A DNA stretch of 64,000 bases from an uncultured bacterium (GCA_942492765.1 OW818634.1:409159-473158); one strand, 5' to 3'; numbered from the stretch's first letter, positions 1 through 64,000 are shown. The notes: a model not told the origin generated them from the sequence alone. Made by a program: numbers and translations.

Positions 1-1
1 C

Positions 2-1948
2 CATGACCTGCTTTTTTATTTTCCCTTCCGTTATGACGATTTTGCTAGCGTCGAAACTATCGCCGGATTAAAAGCGGGCGAGAGCGCCCAGGTCATCGGC
101 ACGATTGAGCTAATCCAGAATAAGAAAAGCTTCAAGCGGCGCATGTTCGTAACCGAAGCGCTCGTAACTGACGATAGCGGCTCTCTCAAAGTCATCTGGT
201 TCAATCAGCCCTTCTTGACCCGGACTTTCAAGCCTGGAGACAAGATTTCCCTGGCTGGAAAAGTGACTGAAGACTATAGCGGCTTATCTATGATAACTCC
301 GGTCGCAGAAAAGATATACTCCGAATCCCTTATCCATACTAAAGGCCTGATTCCTAATTATCATCTGACGGAAAACTTGACGCAGAAGCAGCTCCGCTAC
401 TTGGTCAAGGAGGCGATCGCTCTGGCTGACAAACTAGAAGACTGGATTCCTATAAATGTAAAAAAACGTCTTGAATTATTAGACTTAGGACCAGCCTTAC
501 ATCTGATTCATTTCCCCAAGAGCTATGAAGAAATTGAGGCGGCCCGGAAGCGCCTCGGCTTCGCGGAATTATTCCTGCGCCAGCTTAAATCAGCGATAAT
601 TAAGAGCGACTTGAAGAATCGCCGCGCTCTTTCTATCGATTTCAAAGAAAAAGAGACTAAAGAATTCGTCGCTTCCCTGCCTTTTAAATTGACCGGAGCC
701 CAAAAGAAGACCGCTTGGGAAATATTGCGCGATTTAGAAAAACCGATGCCGATGAGCCGGCTCCTTGAAGGCGATGTCGGCAGCGGCAAGACTTTAGTCG
801 TGGCCTTAGCTCTTCTCAATGTCGCTCTGAACCGTAAAAGATCGGTCTTGATGGTTCCAACCGAAATCCTAGCGTCCCAGCATTTTAATTACCTGAATAA
901 GCTATTTAAAGGTTACGGTTTCAAGATCGCGCTCTTAACTCATAGCCATAAAGAAGCCGGGGCTGATGAGGCCGATATCATTATCGGCACGCACGCGCTT
1001 ATCCAGAAAAACGTCAGGTTTAAAGATTTAGCCTTAGCTATCGTCGATGAACAGCATCGTTTCGGCGTCGGTCAGCGCCGGAAAATATTGGATTTCAATA
1101 GCGCGCCCGGAGAAACGCCGCATTTCCTATCGCTCACGGCGACTCCTATCCCCCGCTCTTTAGCCCTGGCTATCTATGGCGACTTGGACCTATCGATCAT
1201 TAACGAAATGCCTAGCGGCCGCAAACCAGTCATGACCAAAATAGTGACCGAGGCTAACCGTTCGAAAGCCTATGACTTCATCCGCGAACAGATAAGCTCC
1301 GGCCGTCAGGCCTTCGTGGTTTGCCCGCTCATTGATGAATCCGATAGCCTCGGGATAAGATCGGTCAAAGCCGAACATGAACGACTGGATAGGGAGATAT
1401 TTCCTGAACTTAAAGTCGGACTGCTCCATGGGAAACTTAAAGCTAAAGAAAAAGAAGAGATCATGGCCGATTTCTTAAATAATAAGATTCAAATATTAGT
1501 CGCGACAGCCGTCATCGAGGTCGGCGTCGATGTTCCGAATGCAACAATGATGATTATCGAAGGCGCGGAACGCTTCGGCTTAGCTCAGCTCCACCAATTC
1601 CGTGGCCGCGTCGGGCGCAGCGAAGCGCAATCTTATTGCCTGCTTTTCCCGTCTTCGGAGGAGATTACAAACCTTAAGACGATCACTCGCCTAAATGCTA
1701 TGGCTAGCCATAACGACGGCTTGACGCTAGCGAAGATAGACTTAAAACTGCGCGGCGCTGGCGAATTATACGGCCTCAGCCAGAGCGGCTTTCCGGAATT
1801 CCAGATTGCCACCTTGTTCGATTATGAGAACATAAAAAAAGCGCAGGCAGAAGCCCGCGCCCTGATAGCTGCAGATCCGGAACTGAAAAAATATCCGCTT
1901 CTGAAAGAAAAACTCGGAAGATGGGAAGATGATGCGCATCTGGAATAA
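2..1948 (+). CDS. recG: ATP-dependent DNA helicase RecG (5' end truncated by window edge)
   Basis: Frame is open from nt 2 (HDLLFYFPFRYDD...). The track start at 143 is an internal Met. Walker A GDVGSGKT, DEQH box and QLHQFRGRVGR motif are present. Confidence 0.9.
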   Translation, partial: HDLLFYFPFRYDDFASVETIAGLKAGESAQVIGTIELIQNKKSFKRRMFVTEALVTDDSGSLKVIWFNQPFLTRTFKPGDKISLAGKVTEDYSGLSMITPVAEKIYSESLIHTKGLIPNYHLTENLTQKQLRYLVKEAIALADKLEDWIPINVKKRLELLDLGPALHLIHFPKSYEEIEAARKRLGFAELFLRQLKSAIIKSDLKNRRALSIDFKEKETKEFVASLPFKLTGAQKKTAWEILRDLEKPMPMSRLLEGDVGSGKTLVVALALLNVALNRKRSVLMVPTEILASQHFNYLNKLFKGYGFKIALLTHSHKEAGADEADIIIGTHALIQKNVRFKDLALAIVDEQHRFGVGQRRKILDFNSAPGETPHFLSLTATPIPRSLALAIYGDLDLSIINEMPSGRKPVMTKIVTEANRSKAYDFIREQISSGRQAFVVCPLIDESDSLGIRSVKAEHERLDREIFPELKVGLLHGKLKAKEKEEIMADFLNNKIQILVATAVIEVGVDVPNATMMIIEGAERFGLAQLHQFRGRVGRSEAQSYCLLFPSSEEITNLKTITRLNAMASHNDGLTLAKIDLKLRGAGELYGLSQSGFPEFQIATLFDYENIKKAQAEARALIAADPELKKYPLLKEKLGRWEDDAHLE

Positions 1949-1982
1949 ATGGAGGGCACCAACAAAAATATTTTATATAAAG

Positions 1983-2015
1983 AAAAAAGAGGTTCTGTCA
2001 GAGAGCCTCTTTTTT
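1983..2015. terminator. Bidirectional rho-independent terminator between convergent recG and the 101-aa gene
   Basis: AGAGG (1988-1992) pairs with CCTCT (2006-2010). An A-run lies upstream and TTTTT downstream. Confidence 0.55.
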
Positions 2016-2027
2016 ATCAGTCAGCTT

Positions 2028-2333
2028 TTAGCCGAACGATAATTTCTGCGCTTTCTTCTTTTTATCAATCTTGAGCCAGACGGTAAAGCAAAGAAGACAC
2101 ATTGTCAGGATTATTATCGTTGTAATAATCCAATTAGTATTAAAAGCGAAATTCGGATACCAATGAACGAATTTATCAACATCTGAGTTGCTTACTTCGT
2201 ATTCTAGAAATAGAGCCAAACGAAGCAGCACCCAAAACAATGGGAGAGCGAGGAAACAGACAACATTAACGGCTCCGATTATCACTAAAATTATTAAAAA
2301 ACCAATGACGAAAGAACTTACGATCTTTTTCAT
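2028..2333 (-). CDS. Small multi-pass membrane protein, function unknown
   Basis: 101-aa ORF with several hydrophobic segments. A consensus promoter sits upstream on the same strand. Confidence 0.6.
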   Translation of the reverse strand: MKKIVSSFVIGFLIILVIIGAVNVVCFLALPLFWVLLRLALFLEYEVSNSDVDKFVHWYPNFAFNTNWIITTIIILTMCLLCFTVWLKIDKKKKAQKLSFG

Positions 2334-2377
2334 ACTAACGATTTTTTGGTGAATTTTAACGAATTTTACTTAGTTAA

Positions 2378-2406
2378 ATTATATCACTTTTATTAAAAGA
2401 TGTCAA
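2378..2406 (-). promoter_or_regulatory. Sigma70-type promoter TTGACA-N17-TATAAT
   Basis: Minus strand reads TTGACA (2406-2401), a 17-nt spacer, then TATAAT (2383-2378). It lies upstream of the 2028..2333 gene. Confidence 0.6.
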
Positions 2407-2447
2407 TAGCATCACGTGGGAAGCTAGGATTATCATTTTCTGCACTC

Positions 2448-2476
2448 TTGACTTTATTTTGATATTATAGTAATAT
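2448..2476 (+). promoter_or_regulatory. Sigma70-type promoter TTGACT-N17-TAATAT
   Basis: TTGACT at 2448-2453, a 17-nt spacer, TAATAT at 2471-2476. It is divergent from the 2378-2406 promoter. Confidence 0.55.
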
Positions 2477-2525
2477 AAAGCAATAAAATAAGTGTGTTCT
2501 TTTCTAATGTCAAACCAAACAAATA

Positions 2526-2873
2526 GTGATTATGTCGAAAAGCAGAAATCCTTTAACGAAAGACACCGATGTTCTCGGAGTTTTTAATAATCTTAGTTTT
2601 TCTTTCAAGCTCGGCTCCTGCGAAATGATCCCGGCTCAAGGAGTCAGGGCTCGCGATGTAGTGAAAATCGATAAGCGCGAGGGCGACATTCCCAAGGATC
2701 TCTTCCTCAATGACGGCCGCATCATGTGTCTGACAGTTTCTAAGGAAAAGATTTCTAATCATCTAAACAACCTCAAAGCTAATCCATCGATTGAGAAAAC
2801 ATCTAATCCTTGCCCACCCCATGATCGTGGTCCAAGGGAAAAGACAGTTAAAGTCGATCACAGACGACATTAA
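2526..2873 (+). CDS. Hypothetical protein (orphan). The transcription unit is supported but the coding status is uncertain.
   Basis: 115-aa ORF (GTG 2526 or ATG 2532) between a good promoter and a terminator hairpin. No SD and no recognisable motif. Confidence 0.35.
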   Translation: MIMSKSRNPLTKDTDVLGVFNNLSFSFKLGSCEMIPAQGVRARDVVKIDKREGDIPKDLFLNDGRIMCLTVSKEKISNHLNNLKANPSIEKTSNPCPPHDRGPREKTVKVDHRRH

Positions 2874-2892
2874 GATCACAAAAAAACACAAA

Positions 2893-2929
2893 CAAAAAGG
2901 CCAATCTCACGATTGGTCTTCTTTTTTTA
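2893..2929. terminator. Bidirectional rho-independent terminator (orphan ORF / radA)
   Basis: AGGCCAATC (2898-2906) pairs with GATTGGTCT (2911-2919), including one G-U pair. The loop is TCAC, with a T-run downstream and an A-rich stretch upstream. Confidence 0.6.
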
Positions 2930-2941
2930 TGAAAATAAATT

Positions 2942-4291
2942 CTATTTTATAATTTCTACCAGCTCATCTAGATTCTTGATCTTGCTGAGCTTGAGCTTTC
3001 CGCCTTTGACATCGACATTAGGGATAATCGCGCTCAAGAAGCCTAACCGCTCCGCCTCCTGCAAGCGCGCTTCCAGCTTAAAGACATTGCGCACTTCTCC
3101 GCCCAAGCCCACTTCCCCGAGAACTATGGTCCGGCGATCAAAATCTTTATTGAGGTGCGAAGAAATTATAGCCGTACAAGCCGCCAGATCTAAAGCTGGA
3201 TCGCTAATTTTCAAACCGCCGATGACATTCAGGATTATATCTTGCGCTGTCAGGTTTATCTTGGTGCGTTTCGTAATGACCGCGCTAAGCACTTGCAAAC
3301 GATTGAGATCGAAACCGCTCGTCTTTCTCTGCGGATAGCCGAAAACCGTCTTGGTCGCCAGGGCTTGGAGGTCAGCCAAGAATGGGCGCGTGCCCTCGAT
3401 GACGCAGCCGATGGCCGAACCGGAAACCCTGCCCGCGCTATTCTCGACAAATATCAGACTAGGATTCTTAACTTCCTTGAAGCCGGTTCCGGTCATCTCA
3501 AGTACACCGAGTTCGTTGACTGAGCCGAAACGATTCTTAGCTGCCCGCAACAAGCAATAATTATTATTTGTCTCATTCTCCAAATACAAGACCGTATCGA
3601 CGATGTGCTCTAGTGATTTCGGACCAGCCACAGTTCCGTCTTTAGTGATATGGCCGATCAGGAAGACGGCGATATTATTTTCTTTGGCTAATTCCAAGAA
3701 TTTGATGGCGGCCGCCCGGATCTGAGAGATACCGCCGGCTTCTGCCGGAATCAGACTGGAATAGACCGTCTGGATAGAATCGACAATGAGTATTCCCGGG
3801 GCTAATTTCAAGACCGAAGAACAAATCTTCTCGACATTAGTCTCGGAGATGAATTTAAGATTCTCGATATTGCAATTCAGGCGGTCGAGGCGGGATTTGA
3901 CCTGCGCGGCTGATTCTTCGCCGCTGACATAGATGGCTGCCTGTTTTTTTCCGAGCGCGCTGGCAATCTGGGCGACTAAGGTCGATTTACCGATACCCGG
4001 CTCGCCACTCAGTAATATGAGCGAACCCGGCACGACGCCGCCGCCTAAGACGCGGTCGATCTCGCTGATTTCCGTCTTAAAACGCTCCAGGGATGAAGCC
4101 TTAATTGAGGCTAAGTCGATCACTTCGGCGCCACCGAGCTTCTTAATCGCCTCTTTCTTCTCGGCTTTAGAATCAGTCACCTGCTCGCCGAGCGTGCCCC
4201 AAGAGCCGCATTCTGAACAACGCCCACTCCATTTCGGGAATTGGGCGTCGCAATTAGAGCAGACGAAGATTGTTTTGATATTTCCAGGCAT
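2942..4291 (-). CDS. radA: DNA repair protein RadA/Sms
   Basis: N-terminal Zn finger CSNCDAQFPKWSGRCSECGSW, Walker A GEPGIGKST, KNRFG motif and a Lon-like C-terminal domain. Confidence 0.95.
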   Translation of the reverse strand: MPGNIKTIFVCSNCDAQFPKWSGRCSECGSWGTLGEQVTDSKAEKKEAIKKLGGAEVIDLASIKASSLERFKTEISEIDRVLGGGVVPGSLILLSGEPGIGKSTLVAQIASALGKKQAAIYVSGEESAAQVKSRLDRLNCNIENLKFISETNVEKICSSVLKLAPGILIVDSIQTVYSSLIPAEAGGISQIRAAAIKFLELAKENNIAVFLIGHITKDGTVAGPKSLEHIVDTVLYLENETNNNYCLLRAAKNRFGSVNELGVLEMTGTGFKEVKNPSLIFVENSAGRVSGSAIGCVIEGTRPFLADLQALATKTVFGYPQRKTSGFDLNRLQVLSAVITKRTKINLTAQDIILNVIGGLKISDPALDLAACTAIISSHLNKDFDRRTIVLGEVGLGGEVRNVFKLEARLQEAERLGFLSAIIPNVDVKGGKLKLSKIKNLDELVEIIK

Positions 4292-4324
4292 ATGCTGAAA
4301 GGCTCCGCTAAACGAAGCTGAATT

Positions 4325-4942
4325 TTACTTTTCCCAATAGGCTTTATCCATCAGCCATTCGCCATTAACTTTCAAGAAGCTGAGGTCTAACTTCTGGATA
4401 AAAGGTTCGCCGCCGCCGATCTTTTCCGTGCTTTCGCGGCGCTCGGTAGTCACTATTATCTCGGCGGTCCCGGCAGAATCATCGAAGCTCTTTATTTCCG
4501 TCATCAGAGCCTTGGCGGTAATGCCATAATAAGAATCTGATTTGGCGCTAGCTTTCTGTTCGGCGACGTATTTATCGGCCCAGGTCTGCAGGCTAGCCGT
4601 CATATAGATCTTTAGGTCGGTAAAATTGCCGTAATCAGACTGAGTCGAATAAGAACCGAGGCGCTCCGCATAAGATTTAGAACGCTGCGCCAAATCCGCG
4701 GCATTAATTGAATGCGTCGGTTCTTTGGTCAGGTCATATTCCGTGCGGCGCGGCTTATCACTCGGAGTCGTCGTGCCCTTCTCTTCTCCGGCCGGCAATT
4801 GGCTGATAGGATTATCAACTCCTGGAGTCAGAGGTTCTTCGGTCGCCGCTTTCTTCATGAAGACGAAATAAATGATGGCCGCGATGACTAATAGTCCGAG
4901 AAGGACGAATAGGAGGCCGATAGTTTTACGATTGGTTTGCAT
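4325..4942 (-). CDS. Membrane-anchored hypothetical protein, last gene of the T4SS-like cluster
   Basis: 205-aa ORF with an N-terminal TM helix (IGLLFVLLGLLVIAAIIYFVF). It lies 22 nt downstream of the VirB4-like gene. Confidence 0.6.
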   Translation of the reverse strand: MQTNRKTIGLLFVLLGLLVIAAIIYFVFMKKAATEEPLTPGVDNPISQLPAGEEKGTTTPSDKPRRTEYDLTKEPTHSINAADLAQRSKSYAERLGSYSTQSDYGNFTDLKIYMTASLQTWADKYVAEQKASAKSDSYYGITAKALMTEIKSFDDSAGTAEIIVTTERRESTEKIGGGEPFIQKLDLSFLKVNGEWLMDKAYWEK

Positions 4943-4963
4943 ATTTATTTTAAATATTTATTT

Positions 4964-6862
4964 TTACATGCCTGCTTCTTCTTGGCGGCTTTCATCGAAT
5001 TCCTTCTTAGCTTCTTCTAATTCGAGCAGCTGGCGCGGATCAGAGGTAATTAACTGATCTTCGGTATAAGAGGCGACCGCTTTCATGGCGACGTGCTTAT
5101 TGCCAGCGAAGAAGATGCCTTCGCCGACGCCGCATTCTAACAACAGATATTTCTCGCCCTCAGTCAGCATGAAAGTCTTCTGAATCAGGTCGATGGCGGC
5201 CGGCGACTGCTTGAATAATAGCTGCAAAGAAGAATTATTAACAATGGCCTGGCCATAGGGAGAGGTTAAGAAATCATTAACATCTTGCGTAATGGTCGTG
5301 ACGCCCAGATAATACTTACGGCAGCGCTTGACGAGGGCGAAGATGAATTTAGCTGAATCTTCATGCTGCATCATCCACCAGGCTTCATCGATGACTAGGA
5401 TGCGCTTCTTCATCTCGCTGCGGACGACATTCCAGATATAATTGACGATGGTATAAATAGCGATCGGACGGAGCTCATCTTCCAGATCGCGGACCGAGAA
5501 GCAGACGAGCTGATTGCTCATCTCGACGTTAGTCTGATTATTGAGCAAGCCGGCAAAAGTTCCCTCGGTAAATTTGCGCAGACGCAACGCTAAATCCGTA
5601 CCGCCTTCCATGCCGTCAAGAATCTGCTCGAAATCAGCCATGATTGGCGCTTCAATCTTGGATAAATCGGAATCCGGAGTAATATCCTTCTTAGCATAAG
5701 TTTCTAATAAGGCGCGGTCAACGATAGAATCCTCATCATAGCTCAGATTGCCTAACATCAGGCGCACTAAGCCTTTAAGCGTAATGACAGCGCTGCGGAT
5801 GATGTCTTTCGGTTTCGCTTCCCCGCCGATAGAACGCGGGAGATCGAACGGATTAATCTTATTCTCGGAAGACAAGGAAATGTTTATATAGGTGCCGCCG
5901 ACGGCTTCAGCCAGATGCTTGTATTCATATTCCGGATCAATAACAATGACGTCGGTGCCGAGCATCAAAGAGCGCAGGATCTCTAATTTGATCGCATAAC
6001 TCTTGCCGGCGCCGGAGGTAGCGAAGACCACGGAGTTGGCATTCTGAAGAGTGAAGCGGTCAAACAGGATCAAGCTGTTATTATGGCGGTTGATGCCATA
6101 TAAGATACCTTGATCGCTTGTGAGCTCGCTAGAAATGAAGGGGAAAGACGAGGCGATCGGCGAAGAATTCATGTTGAAGGTGATATATAATTCATCGTCG
6201 CCCAAAGGCAGAGTCGAATTGAATCCCTGTTCTGACTGATAATAGACGCGGCGGGAATAGACTAGGCGTGAACCAAAGACATCCTCGACCTGATCGCTCA
6301 GGCGATCCAGATCTTCGAGCTTGTCAGCGTATAAGGTGACATACAAGGCGAACTGGAAGAATTTTTCCGTTCCCTGGGTGAGCGCATCGCGCAGGTATTC
6401 GATATCGCGCAAAGCGGTTTCTCGCAACGGATCACGAGCAGCGCCCTTCTCCGCGTCAGAAACTATCTGCGCTTCCAAAGCGCCGACCTTATTCTTTAGT
6501 TGCTTCAAGATAATCGCGCTCTTGACCTGATAGAAGAACATCGAGACGTCGAAGGTCACGTTCAGATTGATTATCGGCGCGAACCAGCCGACAGAGATAT
6601 AGCGCGGATAAGAAACGATGAAAATAGTGCGCAAGAACTTATTGCCCAAAGCGAGGTGATTGGCTTCGACTTTAAGGCTAGCCGGAGCGATGATATCGCG
6701 GACGGATAAGACGCCGCGGCGGAAAGCCTTCTCTTCCTCGATGATCTCCCGAGTCAATTCCGGATTCTCCTCAATCGGATGCGCCACGGGCTTAACCCCG
6801 ATAGTAATCGGGGTATTAAGGCCTATCTTATTCTTTTCTTCTTTCTTGCTGAAATCGATCAT
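4964..6862 (-). CDS. VirB4/TrbE/TraC-type type IV secretion ATPase
   Basis: Walker A ATSGAGKSY and Walker B ILVIDEAWWMM. The N-terminal domain pattern (IAPASL...RTIFIVSYP) is typical of VirB4-like proteins. Confidence 0.85.
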   Translation of the reverse strand: MIDFSKKEEKNKIGLNTPITIGVKPVAHPIEENPELTREIIEEEKAFRRGVLSVRDIIAPASLKVEANHLALGNKFLRTIFIVSYPRYISVGWFAPIINLNVTFDVSMFFYQVKSAIILKQLKNKVGALEAQIVSDAEKGAARDPLRETALRDIEYLRDALTQGTEKFFQFALYVTLYADKLEDLDRLSDQVEDVFGSRLVYSRRVYYQSEQGFNSTLPLGDDELYITFNMNSSPIASSFPFISSELTSDQGILYGINRHNNSLILFDRFTLQNANSVVFATSGAGKSYAIKLEILRSLMLGTDVIVIDPEYEYKHLAEAVGGTYINISLSSENKINPFDLPRSIGGEAKPKDIIRSAVITLKGLVRLMLGNLSYDEDSIVDRALLETYAKKDITPDSDLSKIEAPIMADFEQILDGMEGGTDLALRLRKFTEGTFAGLLNNQTNVEMSNQLVCFSVRDLEDELRPIAIYTIVNYIWNVVRSEMKKRILVIDEAWWMMQHEDSAKFIFALVKRCRKYYLGVTTITQDVNDFLTSPYGQAIVNNSSLQLLFKQSPAAIDLIQKTFMLTEGEKYLLLECGVGEGIFFAGNKHVAMKAVASYTEDQLITSDPRQLLELEEAKKEFDESRQEEAGM

Positions 6863-6868
6863 ATTAGT

Positions 6869-7549
6869 TTATTTCTCTACCCTGAGCTTGTCTAAATCGA
6901 CTAATTCCTGGTTCTGAGAGGTTTCCGGGTTATAGGTCTTATAATAAAGCTCAATCAGGCTCTGGGTATCTAAGCGGGCGACGGCGACGCCGAGCGATTC
7001 TAGGCCGCCGGTGACGCTGTCGATGCGGCGATCAAGCATCTCCTGATAATTCTTAAAGGTTTTTTCCTTAAGCTTGATGACAGTCGCCGGCTTAAGCGCT
7101 TCGCTCAATAGGCTCATGAAACCTTTATGCTTATCAGTCAGCGGGTCATAAGGAACAATCACGTAAAAACGCTTATTCATGATCTTGCCCAAGGAGGTCA
7201 GCTCTTTGATATATTCGATATAGTCGGCGGTCTGAACTTTCAATAATTTATTCATCTGCTCCTTCTCTTTATTCTTCAAGTATTCCAGATAATTATTGAT
7301 GTCTAATTCGCGGGACTGGATGACGATCTGGAGCGTGAAGGTCAGATTATTCAAGAAGCGGACATAAGAATCAATAACCGCATTCTGTTCGTCTTCGCTC
7401 TTGAGCGCGAAATTTATACTGGAAACGAGAAGCACGGCGCGCAAAGTGCCATCCTTCATCACGACGGTGTTATCCTTAATCTCAGCAATATTCAGATATT
7501 GCTGGGTAGAAGAGCTTATTTTATTCTTAGCCAATCCTTTTTCCGGCAT
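6869..7549 (-). CDS. Hypothetical T4SS-associated protein resembling the non-ATPase N-terminal domain of VirB4-type proteins
   Basis: 226-aa ORF packed tightly between the PrgI-like and VirB4-like genes. Contains YLNIAEIKDNTVVMKDGTLRAVLLVSSINFALKSEDEQ and no Walker motifs. Confidence 0.5.
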   Translation of the reverse strand: MPEKGLAKNKISSSTQQYLNIAEIKDNTVVMKDGTLRAVLLVSSINFALKSEDEQNAVIDSYVRFLNNLTFTLQIVIQSRELDINNYLEYLKNKEKEQMNKLLKVQTADYIEYIKELTSLGKIMNKRFYVIVPYDPLTDKHKGFMSLLSEALKPATVIKLKEKTFKNYQEMLDRRIDSVTGGLESLGVAVARLDTQSLIELYYKTYNPETSQNQELVDLDKLRVEK

Positions 7550-7567
7550 AATTTAAATTTATCCTTT

Positions 7568-7987
7568 TTATTCTCCTTTATAGCGTCCTTTGGTATCGAC
7601 GACGAGCGCCAGTTCGGCCAAGCGCGACTTCTTATACATTTTCGGACCGACGGCTGGCGTCTCCGGCTTGATCTCGATATTCGGTTCTCCGACTTCGGCG
7701 GCCATCATGCGATTATTCCAAACCCTTATTCCCGGACGGCGTAAAGTCTGAAAGGCATTGAGCATGAACAGATGAAAGGGGCGGCCGTTTATCTTGACGA
7801 AGGCGAATAGGGCGGCAAAGATGAGCGTCACGATGCCGACGGTCAGGAAGAGAGTAAAATCGAACAGCTTATAGCTGATGCCGATAATGACGGCGGCGCC
7901 AAGAATAATCATGAATTGGCGCACAGTCAGAGGGCCGATAATCTTATTCTCGACATCGATGAATTGAGGAACGGTGAACTGCTGCAT
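7568..7987 (-). CDS. PrgI-family (VirB3-like) small membrane protein
   Basis: 139 aa. N-terminus is QFTVPQFIDVENKIIGPLTVRQF, followed by two TM helices. Confidence 0.6.
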   Translation of the reverse strand: MQQFTVPQFIDVENKIIGPLTVRQFMIILGAAVIIGISYKLFDFTLFLTVGIVTLIFAALFAFVKINGRPFHLFMLNAFQTLRRPGIRVWNNRMMAAEVGEPNIEIKPETPAVGPKMYKKSRLAELALVVDTKGRYKGE

Positions 7988-7992
7988 ATATC

Positions 7993-9375
7993 TTAAAAAA
8001 CTAACTTGCTATTCAAGCTGACAATCGCCTCAATCTCTTCCATGTTCAGATATTCCTGGTTGGCGGTCTTGCGCGCTTCGGCTACCTGCTTCATGGGCTG
8101 GCCTTTAGCGATCGCTTCTTGGCCTAAGCGCAGATACAGGCGGCTGACCGGACTCTGGCGCCAAGCGCGGACGCCGGCGACCATCTTATCATAACCATCC
8201 TTCTCTAATAATTTTATCTTGGAAAAAACTTTAGAGGTTATCTCAGCTGGAGTCGCGCCTAAGCGGCGGAAATTTACCACATCCAAGAATTGCAATTCTT
8301 CAATCGGACCCATGACTTTGGGCATCGGCTTGATATCATGCATCTGCGGGCGGGCGGCTGAAGGAGCGGGTGCCTGTTTGCCAGCTAAAGTACGCGCGGC
8401 GGCCATAGAAATCGGAGGCGTCGGAACGGCTTTAACGGCGGCGGGAGTTGCAGCTGATTTAGGCGCGATAGCGGCGGCCGGAGCAACTTTGAGAGCAGAA
8501 GCGGGAATAATGATCTTCGGGGCGATTGGAGCAGCGGCGACGGCCGGGGCTTTGGGAGCTGCTACCGTAGCCGCAGCGGCTATCGGCTTCTCTTCAACTT
8601 TCGGCTTAATATCTAATTTAGGCTTAGGCAGGTCTAATTGTTCTTCCGGTTCAGGCAGTTCATGCTTCGTATCTAGAGCCTGAGGAATGATGGATTTAGT
8701 TTCTCCCTTAGCTAAAGCTTGTTTAAGATTATACTCTGAACTTATCGGAGCGGATGCTTTATCGGCGCTGCCGATAATCTTATCTAGGCGCGTCACTGGC
8801 GGCATGGCGACTGGGGCGGATTGAGTGGAAACAGCTGGAGTGATCAGGCCTTTAGAAATCCGAGTGTCGCAGATCTTCAAGACGCGATCAATCTCTTCCG
8901 GACTTAGATTAAGGCCTCCAATCTTAACGTCTTTAGATAAAGTATTACGCGTATCTATCTTGCTCCTGATGCCGCGCGCATAAGTAGAAACGATATTCTT
9001 AAAACGGCTGATAGCGACGGCGCTCGGCAAAACTAAACCCGCTTCCTTAATCACCACTTCAATATCCTTATCAAGATCTAGGGCGCGTATTTCCGAAACC
9101 AGTCCTAAATAGTCGGCCATGGACGCGAATATTTTCTCTTTCAATTCTTTAACGAGCTGAGCCGCCATTTCCGGAGTCAATAATAATTCTCCGGTCAGGT
9201 AAGCCGGCAAATCTGAGAATTTTAAACTTTTGACCATCAACTTCATGACGACGATGGCCAAGTCAACCTTATATTTAGCCTCTAGCTCGGAAATTTTGGC
9301 CATGGCTGACGGCGAAGAAACCTGATCGCGCAGGTTTTTAGGAAGATTATTGAATTGTTGTAAATAGTCGAACAT
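7993..9375 (-). CDS. Hypothetical protein with a long central Ala/Pro/Lys-rich linker, first gene of the T4SS-like cluster
   Basis: 460-aa ORF with a low-complexity AP-rich middle (PKAPAVAAAPIAPK...). Antisense ORFs in this region are GC/Ala-repeat shadows. Confidence 0.6.
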   Translation of the reverse strand: MFDYLQQFNNLPKNLRDQVSSPSAMAKISELEAKYKVDLAIVVMKLMVKSLKFSDLPAYLTGELLLTPEMAAQLVKELKEKIFASMADYLGLVSEIRALDLDKDIEVVIKEAGLVLPSAVAISRFKNIVSTYARGIRSKIDTRNTLSKDVKIGGLNLSPEEIDRVLKICDTRISKGLITPAVSTQSAPVAMPPVTRLDKIIGSADKASAPISSEYNLKQALAKGETKSIIPQALDTKHELPEPEEQLDLPKPKLDIKPKVEEKPIAAAATVAAPKAPAVAAAPIAPKIIIPASALKVAPAAAIAPKSAATPAAVKAVPTPPISMAAARTLAGKQAPAPSAARPQMHDIKPMPKVMGPIEELQFLDVVNFRRLGATPAEITSKVFSKIKLLEKDGYDKMVAGVRAWRQSPVSRLYLRLGQEAIAKGQPMKQVAEARKTANQEYLNMEEIEAIVSLNSKLVF

Positions 9376-9425
9376 CTTTTTCTATTTTAACATATTATGC
9401 CAAAAAGAGAAAGGAAAATAAGCGG

Positions 9426-10364
9426 CTAGAGAGTCGTTATCGGGCGGCTCTGAGTTATATAGAATTTGCCCTGTTTATAGGCCCATTCGATATCGCAGGG
9501 AAACTTATAATGCTTCTCAATGCCGACACATATCCTAGCCAACTCCACTATTCTTGGGCCATTCAATTTCTGCTTAGCCTGTCCCGATTTAGCAATCGGA
9601 ACCCATTTGGTTCCGCCGGCAGAGCCCTTGATAATCTGCCTGGCCTGAGAGGCTACGTTTATATCAATAAGCGAATAGTCGCGCTTATCCAGCACATAAG
9701 AATCCGGGGTTATCGACCCGGAAACAATCGCTTCTCCTAGGCCGTATCCGGCTTCGATGATCATCTGATTCTTATCTTTGGTCACGGGGTGGACAGTAAA
9801 GGCGATGCCGGAAATCTCTGAATCGATCATAACTTGGACTACGACCGCAACGCCGACTTTTGTCTTCAATAATTTTTTCTCGTGGCGATAAAAGATGGCG
9901 CGCGGCGTGAATAATGAGGACCAGCATTTCTTGACGTTAGCCAGTAAAGTCTTGTTTGTCGTGTTCAGGTATGTTTCCAGTTCCCCGGCCCAAGAGGCTG
10001 ACGACGAATCTTCGGCCGTAGCGCTAGAACGGACCGCGACAAACTTGGCCTTCAGCTTCTTAAAATCACTGACAATATCTTTTTCCAAGTCGACAGGCAT
10101 CTTGGCAGCGGCGACCAGGTTGCGAATTTTTGCGGAAGCGCCATCGACGGAATTTATATCTTTATAATTCACTTTCTTCAAGATCGCTTCTAATTCTTGG
10201 GTCAGATCAGTTTCAGCGAGAAAACGATTAAAAGCCGAGGCTAAAATAACGAAACCCGAAGGAACCGGAATCTTAGCTTTAGTCATTTCTCCAAGAGAGG
10301 CTCCCTTGCCGCCAGCTTCGGCAACAGAATTTTTAGTAATCCGACTAAATGGCTTAATATACAT
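9426..10364 (-). CDS. Stand-alone PEP/pyruvate-binding ATP-grasp domain protein (PPDK_N, N-terminal domain of PEP synthase / rifampin-phosphotransferase-type enzymes)
   Basis: Contains GGKGASLGEM and VAVRSSATAEDS, and ends at ...YITQSRPITTL. No swivel-His or TIM-barrel domain in this ORF. Confidence 0.8.
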   Translation of the reverse strand: MYIKPFSRITKNSVAEAGGKGASLGEMTKAKIPVPSGFVILASAFNRFLAETDLTQELEAILKKVNYKDINSVDGASAKIRNLVAAAKMPVDLEKDIVSDFKKLKAKFVAVRSSATAEDSSSASWAGELETYLNTTNKTLLANVKKCWSSLFTPRAIFYRHEKKLLKTKVGVAVVVQVMIDSEISGIAFTVHPVTKDKNQMIIEAGYGLGEAIVSGSITPDSYVLDKRDYSLIDINVASQARQIIKGSAGGTKWVPIAKSGQAKQKLNGPRIVELARICVGIEKHYKFPCDIEWAYKQGKFYITQSRPITTL

Positions 10365-10435
10365 ATCATTATTATTTACTTATATTAATATTAGCATAAA
10401 ATAACCAAAAAATGTAATTAATCAGACTTAAATTA

Positions 10436-10464
10436 TTGACAAGATTACAATAATATTATAAAAT
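10436..10464 (+). promoter_or_regulatory. Sigma70-type promoter TTGACA-N17-TAAAAT
   Basis: TTGACA at 10436-10441, a 17-nt spacer, TAAAAT at 10459-10464. It lies about 80 nt upstream of the phosphatase gene. Confidence 0.55.
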
Positions 10465-10544
10465 ATTAGGAATATTTAGAACTTTAATAACAAACAAATC
10501 ACCTCATAAACCTCTGGTCCCGTAGTTAACGGGTCTATTACTTG

Positions 10545-11144
10545 ATGAAAACTTTAGCAATAATTCGTCACGGACGGAAAGACAAAGATGGAACTTTGGT
10601 CGATAAGGATCAGCTCGCTGAGATTGAAAACATCGGAATTGCCAGCTTAAATGGTTTAGTCAAGAAACACAAAGGCTTAGTTGTATTCCATCTGGGAACA
10701 GCCCTCGAAAGGACAGGACAAACCATAAAGGCTTACGAAAGACATCTCGATATATCTAACGCGATTAATTCTTTCGGCGGCTACTTACCGGCTGATGCCC
10801 GCTTAGGAAGCAATAAGATTTTTAAAGAATTCAGCGAGAATCCCGAAATCGTCAAAGAAGCGGAAAGGACTACTTGGTTCAATGCTTTTAGGAGACATAA
10901 TCCGAAATTCATCGAGAAGATACAAATTAACATGCTCGATGCGATTACAGACATATTCTCGCGTGTCGATGACGGCAGCTTAGTTATTAGCTCCAGCCAT
11001 ACGCCCATGATCGAATGGCTCGCCCTTGGCATTGACGAGAACGACCATAAAATTTCTTGCAAAATTCAACTTAAGGAATTGACCGGCTTCATCTTTACTG
11101 AAGACAAGGGGCGCATCCAGGTTGCAGGAACTATCGGATTTTAA
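10545..11144 (+). CDS. Histidine phosphatase superfamily protein (phosphoglycerate-mutase-like)
   Basis: RHG catalytic motif (LAIIRHGRKD) near the N-terminus and a second His in SSSHTPMIEW. ATG at 10545; the track uses TTG at 10542. Confidence 0.75.
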   Translation: MKTLAIIRHGRKDKDGTLVDKDQLAEIENIGIASLNGLVKKHKGLVVFHLGTALERTGQTIKAYERHLDISNAINSFGGYLPADARLGSNKIFKEFSENPEIVKEAERTTWFNAFRRHNPKFIEKIQINMLDAITDIFSRVDDGSLVISSSHTPMIEWLALGIDENDHKISCKIQLKELTGFIFTEDKGRIQVAGTIGF

Positions 11145-11170
11145 ATGGCCCAAAGAAAAATGATGACAAA

Positions 11171-11196
11171 ACCGACACCAAAAGTGCCGGTTTTTT
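11171..11196 (+). terminator. Putative rho-independent terminator after the phosphatase gene
   Basis: Imperfect hairpin ACCGACAC...GTGCCGGT followed by TTTTTTATTTT. Confidence 0.4.
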
Positions 11197-11199
11197 ATT

Positions 11200-13074
11200 T
11201 TATTTTATTATCCTCACTATTCCTTTATCCGCATCGACTTCGACGAGGTCGCCATCTTTCAGGACTTTAGTCGCGATCCTGGTGGCGATGACGCAGGGCA
11301 CGTTCATTTCGCGGGCGACGATGGCCGCATGCGAAGTTACTCCGCCTTGATCGGTCACGAAAGCTCCAGCTTTTTTCATGGCCGGCAATAAATCCGGTTG
11401 CGTCGAGATGGAAACGAGAATATCTCCTTTCTTCATCTTTTCCATATCGCGGATAACATTAACGATCCGAACGATCCCCTTGGCTTGTCCGCGGCAACCG
11501 CATTGCCCTTTCAGCTCTGAAACATCCCTGCTCTCATCTTTCTGGATATATTTCTTAATTATCTGCTCGGCTGCACGGCCGCTATAATAAACTTCGGTGT
11601 CTTTGGCCGTATAATACAAGCTGAGCTTAGCGCGAGATTTTATCTCTTCCTTGTCCAATTGATGATCGAACAGAGCCGCTTTTATCTCCTTCGAGGTCAT
11701 GAATCTCGTTTCTTTCAGGCTCAAACCGATACGCCTAGCTATCTCCTCCAAGAAGAAAGTCGTCTTATAAAGAGCGAAGAGCTGGGCATAGCGGCGATAT
11801 ATCTTCGTCACCATGAAATCGCCCCAGGCGCCGAAGAAACGAGTCGTCTTTTTTGATAGGCTCATTTTTTTGATGAGAGCCTGTTTGTCTGCCAGTACCA
11901 TCTTTATCTTTTTCTCTTGGTCTCCATAGGTTTTCTTGAGGTTATTGTCTCCATTAACTAAGCGGACTAACTCTTTCAGATAATGCTCAAAATTATAGAC
12001 GCCCTGCTCTTCAGTATAGATGAACTTGGTATAGAAATACTTGGCATAATGCTTCTGCAAATCATCTAATACCTTCCTATCGATCCGATTCTTGAGAGTC
12101 CGGACGACCTCCTCGAATTTATCCTCATACTCCTCGCTGTGGGTATATAGGCCGAAGAATTTAACATCTTCTTCTTTGAACTTCCTGAATAATTCCTTGA
12201 AAATGGAAAATTGCTTGGGATCAGACTGGACAGCAATACCGATCTTAATCAGAGCATCTTGCTCTTCTTTCAAGAGCGAATCCTGTTCCGGCTGAGTAAG
12301 CAGGGCGAGATATTCCTCAATTTTCGCAACCGGAGCCTTCAGTTCTCTTAGCATCTGCTTGCCGCGATTAGTCAGATTATCGCCGAACATATCGGCGGCT
12401 ACCGGAATCCAACCCCATTGATAATATGCCTGATGCACTTCTTCATGCTCCTTATAGTAGCGCCACAGCTTCTCTGAAGATACCTTATCCAGACCGCTTT
12501 CAGGAATCTTAGCGACCGTAGCGACTAGCTTATCGGCGAAAAGTCTTATCTGAGAATTAACCTCTTCCATGAAATCGACGTCGCTCTCGAACTTGTCGAC
12601 TAAATGGTCGCCTACGGCCTGCGCGTCCTGCTTATCAAAATAGAACCAGAGATGATAGCCCCGATAAACGCAAGCTTGATGCTGATAGGCTTTCCCGCCT
12701 GGCTGAGCGAATTGATTCGTAAAGCAATAAAAAGGGATGGCCATGAACCAGGGGTTAGCGTTGATGATCTCTTCGGCTAACAGCCATTCACGATTAAATA
12801 TCTTCTCGACTTCTGCGCCTTTATTCTTCTGGAAAAGATTGATAAGCTCCGGCCCGATCGCATAATCGGTATTGAAGGAATAGCTTTTCTTCCTATTTTT
12901 AAGTTCTTGCGCGATTATGCCTTCCTTAATCAGCTTATCCAGTTCGCGGGTGATATTGGCCGCATCTTTCTTGACAGCCTCTCTTATTTCTAAAAAATAA
13001 AAAGACCGCTTCGGGCTGGCGGTCAGAAGCATCAATATCTCATAAGCGGTCTGCGATTTGAATAGATTCTTCAT
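11200..13074 (-). CDS. Winged-helix (ArsR/MarR-like) domain, helical central domain and PEP-utilizer phosphohistidine swivel domain fusion protein
   Basis: N-terminus has YEILMLLTASPKRSFYFLEIREAVKKDAANITRELDKLIKEGII. C-terminus has GGVTSHAAIVAREMNVPCV, matching the PEP-enzyme phosphorylation-site pattern. ATG at 13074 is preferred over TTG at 13095. Confidence 0.8.
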   Translation of the reverse strand: MKNLFKSQTAYEILMLLTASPKRSFYFLEIREAVKKDAANITRELDKLIKEGIIAQELKNRKKSYSFNTDYAIGPELINLFQKNKGAEVEKIFNREWLLAEEIINANPWFMAIPFYCFTNQFAQPGGKAYQHQACVYRGYHLWFYFDKQDAQAVGDHLVDKFESDVDFMEEVNSQIRLFADKLVATVAKIPESGLDKVSSEKLWRYYKEHEEVHQAYYQWGWIPVAADMFGDNLTNRGKQMLRELKAPVAKIEEYLALLTQPEQDSLLKEEQDALIKIGIAVQSDPKQFSIFKELFRKFKEEDVKFFGLYTHSEEYEDKFEEVVRTLKNRIDRKVLDDLQKHYAKYFYTKFIYTEEQGVYNFEHYLKELVRLVNGDNNLKKTYGDQEKKIKMVLADKQALIKKMSLSKKTTRFFGAWGDFMVTKIYRRYAQLFALYKTTFFLEEIARRIGLSLKETRFMTSKEIKAALFDHQLDKEEIKSRAKLSLYYTAKDTEVYYSGRAAEQIIKKYIQKDESRDVSELKGQCGCRGQAKGIVRIVNVIRDMEKMKKGDILVSISTQPDLLPAMKKAGAFVTDQGGVTSHAAIVAREMNVPCVIATRIATKVLKDGDLVEVDADKGIVRIIK

Positions 13075-13082
13075 ATATATAT

Positions 13083-13117
13083 GTCTTGAAGACAATAATT
13101 ATTGTCTATAAGACAAT
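13083..13117. promoter_or_regulatory. Two inverted repeats sharing TGTCT-N3-AGACA, a candidate operator
   Basis: TGTCTtgaAGACA at 13083-13095 and ATTGTCTataAGACAAT at 13101-13117. The centres are 20 bp apart, immediately upstream of the wHTH-fusion gene. Confidence 0.4.
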
Positions 13118-13139
13118 ATTATCACGGAAAATAATCCTG

Positions 13140-14726
13140 TCAACCTTTTTTCTTCTTCATTAAACGCACTATTCCCTGCTCCGCGTCCATCTCTACCGAA
13201 TCGCCATCGCGGAGAACTTTAGTCGCCACCTTAGTGCCGACGATACACGGAATCCTTAATTCTCTGGAAACGATAGCAGCATGGCAGGTAATGCCGCCAG
13301 CGTCGGTAATGATTGCCGCCGCCCTCTTCATAGCCGGAACCAAATCCGGCGTAGTTGCTATCGAGACCAAGATATCGCCCTTCTTCATCTTAGGAATATC
13401 GCTAGGAATATTAATGACTTTGATCGCGCCCCTAGCCTTGCCCGGAAAAGCGCAGTCACCCGACAGTGAATTGACATTCTTGATATTCTCTCTGATGATA
13501 TTCAGGCGGGCCGATATCTTTCTCGCTTCTGCTCCGCTCACATTCAGATCATCCTTGAAATCCCCGACAGAATAATACAGATTGAACTTATATCTTTCAT
13601 TCAAGATAGCAACATCAAAATTATTGCCCAAGAGGAGCTCCTTGAACTCATGCGGATAAAGATAGCGGACTTGGCGGATAGCTAGGTAGCGGCGGCGGCC
13701 GATTTCCTTGAATAATCTCTCGACTATCGACCAGCTATGGAACATGGAATCCTTTCTAGTCCCCTTGGTAAACACGAGATTCCTAGCAAAAGCTAATATC
13801 TCTTCGTGCTTCTTATCTATCTTGAGGTCGCGGACTAATTTCTTCTGCCTATTCAATATTTCTTGCCGACCAGCTTTCACGCCTTGCAGGGCCTTCTGGG
13901 GATTCACACCCTGCCTAGCCAGGCTTGATAGGATATCGATAAAATACTCTCTTCCCCAAGACGGCCCGACCATGCCATAACCAAGCCAGCCGAAAGATTC
14001 GGCATGCCGGCTAATCATCGAATCTAATCTCTTATCTAATTTTAACAATTTCCTGTCGATATCTTCTACGCCATGCTTGGCAAAGATTTTCTTCAAAGCC
14101 GGCTTACTAATGATGTGTCCCAATATCGACAGAAGTTGTTTATATTCTTCAGAGGCCTTAGCGTCCCTAGTCGGCGTCGTGAGAGTAGAGAAAGCTTCAC
14201 CCAAAGAATAATCTTGACCGGCAATCCTATCTTTAAGGTAATTCCTCAGATATTTAGAGAGGATACTCTCCCCAAAATCAGCCGCCGTCTGCATCCAATG
14301 AAGGACATGCAGGCGGCTATAGATAGCATAGTATTTATCATAAACCTTGAATAATCCCTTGTCGGAGAGCTTGGTTAAATTTATCTTATTCAAGCTGTCA
14401 GAGGAGCGATACAGCTCATCTTCTGCTTTTTCAAGATCTTTAAGATAACGATTGCCCCATTTCGGGTTCTTCTTAATATTCTCCAATAGCTCTAAACCGA
14501 TCTCTTTGAATTCCTGCCGAGCCACTAGCAACTGGCAGATATTATCCTGGAAGATCATTGCTAAGCAGGACATCTTTCTTCTAAAGCCATAACTTTTAAG
14601 AAACCTGTTCGCCCGGGCCGTGTTCCAAGCAATACCAGCCATCATTGGATAATAATTCGGCATTTCCTCCATACAGAAGAGTTCTTGGCGGCTGACGGAA
14701 ATATTTTTACGCTTACGGCTGTTCAT
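13140..14726 (-). CDS. PEP-utilizer swivel-domain protein, paralog 2 (helical N-terminal region plus phosphohistidine domain)
   Basis: C-terminus has KGDILVSIATTPDLVPAM...GGITCHAAIVSRELRIPCIVGT. No ATP-grasp or TIM-barrel domain. Confidence 0.8.
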   Translation of the reverse strand: MNSRKRKNISVSRQELFCMEEMPNYYPMMAGIAWNTARANRFLKSYGFRRKMSCLAMIFQDNICQLLVARQEFKEIGLELLENIKKNPKWGNRYLKDLEKAEDELYRSSDSLNKINLTKLSDKGLFKVYDKYYAIYSRLHVLHWMQTAADFGESILSKYLRNYLKDRIAGQDYSLGEAFSTLTTPTRDAKASEEYKQLLSILGHIISKPALKKIFAKHGVEDIDRKLLKLDKRLDSMISRHAESFGWLGYGMVGPSWGREYFIDILSSLARQGVNPQKALQGVKAGRQEILNRQKKLVRDLKIDKKHEEILAFARNLVFTKGTRKDSMFHSWSIVERLFKEIGRRRYLAIRQVRYLYPHEFKELLLGNNFDVAILNERYKFNLYYSVGDFKDDLNVSGAEARKISARLNIIRENIKNVNSLSGDCAFPGKARGAIKVINIPSDIPKMKKGDILVSIATTPDLVPAMKRAAAIITDAGGITCHAAIVSRELRIPCIVGTKVATKVLRDGDSVEMDAEQGIVRLMKKKKG

Positions 14727-14739
14727 ATGTTTAGCAAAA

Positions 14740-16251
14740 TTATCTTATCCTCTTTATCACTTTTACTATTCCTTTTCTGGCGTCGACTTCTACTATATCG
14801 CCGTCTTTCAAAATTCGCGTAGCGATTTTTGTGCCGATAATGCAGGGAATCTTCATCTCCCTAGAGACGATAGCGGCATGGCAGGTGACTCCGCCGGCAT
14901 CAGTAATGATAGCGCTAGCGCGATTCATGGCCGGCACCAATGACGGATTAGTAGAAAAACTGACTAGAATATCACCTTTGTTAAATTTCTTAATATCGGC
15001 AACAGCATTGATAATCTTGACTGCGCCCCGCACGCGACCAGGAAAAGATACTTGGCCGGTAAAAATATCCACATTAGTCTTGATGAGTTTCGGCATCTGT
15101 ATATATCTAACCATACTTTCAGCTTCTTTCCCTACCAAGACACGGCTTTTACCCTTAATAGTTACGAAAGCGGAAAGATGGAATCTCTCGGGCAATTCTT
15201 CAGCTCTCGGCCGGCGCCCAGAACGCAAGAATCCTCTAATTTCTTCTGGGGTAAAATATTTCGCTTGTGTCTGAGAACAGAAAAGACGGCGCCCTAATTC
15301 TGTAAACCATGAGCTCATCGCATAATTCAGATAATATATCTGCATCTCTTTGCGCAATTCCTTGATAAAAGAAAATTCGCGTAATAGGCGGATGTCATGA
15401 CGGGCGGAAACCGATAACGAACTTTCAATCCTCTTCTGCCAAGCGCCTAATTTTTCCCTCTCTCGCTTATTAGCCGACAGGATCTTTCCCGCTTTATCTC
15501 CTGCCCTGCCTTTCAATAATTCGAAATAATACTCTGGTCCGGCAGCCTGGCCGTCATAATAATATTGCAACCAGCCGAAGCGCCTAGACAATGATTGCAA
15601 CTGGCGGCGCTGAGAAATATTATCCAGGTTAGCAAGCTTCGAAGCTCTTTTAAAGACGCGCCATAGCTTCGGCTGTCTCTGCCAGCGCGCTAATAATCCT
15701 AAAGCTGCCTCAGCTTCGCGACGGACATAGGTGGCTTTGAGAGGAGTTAATAAGCGGCTAAAAATTACGCCAGGATCGCCAAAAGCAGATAGCGAGCCGC
15801 GAATATTTTTCTCTACGAACACAGAATATTTATTATCGCCCATGTCCACATATTGCGGGATAGCAGACCAATCAGCTATCTCCAGCCAGATGCGACAAAA
15901 ATCGTCATAAATCTTGCTTAATCCACGCGGTGACATCTTTTTTAAGTCTTTGTGCTTGAGGCTAGAGACAAATCTTGTGATTTTAGCAAAACCAATATAA
16001 TGCTGCCGCACGATTTCTTCCGCCAAAGTTGAGTCAGCCTGCAAGCGCGGCAAAAAATAAGCGCCGGCGGCGGAAAATTGGCTAACATCCGGAGCCCAGA
16101 GCGCCTTACCTTCCTGAAAAATGAATATGGAATCGATAAATATCTTCCCTTTGGTCTTCAAACGCAGATCATAAAAAGTCTTATTCCAAAGGAGCCAAGG
16201 ATGCGGCGGCACGTTATAATCTTCCGTAAAGAGAGTAAATTTTTTGGACAT
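14740..16251 (-). CDS. PEP-utilizer swivel-domain protein, paralog 3
   Basis: C-terminus has KGDILVSFSTNPSLVPAM...GGVTCHAAIVSREMKIPCIIGT. It lies 13 nt upstream of paralog 2. Confidence 0.8.
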   Translation of the reverse strand: MSKKFTLFTEDYNVPPHPWLLWNKTFYDLRLKTKGKIFIDSIFIFQEGKALWAPDVSQFSAAGAYFLPRLQADSTLAEEIVRQHYIGFAKITRFVSSLKHKDLKKMSPRGLSKIYDDFCRIWLEIADWSAIPQYVDMGDNKYSVFVEKNIRGSLSAFGDPGVIFSRLLTPLKATYVRREAEAALGLLARWQRQPKLWRVFKRASKLANLDNISQRRQLQSLSRRFGWLQYYYDGQAAGPEYYFELLKGRAGDKAGKILSANKREREKLGAWQKRIESSLSVSARHDIRLLREFSFIKELRKEMQIYYLNYAMSSWFTELGRRLFCSQTQAKYFTPEEIRGFLRSGRRPRAEELPERFHLSAFVTIKGKSRVLVGKEAESMVRYIQMPKLIKTNVDIFTGQVSFPGRVRGAVKIINAVADIKKFNKGDILVSFSTNPSLVPAMNRASAIITDAGGVTCHAAIVSREMKIPCIIGTKIATRILKDGDIVEVDARKGIVKVIKRIR

Positions 16252-16263
16252 ATTTTAATATTC

Positions 16264-16674
16264 CTAGACTCGACAAAAACTCGACTTATACTTTTCCGGA
16301 TGATGAGCCTTTAGTCTTTTTATCTTACAGGAAAAGCGAAATCCGGCGATTTCGCTTTTTAATTGCGGCAAATCAACTTGCTGATCATAGCCTAAGCAGA
16401 TTATCTCCGGACGATATTTTTTCAGGATAAGCCAGCGGTTCTTAAGATTTCCTAAAACAGCCCTCCCTGTTATACCTAGCTCTTTGAGGGCGCGTCTAAC
16501 CTTACGCTGGCGAGTCTTCTCGTCATCTTGCGGCGCACGTTTCTTAATCACCAAGACATTCTTGTCGCGGGCAATTATGACTATCAGCTCATCGCCAAAA
16601 AGGCGAGCCTGTTTGAAATAATCCAAGTGCCCAGGATGAAGATTGTCGAATGTTCCGAAAGTCATGACGCGCAT
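16264..16674 (-). CDS. Cytidylyltransferase-fold nucleotidyltransferase (RibL/TagD-like)
   Basis: N-terminus is TFGTFDNLHPGHLDYF (the HxGH motif). 136 aa. Confidence 0.7.
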   Translation of the reverse strand: MRVMTFGTFDNLHPGHLDYFKQARLFGDELIVIIARDKNVLVIKKRAPQDDEKTRQRKVRRALKELGITGRAVLGNLKNRWLILKKYRPEIICLGYDQQVDLPQLKSEIAGFRFSCKIKRLKAHHPEKYKSSFCRV

Positions 16675-16680
16675 AATAGA

Positions 16681-16716
16681 GACAAAACACCACTCTTCAC
16701 AGAGCGGTGTTTTTAT
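16681..16716 (-). terminator. Hairpin terminator/attenuator downstream of metK
   Basis: 10-bp stem, 16687-16696 paired with 16701-16710 (one G-U pair), with a tetraloop and flanking U-rich sequence. Confidence 0.5.
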
Positions 16717-16722
16717 TGTTCT

Positions 16723-17874
16723 TTATTTTATCGCCTTTTTCAATTCTGCGACCTTATCGGTCTTTTCCCATCTGAATTCTCCTCGGCCGAAATGGCCGTA
16801 AGCCGCGGTCTTCAAGAAGACCGGCTTTCTTAGCTCCAGATGATCAATAATCGCTTTCGGGCGGAAATCAAAAACTTTATTAATTGCTTTTAGGATATCT
16901 TCTTCCGCATATTTATTCGTGCCAAAAGTATCGATATAGATACCGACCGGCTTAGCGACGCCGATAGCATAAGCGACCTGGACCTCGCATTTATCGGCTA
17001 ATCCAGCCGCAACGACGTTCTTAGCCGCATAGCGAGCCATATAAGCGCCGGAGCGGTCGACTTTGGACGAATCCTTGCCCGAGAAGCAGCCGCCGCCATG
17101 ACGCGCGACGCCGCCATAGGTATCGACGATAATCTTGCGGCCAGTCAGACCGGTATCGGCCGCCGGACCGCCGAAAGTAAAGGCGCCAGTAGAATTGATA
17201 TAGACTTTAGTCTTCTTGTCCATTAATTTGCCTAAAACCGGCTTAATGACTTTCGCTAAAATATCGGCACGGACCTTAGAAAGCTTAGCCTTCTCGCTAT
17301 GGCAAGCGGCGATAACGACAGTTTCGACACGCTTAGCAATGCCGTCATGATATTCGACGGTCACCTGGCTTTTTCCATCCGGTCTTAAATAAGGCAGGGT
17401 TTTATTCTTACGGACTTCAGCTAATCTAAAAGTTAATTTATGAGCTAAGGTTATCGGCAAGGGCATGAGCTCCTTAGTCTCGTTAGTCGCGAAGCCGTAC
17501 ATCAAGCCCTGATCGCCGGCTCCCTGCTCCTTGAATTCGCCCGCGCCCTCATCAACGCCTTGAGCGATTTCCGCGCTCTGCGCATGGAGAGATGACATGA
17601 TACCAACGCTATCGCAATCAAAGCCGGATTCAGCGCCGTTATAGCCGATGCTCTTTAAAACCTTCCGGACAATATCGTCAACTTGGATATATTCTTTAGT
17701 TCTAACTTCCCCGCCGACGACAATCATACCGTTAGTAGCGAATGATTCCACGGCCGCATGGCTAGCCGGATCTCTCTTTAACATCTCGTCCAGGATACCA
17801 TCTGAAATTTGATCGCAGACCTTGTCCGGATGTCCTTCGGTAACAGATTCCGAAGTGATTAATTTTATGTTCAT
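16723..17874 (-). CDS. metK: S-adenosylmethionine synthetase
   Basis: Contains TSESVTEGHPDKVCDQISD, GAGDQG and GGGCFSGKD motifs. Confidence 0.95.
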   Translation of the reverse strand: MNIKLITSESVTEGHPDKVCDQISDGILDEMLKRDPASHAAVESFATNGMIVVGGEVRTKEYIQVDDIVRKVLKSIGYNGAESGFDCDSVGIMSSLHAQSAEIAQGVDEGAGEFKEQGAGDQGLMYGFATNETKELMPLPITLAHKLTFRLAEVRKNKTLPYLRPDGKSQVTVEYHDGIAKRVETVVIAACHSEKAKLSKVRADILAKVIKPVLGKLMDKKTKVYINSTGAFTFGGPAADTGLTGRKIIVDTYGGVARHGGGCFSGKDSSKVDRSGAYMARYAAKNVVAAGLADKCEVQVAYAIGVAKPVGIYIDTFGTNKYAEEDILKAINKVFDFRPKAIIDHLELRKPVFLKTAAYGHFGRGEFRWEKTDKVAELKKAIK

Positions 17875-17931
17875 ATTTTTTGTTCCGCTGTGGTAACGGA
17901 GATAATTAAGTTATGTCCTGCTATCGAATCT

Positions 17932-19188
17932 TTAAGTCCCTGATTCCCAAGAAGACAGATAAGCGGCTTGTTCCGCGGTCAATTTATCTATCTTGATGCC
18001 TAATGACTTCAACTTCATCATAGCTACCTTCTTTTCTATTTTCTCAGAAACATTATGAACCTTGACTTCTAATTTTCCAGCGCTCTTAGCGACGTACTCA
18101 GCCGCTAAGGCCTGGGTAGAAAAACTCATATCCATAACGCTAGACGGATGACCTTCGGCAGCCGCTAAATTAATGAGGCGGCCCTGACCGAGAACATAGA
18201 CGCGTCTCTTCCCTAAGATATACTCATCAACATTATTATTGACGTTATAATTTACCTTATTAGCCAATTTTTTCAAAGCCGGAATATTTATTTCCACGTC
18301 GAAATGGCCGGAATTACAGACCATGGCTCCGTCTTTCATAACCTTGAAGTGTTCCTTGTCGACAACCTTGAGGTCGCCAGTGATAGTGCAGAAGACGTCG
18401 CCGACTTTAGCCGCTTCTTTCATCGGCAGTACTCCGAATCCGTCCATCGCTGCTTCTAAAGCTTTAATCTCGTCGACTTCAGTCACGATAACTTGAGCGC
18501 CCATACCTCTGGCGCGCATTGCAAAGCCGCGGCCGCACCAGCCGTAACCGGCTACCACGAAGACTTTACCAGCGACCAATAAGCCAGTCGCACGGATGAT
18601 GCCGTCGAGAGTCGATTGTCCGGTGCCATAGCGGTTATCGAACATGTTCTTGGTCTTAGCGTCATTAACGGCGATGACCGGCAATAATAATTTCTTATCA
18701 GCGGCCAAAGCGCGCAAGCGAATAACTCCGGTCGTCGTTTCTTCCATGCTGCCCAAGATATCCTTAACCTGATGCTTATATTTATTATGCAAGAGAGAGA
18801 TCAGATCGGCGCCATCATCCATCGTGATATTCGGGCGATTCTGCAGAGCCTGATTCAAATGAGAATAATAAGTCTTAGTGTCTTCGCCATGGATAGCTAA
18901 GACCTTGATGCCATGGTTCTTCACTAAAGCCGCGGCGATATCGTCTTGCGTCGATAGCGGATTAGAGGCTACTAAAGTAATATCCGCTCCGCCAGCTTGG
19001 AGAGCCAGCATTAAGTTAGCTGTTTCCGCGGTTACATGCATGCAAGCCGAAACCCGCTTGCCCTTGAATGGCTTAGTTTTCTTAAAATCGGCCTTAATGA
19101 TTTCTAAAACCGGCATATCGCGACTAGCCCAAGCCAAACGCTTTTCGCCGCTAGCGGCTAGATTCATGTCCTTTACGTGGTGAGTCAT
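17932..19188 (-). CDS. ahcY: Adenosylhomocysteinase
   Basis: Contains DDGADL and the NAD-binding GYGWCGRG. Overall SAH-hydrolase pattern. Confidence 0.95.
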
Positions 19189-19217
19189 ATTTATTTAAAA
19201 TATTTTTAAGCTCTTAT

Positions 19218-20174
19218 TTATATCTTCAGACTTTCCTTATAATTCTCCTGATACCTTTTCTTAAGTTCCGCCAGACTGAAGCGATGCGTCTGGGTGCCAT
19301 ATTTCTCAACCGTATAAACCGCCACTAACCCGGCTAATTGGCCGCAAGCCTTTAGATTATAGCCCTTTATCAGGCCTTTGATAAGGCCGGCGCGATAGGC
19401 GTCGCCGGCGCCGGTCGGGTCCGAGGTATTCTTCGGTTTTGCCGGTTTAATCACTACCTTCTCCTGGCCTTGATATATTTCCGATCCCTTGCCACCCTTA
19501 GTTATTACTAATATCTCGACTAGTTTTACCAGCTGCGCCAAAGTTATCTTCATCTTATCGGCCATCAGTTTTATTTCATAATCATTGCCGATAAGCACCT
19601 TCGCACCACTGACAGCTTTCTTAAGTTCCGCGTCCGAAAAGGCAATTAAGGCTTGGCCCGGATCAAAGATATACGGGACATGATGCTTCTGATAGGCGAA
19701 CGCATAGTCTAACATCCGCTGCTTATCATCAGCGGCAATGATAGCCAGATCAATCTCCTTAAAATTACAGGCGCGGCGCGCATAATCTTTCGGTCGCGCT
19801 CCAGGATAAAACGCAGCGATCTGATTGTCAGCTTGATCGGTAATGATATAAGCCGTTGCCGTCCTGTCGGTCGAAACGGTCCTGACCCGGCTGATATCAG
19901 CTCCGCCCTTTTCTAGCCATTTACGATAATCGCCAAAATCAAAACCGGCTACCCCTAGGATAATCGGTTTCTCTTTCAGAAGAGCCAGGCTATAAGCGAT
20001 ATTTCCGGCCGTGCCACCGAAGCTGCGGCGCAAGCCGCTGAGGAAGAAGCTTAAATTCAAATTGTGGATTTCTTTAGGCAGGATATGGTCTGAGAAACGT
20101 CCGGGAAAATCCATGATCTGGTCGTAAGCGAGCGATCCGGAAACAGCTATTTTTAATCTTTTATTTTTTAACAT
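19218..20174 (-). CDS. PfkB-family sugar/nucleoside kinase, plausibly adenosine kinase given the metK-ahcY context
   Basis: DPTGAGDAYRAG signature near the C-terminus and GGTAGN near the N-terminus. Confidence 0.8.
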   Translation of the reverse strand: MLKNKRLKIAVSGSLAYDQIMDFPGRFSDHILPKEIHNLNLSFFLSGLRRSFGGTAGNIAYSLALLKEKPIILGVAGFDFGDYRKWLEKGGADISRVRTVSTDRTATAYIITDQADNQIAAFYPGARPKDYARRACNFKEIDLAIIAADDKQRMLDYAFAYQKHHVPYIFDPGQALIAFSDAELKKAVSGAKVLIGNDYEIKLMADKMKITLAQLVKLVEILVITKGGKGSEIYQGQEKVVIKPAKPKNTSDPTGAGDAYRAGLIKGLIKGYNLKACGQLAGLVAVYTVEKYGTQTHRFSLAELKKRYQENYKESLKI

Positions 20175-21126
20175 CTGCTTTCTGGGATTTTTTAAGTTCT
20201 GATCTCTTGAAACGGCTGATCTCTTGCGATATTGCCTTATGTTCTAAACTGGATTCGGAATAATTTTTCAGAATGCTTTCTAGTTCTGCTAAAGTTGTAG
20301 AAGGCGGCGTTACTAGAACGGGTTGAGGAATGACTGCAGAGGGCTGAGCCGGAGCAGGCGCGATTGAAGTCTTGTCTTCTATAACCGGCTCTTCTCCCAC
20401 CAGCTGCATCGCTGCTGCGATATTCTGATTTTCTGGGACTTCCTCCATGATGCCTTTACGGAAGATATAAAGCTTCCCTTTTATCAGTATTGGCGGCTCT
20501 TCCTCAAATCCTTCCGGAGTATCAGAGGCAAGGTTCAAACGATCATAGAAATTAAACAAGGCTAGGAGGTTATTGTATTCAGCTGGACTGACCTGTTTAT
20601 CGTTCTTTAGGGCGACTAGATATTGCGTCTTGGCCAGCTTATCAGAACTGTCCAGACCGACTTTAGCGACATAATTTTTCAGCCAATCCTTAATCAGCTT
20701 AGTATCATGATTAGCAACTATCTTTTCGCTATTCTCGACCAGGACGCGGCGCAGATCTTCTTTCAGCTTATTCCTTTCCTCAACGACTATGATATTTAAG
20801 AGTTTTGCCTCGATCTTCTGCAATAGGTCATAATTATCTATCTTGAATTGGAAGCAGAAATTATTCTTGATTAAGTCGACGACCTCATTATTTTCTAAAA
20901 GCGGCAAACCGATGAACTTCAGCTTCCGCATTGTCTCTTCGTAAAAAGACAATAGCTGCGGCTTTAATTTCAACTCCGCCATATTATCGCTAGCGGCCTT
21001 AAAAAGCACCGAAGTCAATTCCTTGGCCTTAGCATATTCATCATGCAAGACGATATAATCGACGACTTCTCTCAGGGAGTCGGCATAACTATTGTCTAAT
21101 ATTCTTTTGGATTCTTCATTAGCCAT
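20161..21126 (-). CDS. Hypothetical protein
   Basis: 321-aa ORF overlapping the PfkB gene start by 14 nt. No recognisable motif. Confidence 0.6.
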   Translation of the reverse strand: MANEESKRILDNSYADSLREVVDYIVLHDEYAKAKELTSVLFKAASDNMAELKLKPQLLSFYEETMRKLKFIGLPLLENNEVVDLIKNNFCFQFKIDNYDLLQKIEAKLLNIIVVEERNKLKEDLRRVLVENSEKIVANHDTKLIKDWLKNYVAKVGLDSSDKLAKTQYLVALKNDKQVSPAEYNNLLALFNFYDRLNLASDTPEGFEEEPPILIKGKLYIFRKGIMEEVPENQNIAAAMQLVGEEPVIEDKTSIAPAPAQPSAVIPQPVLVTPPSTTLAELESILKNYSESSLEHKAISQEISRFKRSELKKSQKADVKK

Positions 21127-21152
21127 ATATCAATGAAACGGGAATAATAAAA

Positions 21153-23777
21153 TTAAGGCATCTTTTTTCCTATGCTGGTCGCCTGCGCGTATTTTTCTTC
21201 AAAGTTTTTTGAATCTTTTAATTGGCCGAGGCGCCATTCCAATTTCTCAAACAAAGTTAGCTGGTCTTTGCCTATCTTATTAGTATCAAATAATTTCTTC
21301 AAATCAGGGTTATCTTTGATTGCATCATAAACATATTTAGCGGCGCTCTCATTCATGGTTTCTATATTCTTATGGCCCGCTTCGTTATCAATACTCTTTA
21401 ATTTAATGACGCCGCCTGCGTCAAGATTAAATTTCCCTGTCTTATCATGATATCCATAAGACAGGCGATTATTATTTCTAATGAAGGCCTGAAGCTGCTG
21501 CTTGCCGGTTTCAATATCACGAATTTCATGATGTTCTTTGTCCGAAGTTTCTTTCCATTGTCCATCCACCATCTTATAAGCCGCGGTTGCGCCCCAATGA
21601 TTAGTATTCTTATTCAATTCCGCAATCTGGCTGCCTAAGCCGAAAGCTTCCTGCTGATTAAAGCCGGCGTAATTCTCAGAATTCTTGTCAGAGAGATCGC
21701 GCATCATCTTCTTCAAGCCGACATGATCAGTCCGGCCGCTGAAACGCTTCAAAAATTCATTATCATTAGCTTCTTTCGTCATCTTCAAAGCGATAGCCTT
21801 GACCATGGTCTTATCTTTCGCCTTGATAGCGTCATCCATGATGCGCAATAATTCAGAAACATCAGTAACATCCTTAATCTTAGATGCCTCGGAAGAAACG
21901 GCTTTCTGTTCGGCCGCACGGGCTTCAAAACTATATTCAGGAATATTGCTTTCGATCTTATGTTCCGCTCTTTTCTGAGCCATCTCGGCTTCTTTGGCCG
22001 CCACTTCCTTATCTGTCAGATCCTTCTTAGAGAAAGCCTTGCCATAATTCTGATTCATAAAGGCTTGCTGTGCCTGAATGTCCTTGCCTTTCGCCTGAGC
22101 TACTTTAATTTCAGCTTGACTCGTCTGCTTCTGCTTCTCCCACTCCGCTATCTTCTTCTCATCGACTAAACGAGGATCGCGGCTACGCTCGCTCTTGATA
22201 TTCTGATCAATATTCTTTATCTTATCATTTTCAGCCTTGATAGTATCAAATACGACCGTCTTCTCATTCTGCGCTTTTATTCTCATATCATCACGCTTCG
22301 AAGGATCAGCGCTCATGTATGCTAATTCGTCTTGACGCATCCTAGCCTCCTTTTCAGCCTGCACTTTCTCCTGTTCGCCTTCTCCTTGCAAGCGCGACAT
22401 CATCCGCCCGCCCTTAAGCCTCTTGCCGACGCCTTTCCAGGAAGTCATCTGCTCCCAAGCATCGGCAGAATTTCCGGTCATGGCTAAAATGCCATGAACT
22501 CGGCCGCCAGTTTCCATTGCTTCTCTAGCTGCTAATTGGCCGGTAGTATAGCGCTTCTCTTCGAGTTCTTTGCGTTTTTCTTGAACACCCTTCCAGGCTC
22601 TCTTAAGATTCAGATCGACGCCGGTTTTCTCATGGAGCTTGCTGACTCCATATTCCATCGCGGTTCCTGCTCCGGCCTTAAGGCCCTTAAGGGGCAAAAG
22701 CGCTGCTCCAGTAACTGCTCCGGTCGCGAAACCGGCTCCTTTTTGTATGGCCGCCATTCCCTTCCCAGCCATACTGCCAGCCGCTCCACCGATACTCTGA
22801 GAGACTTTCAATCCGCCCAAAAGCATGCCAATGGCAATAACGAACTGGATAAGGGACGCGGGCGTAGAGGCCTTAGTGGCGGCTACGGCAGCCGCTCCAG
22901 AACCATTGGTCACCGGTCCGGTATTCGAAATCTCCTCCGCCGCCGAAGTGTTAGCGGAGTCCATCTGCTTATAAGTTTGAAGAGAAGCGAATGAAAGCCA
23001 GATGAAAAAAGCTAAAACCGGACCGACAATAAGATTTTTCGTAAATTCGCTCCACCACTCTGAAGAATATTTTTGTCCACCCGGGAAAGCCGATAATAAA
23101 TAGGCGGCCGGCGATAAGACGACATAGATCCAGATCATAACTAGGCGCATCACAAGCATCATCATCATCGTCACGATGACGACGACAGCGACTAGAAGAT
23201 ATATGATGCCTAAAACATAGGCGCCGACGACTGTCCATAGGCTCATGGTACTGTCTTCCTTGGCCAGGGTCACGATATTACTCAGCCCTAAGATGTCGGT
23301 CAAATTCGCGCCGCCGACGTCTTTAAAGGCGTTGACAAAAGTCAGCATGACAACCTGCGCGGCATCAATCATCAGACCGCAGATAGTCTTAGAGAAATTA
23401 ATAAGCACCGCCATCAATATCAATTTAGGCAGCCATTTCTTATAACTATAATTCTCTAAATGCAGAATAGTCCCGAAGGCTATGATGAGCAGGATAACTA
23501 CGAAGAACATATTGCAGATATCGCGCACTATCACCCAGCCGAGCCTGACAGCATCGGAACCGATGAAATTCTGATATCCGGCGATAAGGATCAAGCCCTT
23601 GATCACTAAAACTAAAATAACTCCTAACGCCCAGATGAATACTCCGAGAATGCCGCTAACGACACTGACCGCCCAATCCGGAGCCGCAAAGACGTTATGA
23701 CCGAATAAAAAAATTCCGATTACGGCTATAAGCGGCAGAATGACTGATAAAGTTTTTTTACTATTAATTGATTTCAT
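21153..23777 (-). CDS. Large polytopic membrane protein with a Lys/Glu-rich coiled-coil C-terminal half. It may be a VirB6/TrbL-like channel component, but that function is weakly supported.
   Basis: 874 aa with a signal-like N-terminus, many TM segments over roughly the first 330 aa, a Gly/Ala-rich stretch and then a charged helical region. Confidence 0.7.
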   Translation of the reverse strand: MKSINSKKTLSVILPLIAVIGIFLFGHNVFAAPDWAVSVVSGILGVFIWALGVILVLVIKGLILIAGYQNFIGSDAVRLGWVIVRDICNMFFVVILLIIAFGTILHLENYSYKKWLPKLILMAVLINFSKTICGLMIDAAQVVMLTFVNAFKDVGGANLTDILGLSNIVTLAKEDSTMSLWTVVGAYVLGIIYLLVAVVVIVTMMMMLVMRLVMIWIYVVLSPAAYLLSAFPGGQKYSSEWWSEFTKNLIVGPVLAFFIWLSFASLQTYKQMDSANTSAAEEISNTGPVTNGSGAAAVAATKASTPASLIQFVIAIGMLLGGLKVSQSIGGAAGSMAGKGMAAIQKGAGFATGAVTGAALLPLKGLKAGAGTAMEYGVSKLHEKTGVDLNLKRAWKGVQEKRKELEEKRYTTGQLAAREAMETGGRVHGILAMTGNSADAWEQMTSWKGVGKRLKGGRMMSRLQGEGEQEKVQAEKEARMRQDELAYMSADPSKRDDMRIKAQNEKTVVFDTIKAENDKIKNIDQNIKSERSRDPRLVDEKKIAEWEKQKQTSQAEIKVAQAKGKDIQAQQAFMNQNYGKAFSKKDLTDKEVAAKEAEMAQKRAEHKIESNIPEYSFEARAAEQKAVSSEASKIKDVTDVSELLRIMDDAIKAKDKTMVKAIALKMTKEANDNEFLKRFSGRTDHVGLKKMMRDLSDKNSENYAGFNQQEAFGLGSQIAELNKNTNHWGATAAYKMVDGQWKETSDKEHHEIRDIETGKQQLQAFIRNNNRLSYGYHDKTGKFNLDAGGVIKLKSIDNEAGHKNIETMNESAAKYVYDAIKDNPDLKKLFDTNKIGKDQLTLFEKLEWRLGQLKDSKNFEEKYAQATSIGKKMP

Positions 23778-23778
23778 G

Positions 23779-24402
23779 TTAATTGCTAATACCTGCGATT
23801 GCGCCCCAGATAGCTCCCAACGAAGCTTTAAGAGCTTCGAGCGGACTGGTAATAGCTCCGACTATCATGGCAATAACGGAACCCACGGCTATGATTACAA
23901 AGAGGCATCCCAAATCGCAACCGGCCAAGAGACAGCATTCATTCGAAGCCTTGACTGGCGGCTTTGCTCCCGCAGCCGCTCCAGTTGCTCCGGCGGCGCT
24001 GCCAGGAATCATGCTCGCCCATTCTTCTCCTAATTTACAGAACAATCTTTCCCCTAAAACATAACTTAAAAAAACATGAATATTTACCCAAATCAGAGTA
24101 AGCCCCCAGCTAGGAATCAGATTCAGCCATGATTGCTGTAATAGTCTCGAAGTTCCGAGACTCAATGGCGAAGCGCCGGCCTCTCCGGCAGCTTCTTCTA
24201 CGCCAATGGATTTAGCCGCCTCCTTCTTCTTTTCGGCCAGAACCGCTTCGCGTAATGACATGGCGCTCTGACTGCCAGCCCCGTCTTGGGCGCCAGCTCG
24301 CTGTGCCTCTCTTAAGCCGCCGGCTCTATCGGATGCCCCGGATAATTCATCAGTTTCGGCCGCTTCTTGTTTTTTCGCTAATAACTGTTCATCAAGATTC
24401 AT
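23779..24402 (-). CDS. Hypothetical membrane protein (Ala/Glu-rich N-terminus, TM C-terminus with a Cys cluster)
   Basis: 207-aa ORF whose stop lies 1 nt from the start of the 874-aa gene. Contains CCLLAGCDLGC inside a hydrophobic segment. Confidence 0.55.
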   Translation of the reverse strand: MNLDEQLLAKKQEAAETDELSGASDRAGGLREAQRAGAQDGAGSQSAMSLREAVLAEKKKEAAKSIGVEEAAGEAGASPLSLGTSRLLQQSWLNLIPSWGLTLIWVNIHVFLSYVLGERLFCKLGEEWASMIPGSAAGATGAAAGAKPPVKASNECCLLAGCDLGCLFVIIAVGSVIAMIVGAITSPLEALKASLGAIWGAIAGISN

Positions 24403-24464
24403 AAGCCTGCCTTATATGCTTTATCTTTCCTTTAATTATATACCATTTGCAACGTTTTTGACAG

Positions 24465-24496
24465 CCTATTTTCGAGCCTATTTTTCACCCTATTTT
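24465..24496. repeat. Three direct CCTATTTT repeats with a 12-nt period in a promoter region
   Basis: CCTATTTT at 24465, 24477 and 24489, plus an inverted near-copy AAAATAGC at 24527-24534. Confidence 0.5.
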
Positions 24497-24543
24497 TAAG
24501 GTTGCCTAATGCTATTATTTTACTATAAAATAGCCGCAAAGGC

Positions 24544-24582
24544 AAAGAAAAAAGGCTTATCAATTTAGATAAGCCTTTTAAA
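24544..24582 (-). terminator. Rho-independent terminator of lipoprotein cassette A
   Basis: AAAGGCTTATC (24551-24561) pairs with GATAAGCCTTT (24568-24578). A U-run follows on the minus strand. Confidence 0.65.
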
Positions 24583-24617
24583 AGTACGGTACGGTTCTAA
24601 GAATCATGAGGGGAATG

Positions 24618-25046
24618 TTATCTTAGAGTCACATCAAAGTGATAAGTATAAGTCTTATTCTTCTCTATAACAATCCAATCTAGTCGTGGTGTCCACAAAA
24701 TGTCCATATTTCGACCATACGAGGTTTGAGTATCTGGAATATGAACTACCACCCAAGGACTCACCATCATCTTTGAGCCTATAATAGTTTTTGCAGCCTC
24801 TCCTCTAAATACTTTTCTCGAACCTGGCGTGAAATCGACTTGTTCTGCCCAGGCGAATGATACGAGCGTAATAAGATTTTTTTGTACTTCATACTCCGGT
24901 CTTATCGGAGTCACGATAGTACTAGTTACTATGAAAACCACACTATCTTCTTTAGAGTTCGGGGGCTCATTGAATGGATCATCATTCTTGCTGCAGCTTG
25001 CTATGACTATCATAGCAACGGCTAAAAGAAATAACATTTTCTTCAT
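24618..25046 (-). CDS. Lipoprotein, paralog A
   Basis: Signal peptide with lipobox (VIASC). Shares EDSVVFIVT and IEKNKTYTYHFDVT with paralog B. Confidence 0.7.
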   Translation of the reverse strand: MKKMLFLLAVAMIVIASCSKNDDPFNEPPNSKEDSVVFIVTSTIVTPIRPEYEVQKNLITLVSFAWAEQVDFTPGSRKVFRGEAAKTIIGSKMMVSPWVVVHIPDTQTSYGRNMDILWTPRLDWIVIEKNKTYTYHFDVTLR

Positions 25047-25103
25047 GATTTCTTATGTTTTTATTTTAAGGTTCTTTTTATCTTTAGCAATTTTATTATA
25101 AAT

Positions 25104-25132
25104 ATGATATAATATTATTAACATTTTGTCAA
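25104..25132 (-). promoter_or_regulatory. Sigma70-type promoter TTGACA-N17-TATCAT for lipoprotein A
   Basis: Minus strand reads TTGACA (25132-25127), a 17-nt spacer, then TATCAT (25109-25104). Confidence 0.55.
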
Positions 25133-25218
25133 CTAACTTACAACAATTTAACACTTTTTGATGTTGTGTCAAATACTGTATTTTTCGCCAACTATCTTCA
25201 ACCGCAAAATCCAAAGTA

Positions 25219-25256
25219 AAGAAAAAAGGCTTATCAATTTAAATAAGCCTTTTAAA
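25219..25256 (-). terminator. Rho-independent terminator of lipoprotein cassette B
   Basis: AAAGGCTTAT (25225-25234) pairs with ATAAGCCTTT (25243-25252). It is near-identical to the cassette A terminator. Confidence 0.65.
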
Positions 25257-25300
25257 AGTACGAGTCAGTTCTAATCATAAGAAGAATGTTTAGCGACATA

Positions 25301-25744
25301 CTACACTGGCACAAAAGTTACATCAAAGTGGTAGGTGTATGTCTTATTCTTCTCAATAACTACGGAAACTGGAGCGGGAGAATACGTGGTTTCGAACACG
25401 GGACTAGGCAAGGTCGATGACCACATCCGGTAAATATGTACCGAGGAGCAAACAATTACCTCTTTTCCTATGATGGCTCTAGCTTCCTCTCCTTTGAATA
25501 CCTTTCTAGTTCCTGGAGCAAACTCATATAATGCGCTTGACCAGGTATTTAACCAAATTCCGACGGAATTTTTTTCGGTTAAATACTCTGATTTCCAGGG
25601 AGTCAGAATACTAGTGGTGACGATGAAGACTACACTGTCTTCTTTGGGTGTGACGGGTTCTTCGTTAAAAGAATCCTCCGACTTGCTGCAGCTCGCCATG
25701 AATATCATCATGACAGTAGCTAAGAAAAATAACATCTTTCTCAT
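25301..25744 (-). CDS. Lipoprotein, paralog B
   Basis: Signal peptide with lipobox (FMASC). The N- and C-terminal segments are conserved with paralog A and the middle is divergent. Confidence 0.7.
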   Translation of the reverse strand: MRKMLFFLATVMMIFMASCSKSEDSFNEEPVTPKEDSVVFIVTTSILTPWKSEYLTEKNSVGIWLNTWSSALYEFAPGTRKVFKGEEARAIIGKEVIVCSSVHIYRMWSSTLPSPVFETTYSPAPVSVVIEKNKTYTYHFDVTFVPV

Positions 25745-25802
25745 GATTTTATGTTTTTAAGGTTCTTGTTGTCTTTTTTATCCTCTGTAATTAACTATAG
25801 AT

Positions 25803-25831
25803 AGTATATAACATTATCAAGGTTTTGTCAA
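25803..25831 (-). promoter_or_regulatory. Sigma70-type promoter TTGACA-N17-TATACT for lipoprotein B
   Basis: Minus strand reads TTGACA (25831-25826), a 17-nt spacer, then TATACT (25808-25803). Confidence 0.55.
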
Positions 25832-25858
25832 GCAAGTTATCAACAGGCTAGAATATGC

Positions 25859-28800
25859 CTAATAATTCCTAGCATAAGCCCCCCAGTTATCAGTAACCTG
25901 TATCTTCAGAGTCTTCGGGCCCTTAGAAGAATAATAATGATAGAAAACATGGGGATTAGTGGCTGTCGGGTGATGATCTTCGCCGGTGATAGTCTGGACG
26001 CTGCCATCGCCCCAGTCAAGAATGATTTCCTTAAGCGGCTGCTGTTCCTTGTCGACCTGACTATTAAATTCTAGGCGATAAACGCCTTTATTAAGGATAT
26101 CAAAAGTATTGCCGGAAGCGGAAATCGTAGTCCTGGTCCCGCCGGCATAAAGCCTGATATTACTGATAGTCGGATAAATCCAGCAGAAAGAACTCGTTCC
26201 CTCTCCAATGCGCGTATCATTAGCGCATTTATTCAGAGTCGAAGTAAAATCGGAATAGAAGCGTGTATCGGGTCCATAGACATTATCATTAAAATTATAA
26301 CTTCTATAAGATGTCATGAACAAGGTCTTTAGGATATTCCTATAATCGGGAGTACTTTGTTCACTAACAATGACTGGGGATAACTGTTGATTCCAAAGCG
26401 GAATACAGGTGCCTGACCCATCACAAGAGTTAATGCCGATGGCGGTATCGCCGGGAACTAGGCTGGCGGCGGTCAAGCAATAGGCATCTTTATTTTCGCT
26501 GCAATAACCAATAGAAGTACAGCCGCTCGCATTCCCTATTTGATTACAACCATAAGGCCGGCCAGCGGAGATAGTTTCTTTATTACTATCTGAATAAGTA
26601 TTGCGCAGAGTAACCGGCGCGCTCAGAGAGCTTAGGTCATTAGGCAGGGCGGCGGCACCATAAGGAATAAAAGATCGATTCCGGCCATACCCGGAGATAG
26701 CTTTAGGCGCAGCGCTATACTTATTATTCGAGCTGTCAACGAAGAACCCGGGCGTGGTATCAGGATAAGCTGGATCGCCGTTGATTCTGGCGGCCCAAGA
26801 CTTATTCTCGCCATTCTCATTGACAACCTGGATGAACCTATTGCAAGTGAAGCGAAAAATCTTAGTCGGATCGTCTCCGGAGTTATCTAGTAGCTTTAAA
26901 TCATTTTCCGTCGTCGGCGGAGTATTATAGTCATAAACCCGGACAATCGGATCAGCTAAGACCTGATTATCTGCGGCAGTCCCGTGGCCGCTATACCGAT
27001 ACCAGCCGTCAGTTGAGACAAAGAGCATAGCACGATAGGCACTTCCGCTACTCACAGTAGAACCGTTGACCCAAGAATCGGCATTCGCCAATAGTCTGGT
27101 ATAGGTATAGCCCGTGGTCGCGGTTGACCAGTCCTCGAGATATCTATGCTGGCTCGGGCTATTAAAACTGGTGTCGTCATCTCTCAATACTTTAAGAATG
27201 AATTTCTTGCTGGCATTGTTCTTCGGAACGCACCACCAATCGCCGTTACAGTTCCAGTGGTCGCCTCTCCACCAAGAATATTCGTAATAGAATCTTTCGT
27301 AGCCCGAGGCGCAAGAGCCAGCGCTAGTCTGAAAGCCGTCGTTAGAATCTCCACTATCACAATCGCCGTTAGTATTATCATGTCCTAGATAATAAGCCTT
27401 CCGATTTTCTACTAAATCAAAATTACCGTTCAATTCCGTACAATAATTAAGAGGATAAGTGCCTTTATAGGCATAGGCAGACTGCTGAGAAATCCTAGTG
27501 GTCGAAATCTTATCGACCGGATACCAGATCAAGCAGACGCTCGGATTGAAAGAATCATGCTCTAAACAATAGCCCTCTAGGCCGTTCTTAATCACATTGC
27601 TATTCTTAGTTTCGCAAGTCAGGCTGTCTTCAGTCGGATAGAGACGGCATTCGCGCGGCGCGTATTGGTTATTGCCGATTTCTAAGACCGGCTCGATACT
27701 GAGATTATCAAAATAAACAGCGTTCTTATCCTGAGGATCGCTCGTATCCGAGCTCAGATAAATCTTGATCTTATTCTTCCCTTCTCCGTAGCCGATATCG
27801 AACTTGGCAATCTTCGTTTCCCAGCCGGTAGGCGCGGCCGCGTAAAATATCATTGGCGCGTTGGTCACCGGATCATTCATGACCGTGCCATTTACGTCAG
27901 TAATCATCACTTTCGTGCGCAAGGTCGAGCCCTTGGTATTAATCATGTAGCTCAAATAATAGGTATTGGTTTTATTTGCTTCAGGCGAGGCTAATTCAGC
28001 AAAGCCAGTCGGCCCATCGCCTAAAGTAGAGACTTGATATGGAGCGACGACTTTCAGATAACCCTTGCCTTGGGCCGGATAATCAGTCGGGGCATTCTCC
28101 GGTTCTTTCACTACGGCGTAAGCGTCGTTAGGGCAGGCCGCGGGACCGGAAAAATTAATATTACCATGGCAGCTCAGCGAGGGGCTATCCTCAAAATCAG
28201 CATAGAAACCGGAGCTGAACCCAACCTCCTTGATCTGGCTGAAATGATATTTATTGAGCAAAGAATAGCCGGTCGCGTTCTTATCGTTATTAGCATCGAA
28301 GCTGCGGACCGCCGTCGGCATAGTGATAAAATTGGCGCATTCATTCTTATCATCCAGGCGGTTGCATTCGGCGACAGCATAACAAGTCTTCTTCTTCGTG
28401 GCCGGATCCTCAATATAAGTCACGCAGTCTAGCCATTTAGAGCAGACGCGGTCTGGGCGGACTTTGATAAGCTGATTAGAGGTGCATGACCCCTGAACGC
28501 TAGGCGAACAGGCGGTCGGCGTAGCGCCGGATACTGTCTTATAAGCATCCCAGCCTTTTTCTAAGCTGACTAGACCGGAAGCTCCGGCAACATTGCGTTC
28601 ATTGAAGAGAACGCAGCCGTCGTCGAAATTCACGAGCCCATTGCAGCTCGTCTTATCAATATTAGCTTTCAGCTGATAATCGACAACCAGTTCCCTGACT
28701 TCTATGGTCTTGCCCGTCGCGCCGCCGCTGACCAAGGCCGTGGAATTATTGATAGAATTAAATATTATCGGCTGATTGGCATTACTGGAAATAGTGAAGC

Positions 28801-31800
28801 TGTTAGTAGTCGTCCCGAAATTATTATTAACCAGCAGCGGCCTAGCGGGAGTTTCAAACGACAGAGCGACATTACCGGAAGCGCCGGTGTCGTATTTAAC
28901 CGTGAAGCTATATAATTTATTCGGCTCAAGCCGGATAATCTGCTGCGTAGCGGTCGGCTGCTGGCCATTAAAATTTTCACCGTCATAACCCCAGCCTTCT
29001 TTAACTCCTTCTATCGTCTGATAGCCGGAATTAAAGACCAGATTGACTGAGAATTGGCTGACGGGATCGATATATTCCGTGCAGCCCGATTCGTTGGCGC
29101 TACAGAGACCGGCGGCCGTATCCGGAATCCAGACCTGGTTGCCAGCCCCGCCTAAGCCGATAGTCTTATCATATGAAGTAGAGCAAGGATAATCATTATT
29201 ATCAATAATACATTTGTTTGCGCCGCAATCGTTATCGCTCGTACAGATAGCGCTGCCTTTTTCGACTCCGGCAATTGAGCCGTCCTTACTGGCATCACAG
29301 CGCTTGACCGCTATCTTATACCACGACTTGCCAAATATCTTAGGATCAGCGCTGGCTCTATATGAGCAGGCATTCGCTCCCGGATTCTTAAAGTAACTCA
29401 CAGCTCCGTCATCGCTATTACTCCATTCCTCGCAACCGACGTTGGGTTTCTGGCATAGAGACTGGGCATAAGTATCCGGATTGTTCTGCCTATAGGCGTC
29501 TACCCAGGAAGTAATGATAGCTCCGCCTTGGCCTTGACCTAAGCGGCTGCAGCCTTTGCTAGCCGCAGTGCATAATTTATTCGGATCATAGACCGCATAG
29601 AGGGCGCTGTCGGCATTTACTTTGACGCAGTCGACCTCGGTCGGATCGCAGGCATTATTGTTATTGGTGTCATTCCAGATACCCGGACCATAATCGGAAT
29701 AATTCTTAGTGTCTACCATCTGCTCGCAGCCAACAGCCGATTCCGAGCAGAGCTTAGAAAATTGGCGCAGGTTATGCATTAAGCCGCCGCGATCGGCATA
29801 TTGAGCGCAACCGAGATTATAATCGGCTCCCTGATATTGATCGAAGATATCATAGTAGCAGACGTTAGGAATCTGGCTAGAACCTTTGACTAGATAATAG
29901 CGGTCAGTAATCTCAGAGAGGACGAAGTCGTCGAATAAGAAATTAGCGTTAGCGCTGATGATCAGGCGTTCATTCGGACCGACGGCATGGTCGAGATTCT
30001 CCAGGTTCGCTTGATACAGATTCCATTCATTGCCGCCCTTGACGACTAAAGTGCTAGAAGCGTTGAAATATGACTTAGCTCCGGTATCGCGGTTCAAGAA
30101 ATATATTTTCAGGTTTACATTAGTCACGGCGCGCGCTAAGAATTTCACGGCATAGGCGCTATTCTGATTGACGGAATTACCGACAGCGAGCTGAGCGGCG
30201 ACATTATCGCTCGCGAGCAGCCTTTCTATCAAGCGAGTCTTAGCTATCGGCGCGCCGGCATCATTGCCGACCGGCTGACAGCCGCTCGCGCTATCTAAAT
30301 ATTGCAAAGAGTGCCCATCCTTACTGTTAGCTACGGTAGAAATACTAAGGCCGTTGGTACAATTAGAAGTCCAATAAGCAGCTGCGCCACTTTCGAAATC
30401 ATAAGACGTCACGAGACGGACATTATTGCCGCTATTGCCATTGTATTCGCGGCAGCCGTTCTCGTTAGCGGAACAAGTCTGGCCTTCGCCTGGAATCGCC
30501 TGATAGACGCAGCCGTTATTATTAGTATCCCAAGCGCCGCCGTTCGGACAGATATTACAGGTACTGTCTCCCGCGTTCCAGTGCTTATCAGAACCGGTGC
30601 ATTGCGCGGCCGTCATGTTATTGACGATATTCTTTTCGCTCAGCCTATAGGCATGGCAATCTTCAGAACAGGTTATAGTCCGAGAAGCAAGATGATAAGA
30701 GACTTGACCGGCAGCATTATAAAATTCGCGACAATCCGCATTATAGCCGGCATTAGTGATCGGCAGATTATAGATAGCGGCGTTGCATAAAGCGCTGTCA
30801 TTCGCGGTCACTTCCGGCAAACCGCCTTGGCTCTTGAGAGAGTAGGACTTAAGCTGATAGCCGGCGTCAGTTCCCTCCCAAGAATAGAAGGTGGCGCAGG
30901 TAGCGGCTGAAGGCTTAACGCATTGTTTTAGGGAAGTATAATATTCTTTCTGTTCGCCGCCAGCGGCCAACGCATCTAGATTAGTAAACTCATTGCAGCC
31001 AGCTGCGGCCGCGCTACAAGCCATTGCCTTTTCCGGAATGAGATTCTCGGAAACGGCCGGATTGAAGCGGCTAGCTTTGGCGACATAAACATCATAGCCT
31101 AAACATTGATCAGAACAATAATCGCTGCTCACGACCTTGGCCGGAACCGCGAAATTATCAGCAAGCGAAGAGTATAATTCACAGCCGGCTTCTTCCTTAT
31201 TGCATTTGCGGGCGAAATTGGAACAGACAGTCGGAGCGCCGCTCTTCAATTCATAATTCTTAGTAGCGCTGACCGCGTCGACATAGCATGATTTTTCTAA
31301 GTAAGCCGGCAATAATTTTTCATACACAGTGAAGCGTCCGTAATTGCTATAACCGGTATCCCAGCTGCTGATTTCGAACTTTAGATTCTTAAAATAGAAG
31401 GTAGCTTGACCATTGGCGCTATAACCGCTGACGAAGAAATCGGCGTTATTATAAGCGCTATCGGCCAGACGCGTAATGCTGACATGCTGCCAGACGTTCT
31501 TAGTGGTTATGGTTTTGGCAAAACCCTCAGAAACCGCTCCTAGACTGAGGCTAGCGCTATCGCCGCTAGCCAAATAGAGGTCAGCGCTGAGCGTATAGGA
31601 TTGTCCAGAAATAGTCTGAAAATTAGCCGGCAAAAGAGAGGCCGGAGGATTAGAATAGACGCCGCCGCCGGTTGCGCTAGTTTCCAGGCGCATAGCCTTG
31701 CCGCTAGAATCTCCCGGGGCGATAGATGAATCGACAATGGTCGCGCGAGCATTATTCAGAGGCCAATCATTGAGAGCCGGCTGAGTCGCCGTATTACCTA

Positions 31801-34012
31801 TTTCATCGTTGCCAAAATTAGAATTCATGACTAAATTACTACCCCAGGTCGGCTTTAGGCGCATCAGCTCGGTGCAGCCGTCGTCGGACTTCTCGCAAAC
31901 CTTGGCATTCTTATTAAGATAAATGCTCTGTCCGCCATCCCAAGAGACCGTATCAGTGGAACTATTATAAGCGCCGTTGAATGAATATTGGCGGCAGCCG
32001 GAATTTTCCGAAGTACAGCTGTCATAATCCAAGGTATTCTCCAGATAAGCGACCGAGGCGCCGCTTTCAGTATTAATAAAATCTTGGCAGGTATTATTTA
32101 TCGGCTGACAAGAGTCAGCGCCGAATACCCAGGTCCGTCTTTCCTCGTCGCAATAGCCGTAAGCATCGCAGCTGCCATCGCTCTTTTCCTTGATACAGGT
32201 CTGGCTATCAGCACAATAAGAATCGGCGCGGGCCACACTTAATTCGCTCGGAGTGGCCGGAGCGTCTCCGATAGCCTCAGTTCCCGGCATGACAGTCTTG
32301 CTCAATATCTGAGCGCTAAAACCCTCTTTGCTACAGGAATTCATCGGCGCTTTTAAGACCCAATTTGGATCAACCAAGCCTTGGCACCAGCCTTGGTCAT
32401 TGACATTGAAGTCTTTGCTGAAACTAGCATATTGATCATTGGGATCAAAGCAGGACATAAAGTCGCTCAGAGTGGCCTTCTTCTGGTTAGCATCGTTAGC
32501 ATAGGCCCTAGAAACTGCCTCTTCCCAGCCGACCGGCAAAATACGATATTTACGAAGTATAGAAATATTGCGCAGGCCATAAGACCCGGCGCGGCTATCT
32601 CTCGTTAACTGCCAGTCGCCATGCAGATAACCTTCTTTAACCGCTTCCGCAACAGTTTTCTTCTCGGTTATCCCTTGCATGAACTGATCGTCAATAACGC
32701 AGTCAGTCGGACCAGGATTCTTAGAATCAATGCAGATAGATAATTCGGATAAGATATCATAATCAGCTCGGACGCCGAAATTAGTCTGCAAGAGTTTGGT
32801 AGTGATTTCTTTCAGGGCGGTAGCGCCGCCATTAGCGTTCGGGTCGCTCTCATAATTACTAGAACCCGTGCTGGACTTATTACCCTTTTCACTCTTCTCT
32901 CCCAAAGTCTGAAGTAGATTATTAAAAGCTGAAAAATATAATTGATTTAAAAAGACATTGGCAGCATCGACTAAAATATCACCAGTCGTCTTTCCTAAAG
33001 CCTGCTGCCTGGCAGTCCTAGCTGATTCAGCGGCTGCCTGAGCTTCTCCGGGAACTCCCTTCAAAGTGCCGGCGATAGTGCGAACGTCAGTCCAGCCCTT
33101 ATTGGCAATGAAGCTGCTGCCGGCAGTCAGGTTCTTATTATAAACCTGGTTCGACAGATCCGTCTGTGCGAGCACGAAAATACCGACATCGTTAGTGCGC
33201 GGGTCAAAAATATTCACGAATTCATCCAAATAATTAGCGTCTCTGAGCGAGGCGAGCTTCTTCTCGACGCTATCGCCCCAGTCCTTAATCATTCTTGAAG
33301 CCGTACAATTAGGCGCGGCCGGACGAGTCTGCTCTACTAAACCGAGGCCAATCTTAATCTTGGCCTCTAAAGACGACGGGCTGCAGACATTGAAGGATGG
33401 GGTCACTTGATCAGCGGTTGTCTGGGTCTGAGCCGCGCATTTAGTGGCCGCTCGATCACAATCAGCCGTGCAAGTTGTTCTATTTTCAGCATAATTATTG
33501 TCAGTGCCGCCTTCGTTAGTCAAGAAACTCACGCAGAACTCACGGCATTTCTTAAGCTGATTAGCGCAAGTCTCATCAACGGTGGTATTTAAATTATTAA
33601 CGAAACTTTCGATAAATTGGCCAGCCGCTTCATCGCTAATCTGCTCCAGATAAGCGCCAAGGCTCTTGGTGATGAAAAGCGGTTTCTGTCCCTTTCCGCC
33701 GGAACCGATATAATTGGCTGTGTCATAAGCAATCTTGTTCAGGGCTGAACTCAGGACCCTCTGAAATGCCAATGATCCAGCTTTCTGTATCAATTTAGTC
33801 GTCCTCTTCCAAAAAGAATCCTTTACAGCCGCTGTTGCCTGCGGCACAGACGCCTGTTCTATAGTAGTGACTGGGCCGCCAGTAACGTAAAATTGCGCCG
33901 AAACATCTTTTATAGTAAAGACCGCCAAAACAGAAAAAACCAGCAAGAAAAGGACCAATTTCTTACCGGTCTTAAATTCGGTCTCCTGGTTAAAATTTAG
34001 GAAAGACTTCAT
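25859..34012 (-). CDS. Giant (2717 aa) secreted cysteine-rich surface protein with jelly-roll CBM-like modules and a C-terminal PKD-like domain; putative adhesin
   Basis: Uninterrupted 8.1-kb ORF with an N-terminal signal/anchor (LVLFLLVFSVLAVFTIKDVSAQ) and very many Cys residues. Several segments fit the N.xF..W...F.NL..E pattern. The C-terminus has LDWGDGS...HVFYHYY...LKIQVTDNWG. Confidence 0.85.
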   Translation of the reverse strand: MKSFLNFNQETEFKTGKKLVLFLLVFSVLAVFTIKDVSAQFYVTGGPVTTIEQASVPQATAAVKDSFWKRTTKLIQKAGSLAFQRVLSSALNKIAYDTANYIGSGGKGQKPLFITKSLGAYLEQISDEAAGQFIESFVNNLNTTVDETCANQLKKCREFCVSFLTNEGGTDNNYAENRTTCTADCDRAATKCAAQTQTTADQVTPSFNVCSPSSLEAKIKIGLGLVEQTRPAAPNCTASRMIKDWGDSVEKKLASLRDANYLDEFVNIFDPRTNDVGIFVLAQTDLSNQVYNKNLTAGSSFIANKGWTDVRTIAGTLKGVPGEAQAAAESARTARQQALGKTTGDILVDAANVFLNQLYFSAFNNLLQTLGEKSEKGNKSSTGSSNYESDPNANGGATALKEITTKLLQTNFGVRADYDILSELSICIDSKNPGPTDCVIDDQFMQGITEKKTVAEAVKEGYLHGDWQLTRDSRAGSYGLRNISILRKYRILPVGWEEAVSRAYANDANQKKATLSDFMSCFDPNDQYASFSKDFNVNDQGWCQGLVDPNWVLKAPMNSCSKEGFSAQILSKTVMPGTEAIGDAPATPSELSVARADSYCADSQTCIKEKSDGSCDAYGYCDEERRTWVFGADSCQPINNTCQDFINTESGASVAYLENTLDYDSCTSENSGCRQYSFNGAYNSSTDTVSWDGGQSIYLNKNAKVCEKSDDGCTELMRLKPTWGSNLVMNSNFGNDEIGNTATQPALNDWPLNNARATIVDSSIAPGDSSGKAMRLETSATGGGVYSNPPASLLPANFQTISGQSYTLSADLYLASGDSASLSLGAVSEGFAKTITTKNVWQHVSITRLADSAYNNADFFVSGYSANGQATFYFKNLKFEISSWDTGYSNYGRFTVYEKLLPAYLEKSCYVDAVSATKNYELKSGAPTVCSNFARKCNKEEAGCELYSSLADNFAVPAKVVSSDYCSDQCLGYDVYVAKASRFNPAVSENLIPEKAMACSAAAAGCNEFTNLDALAAGGEQKEYYTSLKQCVKPSAATCATFYSWEGTDAGYQLKSYSLKSQGGLPEVTANDSALCNAAIYNLPITNAGYNADCREFYNAAGQVSYHLASRTITCSEDCHAYRLSEKNIVNNMTAAQCTGSDKHWNAGDSTCNICPNGGAWDTNNNGCVYQAIPGEGQTCSANENGCREYNGNSGNNVRLVTSYDFESGAAAYWTSNCTNGLSISTVANSKDGHSLQYLDSASGCQPVGNDAGAPIAKTRLIERLLASDNVAAQLAVGNSVNQNSAYAVKFLARAVTNVNLKIYFLNRDTGAKSYFNASSTLVVKGGNEWNLYQANLENLDHAVGPNERLIISANANFLFDDFVLSEITDRYYLVKGSSQIPNVCYYDIFDQYQGADYNLGCAQYADRGGLMHNLRQFSKLCSESAVGCEQMVDTKNYSDYGPGIWNDTNNNNACDPTEVDCVKVNADSALYAVYDPNKLCTAASKGCSRLGQGQGGAIITSWVDAYRQNNPDTYAQSLCQKPNVGCEEWSNSDDGAVSYFKNPGANACSYRASADPKIFGKSWYKIAVKRCDASKDGSIAGVEKGSAICTSDNDCGANKCIIDNNDYPCSTSYDKTIGLGGAGNQVWIPDTAAGLCSANESGCTEYIDPVSQFSVNLVFNSGYQTIEGVKEGWGYDGENFNGQQPTATQQIIRLEPNKLYSFTVKYDTGASGNVALSFETPARPLLVNNNFGTTTNSFTISSNANQPIIFNSINNSTALVSGGATGKTIEVRELVVDYQLKANIDKTSCNGLVNFDDGCVLFNERNVAGASGLVSLEKGWDAYKTVSGATPTACSPSVQGSCTSNQLIKVRPDRVCSKWLDCVTYIEDPATKKKTCYAVAECNRLDDKNECANFITMPTAVRSFDANNDKNATGYSLLNKYHFSQIKEVGFSSGFYADFEDSPSLSCHGNINFSGPAACPNDAYAVVKEPENAPTDYPAQGKGYLKVVAPYQVSTLGDGPTGFAELASPEANKTNTYYLSYMINTKGSTLRTKVMITDVNGTVMNDPVTNAPMIFYAAAPTGWETKIAKFDIGYGEGKNKIKIYLSSDTSDPQDKNAVYFDNLSIEPVLEIGNNQYAPRECRLYPTEDSLTCETKNSNVIKNGLEGYCLEHDSFNPSVCLIWYPVDKISTTRISQQSAYAYKGTYPLNYCTELNGNFDLVENRKAYYLGHDNTNGDCDSGDSNDGFQTSAGSCASGYERFYYEYSWWRGDHWNCNGDWWCVPKNNASKKFILKVLRDDDTSFNSPSQHRYLEDWSTATTGYTYTRLLANADSWVNGSTVSSGSAYRAMLFVSTDGWYRYSGHGTAADNQVLADPIVRVYDYNTPPTTENDLKLLDNSGDDPTKIFRFTCNRFIQVVNENGENKSWAARINGDPAYPDTTPGFFVDSSNNKYSAAPKAISGYGRNRSFIPYGAAALPNDLSSLSAPVTLRNTYSDSNKETISAGRPYGCNQIGNASGCTSIGYCSENKDAYCLTAASLVPGDTAIGINSCDGSGTCIPLWNQQLSPVIVSEQSTPDYRNILKTLFMTSYRSYNFNDNVYGPDTRFYSDFTSTLNKCANDTRIGEGTSSFCWIYPTISNIRLYAGGTRTTISASGNTFDILNKGVYRLEFNSQVDKEQQPLKEIILDWGDGSVQTITGEDHHPTATNPHVFYHYYSSKGPKTLKIQVTDNWGAYARNY

Positions 34013-34038
34013 TTTATTAAGATAAATTATTTATTTTT

Positions 34039-34728
34039 TTATTGATTCAAGTTCGCGCTAGTACTCTGGGCATCAAGCGTCTCCTGATAACTCTTCATGA
34101 GATCTTCATCGCTGATCTGATCGAGGTCTGCCTTGGAGGCGCCGCCAGAAATCAGGAATTGGCGCAGGGTTGCGGCATCTCCTTGACCGTTTAAGACATT
34201 CTGAAGAATATTTTCATCAACACTGGTCGTATCAAGATCAGCGGAAGAACCGGTAGTATCAGAGACATCGGACGCCGTATTAGCGTCCCCAGAAATGTTC
34301 GAAGCGCTGGTCGTGGCGATCGCGCTCGTATCGACAGAAGCGTGACAATCCTTGCCTTTCGGACAAACCGGATCAGTCCCGTTATCTATTTCTTTCTTAT
34401 CGGACAAGCCGTCGCTATCGGTATCTTCAAGATACGGCGAAGTCTTATACGTATAGATTTCGGCATAATCAGATAAGCCATCCTTATCAGTATCTGCACT
34501 CTTCAAGAGATTATTATAATCTTCTTCGGAAGTATCGGTCGCCATCGAGGTCTGATAATCGAACGGACCCTTGATATGCGCTCCCATCTGCCAGATCCAG
34601 AAGACAATAATAAAAACCGCGAAAGCGGCTAAAATAATGACCGCATTTCTTTGCGGCTTAGGCAATCCTTTTGAGCTTGGATAAATCTCGTTCCCTCCCC
34701 AATTTTTTTGTATCGGCATAATAATCAA
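34039..34728 (-). CDS. Membrane-anchored protein with thrombospondin type-3-like Ca-binding repeats
   Basis: One TM helix, then DTDKDGLSDYAE and DTDSDGLSDKKEIDNGTDP (DxDxDG repeats), then a Ser/Asp/Thr-rich tail. Confidence 0.65.
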   Translation of the reverse strand: MIIMPIQKNWGGNEIYPSSKGLPKPQRNAVIILAAFAVFIIVFWIWQMGAHIKGPFDYQTSMATDTSEEDYNNLLKSADTDKDGLSDYAEIYTYKTSPYLEDTDSDGLSDKKEIDNGTDPVCPKGKDCHASVDTSAIATTSASNISGDANTASDVSDTTGSSADLDTTSVDENILQNVLNGQGDAATLRQFLISGGASKADLDQISDEDLMKSYQETLDAQSTSANLNQ

Positions 34729-34761
34729 ACTAAACCAAAAAATGGTTCTTGATTATTTTCA

Positions 34762-35616
34762 TTATACCATAAACGGTTTCAAAGCCGCAAATAATTTTTG
34801 CCAATCTTCAAGCAATAAATCTTCAGCGCGCGCGGCATTTTTTATTCCTGCCTTAGCCAAGGTATCTTCTAAGTCTTTCGGCTCTAATCTAAGGCCGGCC
34901 GCCAGGTTATTCTTAAGCATTTTTCGCTTAGAACTAAAACCGATCTTCACTATCCGAAAAAAATCCTTGTCAGTCTTCGCGTCGAAAGCCTGAGATTTCA
35001 GATCTATCCTGATAATGGCGCTATCGACCTTCGGTTCCGGCCAGAAATTACCAGCTTTGACTTCCCTGCTTATCTTCGGATTAGCGTAATATTGGACAGA
35101 AAGCGCCAAGACGCTCATATCTGGAGGGGTGGCCGCAATGCGCTCGGCCACTTCTTTCTGAAGCATTAAAACAAAAGATTCTGGCTTATGTTCAGAGGTC
35201 AAGAAACGGCGCAAGAAGATCGAAGTGATATTATAAGGCAGATTAGCGACAATCTTATATTTAAAAGGCAGGCTCAATTTCTTAAAATAAGCTTCCAGAT
35301 TAAAATCCAAGATGTTCTCATTGACTATAGCGACGTTTTCGATCCCCTGCGAATCAATGCCGGTCTGCAGATACTCAGCTAATTTATTATCCAGCTCGAC
35401 GGCGACTACTTGCTTAACTTTAGCCGCTAGCTTGGCGGTCAAGAATCCTAAGCCCGGGCCTATCTCGAGAACTATATCATCTGATTGCAAATCAGCCGCT
35501 TTGATGATGTCGTCATAGATCTTTTCATTGATCAAAAAATTCTGACCCTTGGAATGGGACGGCTTAATCTCGAAGATATGGCAGATTTCTCTGGTTTTCG
35601 CTAATAGGTCGGACAT
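34762..35616 (-). CDS. rsmA: 16S rRNA (adenine1518/1519-N6)-dimethyltransferase
   Basis: Contains KGQNFL, the SAM-binding EIGPGLGFLT and the NLPYNI motif. Confidence 0.9.
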   Translation of the reverse strand: MSDLLAKTREICHIFEIKPSHSKGQNFLINEKIYDDIIKAADLQSDDIVLEIGPGLGFLTAKLAAKVKQVVAVELDNKLAEYLQTGIDSQGIENVAIVNENILDFNLEAYFKKLSLPFKYKIVANLPYNITSIFLRRFLTSEHKPESFVLMLQKEVAERIAATPPDMSVLALSVQYYANPKISREVKAGNFWPEPKVDSAIIRIDLKSQAFDAKTDKDFFRIVKIGFSSKRKMLKNNLAAGLRLEPKDLEDTLAKAGIKNAARAEDLLLEDWQKLFAALKPFMV

Positions 35617-35624
35617 GTAGATTT

Positions 35625-38069
35625 TTATTTAACGACGATATTTAATAATTTCCCAGGCACGAAGATAGTTTTCACGATCTCCTTCCCTTCCAGCCATTTC
35701 TTCACGCTGATATTATCCTTTGCCAGGGCAACGGCTGCCGTTTCTTTCATATCAGCTTCGACCTCAATAGTCGCGCGCGCCTTGCCATTGATAGATATGA
35801 CTAGATTGACTGTCTTATCTTTAATCAGATCGGCGTCATATTCCGGCCAAGCTGCCTTGAAGACGCTGCTCTTGTGGCCGAACTTCTCCCAAATCTCTTC
35901 GGCCAAATGCGGCGCAAATGGAGACAATATCAGGATAAATTTCTCTAGGGACTCCCGTTTTAAGGGCCAGTTCCCGGTTTTCGCCTTGCCTTCGCCCAGG
36001 CTATTCATCAGGATCATTAAGGCAGAAATAGCCGTATTATAGCGGAAATTCTCAATATCTTCTCCGACCTTCTTAATAGTCTTATGAAGCAAAGACAGCG
36101 TTTTAGTTTCATCTTTACCATTATGGTCTTCCGCCAAAGCATAAGCTTTTTCTAAGAAACGACGAACGCCGATGATGCCTTGGCTATTCCAAGGCTTCAT
36201 ATCTTCCAAAGGGCCCAAGAACATCTCATAGACGCGCAAGGCGTCCGCTCCGTGTGATTCTATCAAGATATCAGGATTGACGACATTGCCTTTTGATTTA
36301 GACATCTTATTGCCGTCTTCGCCCAGAATGATGCCTTGATGCCGAAGTTTTAAGAATGGCTCGTTAAAATCCACATAGCCATATTTCTGCAGGACCTTAG
36401 TGAAGAAACGGGCATAGAGCAGATGCAGGACAGTGTGTTCGGTTCCGCCCATATACAGATCAACCGGCAACCAAGCCGCCAGCTTAGCTGCCGCCGCGAA
36501 TTCTCGGTCATTATGCGGATCGACATAGCGCAGATAATACCAAGAAGAACAGACAAAGGTATCCATGGTATCGCTTTCCCGTCTGGCTGGCTGGCCGCAA
36601 ATCGGACAATTAACTTTATTGAACGAAGCGGAATATTTCAGAGGAGATTCGCCAGTCGGACGAAAATCAACATCGGTCGGCAAGACCACCGGCAGGTCCT
36701 TGGCTGGAACAGGCACGGCGCCGCAATGGTCGCAATAGATAATCGGAATCGGCGCGCCCCAATAACGCTGGCGGGAAACCAGCCAATCGCGCAAGCGATA
36801 ATTTATCCGGCGGCTGCCTTTCTTTTCCATTTCTAAAAATTCTCCCATCTTTTCTCTCGCTTCTTCCGATTTAAAGCCGCTGAATTTTCCGGATTTTTCT
36901 AAGAGGCCGTCATCGGTATAGGCGATATTATCAAAAGATTCCCCATCATTGGGTTTAATGACGGACCTGATTTCTAACTCATACTTCTGAGCGAAATCCC
37001 AGTCTCTCTCATCATGCGCCGGAACAGCCATGACGGCGCCGGTGCCATACGATGCCAGGACATAATCAGCGACGAAGACGGCGACTTCTTCATTATTGAA
37101 AGGATTAACCGCCTTGACCCCTTCTAGGCGGACGCCAGTCTTATCTTTATTCAAATCTGTCCGTTGCAGATCGGTCTTAGTCTTGGCCGCCTTCAGATAT
37201 TCTTCGACGTCTGGCCAATTTTTTATATTGGTTTTCAATTCTTGAACCAGATTATTTTCCGGTGCGAGCACGACATAGGTGCAACCGAAGATCGTGTCTA
37301 GGCGCGTCGTGAATACCCTAATGGCCTTGTCTGTTCCCGCGATCTGAAAATCTACTTCCGCGCCTTCGCTGCGGCCAATCCAATTCTTCTGGCCGAGCTT
37401 AGTCGAAGTCGGCCAATCAATATCATCTAATCCGCTCAACAATCCTTTTATCTTCCGGCCTTCATGCTCCTGATCCTCTATGAAATCAGTGATCTTAAAA
37501 AACCATTGTTCTAGGTCTTTCTGGATTACCTGATTGCCGCAGCGCTCGCAAGCGCCATTTTCAACCTGTTCGTTAGCCAAAACCGTCTGGCAGCTATTGC
37601 ACCAATTGACCTTCGCCTTCTTCTTATAAGCCAAGCCTTTCTCATACATCAGCAAAAATAGCCATTGAGTCCATTTATAATATTCCGGATCAGCGGTAAC
37701 TACGGTCTTATCCCAATCATAAGAAAAACCGAGAGAGTTTATCTGATTGATAAAATTAGCAATTGCCTTCTTAGTCGTTTCCGTAGGATGAACCCCGGTC
37801 TTGATCGCATAGTTCTCGGCTGGCAAGCCGAAAGCGTCAAAGCCTTGCGGATGCAAGACATTAAAGCCTTTAGCCCGATAATATCGCGCGTAAATATCGG
37901 TCGCTGTATAAGATTCGACGTGGCCAGCGTGAAGGCCCGCCCCGGATGGATACGGAAACATGTCTAAGATATAGCGCTTCGGCTTTTTCTTGGCATCTCC
38001 AGTCTTATGCGCTCCGGTCTCCGCCCAGATCTTTTGCCATTTCTTTTCTATTTCTTGGTGATTATACAT
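35625..38069 (-). CDS. leuS: Leucyl-tRNA synthetase
   Basis: HIGH-type motif (PYPSGAGLHAGH), KMSKS motif, and a zinc/editing-domain pattern. Confidence 0.95.
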   Translation of the reverse strand: MYNHQEIEKKWQKIWAETGAHKTGDAKKKPKRYILDMFPYPSGAGLHAGHVESYTATDIYARYYRAKGFNVLHPQGFDAFGLPAENYAIKTGVHPTETTKKAIANFINQINSLGFSYDWDKTVVTADPEYYKWTQWLFLLMYEKGLAYKKKAKVNWCNSCQTVLANEQVENGACERCGNQVIQKDLEQWFFKITDFIEDQEHEGRKIKGLLSGLDDIDWPTSTKLGQKNWIGRSEGAEVDFQIAGTDKAIRVFTTRLDTIFGCTYVVLAPENNLVQELKTNIKNWPDVEEYLKAAKTKTDLQRTDLNKDKTGVRLEGVKAVNPFNNEEVAVFVADYVLASYGTGAVMAVPAHDERDWDFAQKYELEIRSVIKPNDGESFDNIAYTDDGLLEKSGKFSGFKSEEAREKMGEFLEMEKKGSRRINYRLRDWLVSRQRYWGAPIPIIYCDHCGAVPVPAKDLPVVLPTDVDFRPTGESPLKYSASFNKVNCPICGQPARRESDTMDTFVCSSWYYLRYVDPHNDREFAAAAKLAAWLPVDLYMGGTEHTVLHLLYARFFTKVLQKYGYVDFNEPFLKLRHQGIILGEDGNKMSKSKGNVVNPDILIESHGADALRVYEMFLGPLEDMKPWNSQGIIGVRRFLEKAYALAEDHNGKDETKTLSLLHKTIKKVGEDIENFRYNTAISALMILMNSLGEGKAKTGNWPLKRESLEKFILILSPFAPHLAEEIWEKFGHKSSVFKAAWPEYDADLIKDKTVNLVISINGKARATIEVEADMKETAAVALAKDNISVKKWLEGKEIVKTIFVPGKLLNIVVK

Positions 38070-38850
38070 ATATTTCTAGCCCGATAGGGGCATGGTCAGA
38101 ACCGGTTATTTTATCTAAAATATAAGCTTTTTTCAAGCTTCTTCTAAGTTTAGCGGACACGCAGAAATAGTCAATCCGCCAGCCGATATTCCGCGCCCGA
38201 GCGTTCATACGAAAGCTCCACCAGGAATACTGGACTTTCTGGCCATTCTTTTCTCGATAAGTATCAATAAAGCCGGTTTTCAAAAATTTAGTCATCCAGG
38301 CGCGTTCTTCTGGAGTAAAGCCAGCGTTTCCGATATTATCTTTAGGGCGAGCCAAGTCGATCTCTTCATGAGCGACATTAAAATCGCCGGTGATAATGAC
38401 TGGTTTAGACTTTTCTAATTTTTTAATATATTTCAGCAAGACTTCATTGAATTCCAGCTTATAGCCTAAGCGCGATAATTCATGATTAGAATTAGGAAAA
38501 TAAACGTTTAATAAGAAAAACTTGTCGCCTTCCAGAGCCTGAACGCGCCCCTCTTTATCAAATTTAGCCAGGCCTAAACCATTCTTAACGCTTTTGATAA
38601 CTTTCAAGCCCCTTGCCCCTCTTAAACCCTCGCGGACCAAGATAGCTGTACCGCTATAGCCAGGCCGTTCAGCGCTGTTCCAATATTCTGTATAGCCGGC
38701 AAAATCAAACTCCGTCAAAAGGCGCGCGGAATCGGAAATCTTGATCTCCTGCAAGCATAAGATATCCGGCTTTTCAGATAGCAAGAAATCCTTGAAGCCC
38801 TTCTTGGCGACCGCCCTGATTCCGTTAACATTCCAGGAGATTATTTTCAT
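38062..38850 (-). CDS. xth: Exodeoxyribonuclease III
   Basis: Contains MKIISWNVNGIRA, LCLQEIK, and GDFNVAH...SDHAP. Confidence 0.9.
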   Translation of the reverse strand: MKIISWNVNGIRAVAKKGFKDFLLSEKPDILCLQEIKISDSARLLTEFDFAGYTEYWNSAERPGYSGTAILVREGLRGARGLKVIKSVKNGLGLAKFDKEGRVQALEGDKFFLLNVYFPNSNHELSRLGYKLEFNEVLLKYIKKLEKSKPVIITGDFNVAHEEIDLARPKDNIGNAGFTPEERAWMTKFLKTGFIDTYREKNGQKVQYSWWSFRMNARARNIGWRIDYFCVSAKLRRSLKKAYILDKITGSDHAPIGLEIYV

Positions 38851-38868
38851 AAATTATGATATAATACA

Positions 38869-38897
38869 ATTATACTGGAAACAAAGCTTAATTTCAA
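38869..38897 (-). promoter_or_regulatory. Sigma70-type promoter TTGAAA-N17-TATAAT upstream of xth
   Basis: Minus strand reads TTGAAA (38897-38892), a 17-nt spacer, then TATAAT (38874-38869). Confidence 0.55.
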
Positions 38898-38914
38898 TTT
38901 TTTATAATAATCAT

Positions 38915-39664
38915 ATGGGTTTAGAAGAGAGAGTGAAATACGCAGCCATGAAGGCGCGCCACAAAAAAATCCTGCTCCCTTGGTACAAGAGATGGTGGGG
39001 GGTGGTAGTTTTAGCCTTAGCCGGATTACTGCTCATAGTCCTGACGATTTCCAGCCTTTACGTCGTCAATAAAGCGCAATCCATCATCGCTGAACAGAAC
39101 CAGGGAGTGACCCAGCAGGATTATGAGAAATATATCCAGGCTATCAAGGGCGATGGCAGTAATTTTTATATCGGTACGACGACGCCGCAGGCGACTATCG
39201 TAGAATTCGGCGATTTTGCCTGCCCCTACTCGAAAGAATCCTATCTGGTTGTCAAGCAGATCTTGGCTGATTATCCCGACAAGATCAAGATAGTCTGGAG
39301 AGATTATCTGCGCAACGAAGATTCCATTGATCTCGCGGTCGCGGCTCGCTGCGCCGGCGCTCAAGGAAAATTTTGGGAAATGCATGATAAGCTTTTCGAG
39401 GACCAGGATAACCTGACTACCGCCGATGAGGCCCGCCTCAATCGTTTGGTGGCGCTAGCCGTCAGCCTCGGGATGAATGATACGGAATTCGCCACCTGCC
39501 TAGCTAACCGCGACAACCTGACTAAGATCCAGAAAGATTACGAGGAAGGCAATGAGCTCGCTATCATCGGCACGCCGACCTGGTTCGTCAATAATTACCC
39601 GATTTCCGGATCTCTGACTCTTGATAAATTCAAAGAGCTCTTGAGCGGAATCATTAAAAAATAA
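38915..39664 (+). CDS. Membrane-anchored DsbA-like thioredoxin-fold protein with a CPYS (CxxS) active site
   Basis: ATG at 38915 avoids overlap with xth. There is a TM helix, then FGDFACPYSKE, AARCAGAQGKFWEMHD and GTPTWFVN, which are typical of DsbA-like Thioredoxin_4 proteins. Confidence 0.75.
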   Translation: MGLEERVKYAAMKARHKKILLPWYKRWWGVVVLALAGLLLIVLTISSLYVVNKAQSIIAEQNQGVTQQDYEKYIQAIKGDGSNFYIGTTTPQATIVEFGDFACPYSKESYLVVKQILADYPDKIKIVWRDYLRNEDSIDLAVAARCAGAQGKFWEMHDKLFEDQDNLTTADEARLNRLVALAVSLGMNDTEFATCLANRDNLTKIQKDYEEGNELAIIGTPTWFVNNYPISGSLTLDKFKELLSGIIKK

Positions 39665-39684
39665 TCAAAGAATCATCAAATAAT

Positions 39685-40230
39685 ATGGAACAGGTCCGCA
39701 TACATGGGCGCGGCGGGCAAGGCGTCGTCACTGCCGCCGAACTCATCGCTATCGCTGCTTTCTACGAAGGCAAGGAGGCACAGGCTTTCCCTAATTTCGG
39801 CGTGGAGCGTACGGGCGCGCCTATCCAATCTTACGCGCGCATCTCTGACTCACGCATCGTGACCCGCGAACAGATATCTGAACCGACCGTGCTGATAATC
39901 CAAGACGCGACCTTGCTAGACACGGTCGATGTCTTCTCTGGCAGCACGCCGGATACTGTCGTCATCATCAATTCCAACGAGAATAAATGGCCCGAACTCA
40001 ATAAAAGATTCAAGCATTTGTATTTCACGCCGGCTACGGAGATAGCCCTGAGAATCTTCGGAAAAAATATCGTCAACACGGTCATCCTCGGCGCTTTTGC
40101 CAAACACACGAAATTAGTCAGCCTTGATTCCTTAAAGAAAGCAATCGCGGAAAAGTTTTCTGATAAAGACAGCGCCTTGATCGACAAGAATATCCGGGCG
40201 GTTACCGAGGATTACGAGAGCGCTGAATAA
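39685..40230 (+). CDS. porG: Pyruvate:ferredoxin oxidoreductase, gamma subunit
   Basis: Contains IHGRGGQGVVTAAELIA. 181 aa, first gene of the por cluster. Confidence 0.85.
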   Translation: MEQVRIHGRGGQGVVTAAELIAIAAFYEGKEAQAFPNFGVERTGAPIQSYARISDSRIVTREQISEPTVLIIQDATLLDTVDVFSGSTPDTVVIINSNENKWPELNKRFKHLYFTPATEIALRIFGKNIVNTVILGAFAKHTKLVSLDSLKKAIAEKFSDKDSALIDKNIRAVTEDYESAE

Positions 40231-40237
40231 TAAAAAT

Positions 40238-40516
40238 ATGAAGAACAAAAAAATAAATCTTATCACTGAGCCGAATACTACTTTGACTAATAAGACCGGG
40301 CCTTGGCGCACGGAGAAACCGATAACCGACCTCGCGACTTGCATCGGCTGCTCCTTATGCGCGAAGATATGTCCGGAAGGCTGCATCGAAATGGAAAAGA
40401 ACGCCGCTTATGGCGATAAGCTGAAGCCGGAAACGGATTATGATTATTGCAAAGGCTGCGGCCTCTGCGCCCATGAATGCCCGGTCAAGGCGATTAGAAT
40501 GGTTAAAGATTACTAA
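40238..40516 (+). CDS. porD: Pyruvate:ferredoxin oxidoreductase, delta subunit (2x[4Fe-4S] ferredoxin)
   Basis: Contains CIGCSLCAKICP and CKGCGLCAHECP. Confidence 0.85.
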   Translation: MKNKKINLITEPNTTLTNKTGPWRTEKPITDLATCIGCSLCAKICPEGCIEMEKNAAYGDKLKPETDYDYCKGCGLCAHECPVKAIRMVKDY

Positions 40517-40517
40517 T

Positions 40518-41714
40518 ATGATGAACCAAGAACATAAACAGATACTGGAAGGGTCGCACGCCATCGCGCTCACGATCAAGAATATCGGTCCGGCGGTCGT
40601 ATCCGCTTATCCGATCACGCCGCAGACGCATATTGTCGAAGATCTCGCGAAGATAAAAGCCGACGGCCAAGCCGATTATGAATATGTCCGAGCGGAAAGC
40701 GAATTCGCGGCTGCTTCGATCATCTTAGGGGCGAGCGCCGCCGGTTCCCGCGTCTATAGCGCCACCAGTTCCCAGGGCCTGTTGCTCATGGCCGAAGTCG
40801 TCTACAACATCTCGGGCATGCGCTTGCCGATAGTTATGACTTGCGCCAATCGCGCTGTCTCCGCTCCGATAAATATCTGGAACGATCATAGCGACGTGAT
40901 GAGCGTCCGCGATGCCGGCTGGATCCAATTATTCGCCGCCAATCATCAGGAAGCGGTTAATGCCCATATCCTCGCCTATAAGCTGGCCGAGAATCTTAAG
41001 CTGCCGGTCATGGTTAACGTCGATGGCTTCATCCTGACTCATTCTTATGAATCTGTGATCATCCCTGAACCAGAAAAGATAAAACAATTCCTGCCAGCCT
41101 ATCAGCCGGAAAACGGGACTTATCTCGACCCTAAGAATCCAGTCACTCTCGGCGCCTTCTTCACTCCGGCTGATTATATGGAAACCCGCGAAGCCCTGCA
41201 TGAAGATTTATTAGCTAGCCTGAAAACGATCAAGCAAGAATACAAATTATTCCAGAGCATCTTTAAAGATGAGATTAAATTAGCAGAAGTGTCTGACAAA
41301 AAAGATATTTTTGACGATGGACTAGTAGAATACTACGGTCCGGCTAAGTCGGAGACCATCCTAGTTGCGCTCGGATCTCTCAACGGTACCATTCTCGAGA
41401 CTATCAAGGACATGAAGAGTGTCGGACTCTTGAAAATAAAAGTCTATCGCCCCTTCCCGGCCGAAACGATCAATAAGATCATTATTCGCGCCAAGAATGT
41501 CGCGGTTATCGAGAAAGCGATCAATTTCGGCCAAGCCGGCCCGCTCTATTCCGATATCAAAGCCGGATTGAGCGGCACAGAAGCCAAGAATTTGAATATT
41601 ACGAATTACGTCGTCGGCCTCGGCGGCCGTGATGTTACCAAAAAAATGATCCAGAAGATAATCAAGAAGGCTTCGCGCCGCGATCAGGCAGTAGAATTCA
41701 TCGGCCATAACTAA
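40518..41714 (+). CDS. porA: Pyruvate:ferredoxin oxidoreductase, alpha subunit
   Basis: Start taken at ATG 40518; the track start at 40440 overlaps porD. Contains GSHAIALTI...AYPITPQT. Confidence 0.9.
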   Translation: MMNQEHKQILEGSHAIALTIKNIGPAVVSAYPITPQTHIVEDLAKIKADGQADYEYVRAESEFAAASIILGASAAGSRVYSATSSQGLLLMAEVVYNISGMRLPIVMTCANRAVSAPINIWNDHSDVMSVRDAGWIQLFAANHQEAVNAHILAYKLAENLKLPVMVNVDGFILTHSYESVIIPEPEKIKQFLPAYQPENGTYLDPKNPVTLGAFFTPADYMETREALHEDLLASLKTIKQEYKLFQSIFKDEIKLAEVSDKKDIFDDGLVEYYGPAKSETILVALGSLNGTILETIKDMKSVGLLKIKVYRPFPAETINKIIIRAKNVAVIEKAINFGQAGPLYSDIKAGLSGTEAKNLNITNYVVGLGGRDVTKKMIQKIIKKASRRDQAVEFIGHN

Positions 41715-41724
41715 TAATTTTCAT

Positions 41725-42702
41725 ATGAAGATCAAAAGATCAAAAATATTGCAGGCTCTTAAGATATCTTTTTTTTCTGCCCTCTGCCTGCAACTGGCGA
41801 TGACTTTCGCCTTGGCGGCTTGGCCGGCAGGAGCCTCGGCCCAGACCGAAACGAAGTCCTTGCAATTTGAACCGCAGATACAGATTCCTAATTCAGCCTT
41901 CGACTCGGCTGCGATTAAGGTCTCGACTTACGACCCCAATACCGGAGAATTGCATAGTGACTTGCTCGCTAGATATATCCAGACTTTTTATAATTACGGA
42001 ATGGCCATCGTCGGAATCCTGGCGGCCATAGTATTGATGGGGGGCGGCGTCTTATGGCTCACTTCCGGCGGAGATTCCGGCAAAGTCGGCCAAGCTAAAG
42101 AACTCATCATCGGCAGCATTGTCGGCACTGGCATCCTTTTCAGCTCTTGGATAATACTTAATACCGTTAACCCGGAACTGCTTAATTTCAAGACGATTAA
42201 AGTCATGGGCATCGCGCCGGTAAGCTATGATGGCACGGACGGAATATTAGATAATGCCGATAGCATTCCAGCTGACGCGGAAATAAAATTTCTCTGCTTG
42301 CGCCCCGGCGATACTTGCGAGAATACTAATCCGCCTAGTATCAATATTAACGTCAGTCTCTGCTATGGAGAACTGAAAATCAGCCCGATAGAATGTACTG
42401 ATGCGAACTATCCGACGAAATGGTGCTGCGCGAAGAGCGATTCAAGCATCAACACGGCCGATGCTTATTGCCAGGGCAAGACTACCGGCACGGCCTGCAA
42501 GCTCAATGAAACCGCTTTGATGGGCTCTGGGTACTGTGAAAATAATAAATGCGTCGGCTGCAAGAAATTCGAAGAAGCTTGCTCCGGAGCATTCAATGAT
42601 TACGAATGCGTCGGGTATGATCAATATTCATGCGGCGTTCCGAATAACGGCGACTGCAATTGCAATATATTGCTCTCTAACTGCACCTGTAAAAAATATT
42701 AA
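41725..42702 (+). CDS. Secreted cysteine-rich protein with a VirB2/TrbC-like (T4SS pilin-type) two-helix membrane hairpin
   Basis: Has a signal peptide, then the hairpin YNYGMAIVGILAAIVLMGGGVLWLTSGGDSGKVGQAKELIIGSIVGTGILFSSWIILNTVNPEL. The C-terminal ~130 aa contain more than 20 Cys. Confidence 0.7.
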   Translation: MKIKRSKILQALKISFFSALCLQLAMTFALAAWPAGASAQTETKSLQFEPQIQIPNSAFDSAAIKVSTYDPNTGELHSDLLARYIQTFYNYGMAIVGILAAIVLMGGGVLWLTSGGDSGKVGQAKELIIGSIVGTGILFSSWIILNTVNPELLNFKTIKVMGIAPVSYDGTDGILDNADSIPADAEIKFLCLRPGDTCENTNPPSININVSLCYGELKISPIECTDANYPTKWCCAKSDSSINTADAYCQGKTTGTACKLNETALMGSGYCENNKCVGCKKFEEACSGAFNDYECVGYDQYSCGVPNNGDCNCNILLSNCTCKKY

Positions 42703-42706
42703 TCCT

Positions 42707-43573
42707 ATGAAAAATAAAAAAATCCTCTCTCCTGGACATAACGCCTGCGCCGGCTGCGGCCAATTATCAGCAGCTCAATCGGTGATGAGAGGATTGAACG
42801 AAAATGTCATCATCGCTAACGCGACCGGCTGCCTGGAGGTGACGACGACTGCCTATCCGCAAAGCTCTTGGGGCTTACCGTGGATACATTCCCTTTTCGA
42901 GAATGCCGCAGCGGTAGCTTCGGGAATTTCTGCCTCCTTGAGACAGAAAGGCGATACCAAGACGAAAGTAGTAGTTCAAGCCGGAGACGGCGGGACCTTC
43001 GATATCGGTATCGGTCTGGTCAGCGGCATGTGGGAACGCGGCGAGAATATCTTATATATCTGCTATGATACGGAAGCCTATTCTAATACTGGCTACCAAG
43101 CTTCCGGCAGTACTCCTTACGGCGCTAATACAACGACGACTCCGAGCGGACTTGCTTCTATCGGCTCGGCGCAGCGCAAGAAAGACATGATCGGCATCGC
43201 TCTAGCGCACGGCTTGAAGTATGTCGCGCAAACGACTGCCGGCTTTCCTGATGATATCACTAACAAGGTAAAAAAGGCTCTGACTGTCGAAGGCCCGAGT
43301 TATATCCAGATCCTCTGCCCTTGCATACCTTATTGGAAAATAAATAACGATATGGCGGTAACTATGGGAAAACTGGCCGCCCAGACGGCTTTATATCCGC
43401 TCCTAGAATACGTCGACGGACGCTTAGTCTCTTCCAGCATCAAAGAAGGCTTCCAAGCTAAACCAGCCGCAGAATACCTGAAAGGACAAGGACGCTTCAA
43501 GCATCTTAAAGATGAAGATATCACCTTGATTGAAGAGATCGGGCGAGACAATAGCGCTAAATATAAAATATGA
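42707..43573 (+). CDS. porB: Pyruvate:ferredoxin oxidoreductase, beta subunit (TPP-binding)
   Basis: Start taken at ATG 42707; the track start at 42536 overlaps the upstream gene. Contains GHNACAGCG and the TPP motif GDGGTFDIG. Confidence 0.9.
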   Translation: MKNKKILSPGHNACAGCGQLSAAQSVMRGLNENVIIANATGCLEVTTTAYPQSSWGLPWIHSLFENAAAVASGISASLRQKGDTKTKVVVQAGDGGTFDIGIGLVSGMWERGENILYICYDTEAYSNTGYQASGSTPYGANTTTTPSGLASIGSAQRKKDMIGIALAHGLKYVAQTTAGFPDDITNKVKKALTVEGPSYIQILCPCIPYWKINNDMAVTMGKLAAQTALYPLLEYVDGRLVSSSIKEGFQAKPAAEYLKGQGRFKHLKDEDITLIEEIGRDNSAKYKI

Positions 43574-44946
43574 AAAAAGGATTCTTGATAACCGGTCTTC
43601 TCGGCATAATCCTGACGTCCTTTTTGCCGTTAACGGCTCACGCTGCGGGAACTTGCACCTGGCGCATGAAGGTAAAGAGCATCGGCACGGCGGATAATCC
43701 GATTGGAGCGACTACTGGCGGCTGTCTGAATGGAGAAATAAAGGACTCCGAAACGAGTTGTGACGCCGCCACTAATCCTGGACCTAAAACTTATATAGAC
43801 AGCACCGGCACTCCGGAGTGCTGCTGCTCCGGCCAGAATCCTACTCAGGATAATTGTTATTGGCAAAAAGACATCGACCGCCCGCTCGTCGGTCCGGTCC
43901 GCAATTTCATCTGCGGCGCTGGTTACGAGATACAATATGTCGGAACGGACCCGCTCGCTCTGAATAATAAATGCCGCGCAATTACTAAGCCGACCGACTC
44001 TAGTTTCGATTATGCCTGTTGCTGTGCGGTTACTCAGACCCCGACGATCTCTGACACCACGGCTCCTAAGTTCACCATGCCAGAATTACAAATAAAGTTG
44101 CCGACCCTCAAACTGACCGAACCGGAATGCACCCTCAATAACGACGGTTCATATCATTGCGAGATTCCCTGGCTCGGACAATATATCGTCGCGGTCTATA
44201 ATTACGGCTTGAGCGTCGCCGGTATCTTAGCAGCAATAATCCTGATGGCTGGCGGCGTCTTATGGCTCATTTCCGGCGGCGACGCCGGCAAAGTCGGCCA
44301 AGCGAAAGAGCTTATCATGGGCAGCATAGTCGGCCTCGTCATCTTAGCCGGATCTTATATAATACTGACGCAGATAAATCCTGATTTGGTAAAATTCAAG
44401 GCTATCAGCATCGGCACGATCAAGGGCAAACAGCTAGCTTTGGCCGGCGCTCGCTACAGCTCTAAAGCGGAAGACTATAAGAATGCTCCTTGCGCGACTG
44501 AAGCGGAATTAGAAAAAGGCATAGATTTCTATGCGACCGGATATTATAAGCCTATTTGGGAAGATACGGATAATTTTCGCTGCGTCATCGCGATGCAATG
44601 CAGCTGTCCTCTGGGTATCGATACTACTAAGAATTGCGATCAGCTCTACGGCCAGACTTTTCCGGGCTATCATCCTTGCAAGGCCTTTACTCAAGATACT
44701 CTTTATTGCAATATGACGGCTACTGGCGGCGCGCCGCAAGATGGCGACATTGCCGGACCTAATAATTGCCGAGCGGAATTGCCTTACGGCACTCAAGTCT
44801 GTTTCCGCGGCCAAACTTATACGATCAGAGACACTGGCGGAGGCATCATGGGCAAGAGAATCGATGTCTGGAGCGGCGATAACTTGGATAAAGCCATGAG
44901 TGTTACCGGAGTCGGCACCCTGACCAAAGGCGCATGTAAACAATAG
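43570..44946 (+). CDS. Secreted Cys-rich protein with a VirB2/TrbC-like pilin hairpin and a C-terminal 3D (MltA/RlpA-type, peptidoglycan-lytic-like) domain
   Basis: The start overlaps the porB stop (ATGA). The hairpin YNYGLSVAGILAAIILMAGGVLWLISGGDAGKVGQAKELIMGSIVGLVILAGSYIILTQINPDL is paralogous to the one in 41725..42702. The C-terminus has GQTYTIRDTGGGIMGKRIDVWSGD. Confidence 0.7.
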   Translation: MKKGFLITGLLGIILTSFLPLTAHAAGTCTWRMKVKSIGTADNPIGATTGGCLNGEIKDSETSCDAATNPGPKTYIDSTGTPECCCSGQNPTQDNCYWQKDIDRPLVGPVRNFICGAGYEIQYVGTDPLALNNKCRAITKPTDSSFDYACCCAVTQTPTISDTTAPKFTMPELQIKLPTLKLTEPECTLNNDGSYHCEIPWLGQYIVAVYNYGLSVAGILAAIILMAGGVLWLISGGDAGKVGQAKELIMGSIVGLVILAGSYIILTQINPDLVKFKAISIGTIKGKQLALAGARYSSKAEDYKNAPCATEAELEKGIDFYATGYYKPIWEDTDNFRCVIAMQCSCPLGIDTTKNCDQLYGQTFPGYHPCKAFTQDTLYCNMTATGGAPQDGDIAGPNNCRAELPYGTQVCFRGQTYTIRDTGGGIMGKRIDVWSGDNLDKAMSVTGVGTLTKGACKQ

Positions 44947-44961
44947 CTGCTTCTTAATACC

Positions 44962-44990
44962 AAAAATCCGCCGTTCGGCGGATTTTTTTT
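44962..44990. terminator. Bidirectional rho-independent terminator (por/pilin operon vs rnhA)
   Basis: ATCCGCC (44966-44972) pairs with GGCGGAT (44977-44983). The loop is GTTC, with an A-run upstream and a T-run of at least 7 downstream. Confidence 0.7.
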
Positions 44991-45396
44991 ATTTCGTTCC
45001 TCTGTCCATCGCCTCGTTAGCTAAGCGATCGGCTTCTTTATTCCTCTCGCGAGGAATATGGGTATAAGAAATCTTCTTAAAGCTTAAGGATAGGTTATGA
45101 ATATCAAGAAAGAGCTTCGCCAAATCCTTGTCCTTGACTCGATATTCTCCTTTCAATTGCTTGACCACTAATTCGCTGTCGAGATAACATTCTAATTCTT
45201 TCGCTCCCAGGTCGGCCGCTTTCCTAAAAGCGGCAACAAGCGCCTTATACTCAGCCTGATTATTGGTCGCTATTCCCAGATATTCGGAAACCTCGGTAAT
45301 CAGCTTCTTGTGTTCATCATAGAGCGCTGCGCCGATCCCGGCCGGGCCAGGGTTGCCGCGCGCGCCGCCGTCGGTATAGATGATTAATTTATCCAT
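44989..45396 (-). CDS. rnhA: Ribonuclease HI
   Basis: Contains TDGGARGNPGPAG, NNQAEYKAL and the C-terminal catalytic NKEADRLAN. Confidence 0.9.
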   Translation of the reverse strand: MDKLIIYTDGGARGNPGPAGIGAALYDEHKKLITEVSEYLGIATNNQAEYKALVAAFRKAADLGAKELECYLDSELVVKQLKGEYRVKDKDLAKLFLDIHNLSLSFKKISYTHIPRERNKEADRLANEAMDRGTK

Positions 45397-45397
45397 A

Positions 45398-47230
45398 TTA
45401 TTTATTTTCAGTTAATCTTATATCGACTATCTTCAGTTGCGCTTCTTTCCGTCCGTTGAAACCGTTGACTTCCAGATAATAGACTAGATCGACAGCGTCG
45501 CCGACTTTAAAATCCTTATACTCCTGAGCCGCGCCGAAAGCCAGAGCCCAGAAGGAATTAGCCCTGCCTGATTCTTGATTGACGGCGGAGAAACGAAACT
45601 TGATATGCTGGTTATCGAAACCCATGGTCGTAATATCGTCCAAGCGGAGGCCATAGGAAACGAAGCGCGGCTGCTGATTATTTTGGCCATAGGGAGCAAA
45701 AACTCCAACCTTCTCGGCCAAATCAAGGTTAATTTCGTTGAATTTCATTTCCGCTTCGATCTTAAGCTTAGGCGTCAGCATTTCCGCCGTTAACTTTTCC
45801 GCGGCGAGAGCCAGGATCTGTTTCTTAAATTCCGCCAGCTTCCCTTCCTCCTTAATCGAGAAACCGCAAGCCATCGGGTGGCCGCCATACTTATCTAAAT
45901 TTTCCGCGCAATCTTCGATCGCGGCGATAAGATTGAATTCTTCAACCGAACGCCCGGAGCCTTTGAAAGATATCTTCTTAGGAACGAGCTTCTTGGTCGC
46001 CGCATCAAATTCCGCTTCTTCGATCAAACGGGTGATTATCAGGGTCGGACGATAATATTTTTCCGCGATGCGCCCCGCAACTAAGCCGATGACGCCCTCA
46101 TTCCAAATCTGATCTTCCTGCGCGACTCCGATAATGACGAGGGGGATATTATCTTTATCTATCTGCGCTTCGACTTGAGCGGTAATCTCCTCAGTAATCT
46201 GCTGACGGCTGATATTGCGCTGATTCAGTTCCGAAGCTAGGCTAGCCGCTTCCTCTCCATCGGTCGTTGTCAAAAGAGCGAAAGCGCTGTTAGCGTGCGC
46301 CAGCCGGCTAGCCGCATTCAAACGCGGACCGATCTGCCAGCCGATATTCCAAGCCTCCAACTGCCGCCCCGCGTTGACTTTGGCGACTTTTACCAGTTCG
46401 TTCACGCCTAAGCGCTTATTCTCATTCAAAATTTTCAAACCCTCCTTGACTAACAGCCTATTCTCTCCCAAAAGACTGACCATATCCGCGACTGTCCCGA
46501 TAGCGACCAAATCCAAACATTTCTCACTGATCAGCCGCTTCTGCTTGTCAGGCAGAGACGCCTTGGTGAGCAGGGCGCTAACTAGCTTGAAGGCCACTCC
46601 GACGCCAGCCAGATAGGGCCAAGGATAGCCGGAATCTCGGTCAGAGGGATTTATCAATAAACAATCCGGCAAATCGCTCGGATCTTCAGGGAGGATATGG
46701 TGGTCGGTGATGATGATGTCCAGTCCCTTCTGTTTCGCATAGGCGACTTCGGCCTTATTCCTCGTACCGTTGTCGACCGTTATGACTAACTTAAATCCCT
46801 GTTCCGCAATAGAATTTATCGCCATCTTATTTAAACCGTATCCTTCAGTAACGCGATCGGGCAGATAAACCTCTACTTCCGCGTGAAGGATATGCAGGGT
46901 TTCTAAGAGTATGACGGAAGAGGTGACGCCGTCGGCATCATAATCGCCATAGACGACGATACGATTTCCGGCCTTAATATGAGAGATAATGAGATCAACG
47001 GCCGCATTCATGTTCTTGAACAGGAAGGGATCATAGAAGGCCGGAGATTCTTCGCCATATGAACGAGTCTTCTCCGGCTCTAATTCCCCCTTGAGGAACA
47101 TATTGATAGAGAAATCCTCCCTCAAGCCCCTATTATACAGCAATTGCAAAATGACCGGATCAATTTCCGGATGGACGGCCGTGAATTCGGCCGGCATTGT
47201 CTTAAGCAATTCCCATCTTTTAGTTTTCAT
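45398..47230 (-). CDS. recJ: Single-stranded-DNA-specific exonuclease RecJ
   Basis: DHH-family motifs: GDYDADGVTS, ITVDNG and ITDHH. A DHHA1-like GGHPMACG is also present. Confidence 0.9.
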   Translation of the reverse strand: MKTKRWELLKTMPAEFTAVHPEIDPVILQLLYNRGLREDFSINMFLKGELEPEKTRSYGEESPAFYDPFLFKNMNAAVDLIISHIKAGNRIVVYGDYDADGVTSSVILLETLHILHAEVEVYLPDRVTEGYGLNKMAINSIAEQGFKLVITVDNGTRNKAEVAYAKQKGLDIIITDHHILPEDPSDLPDCLLINPSDRDSGYPWPYLAGVGVAFKLVSALLTKASLPDKQKRLISEKCLDLVAIGTVADMVSLLGENRLLVKEGLKILNENKRLGVNELVKVAKVNAGRQLEAWNIGWQIGPRLNAASRLAHANSAFALLTTTDGEEAASLASELNQRNISRQQITEEITAQVEAQIDKDNIPLVIIGVAQEDQIWNEGVIGLVAGRIAEKYYRPTLIITRLIEEAEFDAATKKLVPKKISFKGSGRSVEEFNLIAAIEDCAENLDKYGGHPMACGFSIKEEGKLAEFKKQILALAAEKLTAEMLTPKLKIEAEMKFNEINLDLAEKVGVFAPYGQNNQQPRFVSYGLRLDDITTMGFDNQHIKFRFSAVNQESGRANSFWALAFGAAQEYKDFKVGDAVDLVYYLEVNGFNGRKEAQLKIVDIRLTENK

Positions 47231-47237
47231 CGGCGTT

Positions 47238-47342
47238 TTAGTAAAGGCCGGCCATGACTGTCCAGGAAACCATAGACAGAACGACGATGAAAGACAGGAT
47301 TATCCAGAGGACCTTGATGACTTTGCGACGTTTGAATTTCAT
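47238..47342 (-). CDS. Possible 34-aa single-pass membrane peptide, not in the ORF track
   Basis: By hand translation it reads MKFKRRKVIKVLWIILSFIVVLSMVSWTVMAGLY, a basic N-terminus followed by one TM helix. The stop lies 7 nt upstream of the recJ ATG. No SD. Confidence 0.35.
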   Translation of the reverse strand: MKFKRRKVIKVLWIILSFIVVLSMVSWTVMAGLY

Positions 47343-47383
47343 ATTTTATATTATAATGTTAAATCTGCCTTTTTTAAATCTCC

Positions 47384-49210
47384 CTATCTCTTAAGAATCT
47401 TAACAAAAGTATCCGGAGGGATTTCTACGCTGCCCTTACCCGCGGCCATCATCTTCTTCTTGCCTTTCTTCTGCTTCTCTAAGAGCTTGCGCTTGCGGGT
47501 CACATCCCCTCCATAAAGCTTAGCCGTAACATCCTTGCGCATCGCTGATAATTTTTCAGCGGCGATGACCTTGCCGTGGATCGCAGCCTGGATCTTGATA
47601 GCAAACATCTGCTTAGACAGGTTGTCTTTCAAGATATCTACTATCTCCCGGCCTTGGCGATTAGCGTCTTCGCGATAGACGATGGTTGAGAGCGCCTCGA
47701 TCGGCTCTTCGGCGACTAAAATATCCATCTTAACGACATCGGCGGGGCGATAATCTAAATATTCATAATTAATAGAAGCGTAGCCGGCCGAAACGCTTTT
47801 TATCTTATCATAAAAATCAGTCAGGATCGCCGCCAAAGGAATCTCATAGTGAAGCAGGACGCGGCTATCGTCGCCTTCGGAAGAGATATATTCGGTGTTC
47901 TTATAGATTCCCTTCTTGTCTTGAGCTAATTTTATGACATTGCCAAGATATGTCTTCGGAGTGATGATATCCAGCTTGACCCAAGGCTCTTCGATATGCT
48001 CGATCTGGGTCGGATCAGGCAGGCGTTGCGGCGAGCGGATGATTATCTCTTCCCCGCTAGACCTGAAGACTTTATAGGCGACACTCGGCATAGTGACGAT
48101 AAGATCCAGATCATATTCGCGCCGTAATCTTTCCTGGAAGACTTCTAAGTGCAATAGCCCCAAGAAGCCGCAACGGAACCCGAAGCCTAGAGCGTCGGAG
48201 CGCTCCGGTTCATATGATAAAGCGGCATCATTCAATTTCAGCTTATCCATAGCTTCGCGCAATTCCTTAAAATCGTTGCCCTCGCGCGGGAAAATACTGG
48301 CAAAAACCATCGGTCTGACTTCCTTATAACCGGCTAGAGGTTCTATGGCCGCGCCCATTTCCATGTTCTTGACGAAAGTGACCGTGTCGCCGACGCGACA
48401 ATCCGCCACTTGCTTGAAACCAGTAACGACATAGCCGATCTCTCCGGCTTGAAGATGCCCGGTCGAGACATAATCCGGCTTGAAGATGCCGCAATCGAGA
48501 ACTTCACTCTCGGCCTTAGTAGCTATCAATCTGATCTTATCGCCTTTTTTCAGAGCGCCGTTAAAAACGCGGATATAAGCGACGACGCCGCGATAAATAT
48601 CATATTTAGAATCGAAAATCAGGGCGCGCAGAACATCAGACCCCTGATCCGCTAGCTGCGGCTCGCTCGGCGCCGGACCGAGATTGATGACGGCGTCGAG
48701 AACTTCAATCACGCCCGCACCGGTCTTGCCGGAGGCGCAGATAATCTCTTCTTCGCGGCAGCCGAGCAAATCAATAATTTCTCTCTTGGTCTTATCAATA
48801 TCCGCGGCCGGGAGATCGATCTTATTAACTACCGGAATAATCGTTAAATTCTGATCAAGCGCTAAATATAAATTAGCCAGAGTCTGCGCCTGGATGCCCT
48901 GAGTGCAGTCGACAAGAAGAACGGCGGTTTCGACGGCCGCCAGAGAACGCGAGACTTCATAGGAAAAATCAACGTGCCCTGGGGTATCGATGAGATTGAG
49001 GAGATGGCCGCGATAATTCATAGTTACCGGCTGCAGCTTGATGGTTATTCCTCTCTCGCGCTCAATGTCCATGCCGTCTAAAATCTGGTCCTTCATCTTG
49101 CGCTTTTCGACCGTGCCGGTCAGCTCTAACATGCGGTCAGCCAAAGTCGACTTGCCGTGATCGATATGCGCGATTATACAAAAATTTCTGATTTTACTGA
49201 TTTCTGACAT
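47384..49210 (-). CDS. lepA: Elongation factor 4 (LepA)
   Basis: Start taken at MSEISKIRNFCIIAHIDHGKST (ATG 49210), which avoids overlap with murJ. DTPGH and NKID G-motifs are present, plus the LepA C-terminal region. Confidence 0.95.
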   Translation of the reverse strand: MSEISKIRNFCIIAHIDHGKSTLADRMLELTGTVEKRKMKDQILDGMDIERERGITIKLQPVTMNYRGHLLNLIDTPGHVDFSYEVSRSLAAVETAVLLVDCTQGIQAQTLANLYLALDQNLTIIPVVNKIDLPAADIDKTKREIIDLLGCREEEIICASGKTGAGVIEVLDAVINLGPAPSEPQLADQGSDVLRALIFDSKYDIYRGVVAYIRVFNGALKKGDKIRLIATKAESEVLDCGIFKPDYVSTGHLQAGEIGYVVTGFKQVADCRVGDTVTFVKNMEMGAAIEPLAGYKEVRPMVFASIFPREGNDFKELREAMDKLKLNDAALSYEPERSDALGFGFRCGFLGLLHLEVFQERLRREYDLDLIVTMPSVAYKVFRSSGEEIIIRSPQRLPDPTQIEHIEEPWVKLDIITPKTYLGNVIKLAQDKKGIYKNTEYISSEGDDSRVLLHYEIPLAAILTDFYDKIKSVSAGYASINYEYLDYRPADVVKMDILVAEEPIEALSTIVYREDANRQGREIVDILKDNLSKQMFAIKIQAAIHGKVIAAEKLSAMRKDVTAKLYGGDVTRKRKLLEKQKKGKKKMMAAGKGSVEIPPDTFVKILKR

Positions 49211-49223
49211 ATACAAAATTCTC

Positions 49224-50867
49224 TTAATTATTACTCGACAACTGGTCATCTATCTTAACCTTATTGAAAGGCAGGCGATGCTTCAAAGAGGCGATGAATC
49301 CGAAGAGCTCTTCGCTCTTGAATAAATAGCAGAACAGCAGATAGATCAAGAGCCCGAAGCCTCCGGCAGCGACTAATTGTATAAATACTCCGCTGAACTT
49401 AGTCATATCTATGAAGGGCCAGACCAAGACTTTCATGACCTGAGCCGCCCCTCCGGCGGCGATCGCGCTAGTCGTAAACTTTAACACAGCTATAAGAATA
49501 TTGCCAATATCCAGAACTCCGACCTTCAAATACAGCCATATCCATAATAATAAGAAATTCAGGATATTGGCGGCGGAAAAAGCTAGCGCCAGCCCGGCTA
49601 CTCCCATTCTTGGAGCTAATATTAAAGATAAAATAACATTAACGGCTGCGGAAACCAAGCTTAAATAAAAAGGAGTGGCGGAATTATGGCGCGCGTAAAA
49701 CACTCTGATTAATAAAGGGATAGTAGCTTGAGCAAATAAGCTGACTGCGAACAATCCTAGAGTATTCATGGTCAGGATAGTATCCTGCCAGTCAAAATTT
49801 CCAGTACCGAGCACGACGCGGATTATCTGCGCTCTCAAGGCGATGATCAGGAAGGTCGCCGGGATGACGAAGAAAAGAATCTGCCGCATGGTCGAAGAGA
49901 AGCTGATGGCCAGCTTATCCTTATCAAAGGCCGCTTCAGCCAGACTAGGAAAAGCGGCGATAGCGAAAGAGACGCCAAAGATGCCGATCGGGAAAGATTG
50001 AAGATTATTAGCCAAATTGAAAATAGATAAAGAGCCGGATGATAGATTAGAAGCAAGCACGGTAATCACAACCAAATTGATTTGTGAAATCGCTAGACTC
50101 AAAGTCCGCGGCACCATCATCTTCCCCATTTTCCAGGTATTAGCATCGCGCCAATCTATCTTCAGTCTGAAACGGAAGCCAAGATGGTAGGCTGTCGGAA
50201 TCTGGATGGCCATATGCAAGAAAGCGCCGATGATGACACCCCAGGCTAATCCATATACGCCCCAGAGCGGCACGAGGTAGACAGCGCCGATGATAATGCC
50301 GACATTATAGAAGACCGGCGCTAATGAATAAACTAAAAATCTCTTGAACGACTGCAAGATGCTACCGATAATGCCGGACACTCCGAGGAACAACGGCGAC
50401 AGGAACATAACGCGCGTCAGGGCGGCCGTCAGAGCCTGCTCTTCCCGACCGAAACCAGGCGCGATCAAGCGGGTCAGGGCCGGCGCGAAGATTATGCCGA
50501 TAACAGATAGGGCGATCAGGCCGAGCAACAGAATATTTAGGATATTGTTAGCCAGACCCCAAGCATCCTTATTATGCTGGCGCGGATCGCACTCTGGGGT
50601 CTTCGTGCACTTGAAGTCTTTGATAAGAGACGTGAATATTGGGATGAATCCGGCTGATAGCGCGCCCAAGACGATCAGATTATAAATCAGGTCGGGAATG
50701 CGAAAAGCAGCATAATATATATCCAAGGTAGTGCCTGCGCCGAAATGACCGGCGAGAATGCGATCACGAAAGATTCCTAAGATTCGCGACGCCAAGCTCG
50801 ACAAGGCGACGAGGGCGGCGGCCACGGTGATGCTATTGATCTGTCTCTTAAAAATATCCTTGAACAT
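49224..50867 (-). CDS. murJ: Lipid II flippase MurJ (MviN family)
   Basis: 547 aa, about 14 TM segments, N-terminus SRILGIFRDRILAGHFGAG. Confidence 0.85.
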   Translation of the reverse strand: MFKDIFKRQINSITVAAALVALSSLASRILGIFRDRILAGHFGAGTTLDIYYAAFRIPDLIYNLIVLGALSAGFIPIFTSLIKDFKCTKTPECDPRQHNKDAWGLANNILNILLLGLIALSVIGIIFAPALTRLIAPGFGREEQALTAALTRVMFLSPLFLGVSGIIGSILQSFKRFLVYSLAPVFYNVGIIIGAVYLVPLWGVYGLAWGVIIGAFLHMAIQIPTAYHLGFRFRLKIDWRDANTWKMGKMMVPRTLSLAISQINLVVITVLASNLSSGSLSIFNLANNLQSFPIGIFGVSFAIAAFPSLAEAAFDKDKLAISFSSTMRQILFFVIPATFLIIALRAQIIRVVLGTGNFDWQDTILTMNTLGLFAVSLFAQATIPLLIRVFYARHNSATPFYLSLVSAAVNVILSLILAPRMGVAGLALAFSAANILNFLLLWIWLYLKVGVLDIGNILIAVLKFTTSAIAAGGAAQVMKVLVWPFIDMTKFSGVFIQLVAAGGFGLLIYLLFCYLFKSEELFGFIASLKHRLPFNKVKIDDQLSSNN

Positions 50868-50884
50868 ATAGAGCTGTCTTTAAA

Positions 50885-52876
50885 TTAAGCGCCTAAAATT
50901 ATACGGACGTCTCCGGCAGATACGCCCTTCTCGAAGACGAAGAGCGGGTTAATATCAAATTCGGAAATCTCCGGATGCTCGTTAGCGAGCTTGGCCAATT
51001 TGACGATGACCTGAGCTAAAGCATTGATATCATATTTCTTCTGACCGCGCGCTCCGTTCAAAATCGGATATAGTTTCAGACTCGATACGAGCTTGAGCGC
51101 TCCGGCCATATCGATATCGCTGATAGCCAATTTAAAATCCTTCATCACTTCCGTGTAGATTCCGCCCCAGCCGACCATAAGCAGCGGCCCGAAGACCGCA
51201 TCACGCTTAAAGCCTAAGATTATCTCCTGAAATCTGTTCGCTTGTTCCTGGACAACTAGATAATTCGCCGGGTTCTTGAACGACCAGGCGTTTTTCTTAG
51301 CTAAAGAGTCGGCCGTCGCTTTCAATTGCGTCTCATCTTTCAGATTGACGACGACGCCGCCGGAGTCGGTCTTATGTAAAAAATCGGGACCAACTGTCTT
51401 CAAGACTGCCGGGTATCTATAATTTTTCAATTCTGCTTCAGTATAACGCAAACTCTTCACGGTCGGAATGCCATAGCCCTTCAACAGAGAGAAAGCCTGG
51501 AGATAATCGCCGCTCTTAACCGGCTTCTTAGCGCTCGTGCTGGCAGATTTAAAAGGCTTGAGGTCTTTAGCTAAAGAGCGATAGGCGATAAGATGCCTGA
51601 AGCTGCGCACCGCCTCCTCTGGATAATCAAAAGATGGGATCTGATTCTCCGATAATAATTTACGAGGAGCGGCGACGGCTTCTCCGCCGACAAAGCTCGC
51701 CATGATCAATTTATTGGGATATTTCTTCTTGACCGCGATAATGGCCTGAGCGGTTTTCATCGGCTCAGTCGAGGTCTGCGGGGTCAGAAGAACCAAAAGA
51801 TTATTTATTTTCTTATCCGCCAGCGTCTTATTCAGGGCAGCTTCATAACGGGCAGCATCAGCGTCGCCCAACAGATCCTGGCTAGTGCCGACCGGTATGC
51901 CTTGGCGGCTGATCTCATCAGCGGTTAAGACAGCTACGCCGCCGGCGTTAGTGATAACATGAAGCTCGGGTGAGCCGGCATTGAACCAAGACTTCTTATC
52001 AAAGATCATCAATAGGTTGAACATATCCTCGAGATTATCCAGCCAGATAGCGCCCGCTCTTTCTACGCCCGCCCTGACAGCGGCGGCTGAACCGGCTAAT
52101 GACCCAGTATGCGACATGGCTAATTTTCCTCCAGCCGCGCTCGTCCCCGCTTTCAGGATCGCTACCGGCTTGCGCTTGGCTAAACGCGAGACTATCTCCA
52201 TAAAATGACCGCCATCCTTCATCTCTTCCAAATAGGCGATGATGAGATCGATTTTCTTATCGGCCGCCAGATATTCAATAATCTCATTCTCGTCCAAGAC
52301 AGCCTTATTGCCAAGGCTAATAAAATATCCGAAATTGAAATCCTTAACTTTGAGCCAATCAAGAGCGCCCGCGCCGATGGCGCCGGACTGCGATAATAAG
52401 GCGCAATTGCCAGACTCGGTATCGGCAGCCGCGAAAGTCGCATTCAATTTATGCCAAGTATTGATAAGTCCCAAGCAATTGGGACCGAGGATATTCAAAC
52501 GATGGCGAGAAGCGATCTCTTTTATCTCCGCCTCCAGCTTCTTTCCTTCTTCCCCGGCTTCCTTGAAGCCAGCAGTAATGATGACGATATTCTTGATGCC
52601 CAAAGTCGCGCATTTCTGCACTTCTGCCACCACATAAGGCGCCGGAATCGAGATGACGACGAGCAAGCCCGCCATTTCCGCGCGCGGCAAAGCCTCTAAA
52701 TTCGGGTAAGCTTTAAGCTTAGCGATCTTTTTCTCTTTCAGATTGATCGGATAGACGTGGCCCTTGAATCCGCCCTTGATGATATTATCGAGAATCTGAC
52801 GGCCCAGCTTCTCCGGACTATTGGAGGCGCCGACGACCGCGACCGAACGCGGATTGAAAAAATTATTTAGAGACAT
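50885..52876 (-). CDS. Acetate--CoA ligase (ADP-forming), fused alpha/beta domains
   Basis: CoA-binding N-terminus (PRSVAVVGASNSPEKLG), a succinyl-CoA-synthetase-like middle with a phospho-His region (MSHTGSLAG) and a C-terminal ATP-grasp domain. Confidence 0.85.
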   Translation of the reverse strand: MSLNNFFNPRSVAVVGASNSPEKLGRQILDNIIKGGFKGHVYPINLKEKKIAKLKAYPNLEALPRAEMAGLLVVISIPAPYVVAEVQKCATLGIKNIVIITAGFKEAGEEGKKLEAEIKEIASRHRLNILGPNCLGLINTWHKLNATFAAADTESGNCALLSQSGAIGAGALDWLKVKDFNFGYFISLGNKAVLDENEIIEYLAADKKIDLIIAYLEEMKDGGHFMEIVSRLAKRKPVAILKAGTSAAGGKLAMSHTGSLAGSAAAVRAGVERAGAIWLDNLEDMFNLLMIFDKKSWFNAGSPELHVITNAGGVAVLTADEISRQGIPVGTSQDLLGDADAARYEAALNKTLADKKINNLLVLLTPQTSTEPMKTAQAIIAVKKKYPNKLIMASFVGGEAVAAPRKLLSENQIPSFDYPEEAVRSFRHLIAYRSLAKDLKPFKSASTSAKKPVKSGDYLQAFSLLKGYGIPTVKSLRYTEAELKNYRYPAVLKTVGPDFLHKTDSGGVVVNLKDETQLKATADSLAKKNAWSFKNPANYLVVQEQANRFQEIILGFKRDAVFGPLLMVGWGGIYTEVMKDFKLAISDIDMAGALKLVSSLKLYPILNGARGQKKYDINALAQVIVKLAKLANEHPEISEFDINPLFVFEKGVSAGDVRIILGA

Positions 52877-52913
52877 AGGATACGATTGATATATATATTA
52901 TTTATTAACCAGG

Positions 52914-53108
52914 TTATTTCTTCCTGAACAACATGACTAAGCCAAAAATGAGCCAAAGAAGCAAAAGATAATTCAAGTTAAAGTAGGCCAAGACAATATT
53001 CGGCCAGATGATTTCCAGGGCGATGAAGACAAGCCCCAAAGCGGTCAGAAAATAAAAGATTTCTCTGACCAGCAAGCTTCTATTGGTTATAATTTCTAGC
53101 TTACTCAT
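52914..53108 (-). CDS. Small two-TM membrane protein
   Basis: ATG at 53108 lies 1 nt after the upstream stop, and hydrophobic segments are present. The track start at 53141 overlaps the upstream gene. Confidence 0.45.
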   Translation of the reverse strand: MSKLEIITNRSLLVREIFYFLTALGLVFIALEIIWPNIVLAYFNLNYLLLLWLIFGLVMLFRKK

Positions 53109-53109
53109 A

Positions 53110-54600
53110 TTATTTTCTGAGGATTTCCTTAATCTTTTCAAAAACAGTCTTCCCCGTCAGTCTTATCTTGATCTCCTGGATATCCAAATAATTGGCTGCC
53201 CCAGCCGCGCCGTCCAAACCGGGGATGGAGATTAAAAAAACATACTTATTCTTCTCATTAACAGATTCCTTCAGATTCAGAGTCGCGCGCGCCGTCTTAA
53301 TTCTATCTTCCTCTAAGGGACGCTCGTAATCAGCGATGATATATTTGATATTGTCCGCTGGAAAAAAATAGCGATCAACCTTCTGTGCTCCGGGATTGAC
53401 TAGGCTAGTGGAAGAAAAAGCGAAGACGCCGTTATTTTCCAAGACTAGATCATCCTTGTCAAGAATAATCTTATTAATTCCGCTTCCGGCCTGAAAAGAA
53501 AATTGTTTATAGGTCTTATCGAGAGCAAATCTATCGCCGCCGAAACTGACTTTACCGAGAGAAGCCGGATTTACAGTTGAAATGCCGAGATAAGAAGCAT
53601 CGGTAAATAAAATTAGACTACCCTTCCCCGATACCGGCCAAATCTTATTAATGAAAGAGATCTTATCAGATGAACTATTAAGCTTTGACATCACGATATC
53701 ATCGCTGACTTTGATTTCGACGCGATATAGCCCCGCAGCTTTCTGCCCGCTTAAAGTCAGGCTCTTATTTTCACTCTGGCCATTATCAGGCGTCGGGTTA
53801 TTATCAATTAGGGTCTTAGTGGCGATGACATTATCCCCCGCATAAACATTGACTGTAATTGGATCCTGTTCTTTGTCCAAATTCAAATCGACGAAATCAA
53901 AAGCCAGGCGCCAAGAAGAGGCTTGAAAGTAGACATAAAATTGGTGCGCACCCCTCAAGGGCTGACTGATGACTGTTGGATCAGGCGAAACATAGCCGGG
54001 CAAACGGAACTCAGAATTAAACTGATAATTATAAGTCGCGACGCAAGCCGTCGGACCGTTCGGGCATGCCTGCAAATTTCCGTCTTCCAAATCTTTTTCA
54101 AATTCGGCCGGATTATCATAGTATTTTTCTGTCTGCAAAACTAGGTGGCCGTCCTCATCTGCTAAGCGCGGCCATGAGAAACGATAGCGATCGATGATAT
54201 TATTCTGAAGAGGCTGAAGCTCATATTGCCCAGTCAGCTTATCCCTTAAGACACCAATCTCGATTATTGGCGTCGCTGTCGCCAGCTGATCACGATACCT
54301 GACAGTTATTTCCGCCTGATCAAATAGGCGCGGCGCATACAGGCTAAAATATAACGGCTCGGCCACCAGCCTTAATGACGAAGAACTGGCGTCTAGCCGT
54401 TCAGCTGGCTTAAAATCATAAATGAATCCTTTACCAGAAGCTAATCCCCGCGGCCAAGTCCGGCTATAGGTAATATGGCCGAAAGGGACAATTTTCAGGC
54501 ACACAAAAAGAAGCACTAAAATCAGGGTAATTAACCCTAAAATAAGGCGTATTTTAAACAAAAATGACCTTTTTTCCCAAAAGGATCTTAATTTCTTCAT
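53110..54600 (-). CDS. Membrane-anchored hypothetical protein (beta-rich extracytoplasmic domain)
   Basis: 496-aa ORF with an N-terminal TM helix and no motif I can name. Confidence 0.6.
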   Translation of the reverse strand: MKKLRSFWEKRSFLFKIRLILGLITLILVLLFVCLKIVPFGHITYSRTWPRGLASGKGFIYDFKPAERLDASSSSLRLVAEPLYFSLYAPRLFDQAEITVRYRDQLATATPIIEIGVLRDKLTGQYELQPLQNNIIDRYRFSWPRLADEDGHLVLQTEKYYDNPAEFEKDLEDGNLQACPNGPTACVATYNYQFNSEFRLPGYVSPDPTVISQPLRGAHQFYVYFQASSWRLAFDFVDLNLDKEQDPITVNVYAGDNVIATKTLIDNNPTPDNGQSENKSLTLSGQKAAGLYRVEIKVSDDIVMSKLNSSSDKISFINKIWPVSGKGSLILFTDASYLGISTVNPASLGKVSFGGDRFALDKTYKQFSFQAGSGINKIILDKDDLVLENNGVFAFSSTSLVNPGAQKVDRYFFPADNIKYIIADYERPLEEDRIKTARATLNLKESVNEKNKYVFLISIPGLDGAAGAANYLDIQEIKIRLTGKTVFEKIKEILRK

Positions 54601-54628
54601 ATCTCTATTTTACTTTATTTTTAGTAAT

Positions 54629-54651
54629 AAAAAAAGGGCGAATAAAGCCCC
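54629..54651 (-). terminator. Second (tandem) terminator downstream of the rSAM gene
   Basis: Minus-strand GGGC...GCCC stem (54047-type numbering not used; plus-strand 54036-style positions are 54636-54639 and 54647-54650), followed by a run of 7 U. Confidence 0.4.
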
Positions 54652-54664
54652 AGATATTCAACTT

Positions 54665-54704
54665 ATAAAAAGAGCCATTAGGGGATAAAATCCGATAATG
54701 GCTC
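54665..54704 (-). terminator. Rho-independent terminator closing the RiPP-like cassette
   Basis: 9-bp stem, GAGCCATTA (54672-54680) paired with TAATGGCTC (54696-54704). The loop is 15 nt and a U-run follows on the minus strand. Confidence 0.6.
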
Positions 54705-54715
54705 GCAAATACTTA

Positions 54716-56014
54716 CTATGGGTTAATAAGATACGCAAATTCTTTCCTTATTAGAAGCCCGATAATTTTAATAAAGGCTTCTCGCGTCGAATTTTCAGCT
54801 CCATTTTTTAACAATTCCGAAACTGATAATGGCGAGGACTCTGCTAGCCAGCAGACAAAATGAAACATTTCTTCATTAACAACAATAAGATTTCCACCAC
54901 CATTTTTAGAAGAAATGGAGTAATTTTTATCTTCTCGCCGCCAGCGAAGCTTTCCATTAAAATGCACGACTGAATAATCGTTAATGTCCGTTTTGACTTC
55001 CCTCTTGGGGGGTAGACTAATCGGCCCGATGGTTAAACGATCTTGTTTATTTAACAGGCCAAACGATGCCAAAGAATTTGTCCGGCAAGCCCCATTGCAA
55101 GACGATACCGTCGAACAACATTTACAAATATCTGGAACGACATCATTTCTATAAGAAACCATCTTGCCCCAAATTCCACTTAATGTTTCATGAAAAATAT
55201 TTCCATAAACATTCGGGTTGTGCGAACAGGGGCGAACATCTCCGACGTTAGAGATGCTGACAGACATTCGACCAGCCTGGCACGATCGCTTCGTAAAAGA
55301 ATAGTCTTTTTCCCAACACCAGCTTGGCAAAAAACATTTTGGCAGCGGCTCCAATATATCAACCTCTAGCTTGAGATTATCGGCGCACCATCTTAAATCA
55401 TCTAATAAAGAAATGGTCTGATGACCGCTAAGCAATTCCTCAAGATTGGGATGTTCGACATTAAGTCCGGCTGGAGTTGCAGCGAATCTTTTGACTCCTA
55501 AATCACGCATATCAGATGCTGTAGTCTTAATAAATTCACGATTAACTGGAGTAACTACCATATTAATCATGCAGGAGATACCAACTTCTGATAGCAACTT
55601 AATTTTTTCACGCAACCGATTATAGTCGCCGCAACGAGTGATATGCCTATAAACATCGGGGTCGCTTGCCGGACATGACACCAAGAAACTATCAATCCCG
55701 GACTCTTTAAAATCAAGAGCTAATTCTGGAGTGAGTAGCAAAAGATTTGTGTTGATAGAAACAAACATGCCGGCATTTTTTGCAGCTTTTACGGCGTTAA
55801 CGGCTAAATTAGGACGAGCCAAAGGCTCGCCACCGGTAATTACTAAGGAATAAATTTTAGCGTCTACCATCTTTTGAACCAGCAACATAACATCCTCATC
55901 TTCCAAATCATTAGATTTTGGCATACTGCTGGTATCAAAGCGGTAACAGTGCTTACAGCGCAAATTACAGATATCTGTAATTTCCAACTGGACATGCGTT
56001 GGCAATCTTAACAT
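54716..56014 (-). CDS. Radical SAM enzyme with a SPASM auxiliary-cluster domain and a PqqD/RRE-like C-terminal extension (peptide maturase)
   Basis: CNLRCKHC (Cx3Cx2C, aa 16-23), GGEPL (aa 61-65), and the SPASM pattern C245-x12-G-x4-C263 ... C297-x2-C300-x5-C306-x3-C310. A perfect SD, AAGGAGGT, lies 6 nt upstream of the ATG. Confidence 0.9.
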   Translation of the reverse strand: MLRLPTHVQLEITDICNLRCKHCYRFDTSSMPKSNDLEDEDVMLLVQKMVDAKIYSLVITGGEPLARPNLAVNAVKAAKNAGMFVSINTNLLLLTPELALDFKESGIDSFLVSCPASDPDVYRHITRCGDYNRLREKIKLLSEVGISCMINMVVTPVNREFIKTTASDMRDLGVKRFAATPAGLNVEHPNLEELLSGHQTISLLDDLRWCADNLKLEVDILEPLPKCFLPSWCWEKDYSFTKRSCQAGRMSVSISNVGDVRPCSHNPNVYGNIFHETLSGIWGKMVSYRNDVVPDICKCCSTVSSCNGACRTNSLASFGLLNKQDRLTIGPISLPPKREVKTDINDYSVVHFNGKLRWRREDKNYSISSKNGGGNLIVVNEEMFHFVCWLAESSPLSVSELLKNGAENSTREAFIKIIGLLIRKEFAYLINP

Positions 56015-56056
56015 GACTTACCTCCTTTTTTTTTCAAATTATTAAAGATCGGTTAA

Positions 56057-56638
56057 TTATTTAAATTGATTTAAAATTTTTGAAAAATAATCCTTGGTAA
56101 AATTAAAATTAAAAATCTTATAAAAATTAATAGCAAACCGTCTACGATTAACCGCGGGGTTAAAGCTATTTATTAATTTCAAAAATTTTATTTTACCGTA
56201 TTTTTTTATAAAATATTCTACCCAAAATTGCCCCACCATATAAGCATCTTTGTCTGCCTTGTCAAAATAATCAAAGATATTTAAAAGCTTATCTTTATAT
56301 CCATCTTTCAAAATTAATTTTTTTCCGGAAACAAAAGATGCCAGGCCTTCATTCAGCCAAATTGGATAGTGACTTTGGGTTATCTGGGTATAATAATAAT
56401 GACAATACTCATGTTTTAGCGTTTCCCAAAACTCTCTTTTCTTATGGCTAGATTCTTTAGCATATACTGCGGGATTCAGAATATAAATACTATTATTCTT
56501 AAAGGCGCCAACAAACCAACGTTCCGTTTTCTTGCCCCAAATAATATCCAGGTCCTCCCTACAATCCAATAAAAACAATAGTGGTTCACGAGCTTCAAAA
56601 TCAAAAAAATCATCCAATTCTTTTTTTGTTTTTTCCAA
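56057..56638 (-). CDS. Putative gluzincin (peptidase MA-like) metalloprotease, a candidate leader peptidase
   Basis: Contains HEYCH...WLNEGLA (HExxH-x16-E with an NEG context like the M1 / Peptidase_MA_2 families). Very AT-rich. The start is uncertain (TTG 56638, no SD). Confidence 0.6.
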   Translation of the reverse strand: MEKTKKELDDFFDFEAREPLLFLLDCREDLDIIWGKKTERWFVGAFKNNSIYILNPAVYAKESSHKKREFWETLKHEYCHYYYTQITQSHYPIWLNEGLASFVSGKKLILKDGYKDKLLNIFDYFDKADKDAYMVGQFWVEYFIKKYGKIKFLKLINSFNPAVNRRRFAINFYKIFNFNFTKDYFSKILNQFK

Positions 56639-56714
56639 GAATTGAACTAACTTTTTGTTAGCTTTTACTGATTTTATAGATAAATATTTTTTTATATATT
56701 TATACGCCTATTTT

Positions 56715-56754
56715 TTAAAAAAAGTCGCCACGACTCTATTGCTATCATGGCGAC
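56715..56754 (-). terminator. Intra-operon terminator/attenuator right after the precursor ORF
   Basis: On the minus strand GUCGCCA (56754-56748) pairs with UGGCGAC (56730-56724). The loop is 17 nt and 7 U follow (56723-56717). Confidence 0.5.
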
Positions 56755-56776
56755 ATAATTGACTCCTCTGCTGCTC

Positions 56777-56902
56777 TTAATTTGGGCTGTCACAATCACA
56801 GCCAGAGCCTTCACCGCCGCTAGCATCGCAATTACTTTCGCCATTAGGAGCTTCTGATAAGGCGATAATTTGCATGCTGTCAAATTTGAATTCCTTTTTC
56901 AT
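56777..56902 (-). CDS. 41-aa Cys/Asp-rich candidate RiPP precursor peptide, not in the ORF track
   Basis: By hand translation it reads MKKEFKFDSMQIIALSEAPNGESNCDASGGEGSGCDCDSPN. An SD-like AAAGGAAAGGA ends 7 nt before the ATG. It lies between a consensus promoter and a terminator, upstream of the peptidase and rSAM/SPASM genes. Confidence 0.6.
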   Translation of the reverse strand: MKKEFKFDSMQIIALSEAPNGESNCDASGGEGSGCDCDSPN

Positions 56903-57013
56903 GATCAAATCCTTTCCTTTTCTTTATTAACGTTATTTGACTCTTCGGGTCGAAACTCTTTTAAGCTTCGCTTAGCAATATGCCCCTTAAATATCTAAAA
57001 AGAACTTATCCAC

Positions 57014-57042
57014 ATAATATCCATTAAAGATGTTTTTGTCAA
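57014..57042 (-). promoter_or_regulatory. Sigma70-type promoter TTGACA-N17-TATTAT driving the precursor/RiPP cassette
   Basis: Minus strand reads TTGACA (57042-57037), a 17-nt spacer, then TATTAT (57019-57014). It lies about 110 nt upstream of the precursor ATG. Confidence 0.6.
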
Positions 57043-57060
57043 TAGAGAGCATATAGGGCC

Positions 57061-57089
57061 AAAAAAAAGAAACCCCAGTCAGGGGCTTC
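57061..57089 (-). terminator. Rho-independent terminator of rpoC
   Basis: On the minus strand GAAGCCCC pairs with GGGGUUUC (8 bp, one G-U pair). The loop is UGACU and 8 U follow (57068-57061). Confidence 0.7.
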
Positions 57090-57116
57090 TTTTTATATTA
57101 AAACTCTTAATTTCCT

Positions 57117-60100
57117 TTATTTCCCGTAGTCCATTCTCGCCTTCTTGCCCTTATAGCCGGTTCCGGCCGGGATTAGGCAGCCGATAATGACATTCTCTTT
57201 CAAGCCCTCGAGATAATCGATCTTGCCGTTAACCGCGGCATCGATCAAAACACGGGAAGTCTCTTGGAAAGAGGCGGCTGATAAGAAGCTATCGGTCGTC
57301 AAAGATGCTTTAGTGATACCCATGAGCAAGCGATCGGCCTTAGCCGGATTCTTCAAGCCCTTATTAGCCTGTTCGAGCACCTCTTCTTCGACAGTTTCGC
57401 CGGACAAGACCATAGCGTCGCCGGCATCGGTAATCAGATAGCGAGAGAACATCTGGCGGGCGATGATCTCAACGTGCTTATCGTTCAAAGGCTGGCCTTG
57501 AGAACCATAGACGTATTGGATTTCCTTGATGATGTATTTCTGAGTCTCTAGACGTCCTTTCAACTTGTATAATTCGCGCAGATCAAGACTGCCTTCAGTC
57601 AGCTGCGTGCCTCTCTCGATCGCCTCGCCATCCTTGACCATCATCATAGTTCCCTTCAAAATCGGATATTCTTTGACTTTTTCGACTTCTTTGGCAATAG
57701 AAATATATTTTTCCGTAACCGCGGCTATGCCATTAGTCTTAGCCTTGACGATTTCGGCTCCAACCTTGAACAGCTCGGTATTCTTAGAGACATTCTCGCC
57801 ATCCTTGACCAGCACCTTGACCTCTAATTTCTTAGTGTCCTTGGCGCTTAGGCCTCCAGCCAGCTTAAGCTCGTTGACCTTCTCGGAAAAATAATATTTA
57901 TCATGATCCTTGCCTTTATAATAGATGCTCAAGATCTTGGTCTGCGGATTGTTGACGGAAATCTCTTTGCCGTCCTTATCCTTGATAATCTTCTGAGCAA
58001 ATTCGATCTTAACCTTGCCGGTAACGTCGGAAATAAGCGCTTTCTTCTTCGGGCTGCGCGCTTCAAAGATTTCTTCGACGCGAGGCAGACCCTGGGTGAT
58101 ATCATCTTGGCCGGCGACGCCTCCCGTATGGAAGGTTCTCATCGTCAGCTGCGTGCCTGGTTCGCCGATAGACTGCGCCGCAATCGTGCCGACAGTCGAG
58201 CCCATCTTAACCTCCTTATTGTAAGCCAGATCCCAACCATAGCACTTCGCGCAGATGCCCTTATGCATCTTGCAGCTAAGCACCGATCGGACGCAAGCCT
58301 GTTCGATATCCTTAGTCTTTGCTAATTTGATATTTTCTTCATTTAAGAGTTCTCCGGTCTTCAAGACAACTTTGCCCTTATTATCTAAGAGGTCCTTGGC
58401 TAAGAAACGGCCGGTCAGGCGCTTGAAGAAATCTTCGCCATTCTTCTCTATTTCCGCGCGGCTCAGATCGAGACCGACGGTATCGCCGCAATCGTCATCG
58501 GAAATGATGATATCTTGAGCGACATCGACTAAGCGGCGAGTCAGATAACCGGCGTTAGCGGTTCTAAGAGCGGTATCAGACAAACCTTTGCGGACGCCGT
58601 GAGTGGAAATGAAATATTCGAGAACGCCGAAGCCTTCTTTGAAGTTTCCTTTGACTGGAAGTTCGAAAATAGCGCCGGAAGGAGAGGTAACCAAGCCCTT
58701 CATGCCCAAGATCTGAACCGGCTGAGCCCAAGAACCGCGGGCTCCAGATTCGATCATGGAATAAACCGGCAAGATATTGATCAAGCCTTTCTTACAGATA
58801 GTCGCGATCTTATCTTTGGTTCCGGTCCATTCTTCGATGACTTTGGCGTAGCGTTCGCTCTCGGTCAATAAGCCTTCGTTATACTGCTCCTGAATAAGCT
58901 CTACCTTCTTATTCGCCTCTTCAATCAGTAAATCCTTCTCTGGCAAGCTCGGCAAGTCGCCGAAGCCCCAAGACAAGCCGGACTTAGTGATGAAGGCGAA
59001 GCTGCGATTCTTCAAGCCGTCGATGAACTTGACGGTCTCTTCTTCGCCATATATTCTCAGACATTCACGGATCAAATCTTTTAATTTGCCCTTACCGACG
59101 ACTTCGTTAAGATAACGGAGCTTCTCCGGCAATAAGGAGTTGAAGATCAGGCGGCCGACGGTAGTCTTCAGCATCTCGCCGTCATATTTGACGTTGATAG
59201 CCTCATGCAAGCCGATGCCATTGCTTTCGTAAGCTAAATAAGCCTCGTCTTCATTATAGAAATAATGCATGTCTTCCTTCTTCTTGTCGGCGTAGTCGGC
59301 TTCCACTAAAGTAATATAATAAGTTCCCCAGACGATGTCCTGGGCTGGAGTGACGATCGGATCGCCAGTAGCCGGTTTCAATAAGTTATGGGAAGACAGC
59401 ATCAAGGTTTCCGCCTCGTGTTTAGCTTCCTTAGTCAAAGGCACATGAACGGCCATCTGGTCGCCATCGAAGTCGGCATTGAAAGCCGTACAAACGAGCG
59501 GATGAATCTGGATAGCCTTGCCTTCGATCAGGATCGGGCGGAAAGCTTGGATACCTAAGCGATGCAGGGTCGGAGCGCGATTCAACAATACAAAGGCGCC
59601 TTTGATAATCTCTTCTAAGATATCCCAAACCTCGTCATGCCCAGCTTCCATATAACGGGAAGCGCTGCGCACGTTATGAACGATCTCGCGCTTAATGAGC
59701 TGAGAAATGACGAACGGCTTGAATAGCTCTAAAGCCATGATCTTCGGCAAACCGCATTGATCGAGATTCAAGCGCGGATTGACGACGATGACGGAGCGGC
59801 CGGAATAGTCGACGCGCTTGCCTAATAGATTCTGGCGGAAGCGGCCCTGTTTGCCTTTCAAAGTATCAGCTAAGGATTTCAATTGGCGCTTCTGGCCAGT
59901 CGAAGCCGTAACCGTCTTGGTGTGGCGGGCGGAATTGTCAATCAAAGCATCGACCGCTTCCTGAAGCATGCGCTTCTCGTTGCGGCAGATGACTTCCGGA
60001 GCATTAAGGTCCATGAGCTGCTTTAAGCGATTATTGCGGTTGATGATGCGGCGATAAAGATCATTAAGATCAGAGGCCGCGAAACGGCCGCCGTCTAAAG

Positions 60101-61049
60101 CGACCATCGGGCGCAGATCCGGAGGCACTACGGGCATGACGGTCATAATCATCCATTCCGGACGGATATTATTATTGCGAAGGCCTTTCAATAATTTCAG
60201 GCGCTTCACTAATTTTTCTTTCTTAGAATCAACCGCGCCGGTCAATTTCTCTTCCAAAGATTTAATGCTCTTATCTAGATCGATCTGAACCAGCAGCTTG
60301 CGGATAGCTTCGGCGCCGATAGAGGCCTCGAAGATATGGCCGAATTTCTGGCTCAATTCTTGGTATTGCTGTTCGCTCATGATTAGAAGCGGCTTCAACT
60401 CCTTCAGTTCTTTCTGAACCTGGCCGAAATCCTCTTCTAAGCGAGCCAAGCGCTCAGCCTTGGCTTTGATAGCTTCTTTTATTTCCTTATTATTGTCGTC
60501 GGCCTTATCATTCTCTTCCTTGATTTTCTTGACCTGGACATTGAATTCATTATCAATGCTCTTTAATTTGGATTTATATTCGGCCTTGATCTGATCAATT
60601 GTGGATTCTTTCAAAGCTTCGTCGACTTCAGTGACGATAAAGCTGGCATAGTAGATGACTTTTTCCAAAGACTGGATGCCTAAACCTAAGAGCAGGCCGA
60701 TCTTAGAAGACAAGCCTCTTAAGAACCAGATATGAGAAACCGGGACCTGCAAAGTAATGTGTCCCAGGCGTTCGCGGCGGACGATGCTGCGAGTAACTTC
60801 CACGCCGCACTTGTCGCAGACAATCCCCTTATAGCGGATCTTTTTATATTTGCCGCAAGCGCATTCCCAGTCCTTGGTCGGACCAAAGATCTTCTCGCAG
60901 AATAAGCCGTCCTTTTCCGGCTTCTGCGTGCGGTAATTAATGGTTTCCGGCCGCGTTATCTCGCCGTGCGACCAATCGAGGATTTCCTCGGGGCTGGCCA
61001 ACTTGAGACGGATGGCTGCGAAATCGCTGGTTTTTATCGGATTTAACAT
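57117..61049 (-). CDS. rpoC: DNA-directed RNA polymerase subunit beta'
   Basis: Start taken at MLNPIK (ATG 61049), 25 nt after the rpoB stop. Contains the NADFDGD catalytic motif and a Zn-binding CxC...CxxC region. Confidence 0.95.
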
Positions 61050-61074
61050 ATGTATATTGATTACGAATTTATTA

Positions 61075-64000
61075 TTATTCGTTCGCGATGTCGCTGACAT
61101 TGATATCCGCGACTATCTCCGGCTTGTCATAAGCAAATTTTTCATCCAGCTTGATCTCTTCATCAATATCGGTGACGACTTCCGAGGCTGGATTTCCGCC
61201 AGCGCTATCCAATAATTGGACGTTGAGGCCTAAGCCCTTCAGTTCACGAATCAGGACGTTGAAAGATTCCGGAACGTTCAGCTTCTCTATTTCCTCGCCC
61301 TTGATGATGGCTTCGTAAGCCTTGCTGCGTCCAGGAACGTCATCGGACTTGATCGTCAGCATCTCTTGCAGAGTATGGGCAGCGCCGTAACCTTCGAGAG
61401 CCCAGACTTCCATTTCTCCGAATCTCTGGCCGCCGAACTGGGCTTTACCGCCTAAAGGCTGCTGCGTGATCAAGGAGTAAGGACCGATAGAGCGTTGGTG
61501 AATCTTGTCTTCAACCATGTGGTTGAGTTTAAGCACATATTTATAACCAACCGTAATCTTATTATCATAAGGATCACCGGTCTTACCGTCATAAAGATAG
61601 ATCTTTCCGTCTTCAGGCAAGCCAGCGGCTTTCAATTCGCCTTTGATTTGCGCTTCGGAAATTCCATTCAAAGCCGGAGTCATAACGCGATAGCCTAATT
61701 TCTGAGCGGCAAAACCCATATGAGTTTCCAATAACTGACCGAGGTTCATACGGGAAATGATGCCTAAAGGAGAAAGGATGACGTCAATCGGAGTACCGTC
61801 GGCCATGAAAGGCATGTCTTCAATCGGAACGACGCGGGAAATAACGCCTTTATTGCCGTGGCGTCCAGACATCTTGTCGCCGACCTGGATCTTTCTCAAG
61901 TTAGCAACCGCAACTTGAATAGACTTCAAGACGCCAGCTGATAATTTATCGCCTTCCTCACGAGAGAATATCTTGATATCGACGACTTTGCCGTGCTCGC
62001 CGTGCTCTAAATACATAGAAGAATCGCGAACATCCTTGGCTTTCTCGCCGAAGATCGCGCGCAATAGCTTCTCTTCAGCCGAAAGGGTGGTTTCGCCCTT
62101 CGGAGTAATCTTGCCGACTAAGATGTCGCCGGAAGATACCTTGGCGCCGATGCGGATGATACCCTCTTCGTCGAGATTCTTTAATTTCTCTTCGCTGATA
62201 TTCGGGATGTCGTTAGTGATGACCTCCGGACCGAGCTTGGTATCGCGGACATCGATGGTGTAATTCTCAATATGAATGGAGGAATAGATATCTTCTTTGA
62301 CCAAGCGTTCAGAAATAATGACCGCGTCTTCATAATTGAAGCCTTCCCAGGTCATGAAAGCAACTAGGACATTGCGGCCCAAGGATAATTCACCGTTATC
62401 AATCGCCGGACCGTCGGAAAGGATATCTCCTTTCTTGACCTTCTGGTCGACATCGACGACTGGATGCTGATTGATACAGGTCGAGGAATTAGAACGCAAG
62501 AATTTATTCAAATGATAAGTAATGACCCGGCCTTTCTTATCGGTCAATTCGATGGTACCGGCATCAGTCTTAGTGATTACGCCGTCTTCATCGGCAATGA
62601 TAACGTGGCCGCTATCGCGAGCCGCCCGCGCCTCGACGCCGGTGCCGACGATTGGCGCTTCCGCCTTAATCAACGGGACAGCCTGACGTTGCATGTTCGT
62701 ACCCATCAAAGATCTCTGTCCATCATTATGTTCCATGAACGGGATAAGACTGGTCGCGACGGAAATGATCTGATTGGCAGCGAGGCCGACAAAATCTATC
62801 TTAGAGACTTCGGACATGCCCGGCTGGCCATTCTTTCTGACCTCATGCTTAGACACGATGAAATAGCCATCCTTATCGGTCGGGATAGTCGCATCAACAG
62901 TAATATATTTTTCTTCTTCAAAAGCATCCAGATAGACAACCTCATCAGTCACCTTGGTTCCCTTCTTATCATGAGCGGTCTTTCTATAAGGCGTCTCTAA
63001 GAAACCGTAAGTATTCAAGCGCGCATAGCTGGCTAAATGGCCGACGAGACCGATGTTCGGACCTTCTGGAGTGGCGATCGGGCAGATACGGCCGTAGTGG
63101 GTAGTATGAACGTCGCGGACATCGAAGCCGGCGCGCTCGCGAGTCAAGCCGCCCGGACCCATCGCTGATAAGCGGCGCTTGTGCTCTAATTCGGCGAGCG
63201 GATTAGTCTGATCCATGAACTGCGACAACTGAGAAGACATAAAGAATTCGCGGACGACGCCGATGACTGGGCGAGCATTCACGAGCTTGGAAGGAGTAAG
63301 AGAAGCGACATCCGATGTGGACATGCGATCCTTGATGATACGCTCCATTCTCGCCAAACCGACGCGGAAACGATTCTGAATCAGGCCGCCGATAGCGCGG
63401 ATGCGGCGATTGCCGAGATGATCGATATCATCTTCCGGTTCTTTGACTATATTCAATCTAATAATTTCCTTAATGATCAAGACCAGGTCTTCTTTGCGCA
63501 AAATCCGGTTCTCTTTCTTATTAGCCGGCAAATCAAGCGTAAAGCGGCGATTCAATTTATAGCGTCCGACGCGGCCGAAATCATAGCGGTCAAAGCGGAA
63601 GAACATGGAGTGGATGAGCTGGCGGGCATTATCGACAGAGGCCAGGTCGCCCGGACGGATGCGGCGATAAACTTCCTGAAGGCCTTCCGCCTCATTCTTG
63701 GCAGCGTCCTTCTCGATCGTCGCTTCGATATAGCCCTTCTCATCCTTGCTCTTAACCAGATCGACATCAGCGAAAAGCTTTACCAGCTCTTCATCGGTTT
63801 CATAGCCAAAAGCCCGAAGCAATGAAGTGACGGCGACTTTTCTCTTGCGATCGATGCGGACCCAGAGGACCTTATTAGCATCGGTCTCGATTTCCAGCCA
63901 AGCGCCGCGATTCGGGATGACTTTCGCGCCATAGCATTTCTTTCCCTTGATGAATTCAGCGGTGAACATGACGCCGGCGGACCTGATCAGCTGAGAGACG
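61075..64000 (-). CDS. rpoB: DNA-directed RNA polymerase subunit beta (5' end outside the window)
   Basis: The frame stays open to the window edge (..[16 protein letters not shown]..). Contains GRHGNKGV and the typical RpoB C-terminal motifs. Confidence 0.95.

What the first reader, a model, noticed from the sequence alone, without database searches (positions are those of the whole stretch)
54601..57060. Composition and translation-signal discontinuity mark the RiPP cassette as probably horizontally acquired
The cassette is visibly more AT-rich than its flanks. By hand count, the 60-nt line starting at 56101 has 17 G+C, against 29 G+C in the rpoC line starting at 57181. These are illustrative single lines, not a statistic.

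The rSAM gene has a perfect AAGGAGGT SD and the precursor has AAAGGAAAGGA. The native genes whose starts I inspected have no SD-like sequence: metK, ahcY, rpoC, leuS, radA, recJ, porG, porA and porB. The unit is bracketed by the rpoC terminator on one side and two terminators on the other. I saw no integrase, tRNA or direct-repeat scar.
Basis: seen in the sequence. Interest (0 to 1): 0.55.

Follow-up and report, generated by a model that had tools for sequence, protein, structure and literature searches.

The report
Laterally inserted peptide-antibiotic-type gene cassette
A self-contained 2.4-kb three-gene cassette for a modified peptide was inserted just after rpoC in one Falkowbacteria (candidate phyla radiation) genome; about 30 relatives have that site empty, so this is ordinary gene transfer, unusually well documented.

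Summary

**Composition.** Window 54637..57061 (2,425 bp) has 36.6% GC against 46.7 ± 2.3% for the rest. It is the most deviant segment of the window in both GC and tetranucleotide signature.

**Translation signals.** The radical-SAM (rSAM) and precursor genes have the two strongest Shine-Dalgarno (SD) sites of 43 genes. The host lineage otherwise uses none.

**Empty sites.** The host is a Candidatus Falkowbacteria. In every relative whose fetched locus extends past rpoC (28 loci, rpoC 77-97% identical), rpoC is followed by the same 496-aa gene. In the closest relative an 11-bp spacer sits where the window has the cassette. Flanks are native up to both junctions.

**The same module elsewhere.** It consists of promoter, structured 5'UTR, precursor, attenuator hairpin, HExxH peptidase, rSAM-SPASM maturase and terminator. 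It occurs at seven or more other chromosomal sites in other Patescibacteria.

**Not ameliorated.** The rSAM GC3 matches the host GC3 in four other hosts but not here. The closest copies sit in ~32% GC DNA.

**Correction.** The SD sites are a conserved cassette trait in SD-poor hosts, so they are not a mark of recent arrival. The peptidase gene is AT-rich in every host.

**Donor and mechanism.** The donor was probably another Parcubacterium. No integrase, tRNA or convincing repeat scar was found, so the insertion mechanism is unknown.

The parts
54637..57061 (-). The inserted unit (2,425 bp), absent from the syntenic site of relatives. The right boundary is uncertain by about 15 bp.
   Evidence: blastn against L025: window 62000-57062 matches L025 9101-14039, and window 54636-52000 matches L025 14051-16685. 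Junction alignment A1. GC and tetranucleotide outlier.
57061..57090 (-). Host rpoC intrinsic terminator (9-bp stem, 5-nt loop, T-run). It forms the left border of the insert.
   Evidence: Read from the sequence and found as inverted repeat I17. Conserved with compensatory changes in L025 and L020.
57014..57042 (-). The cassette's own sigma-70-type promoter: TTGACA, 17-nt spacer, TATTAT.
   Evidence: 11 of 12 matches to consensus, the best in the region. TTGACA is invariant in 7 cassette copies (alignment A2).
56947..56986 (-). Conserved structured RNA in the precursor 5'UTR: P1 (4 bp), a 12-nt conserved loop CAUAUUGCUAAG, and hairpin P2 (7 bp).
   Evidence: Across 8 copies, 93% of cells are paired and 8 of 11 pairs show changes on both sides. 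Covariation is 0.695 against 0.325 ± 0.055 for shuffles (0 of 500 reach it), and slid controls are at most 0.23. The covariance model hits only cassette copies in 725 kb. No Rfam family matches.
56910..56920 (-). SD-like AAAGGAAAGGA upstream of the precursor gene.
   Evidence: Energy -8.7 kcal/mol, rank 2 of 43 genes. An SD is present in 5 of 7 copies.
56777..56902 (-). Precursor peptide gene, 41 aa: MKKEFKFDSMQIIALSEAPNGESNCDASGGEGSGCDCDSPN.
   Evidence: A conserved small ORF lies upstream of the peptidase in 8 loci. The leader carries an FxFxxM motif and the core reads CDxxGSEGSGC(D/E)C(D/E)S. No Pfam or NCBIfam family matches.
56717..56754 (-). Hairpin plus T-run directly after the precursor gene, probably an intra-operon attenuator or terminator.
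   Evidence: Read from the sequence. The stem is conserved by structure with different sequences in all 7 aligned copies (A2).
56057..56638 (-). Small HExxH...NEG (gluzincin, M1-like) metallopeptidase, 193 aa from the TTG start. Probably the leader peptidase. No SD. GC 0.294.
   Evidence: Peptidase_MA_2 matches at E = 6.6e-6 but below the cut-off; Peptidase_M1 matches weakly. Weak matches to aminopeptidase N. It is syntenic in all copies. The upstream start codons used by homologues are TTA and GTA here, and the reading frame is open from 56707 (sequence reading).
56020..56027 (-). Perfect SD AAGGAGGT, 5 nt upstream of the rSAM ATG.
   Evidence: Energy -13.6 kcal/mol, rank 1 of 43 genes. Conserved in 6 of 7 copies.
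54716..56014 (-). Radical SAM / SPASM peptide maturase, 432 aa, with a C-terminal beta3-alpha3 (RRE-like) domain.
   Evidence: Pfam Radical_SAM 3.5e-26, Fer4_12 and SPASM. All invariant cysteines of the family are present (A4). The AlphaFold2 (AF2) model has pLDDT 92, and its best PDB folds are SuiB and SkfB. No NCBIfam equivalog cut-off is reached.
54667..54704 (-). Cassette terminator: a 15-bp imperfect hairpin followed by T's, after the rSAM stop codon.
   Evidence: Inverted repeat I12 and sequence reading.
54625..54651 (-). Second terminator-like hairpin GGGGC-loop-GCCC plus T-run, at the right junction. The 3' half and the T-run also exist in empty sites.
   Evidence: Comparison of occupied and empty slots in relatives.
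54601..54624 (-). Host promoter region of the 496-aa gene. The -10-like TAAAAT at 54612-54607 lies 6 nt before the ATG at 54600. It forms the right border.
   Evidence: Conserved in about 15 relatives directly after the terminator T-run.

Best explanation
**What it is.** Window 54637..57061 is a complete, portable expression module for a ribosomally made, post-translationally modified peptide (RiPP). It carries its own promoter, a structured 5'UTR and an SD-led 41-aa Cys/Asp-rich precursor gene. An attenuator hairpin, a small HExxH peptidase, an SD-led radical-SAM/SPASM maturase and a terminator follow.

**How it got here.** It was acquired laterally by one Candidatus Falkowbacteria lineage, after that lineage split from its closest sampled relative. 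The donor was most probably another Parcubacterium with a lower G+C content. The module landed in the short spacer between the rpoC terminator and the promoter of the next gene. Related genomes carry other cargo in that same slot.

**Shown here:**
- the insertion itself;
- its borders;
- its atypical composition;
- its absence from the syntenic site of relatives;
- the module's presence at other sites in other genomes;
- conservation of its regulatory parts.

**Inferred:**
- The donor GC is inferred from the fact that the copy is not ameliorated and that the closest copies sit in 32% GC DNA.
- The SD sites are inferred to be functional, kept because these genes lie behind a long structured leader or inside an operon.
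- The rSAM is inferred to cross-link the conserved Cys residues, sacti- or ranthipeptide-like, and the peptidase to remove the leader.
- The integration mechanism is unknown. With no recombinase present, DNA uptake followed by illegitimate or microhomology-mediated recombination is the default guess.
For: **Empty site.**
- 28 loci with rpoC 77-97% identical have rpoC followed by the p496 homologue, and none contains a cassette gene.
- In 20 of them the gap is about 90-200 bp; eight carry a longer interval.
- L025 has an 11-bp spacer at the exact site.
- The flanks remain closest to L025 up to the junctions: 86% and 94% identity in the first 200 bp.

**Composition.**
- GC z = -4.5, the lowest of 568 windows, and the lowest tetranucleotide correlation of 142.
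- GC3 z = -3.5 for the rSAM and -5.5 for the peptidase.
- The five closest relatives have locus GC 0.43-0.46, so drift in host GC does not explain the difference.
- In L001, L006, L008 and L009 the rSAM GC3 is within 0.5 sd of host GC3, so the deviation here is not a family property.

**Homologous copies.**
- The whole module, including the promoter and leader, is 72% identical at DNA level to L062 (GC 0.32) and 68% to L001 (GC 0.32).
- The module sits in different contexts elsewhere:
  - between metK and ahcY (L003/L004);
  - between the giant protein and a T4SS-like block (L006, L008);
  - after ferritin (L001);
  - next to a prophage-like region with a serine recombinase (L009);
  - upstream of a dCMP-deaminase and ThyX (L065/L066);
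  - between two paralogous secreted proteins (L068).
- The window's own metK-ahcY site and giant-protein site lack the cassette.
- No rSAM homologue lies between 72% and 100% identity in 5.8 billion proteins.

**The slot.** L036, L039, L040, L016, L046 and L057 carry unrelated cargo at the same point.
Against: - No integrase, transposase, tRNA, terminal inverted repeat or convincing target duplication was found, so the mechanism is unexplained.
- Only about 24 kb around rpoC was examined in each relative, so a copy elsewhere in those genomes is not directly excluded.
- The donor is not sampled; the best match is only 72% identical.
- In the single quartet with shared host markers, the rSAM grouping agrees with the host grouping. 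Phylogeny therefore gives no independent sign of transfer.
- Part of the AT-richness is intrinsic, because the peptidase gene is AT-rich in every host.
- The genome is assembled from a metagenome, and no reads were available to check that the junctions hold in the population.
Confidence: 0.85

Rival explanations
1. The cassette is ancestral at this site in Falkowbacteria and was lost independently in the sampled relatives (differential loss, no transfer).
For: - The slot shows signs of cargo turnover. Empty sites in L025, L020 and L010 keep a half-terminator, G(C/G)CC plus seven T's, between the rpoC terminator and the next promoter.
- The rSAM family is native to this group of Parcubacteria, and the rSAM grouping is congruent with host proteins in one quartet.
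Against: - None of the 28 loci that reach past rpoC has the cassette at this slot, so many independent precise losses would be required.
- The cassette's GC3 is 3.5-5.5 sd below host genes, while long-resident copies in other hosts match their hosts.
- The closest relatives have the same GC as the window.
- No homologue above 72% identity exists anywhere in the protein collection.
Confidence: 0.05
2. The cassette moved within the genome. It was vertically inherited in this lineage at another slot, such as metK-ahcY or the giant-protein slot, and relocated to the rpoC slot without entering from outside.
For: - Related genomes carry it at those other slots.
- The window's giant-protein slot (about 24.4-25.9 kb) is the second strongest compositional outlier and holds other small ORFs.
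- The quartet is congruent.
Against: - A long-resident gene should have host-like GC3, as in L001, L006, L008 and L009. Here the rSAM is at 0.37 against 0.54.
- The five closest relatives (rpoC 89-97% identical) contribute no NCBI-sourced homologue above 64% identity.
- The closest copies are in 32% GC DNA.
Confidence: 0.07
3. The low GC and the odd translation signals are intrinsic to a weakly expressed accessory operon, or result from assembly chimerism, and say nothing about the cassette's origin.
For: - The peptidase gene is below host GC in all eight hosts.
- The SD sites are conserved in most copies whatever the host.
- Other small low-GC ORFs exist in the window, at 2028-2333 and 24618-25046.
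Against: - The presence/absence polymorphism with exact borders is independent of composition.
- A chimera would need two joins inside an 11-bp spacer, with native flanks on both sides.
- The rSAM GC3 tracks host GC3 elsewhere but not here.
Confidence: 0.03

Closest known systems
Genomic islets in integration hot spots between conserved core genes (strain-variable cargo at a fixed slot)
   Same: - Presence/absence polymorphism with an intact empty site in relatives.
- Atypical GC, codon use and tetranucleotide signature.
- Different cargo at the same slot in different genomes.
   Different: - No integrase, tRNA target, insertion-sequence element or flanking repeats.
- The unit is only 2.4 kb and runs exactly from promoter to terminator.
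- The host is a reduced CPR genome of about 0.9 Mb.
Radical SAM/SPASM RiPP clusters: sactipeptides (SkfB, AlbA), ranthipeptides (PapB, CteB/SCIFF) and streptide (SuiB)
   Same: - A short Cys-rich precursor gene next to an rSAM-SPASM enzyme.
- The fold is closest to SuiB and SkfB.
- The precursor gene is followed by an attenuator hairpin.
- A dedicated peptidase is present.
   Different: - No curated equivalog model is reached: PapB 61 bits against a cut-off of 340, StsB 85 against 625, AlbA 63 against 850.
- The RRE-like domain is C-terminal rather than N-terminal.
- The precursor family, ending in GSEGSGCDCDSPN, matches no Pfam or NCBIfam family.
- The peptidase is a mini M1-like gluzincin.
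- The chemistry is unknown.
SD-poor bacterial lineages that keep a few SD-led genes. From my own knowledge: Bacteroidota. From PMC9297842: about half of Parcubacteria lack the CCTCCT anti-SD motif.
   Same: Host genes have A/T-rich leaders without an SD. In 256 genes, 0.8% have a strong SD. A small set of genes carries canonical SDs.
   Different: - The SD-led genes here belong to a mobile accessory cassette, not to core genes.
- Whether Falkowbacteria keep the anti-SD could not be checked, because no 16S sequence was in hand.

Membership tests
Horizontally acquired genomic islet | Absent from the syntenic site of close relatives, with an intact empty site | tested here: met
   All 28 relatives that reach past rpoC have rpoC followed by p496. 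L025 has an 11-bp spacer at the site.
Horizontally acquired genomic islet | Composition atypical for the host (GC, codon usage, oligonucleotide signature) | tested here: met
   GC z = -4.5. The tetranucleotide correlation of 0.60 is the lowest of 142 segments. GC3 z = -3.5 and -5.5. The reference is this 64-kb window only, not the whole genome.
Horizontally acquired genomic islet | Homologous unit present in other genomes in unrelated contexts | tested here: met
   Seven or more distinct contexts. DNA homology spans promoter to rSAM.
Horizontally acquired genomic islet | Gene tree incongruent with the species tree | tested here: inconclusive
   Only one quartet has shared host markers, and it is congruent. 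The hosts of the closest copies (L062, L001, L068) share no marker with the window.
Integrase- or transposase-borne mobile element (IS, transposon, integrative element, integron cassette) | Recombinase gene in or next to the unit | tested here: not met
   Pfam scans of all window ORFs found none.
Integrase- or transposase-borne mobile element (IS, transposon, integrative element, integron cassette) | Terminal inverted repeats, a target-site duplication, or a tRNA or att site | tested here: not met
   The window has no tRNA. There are no terminal repeats, only a 5-bp GCCCT at both junctions, which is compatible with chance. Cassette ends are not conserved beyond the -35 box and the rSAM stop codon.
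Radical SAM/SPASM RiPP gene cluster | rSAM CxxxCxxC motif plus the SPASM auxiliary-cluster cysteines | tested here: met
   Pfam Radical_SAM, Fer4_12 and SPASM all score above their cut-offs. C16, C20, C23 and seven further invariant cysteines are present. The fold matches SuiB and SkfB.
Radical SAM/SPASM RiPP gene cluster | Adjacent co-conserved short precursor ORF | tested here: met
   A 36-45-aa ORF with a conserved leader and Cys/Asp core is present in 8 loci.
Radical SAM/SPASM RiPP gene cluster | Peptide-recognition (RRE) domain | tested here: inconclusive
   In the AF2 model, residues 349-432 form three or four strands followed by three helices. There is no PqqD Pfam hit, and no fold search was run on the domain alone.
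Radical SAM/SPASM RiPP gene cluster | Demonstrated modification of the precursor | not testable with these tools
   Needs expression and mass spectrometry.
Curated sactipeptide or ranthipeptide maturase families (PapB, StsB, AlbA; the SCIFF maturase is not among the 25 listed hits) | Score above the NCBIfam equivalog cut-off | tested here: not met
   The best hit is GeoRSP at 100.8 bits against a cut-off of 400. PapB scores 61 against 340, StsB 85 against 625 and AlbA 63 against 850.

The most novel reading that the evidence does not exclude
The cassette family may be a recombinase-free 'plug-in' module that Parcubacteria exchange and drop into terminator-promoter junctions, which act as cargo slots. 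It carries its own portable expression kit: a consensus promoter, an undescribed structured 5'UTR RNA, and canonical SD sites. The SD sites work in a lineage whose own genes use no SD at all. If so, these bacteria would run two translation-initiation regimes, with SD-led initiation reserved for mobile accessory genes. The 5'UTR element would be a new cis-regulatory RNA controlling RiPP precursor output.
Probability: 0.2. Interest if true: 0.6.

Novelty: new member of a known kind. Interest (0 to 1): 0.42.

Why it matters
- **A clean, base-resolved case of gene gain in a CPR bacterium.** These organisms have tiny genomes and few recognisable mobile elements. The gain occurred without any recombinase, at a slot that also holds other cargo in relatives, including a diversity-generating retroelement.
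- **A caution about translation signals.** Conservation of the SD sites across diverged copies in SD-poor hosts shows they are a selected cassette trait. That makes a testable question: does a lineage that avoids SD sequences still use SD-led initiation for certain genes?
- **A defined new RiPP family.** It appears restricted to Patescibacteria among close homologues and has a conserved leader RNA. It could be expressed heterologously.

None of this overturns current views. Lateral transfer of small biosynthetic clusters is common.

Tried and rejected
- **Exact-sequence lookup of the window's rSAM.** It found no contig on record, so the source contig could not be fetched.
- **Phage vehicle.** IMG/VR holds only generic rSAM relatives, 22-38% identical over parts of the protein. 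Rejected for lack of evidence, although L009 has a prophage-like neighbour.
- **Closer donor in JGI metagenomes.** The best matches are 65-67% identical.
- **Import by homologous recombination with foreign flanks.** Rejected, because the flanks stay closest to L025 up to both junctions.
- **Target-site duplication.** Only a 5-bp GCCCT was found, which is not significant.
- **Terminal repeats or conserved ends across copies.** None found.
- **Known RNA families.** No Rfam hit in the window or in six relatives.
- **Anti-SD status of the host.**
  - No 16S rRNA gene is in the window or in the six relatives' loci scanned.
  - The paper reporting anti-SD loss in Parcubacteria gives no Falkowbacteria-specific statement in its main text, and no supplement is held.
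  - The upstream region of L025 does not contain the rplKAJL genes, so uL1 could not serve as a proxy.
- **Widespread leaderless transcription as the reason for missing SDs.** There is only a weak peak of TANNNT at -14 to -12, in about a quarter of genes. Not claimed.
- **PqqD Pfam match for the rSAM C-terminal domain.** None.
- **Literature.** No paper in the library describes this cassette.
Full report
**1. What is at the coordinates**

On the minus strand, downstream of rpoC (61100..57117), the following lie in order:

- a 41-aa ORF (56902..56777): MKKEFKFDSMQIIALSEAPNGESNCDASGGEGSGCDCDSPN;
- a 193-aa HExxH protein (56638..56057), with a weak Peptidase_MA_2/M1 match;
- a 432-aa radical SAM/SPASM protein (56014..54716), with Radical_SAM at E = 3.5e-26 and SPASM and Fer4_12 above their cut-offs.

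Next comes a 496-aa protein of unknown function (p496, 54600..53110). It is followed by an ADP-forming acyl-CoA synthetase, MurJ, LepA and RecJ.

**2. Checking the observation**

Using the borders found below, the insert has GC 0.366. The other 568 sliding windows of the same size average 0.467 ± 0.023, so z = -4.5 and none is as low.

*Tetranucleotide signature.* The insert's signature correlates 0.60 with the rest of the window. Other segments give 0.876 ± 0.05, and none of 142 is lower.

*Codon-level composition.* GC3 is 0.370 for the radical-SAM (rSAM) gene and 0.275 for the peptidase, against 0.54 ± 0.05 for host genes.

*SD sites in the window.* AAGGAGGT (56027-56020) and AAAGGAAAGGA (56920-56910) give the two strongest predicted pairings with the canonical anti-SD among 43 genes, at -13.6 and -8.7 kcal/mol.

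*SD sites in the lineage.* I repeated the test on 256 genes from 24 related loci.

| Set | Share reaching -8 kcal/mol |
|---|---|
| Falkowbacteria relatives, upstream of starts | 0.8% |
| Random in-gene positions in the same loci | 1.8% |
| Saccharibacteria control | 35% |

G content upstream of starts is flat at 7-20%. Position -1 is T in 77% of genes, whereas both SD-led cassette genes have C there. The translation-signal discontinuity is therefore real and lineage-wide.

*Terminators and mobility genes.* The bracketing terminators are present. There is no tRNA and no recombinase domain in any ORF of the window.

**3. Host and synteny**

The rpoC protein retrieves 52 loci from species-representative genomes. 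About 30 of them are 77-97% identical, and the named ones are labelled Candidatus Falkowbacteria or Patescibacteria. The 100% match to the rSAM comes from an NCBI contig of 895,742 bp.

Of those loci, 28 extend past rpoC. In every one, rpoC is followed by the p496 homologue, and none contains a cassette gene.

Against the closest relative, L025 (rpoC 97% aa), nucleotide homology runs as follows (junction alignment):

- window 62000-57062 matches L025 9101-14039;
- homology resumes at window 54636, matching L025 14051;
- 11 bp in L025 therefore correspond to 2,425 bp in the window.

L020 gives the same picture. Flank identity to L025 stays at 86% (left) and 94% (right) in the 200 bp next to the junctions. 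L025 remains the best match throughout, so no foreign flanking tract came in with the cassette.

**4. The slot**

In distant relatives the rpoC terminator's T-run directly abuts the conserved p496 promoter (TTTTTTT-ATTAC...TAAAAT, then 6-10 nt, then ATG).

In the window's own clade, the empty sites of L025, L020 and L010 carry an extra half-terminator, G(C/G)CC plus seven T's.

Six relatives hold unrelated cargo at the same point:

- L036 has 2.9 kb with a reverse transcriptase, an Avd-like protein and a target-like gene. This looks like a diversity-generating retroelement.
- L039, L016, L046 and L057 each have about 1 kb with one ORF.
- L040 has 0.9 kb with a secreted protein.

This is a cargo slot with turnover. 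At the window's junctions the only repeat is a 5-bp GCCCT, which is not significant.

**5. The cassette elsewhere**

*Homologues.* rSAM homologues of 50-72% identity are numerous. Where named, they come from Patescibacteria.

*Genomic contexts.* The contexts differ every time:

| Locus | Context |
|---|---|
| L003/L004 | between metK and ahcY, in a block syntenic with window 16.7-34 kb, where metK and ahcY are adjacent |
| L006, L008 | between the giant protein and a conserved 212/851/332-aa block |
| L001 | after ferritin |
| L009 | beside a serine recombinase and terminase |
| L065/L066 | upstream of dCMP-deaminase and ThyX |
| L068 | between two paralogous secreted proteins |

*Extent of homology.* DNA homology to L062 (72%) and L001 (68%) runs from window 57042, the -35 box, to the end of the rSAM gene.

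*Conserved parts.* An alignment of seven copies shows:

- an invariant TTGACA with a 17-nt spacer;
- a leader RNA element;
- the precursor gene;
- a structurally conserved hairpin plus T-run after the precursor;
- an A-rich region at the peptidase start.

The unit is therefore a promoter-to-terminator module.

**6. Is the composition informative?**

The peptidase gene is below host GC in all eight hosts, so part of its AT-richness is intrinsic.

The rSAM is the informative gene. Its GC3 is within 0.5 sd of host GC3 in L001, L006, L008 and L009. It is at -1.5 sd in L003/L004 and at -3.5 sd in the window.

The window's five closest relatives have locus GC 0.43-0.46, so the host has not drifted recently.

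The closest cassette copies lie in 32-36% GC DNA. Falkowbacteria loci range from 0.34 to 0.50 GC, so a lower-GC donor within the same group is plausible.

**7. Is the SD informative?**

It is not informative about recency. The rSAM SD is kept in 6 of 7 diverged copies and the precursor SD in 5 of 7. The peptidase never has one and mostly starts with TTG or GTG.

The hosts of these copies are themselves SD-poor. The SD sites are therefore under selection inside SD-poor hosts. This implies that those ribosomes can still use them.

A paper reports that the anti-SD motif is undetected in about half of Parcubacteria (PMC9297842). I could not determine the state in Falkowbacteria.

**8. Phylogeny**

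Only the window, L004, L006 and L008 share host markers. Both the rSAM and three host proteins group them as ((window, L004), (L006, L008)).

The family is therefore native to this part of Parcubacteria. The transfer is within the lineage, not across phyla. No rSAM between 72% and 100% identity exists in the protein collection.

**9. What the cassette encodes**

- *rSAM model.* The AlphaFold2 (AF2) model has pLDDT 92. It shows a C-terminal beta3-alpha3 domain at residues 349-432, which is RRE-like.
- *Fold matches.* The best PDB folds are the RiPP maturases SuiB and SkfB.
- *Family assignment.* No curated NCBIfam equivalog cut-off is reached.
- *Precursors.* They share FxFxxM in the leader and CDxxGSEGSGC(D/E)C(D/E)S in the core.

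I infer thioether-type cross-linking of the three conserved cysteines and leader removal by the M1-like peptidase. This is inference only.

**10. Verdict**

The event is an ordinary kind, the lateral gain of a small biosynthetic islet. It is documented here to the base pair in an unusual host. Three side findings deserve follow-up: conserved SD use in an SD-less lineage, a new leader RNA motif, and a recombinase-free cargo slot.

Noticed in passing
window 56986..56947 (- strand); also L062 110-149, L001 9054-9093, L003 6200-6239, L006 5076-5115, L008 9045-9084, L009 9004-9043, L068 1426-1465: Structured RNA in the precursor 5'UTR that matches no Rfam family. It has a 4-bp outer helix, a conserved 12-nt loop CAUAUUGCUAAG, and a 7-bp hairpin. 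8 of 11 pairs show compensatory changes and no shuffle reaches the observed covariation. A covariance model finds it only once per cassette in 725 kb. No Rfam hit at gathering threshold.
   Followed up: yes
L036 8944-11808; L039 13982-15059; L016 13946-15027; L046 13946-15012; L057 13955-14941; L040 3623-4518: The rpoC-p496 intergenic slot holds unrelated cargo in other Falkowbacteria. L036 has a reverse transcriptase, an Avd-like protein and a 213-aa target-like gene, which looks like a diversity-generating retroelement. L039 has a homologue of that 213-aa gene alone. Empty sites in L025, L020 and L010 keep a half-terminator that may be a scar.
   Followed up: partly
window 24400..25900: Second strongest compositional outlier of the window: GC about 0.36 and the lowest tetranucleotide correlation after the cassette. 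It holds two paralogous small ORFs (142 and 147 aa, lipoprotein-like signal) with similar upstream regions. It lies between the 2,717-aa giant protein and the 207-aa gene, the slot where L006 and L008 carry the RiPP cassette.
   Followed up: partly
window, all gene starts; L010-L058: Falkowbacteria start-codon context. There is no purine-rich SD region, and leaders are A/T-rich. T occupies position -1 in 77% of 256 genes, against 16-33% in Saccharibacteria and Proteobacteria controls. Strong SD-like sequences are rarer upstream of starts than inside genes. The p496 gene has a conserved TAAAAT 6 nt before its ATG (54612-54607), so it may be leaderless. A general leaderless signal is weak.
   Followed up: partly
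L065 180-270 and L066 960-1050: A decayed copy of the cassette. The conserved promoter is fused directly to the core-peptide remnant ...NNCDADGSEGSGCDCDSPN*, without leader peptide, start codon or 5'UTR element. The rSAM is called 32 residues short at its N-terminus. This copy is also a GC3 outlier in its host, at z = -4.9.
   Followed up: partly
window 56638..56707: The peptidase reading frame is open and protein-level conserved (KANKKLVQFL) upstream of its first possible start, TTG at 56638. The TTG and GTG starts used by homologues read TTA (56683-56681) and GTA (56668-56666) here. The window's peptidase may be N-terminally shortened or start at a non-canonical codon.
   Followed up: partly
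L009 12559-21296: In a 1.19-Mb Patescibacteria contig, the cassette lies 1.3 kb from a large serine recombinase, DNA methylases, a ResIII helicase and a terminase-like gene. This looks like a prophage or integrative element. It is the only context with a candidate mobility gene.
   Followed up: no
window 4964..9375 and 43570..44946: A type IV secretion-like cluster: a VirB4/TraG-type ATPase, a TraC-like protein, PrgI and a pilin-like protein. It is conserved next to the cassette in L006 and L008. Three tandem paralogues with a PEP-utilizer domain lie at 11200-16251.
   Followed up: no

Follow-up and report, generated by a model that had tools for sequence, protein, structure and literature searches.

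The RRE (RiPP recognition element) of radical SAM RiPP enzymes is generally either an N-terminal domain, as in CteB, SkfB, SuiB and AlbA, or a discrete protein, as in the cases of PqqD, MftB and StsC (PMC8326336, PMC10288494). PqqD (PF05402) and MftB (TIGR03967, PF26520) serve the SPASM enzymes PqqE and MftC, which act on short peptides, while CteB (5why), SuiB (5v1q), SkfB (6efn) and AlbA, all SPASM/twitch enzymes with an N-terminal RRE, combine the RRE with a radical SAM core and auxiliary clusters to act on a leader-core peptide. C-terminal RRE fusions are carried by the proteusin radical SAM epimerases (PMC7470986, PMC8326336), those of the PoyD type having the radical SAM cluster only, with neither a SPASM domain nor auxiliary clusters (PMC8326336), and by the daptide enzyme MpaB, in which removal of the RRE abolishes processing (PMC10036551). 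An RRE fold is no guarantee of leader binding, as SuiB and TrnC/TrnD demonstrate (PMC8326336, PMC12093266). Regarding chemistry, the ranthipeptide synthase PapB links Cys to Asp, also accepts Glu, and acts on Cys-Asp spacings of zero to six residues (PMC9413430).

The window analysed here, a 64,000-nucleotide stretch of DNA from an uncultured bacterium (GCA_942492765.1 OW818634.1:409159-473158), possessed a three-gene cassette on one strand, encoding a 41-aa precursor, an HExxH protein and a radical SAM/SPASM maturase. As in CteB, SuiB, SkfB and AlbA, an RRE-type domain is combined here with a radical SAM core, predicted auxiliary clusters and a leader-core peptide, but the order of the domains is reversed, as the RRE-like domain forms the C-terminus of the enzyme. 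The features of the cassette, in order of coordinates, are as follows:

54635..54651, minus strand: terminator-like hairpin with T-run, downstream of the maturase stop (consensus scan; suggestive only)
54716..56014, minus strand: radical SAM/SPASM maturase gene with C-terminal RRE-like domain (ORF, 432 aa)
54719..54976, minus strand: RRE/PqqD-like domain, maturase residues 347-432 (AF2 model, Foldseek, A2 profile, hhalign)
54977..55084, minus strand: helix and extended linker from the SPASM region to the C-terminal domain, residues 311-346 (full-length model)
55085..55336, minus strand: SPASM auxiliary-cluster region, residues 227-310 (Pfam PF13186 at 245-300; invariant columns of alignment A1)
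55520..55984, minus strand: radical SAM core, residues 11-165 (Pfam PF04055; CxxxCxxC at C16/C20/C23)
56057..56638, minus strand: 193-aa HExxH protein (LKHEYCHYYY), putative leader peptidase (weak Pfam matches)
56777..56902, minus strand: 41-aa precursor peptide gene, ATG at 56902, stop at 56777, encoding MKKEFKFDSMQIIALSEAPNGESNCDASGGEGSGCDCDSPN
57014..57042, minus strand: promoter-like site TTGACA-17-TATTAT, upstream of the precursor gene (consensus scan, 11 of 12 matches)

The GC content of the cassette (0.38-0.41) was lower than that of its surroundings (0.47-0.50), which consist of housekeeping genes, e.g. rpoC and murJ. The promoter-like site is suggestive only, since the total number of such sites equalled the shuffle expectation.

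The catalytic part of the maturase was assigned at the domain level by Pfam, with a Radical_SAM match (PF04055) at residues 11-165 (E 3.5e-26) and a SPASM match (PF13186) at residues 245-300 (22.7 bits, slightly over the cut-off of 21.5). In alignment A1, which comprised 47 sequences (the window maturase and 46 relatives), C16, C20 and C23 were invariant, as were seven cysteines of the SPASM region (C227, C245, C263, C297, C300, C306 and C310), within which residues 297-310 form a CxxCx5Cx3C pattern. The SPASM cysteine pattern is present in the maturase, and auxiliary [4Fe-4S] clusters are predicted from it. The full-length AF2 model (pLDDT 93.5, pTM 0.92) had SkfB, SuiB, PqqE, TigE and anSME as its best PDB folds (Foldseek; E ~1e-15 to 1e-12), the first three standing at the top with E ~1e-15, so that the catalytic core can be described as that of a standard RiPP-type SPASM enzyme. 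These alignments spanned no more than ~355 columns; those with the enzymes carrying an N-terminal RRE ended at ~340-355 columns and never reached the C-terminal domain, and the same search of the PDB yielded no solved structure with a domain placed in this way. The radical SAM motif begins at residue 16, too close to the start of the protein for a domain to precede it, and an N-terminal extension is absent.

At the level of named families, the maturase exceeded none of the NCBIfam cut-offs considered (PapB, AlbA/StsB/SkfB, MftC, PqqE, GeoRSP). GeoRSP was the best match (100.8 bits against a cut-off of 400), with StsB at 84.6 against 625, AlbA at 62.6 against 850, PapB at 61.1 against 340 and MftC at 58 against 265, and seven relatives were likewise far under the cut-offs of the named maturases. 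The maturase did not fit the type of a proteusin epimerase (PoyD, TIGR04517), given its SPASM domain and the 41-aa precursor; the sole relative matching the PoyD model, P0120, did so weakly (E 0.036), with its C-terminal domain and over the C-terminal part of the model only (positions 358-434 of 446). The precursor of the window, at 41 aa, also differs from those of proteusins, whose leaders are long and of the NHLP type.

Beyond C310, the last SPASM cysteine, the ORF continues for 122 residues, in agreement with the figure of about 120 aa given in an earlier note on this DNA. The extension sequence quoted in that note was also recovered: translation of 54725-54982 on the minus strand (maturase residues 345-430) gave NDYSVVHFNGKLRWRREDKNYSISSKNGGGNLIVVNEEMFHFVCWLAESSPLSVSELLKNGAENSTREAFIKIIGLLIRKEFAYLI, which holds the quoted residues with two or three more at each end. 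Each of the 46 aligned relatives, with overall identities of 28-71%, spanned at least 70 of the 86 extension positions, and in the family alignment R359 was invariant while E361, N380 and L421 were near-invariant; with such coverage and conservation, the extension cannot be put down to a chance tail. Its mean identity to the window protein was 0.29, compared to 0.45 for the catalytic part, a lower conservation that is as expected for a recognition module tracking its substrate.

The AF2 model of residues 338-432, built with 35 family domains as input, had a mean pLDDT of 88.8 and a pTM of 0.79. It contained strands at 12-15, 20-24, 27-31 and 40-42, helices at 44-56, 61-68 and 74-86, and a last strand at 90-93 (own numbering), corresponding in the full-length protein to strands 349-352, 357-361, 364-368 and 377-379, helices 381-393, 398-405 and 411-423, and strand 427-430. 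The C-terminal elements, spanning 349-430, were the same in the domain model and the full-length model; in the latter, they are preceded by a helix at 311-318 and then by a segment with no regular structure up to the strand at 349 (block pLDDT 80-93). The RRE fold (~85-100 residues, a three-stranded antiparallel sheet and three helices, of the winged helix-turn-helix type) was thus found in this domain, with an extra strand at each end, and the succession of strands and then helices that the earlier note had compared to a PqqD-type RRE holds in the model. Foldseek comparison of the domain model to the PDB pointed the same way, with matches to ThcOx, PbtF, MccB, TbiB1, McbB, TbtB, LynD and CteB; RRE-bearing RiPP proteins made up ~34 of the best 41 rows. 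The 86-residue RRE-only chain of PbtF (8t19) gave a TM-score of 0.63, and the leader-bound RRE-only chain of TbiB1 (5v1v) a TM-score of 0.58, both aligned in sequence order, with E-values for the domain model that are individually weak (0.03-0.6).

Sequence models for the known RREs did not detect the domain directly. In a Pfam hmmscan with a limit of E<=10, neither the window domain nor a single one of the 35 family domains matched PF05402, and scanning the last 88-112 residues of the maturase together with the 35 family domains against Pfam returned only noise and scattered HTH families. In the NCBIfam scan, the window's own domain matched nothing, and among the family domains only three distant members matched MftB, all under the cut-off. 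The C-terminal domain of relative P0120 matched positions 7-82 of the 85 in the MftB model TIGR03967 (E 2.6e-4, under the cut-off), in addition to its weak match to the C-terminal end of PoyD.

At the profile level, the connection was clearer. Profile A2, made from the C-terminal domain of 35 relatives, retrieved 132 matches at E<=1e-3 from 1.84 billion representative proteins (HMMER). About 50 of these were proteins of at least 400 aa, in which the match always lay within the last ~100 residues, fused each time to a peptide maturase; many others were fragments, and one set consisted of stand-alone proteins of 82-96 aa. Among the stand-alone proteins, P0238 (92 aa; E 8e-4) is a bona fide PqqD protein according to Pfam (PF05402, E 1.1e-7, 32.5 bits, over the gathering cut-off of 23.4) and also carries the precomputed annotation MftB_chaperone, so that the resemblance to a PqqD-type RRE noted earlier was borne out through the family profile. 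Direct alignment of A2 and P0238 (hhalign) had a probability of 95.2% and an E-value of 2.6e-8 over 83 columns, and took in the R-x-E strand as well as the V-N motif ahead of helix 1. Three distant fused relatives (P0213, P0230 and P0236) retained the canonical R-x-E-x-F-G-G motif after the SPASM domain, while the window domain has lost its F-G-G part.

The window domain resembles PqqD and MftB in its size (~85-95 aa), its order of three strands and three helices, its R-x-E strand motif, the hydrophobic-Asn motif ahead of helix 1, and its pairing with a SPASM enzyme. It differs from these discrete proteins in being covalently fused to the C-terminus of the enzyme, in falling under the Pfam and NCBIfam thresholds and in lacking F-G-G, and the substrate peptide of the window is unrelated to PqqA or MftA. 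PoyD is likewise a radical SAM peptide enzyme with a C-terminal RRE, but it lacks the SPASM domain found in the window enzyme, and MpaB shares the position of the RRE, but is a non-radical-SAM enzyme of an unrelated class and pathway. The remark in the earlier note that a C-terminal RRE is unusual thus stands for SPASM enzymes and falls for RiPP enzymes overall, in view of the proteusin epimerases (PMC7470986, PMC8326336) and MpaB (PMC10036551). No report of an RRE located C-terminal to a SPASM domain was found in the searchable literature, which is weak evidence as it covers only a minority of the subscription journals. What appears to be new is only the placement of the RRE behind the SPASM domain: known parts in a new order, linked to an uncharacterised peptide family.

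The distribution of this architecture was further considered among relatives of the maturase, of which 858 were found at E<=1e-10 among 5.8 billion protein clusters. The best 120 of the 858 were mostly 425-450 aa long, with a query coverage of 98-100%, and included four annotated as members of the Patescibacteria group (including Komeilibacteria), one as Planctomycetes and one as Vibrio parahaemolyticus. The maturase family is small: it comprises 132 representatives at the 50% identity level, and none of the curated NCBIfam families includes it. A separate contig search with generic radical SAM motifs from profile A3 returned 80 loci, which held unrelated radical SAM genes.

In eight related loci, the enzyme gene was always adjoined by a short ORF whose C-terminus is rich in Cys-Asp/Glu. 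Together with the window, these loci present an RRE-like domain fused to a RiPP-modifying enzyme whose gene is adjacent to a precursor gene. The 41-aa peptide gene mentioned in the earlier note was located in the window at the coordinates listed above (ORF, translation), and its product consists of a leader with FKFDSM and the core NCDASGGEGSGCDCDSPN. Precursors from the related loci include the following:

L001, enzyme P0023: precursor MKFDFTKMSLRPPVQSPGVDHQACCDADGSESSGCDCDCNKD
L087, enzyme P0017: precursor MSFNFKEMEVASFSSVGNCDGSGSEGSGCECESGSND
L002 (Vibrio), enzyme P0076: precursor MEKYNFDDMVCYVV...CYCDYDCDGDC...
L004 (Planctomycetes), enzyme P0051: precursor ORF ending ...KFNFGKM...CDSCHICDANCDSCHSCDCDSCDC...
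L085, enzyme P0074: precursor ...VDFEVMEIVDASAEYSDCDCDCDSGDIDNY
L088, enzyme P0048: precursor ...EDFPAMQMLPLVIVDNCYNCDC...
L086, enzyme P0104: precursor more divergent, without F-x-x-M

An F-x-x-M motif was present in the leader of eight of the nine precursors, mostly as F/Y-x-F-x-x-M, and none of 20000 leader shuffles gave it in eight or more precursors. The precursors also carried C-D repeats, with C-E (Glu in place of Asp) in L087. In relative P0070, the reading frame continued from the RRE-like domain directly into a precursor-like sequence, ...SDFAAMQVLPLSVVDNCFCDCDSGGCDCDTCNCDSCDAGT.

Concerning the other genes, the partner was usually an HExxH protein, encoded in the same position in L001, L003, L087 and L088, while some loci possessed a BSP-like or transglutaminase-core protein. 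The HExxH protein of the window matched Peptidase_MA_2, M1 and SprT-like families in Pfam only weakly, all under the cut-offs. The gene for a 496-aa protein downstream of the window maturase was not kept beside the relatives. Neither the window cassette nor the eight related loci contained a separate RRE gene, based on ORFs, Pfam and the absence of PqqD annotation in neighbouring genes, which bears out the absence proposed earlier for the window. An RRE hidden in the HExxH protein or in the downstream 496-aa protein was also considered and rejected, as neither had a Pfam match of this kind. A gap of 10 bp separates the gene for the stand-alone PqqD-like protein P0238 from the 3' end of the SPASM enzyme gene upstream of it, which gives the same order in split form.

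Two readings of the C-terminal residues would dispense with an RRE altogether. The domain might be an ordinary winged helix-turn-helix, engaged in nucleic-acid binding or operon regulation and unrelated to peptide recognition; this would agree with the scattered Pfam HTH matches among family members and with the profile searches against PDB sequences, in which A2 and A4 (the latter made from relatives bearing R-x-E-x-F-G-G) retrieved generic winged-helix proteins first (eS25, E 7e-5 to 4e-3; ADAR Z-alpha; MarR, IclR, AdcR) and the RRE region of SuiB only at E 0.29. These matches fit the winged-helix ancestry of RREs, but they are non-specific and leave the strand region unexplained: they are confined to the half that holds the helices (profile positions ~35-90), whereas the matches to PqqD and MftB also span the N-terminal strands with R-x-E. 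Moreover, the structural neighbours were RiPP RREs rather than transcription factors, helix 3 is hydrophobic and near-neutral (mean charge +0.6) and not of the basic DNA-recognition type, and a peptide maturase was the fusion partner in every full-length case, all of which makes a nucleic-acid-binding role very improbable. Alternatively, the tail might prolong the SPASM domain in this family alone, without a function of its own, and resemble an RRE by chance; this would be consistent with the individually non-significant Foldseek E-values and with the absence of a direct Pfam match for the window domain. Such a reading is hardly credible for a unit that was modelled as a separate domain beyond a 30-residue linker, that also occurs as stand-alone proteins of ~85-95 aa, and whose profile-level link to PF05402 was significant against 1.84 billion proteins. 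The C-terminal domain is, with high confidence, an RRE-fold homologue of PqqD and MftB.

Whether such a fold also recognises the leader is a separate matter, on which the evidence points probably to binding. The alternative is that the RRE fold serves as a structural cap or as a docking module, for dimerisation or recruitment of the HExxH protein, and that the barrel and the bridging region recognise the leader. SuiB offers a precedent, with its leader in the active-site region and not on the RRE (PMC8326336), as do TrnC/TrnD, whose RREs drive enzyme-enzyme interaction (PMC12093266). The pTM of the full-length model indicates that the C-terminal domain packs tightly against the catalytic core in that model, which counts in favour of a cap or docking module, though also of a leader-binding RRE, and the F-G-G kept by distant relatives is missing from the window domain. 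Against this, R359, E361 and N380 are conserved and lie in the strand region that hhalign aligns to PqqD, a short leader motif is conserved across phyla, the cassettes are devoid of any other RRE, and the precursor of P0070 is fused directly after the C-terminal domain; a role confined to packing or docking thus appears unlikely. Overall, residues ~347-432 are best explained, with good confidence, as a PqqD-type RRE fused to the C-terminus of an enzyme that acts as maturase in a RiPP cassette of three genes.

Under leader recognition by this RRE, the domain would capture the part of the leader that surrounds F-x-x-M and that reads FKFDSMQII in the window; this segment would join the sheet as an extra beta-strand beside strand 377-379, preceding Asn380, and pack on helix 411-423. 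Tethering in this manner would bring the Cys-Asp/Glu-rich core to the radical SAM/SPASM active site, where thioether cross-links from Cys to neighbouring acidic residues would be the most plausible outcome of the radical chemistry. This leading guess stems from the pairing of Cys with acidic residues in the core, the replacement of Asp by Glu in L087 and the precedent of PapB (PMC9413430). Substrate cores of the PapB ranthipeptide synthases likewise pair Cys with Asp or Glu; the window maturase nevertheless reached 61 bits against the PapB cut-off of 340. The HExxH peptidase would then cut off the leader. As for its origin, the most likely ancestor of the fusion is a pair of adjacent genes, that of the SPASM enzyme followed directly by one for a discrete RRE.

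Tentatively, and with rather less assurance, these cassettes may represent an undescribed RiPP class, defined by an F-x-x-M leader, a Cys-Asp/Glu-repeat core, a leader peptidase of the HExxH or another type, a SPASM maturase with a C-terminal RRE and an undescribed cross-link pattern. Its members would be small mobile cassettes, found in likely Patescibacteria (by name for four relatives, presumptively for the window), Planctomycetes and Vibrio, with one instance of enzyme and substrate fused in a single frame.

Among the ways to find RiPP gene clusters regardless of their class, RRE detection is the main one. As this maturase family evades the standard PqqD model and has its RRE in an unexpected place for a SPASM enzyme, such clusters may be missed or mis-scored. 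With an RRE behind the SPASM domain, the peptide would also have to take a path to the active site different from that in CteB and SuiB, which would make these enzymes a useful comparison for how leader binding positions the core peptide. Should the enzyme form thioethers between Cys and an Asp directly next to it, it could lend itself to use as a compact tool for peptide stapling. The Cys-Asp/Glu-repeat peptides are uncharacterised products, several of them encoded by relatives whose annotation is Patescibacteria, in which secondary metabolism is little known.

The fused SPASM-RRE order of the maturase in the window has a split counterpart in the gene pair at locus L089 (1-777), where the stop codon of a SPASM enzyme gene is followed, 10 bp on, by the start of P0238, a PqqD/MftB-like gene that stands alone. 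At a related locus, a maturase frame (P0070; L003 4001-5485) possessed no stop between the RRE-like domain and a precursor-like sequence (...MLNPNVTSDFAAMQVLPLSVVDNCFCDCDSGGCDCDTCNCDSCDAGT). Either enzyme and substrate are naturally fused here, or the precursor is made from an internal in-frame ATG; an HExxH gene, encoding the putative leader peptidase, comes after this frame. The profile of the RRE-like domain, built from 35 relatives, also matched P0215 (E = 1.2e-4), whose 215 aa include three repeats in tandem (...KRSRLMLLDEELIEFLSYLK...). This match was confined to the strand 3/helix 1 segment, and the repeats are probably unrelated to the RRE-like domain.

Among the precursors, the acidic residue behind every Cys was kept, while its identity as Asp or Glu was not: the P0017 precursor (L087 1627-1740) possessed C-E-C-E in place of the C-D-C-D found in other precursors. 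The accessory genes also differed between related loci (L086 4561-6558, L085 4977-5447 and L088 5160-5708), with transglutaminase-core proteins close to the cassette at both L085 and L088, whereas L086 carried another radical SAM/SPASM gene, its second, of 388 aa, along with a BSP-like peptidase.

Between and beyond the cassette genes, the window contained the following features:

56716-56745, (-) strand: short inverted repeat with a T-run behind it (gagtcgtggcgacttttttt), directly past the precursor stop codon
53110-54600, (-) strand: protein of 496 aa, bearing a membrane segment at its N-terminus, downstream of the cassette
52914-53141, (-) strand: 75-aa membrane protein, downstream of the cassette

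The inverted repeat, absent from the list of the consensus scan, might serve as a partial terminator between the precursor and enzyme genes. The 496-aa and 75-aa proteins received no family assignment (sub-threshold Pfam matches only), and their genes were not conserved next to related maturases.

The GC content of the cassette (window 54000-58000; 0.38-0.41) was lower than that of the flanking housekeeping genes (0.47-0.50). Of the related cassettes, the one at L001 (7559-8869) was adjoined by a serine recombinase and the one at L002 (5805-7040; Vibrio) by a phage-type integrase. These neighbours suggest that the three-gene unit, composed of the precursor, HExxH and maturase genes, moved horizontally.
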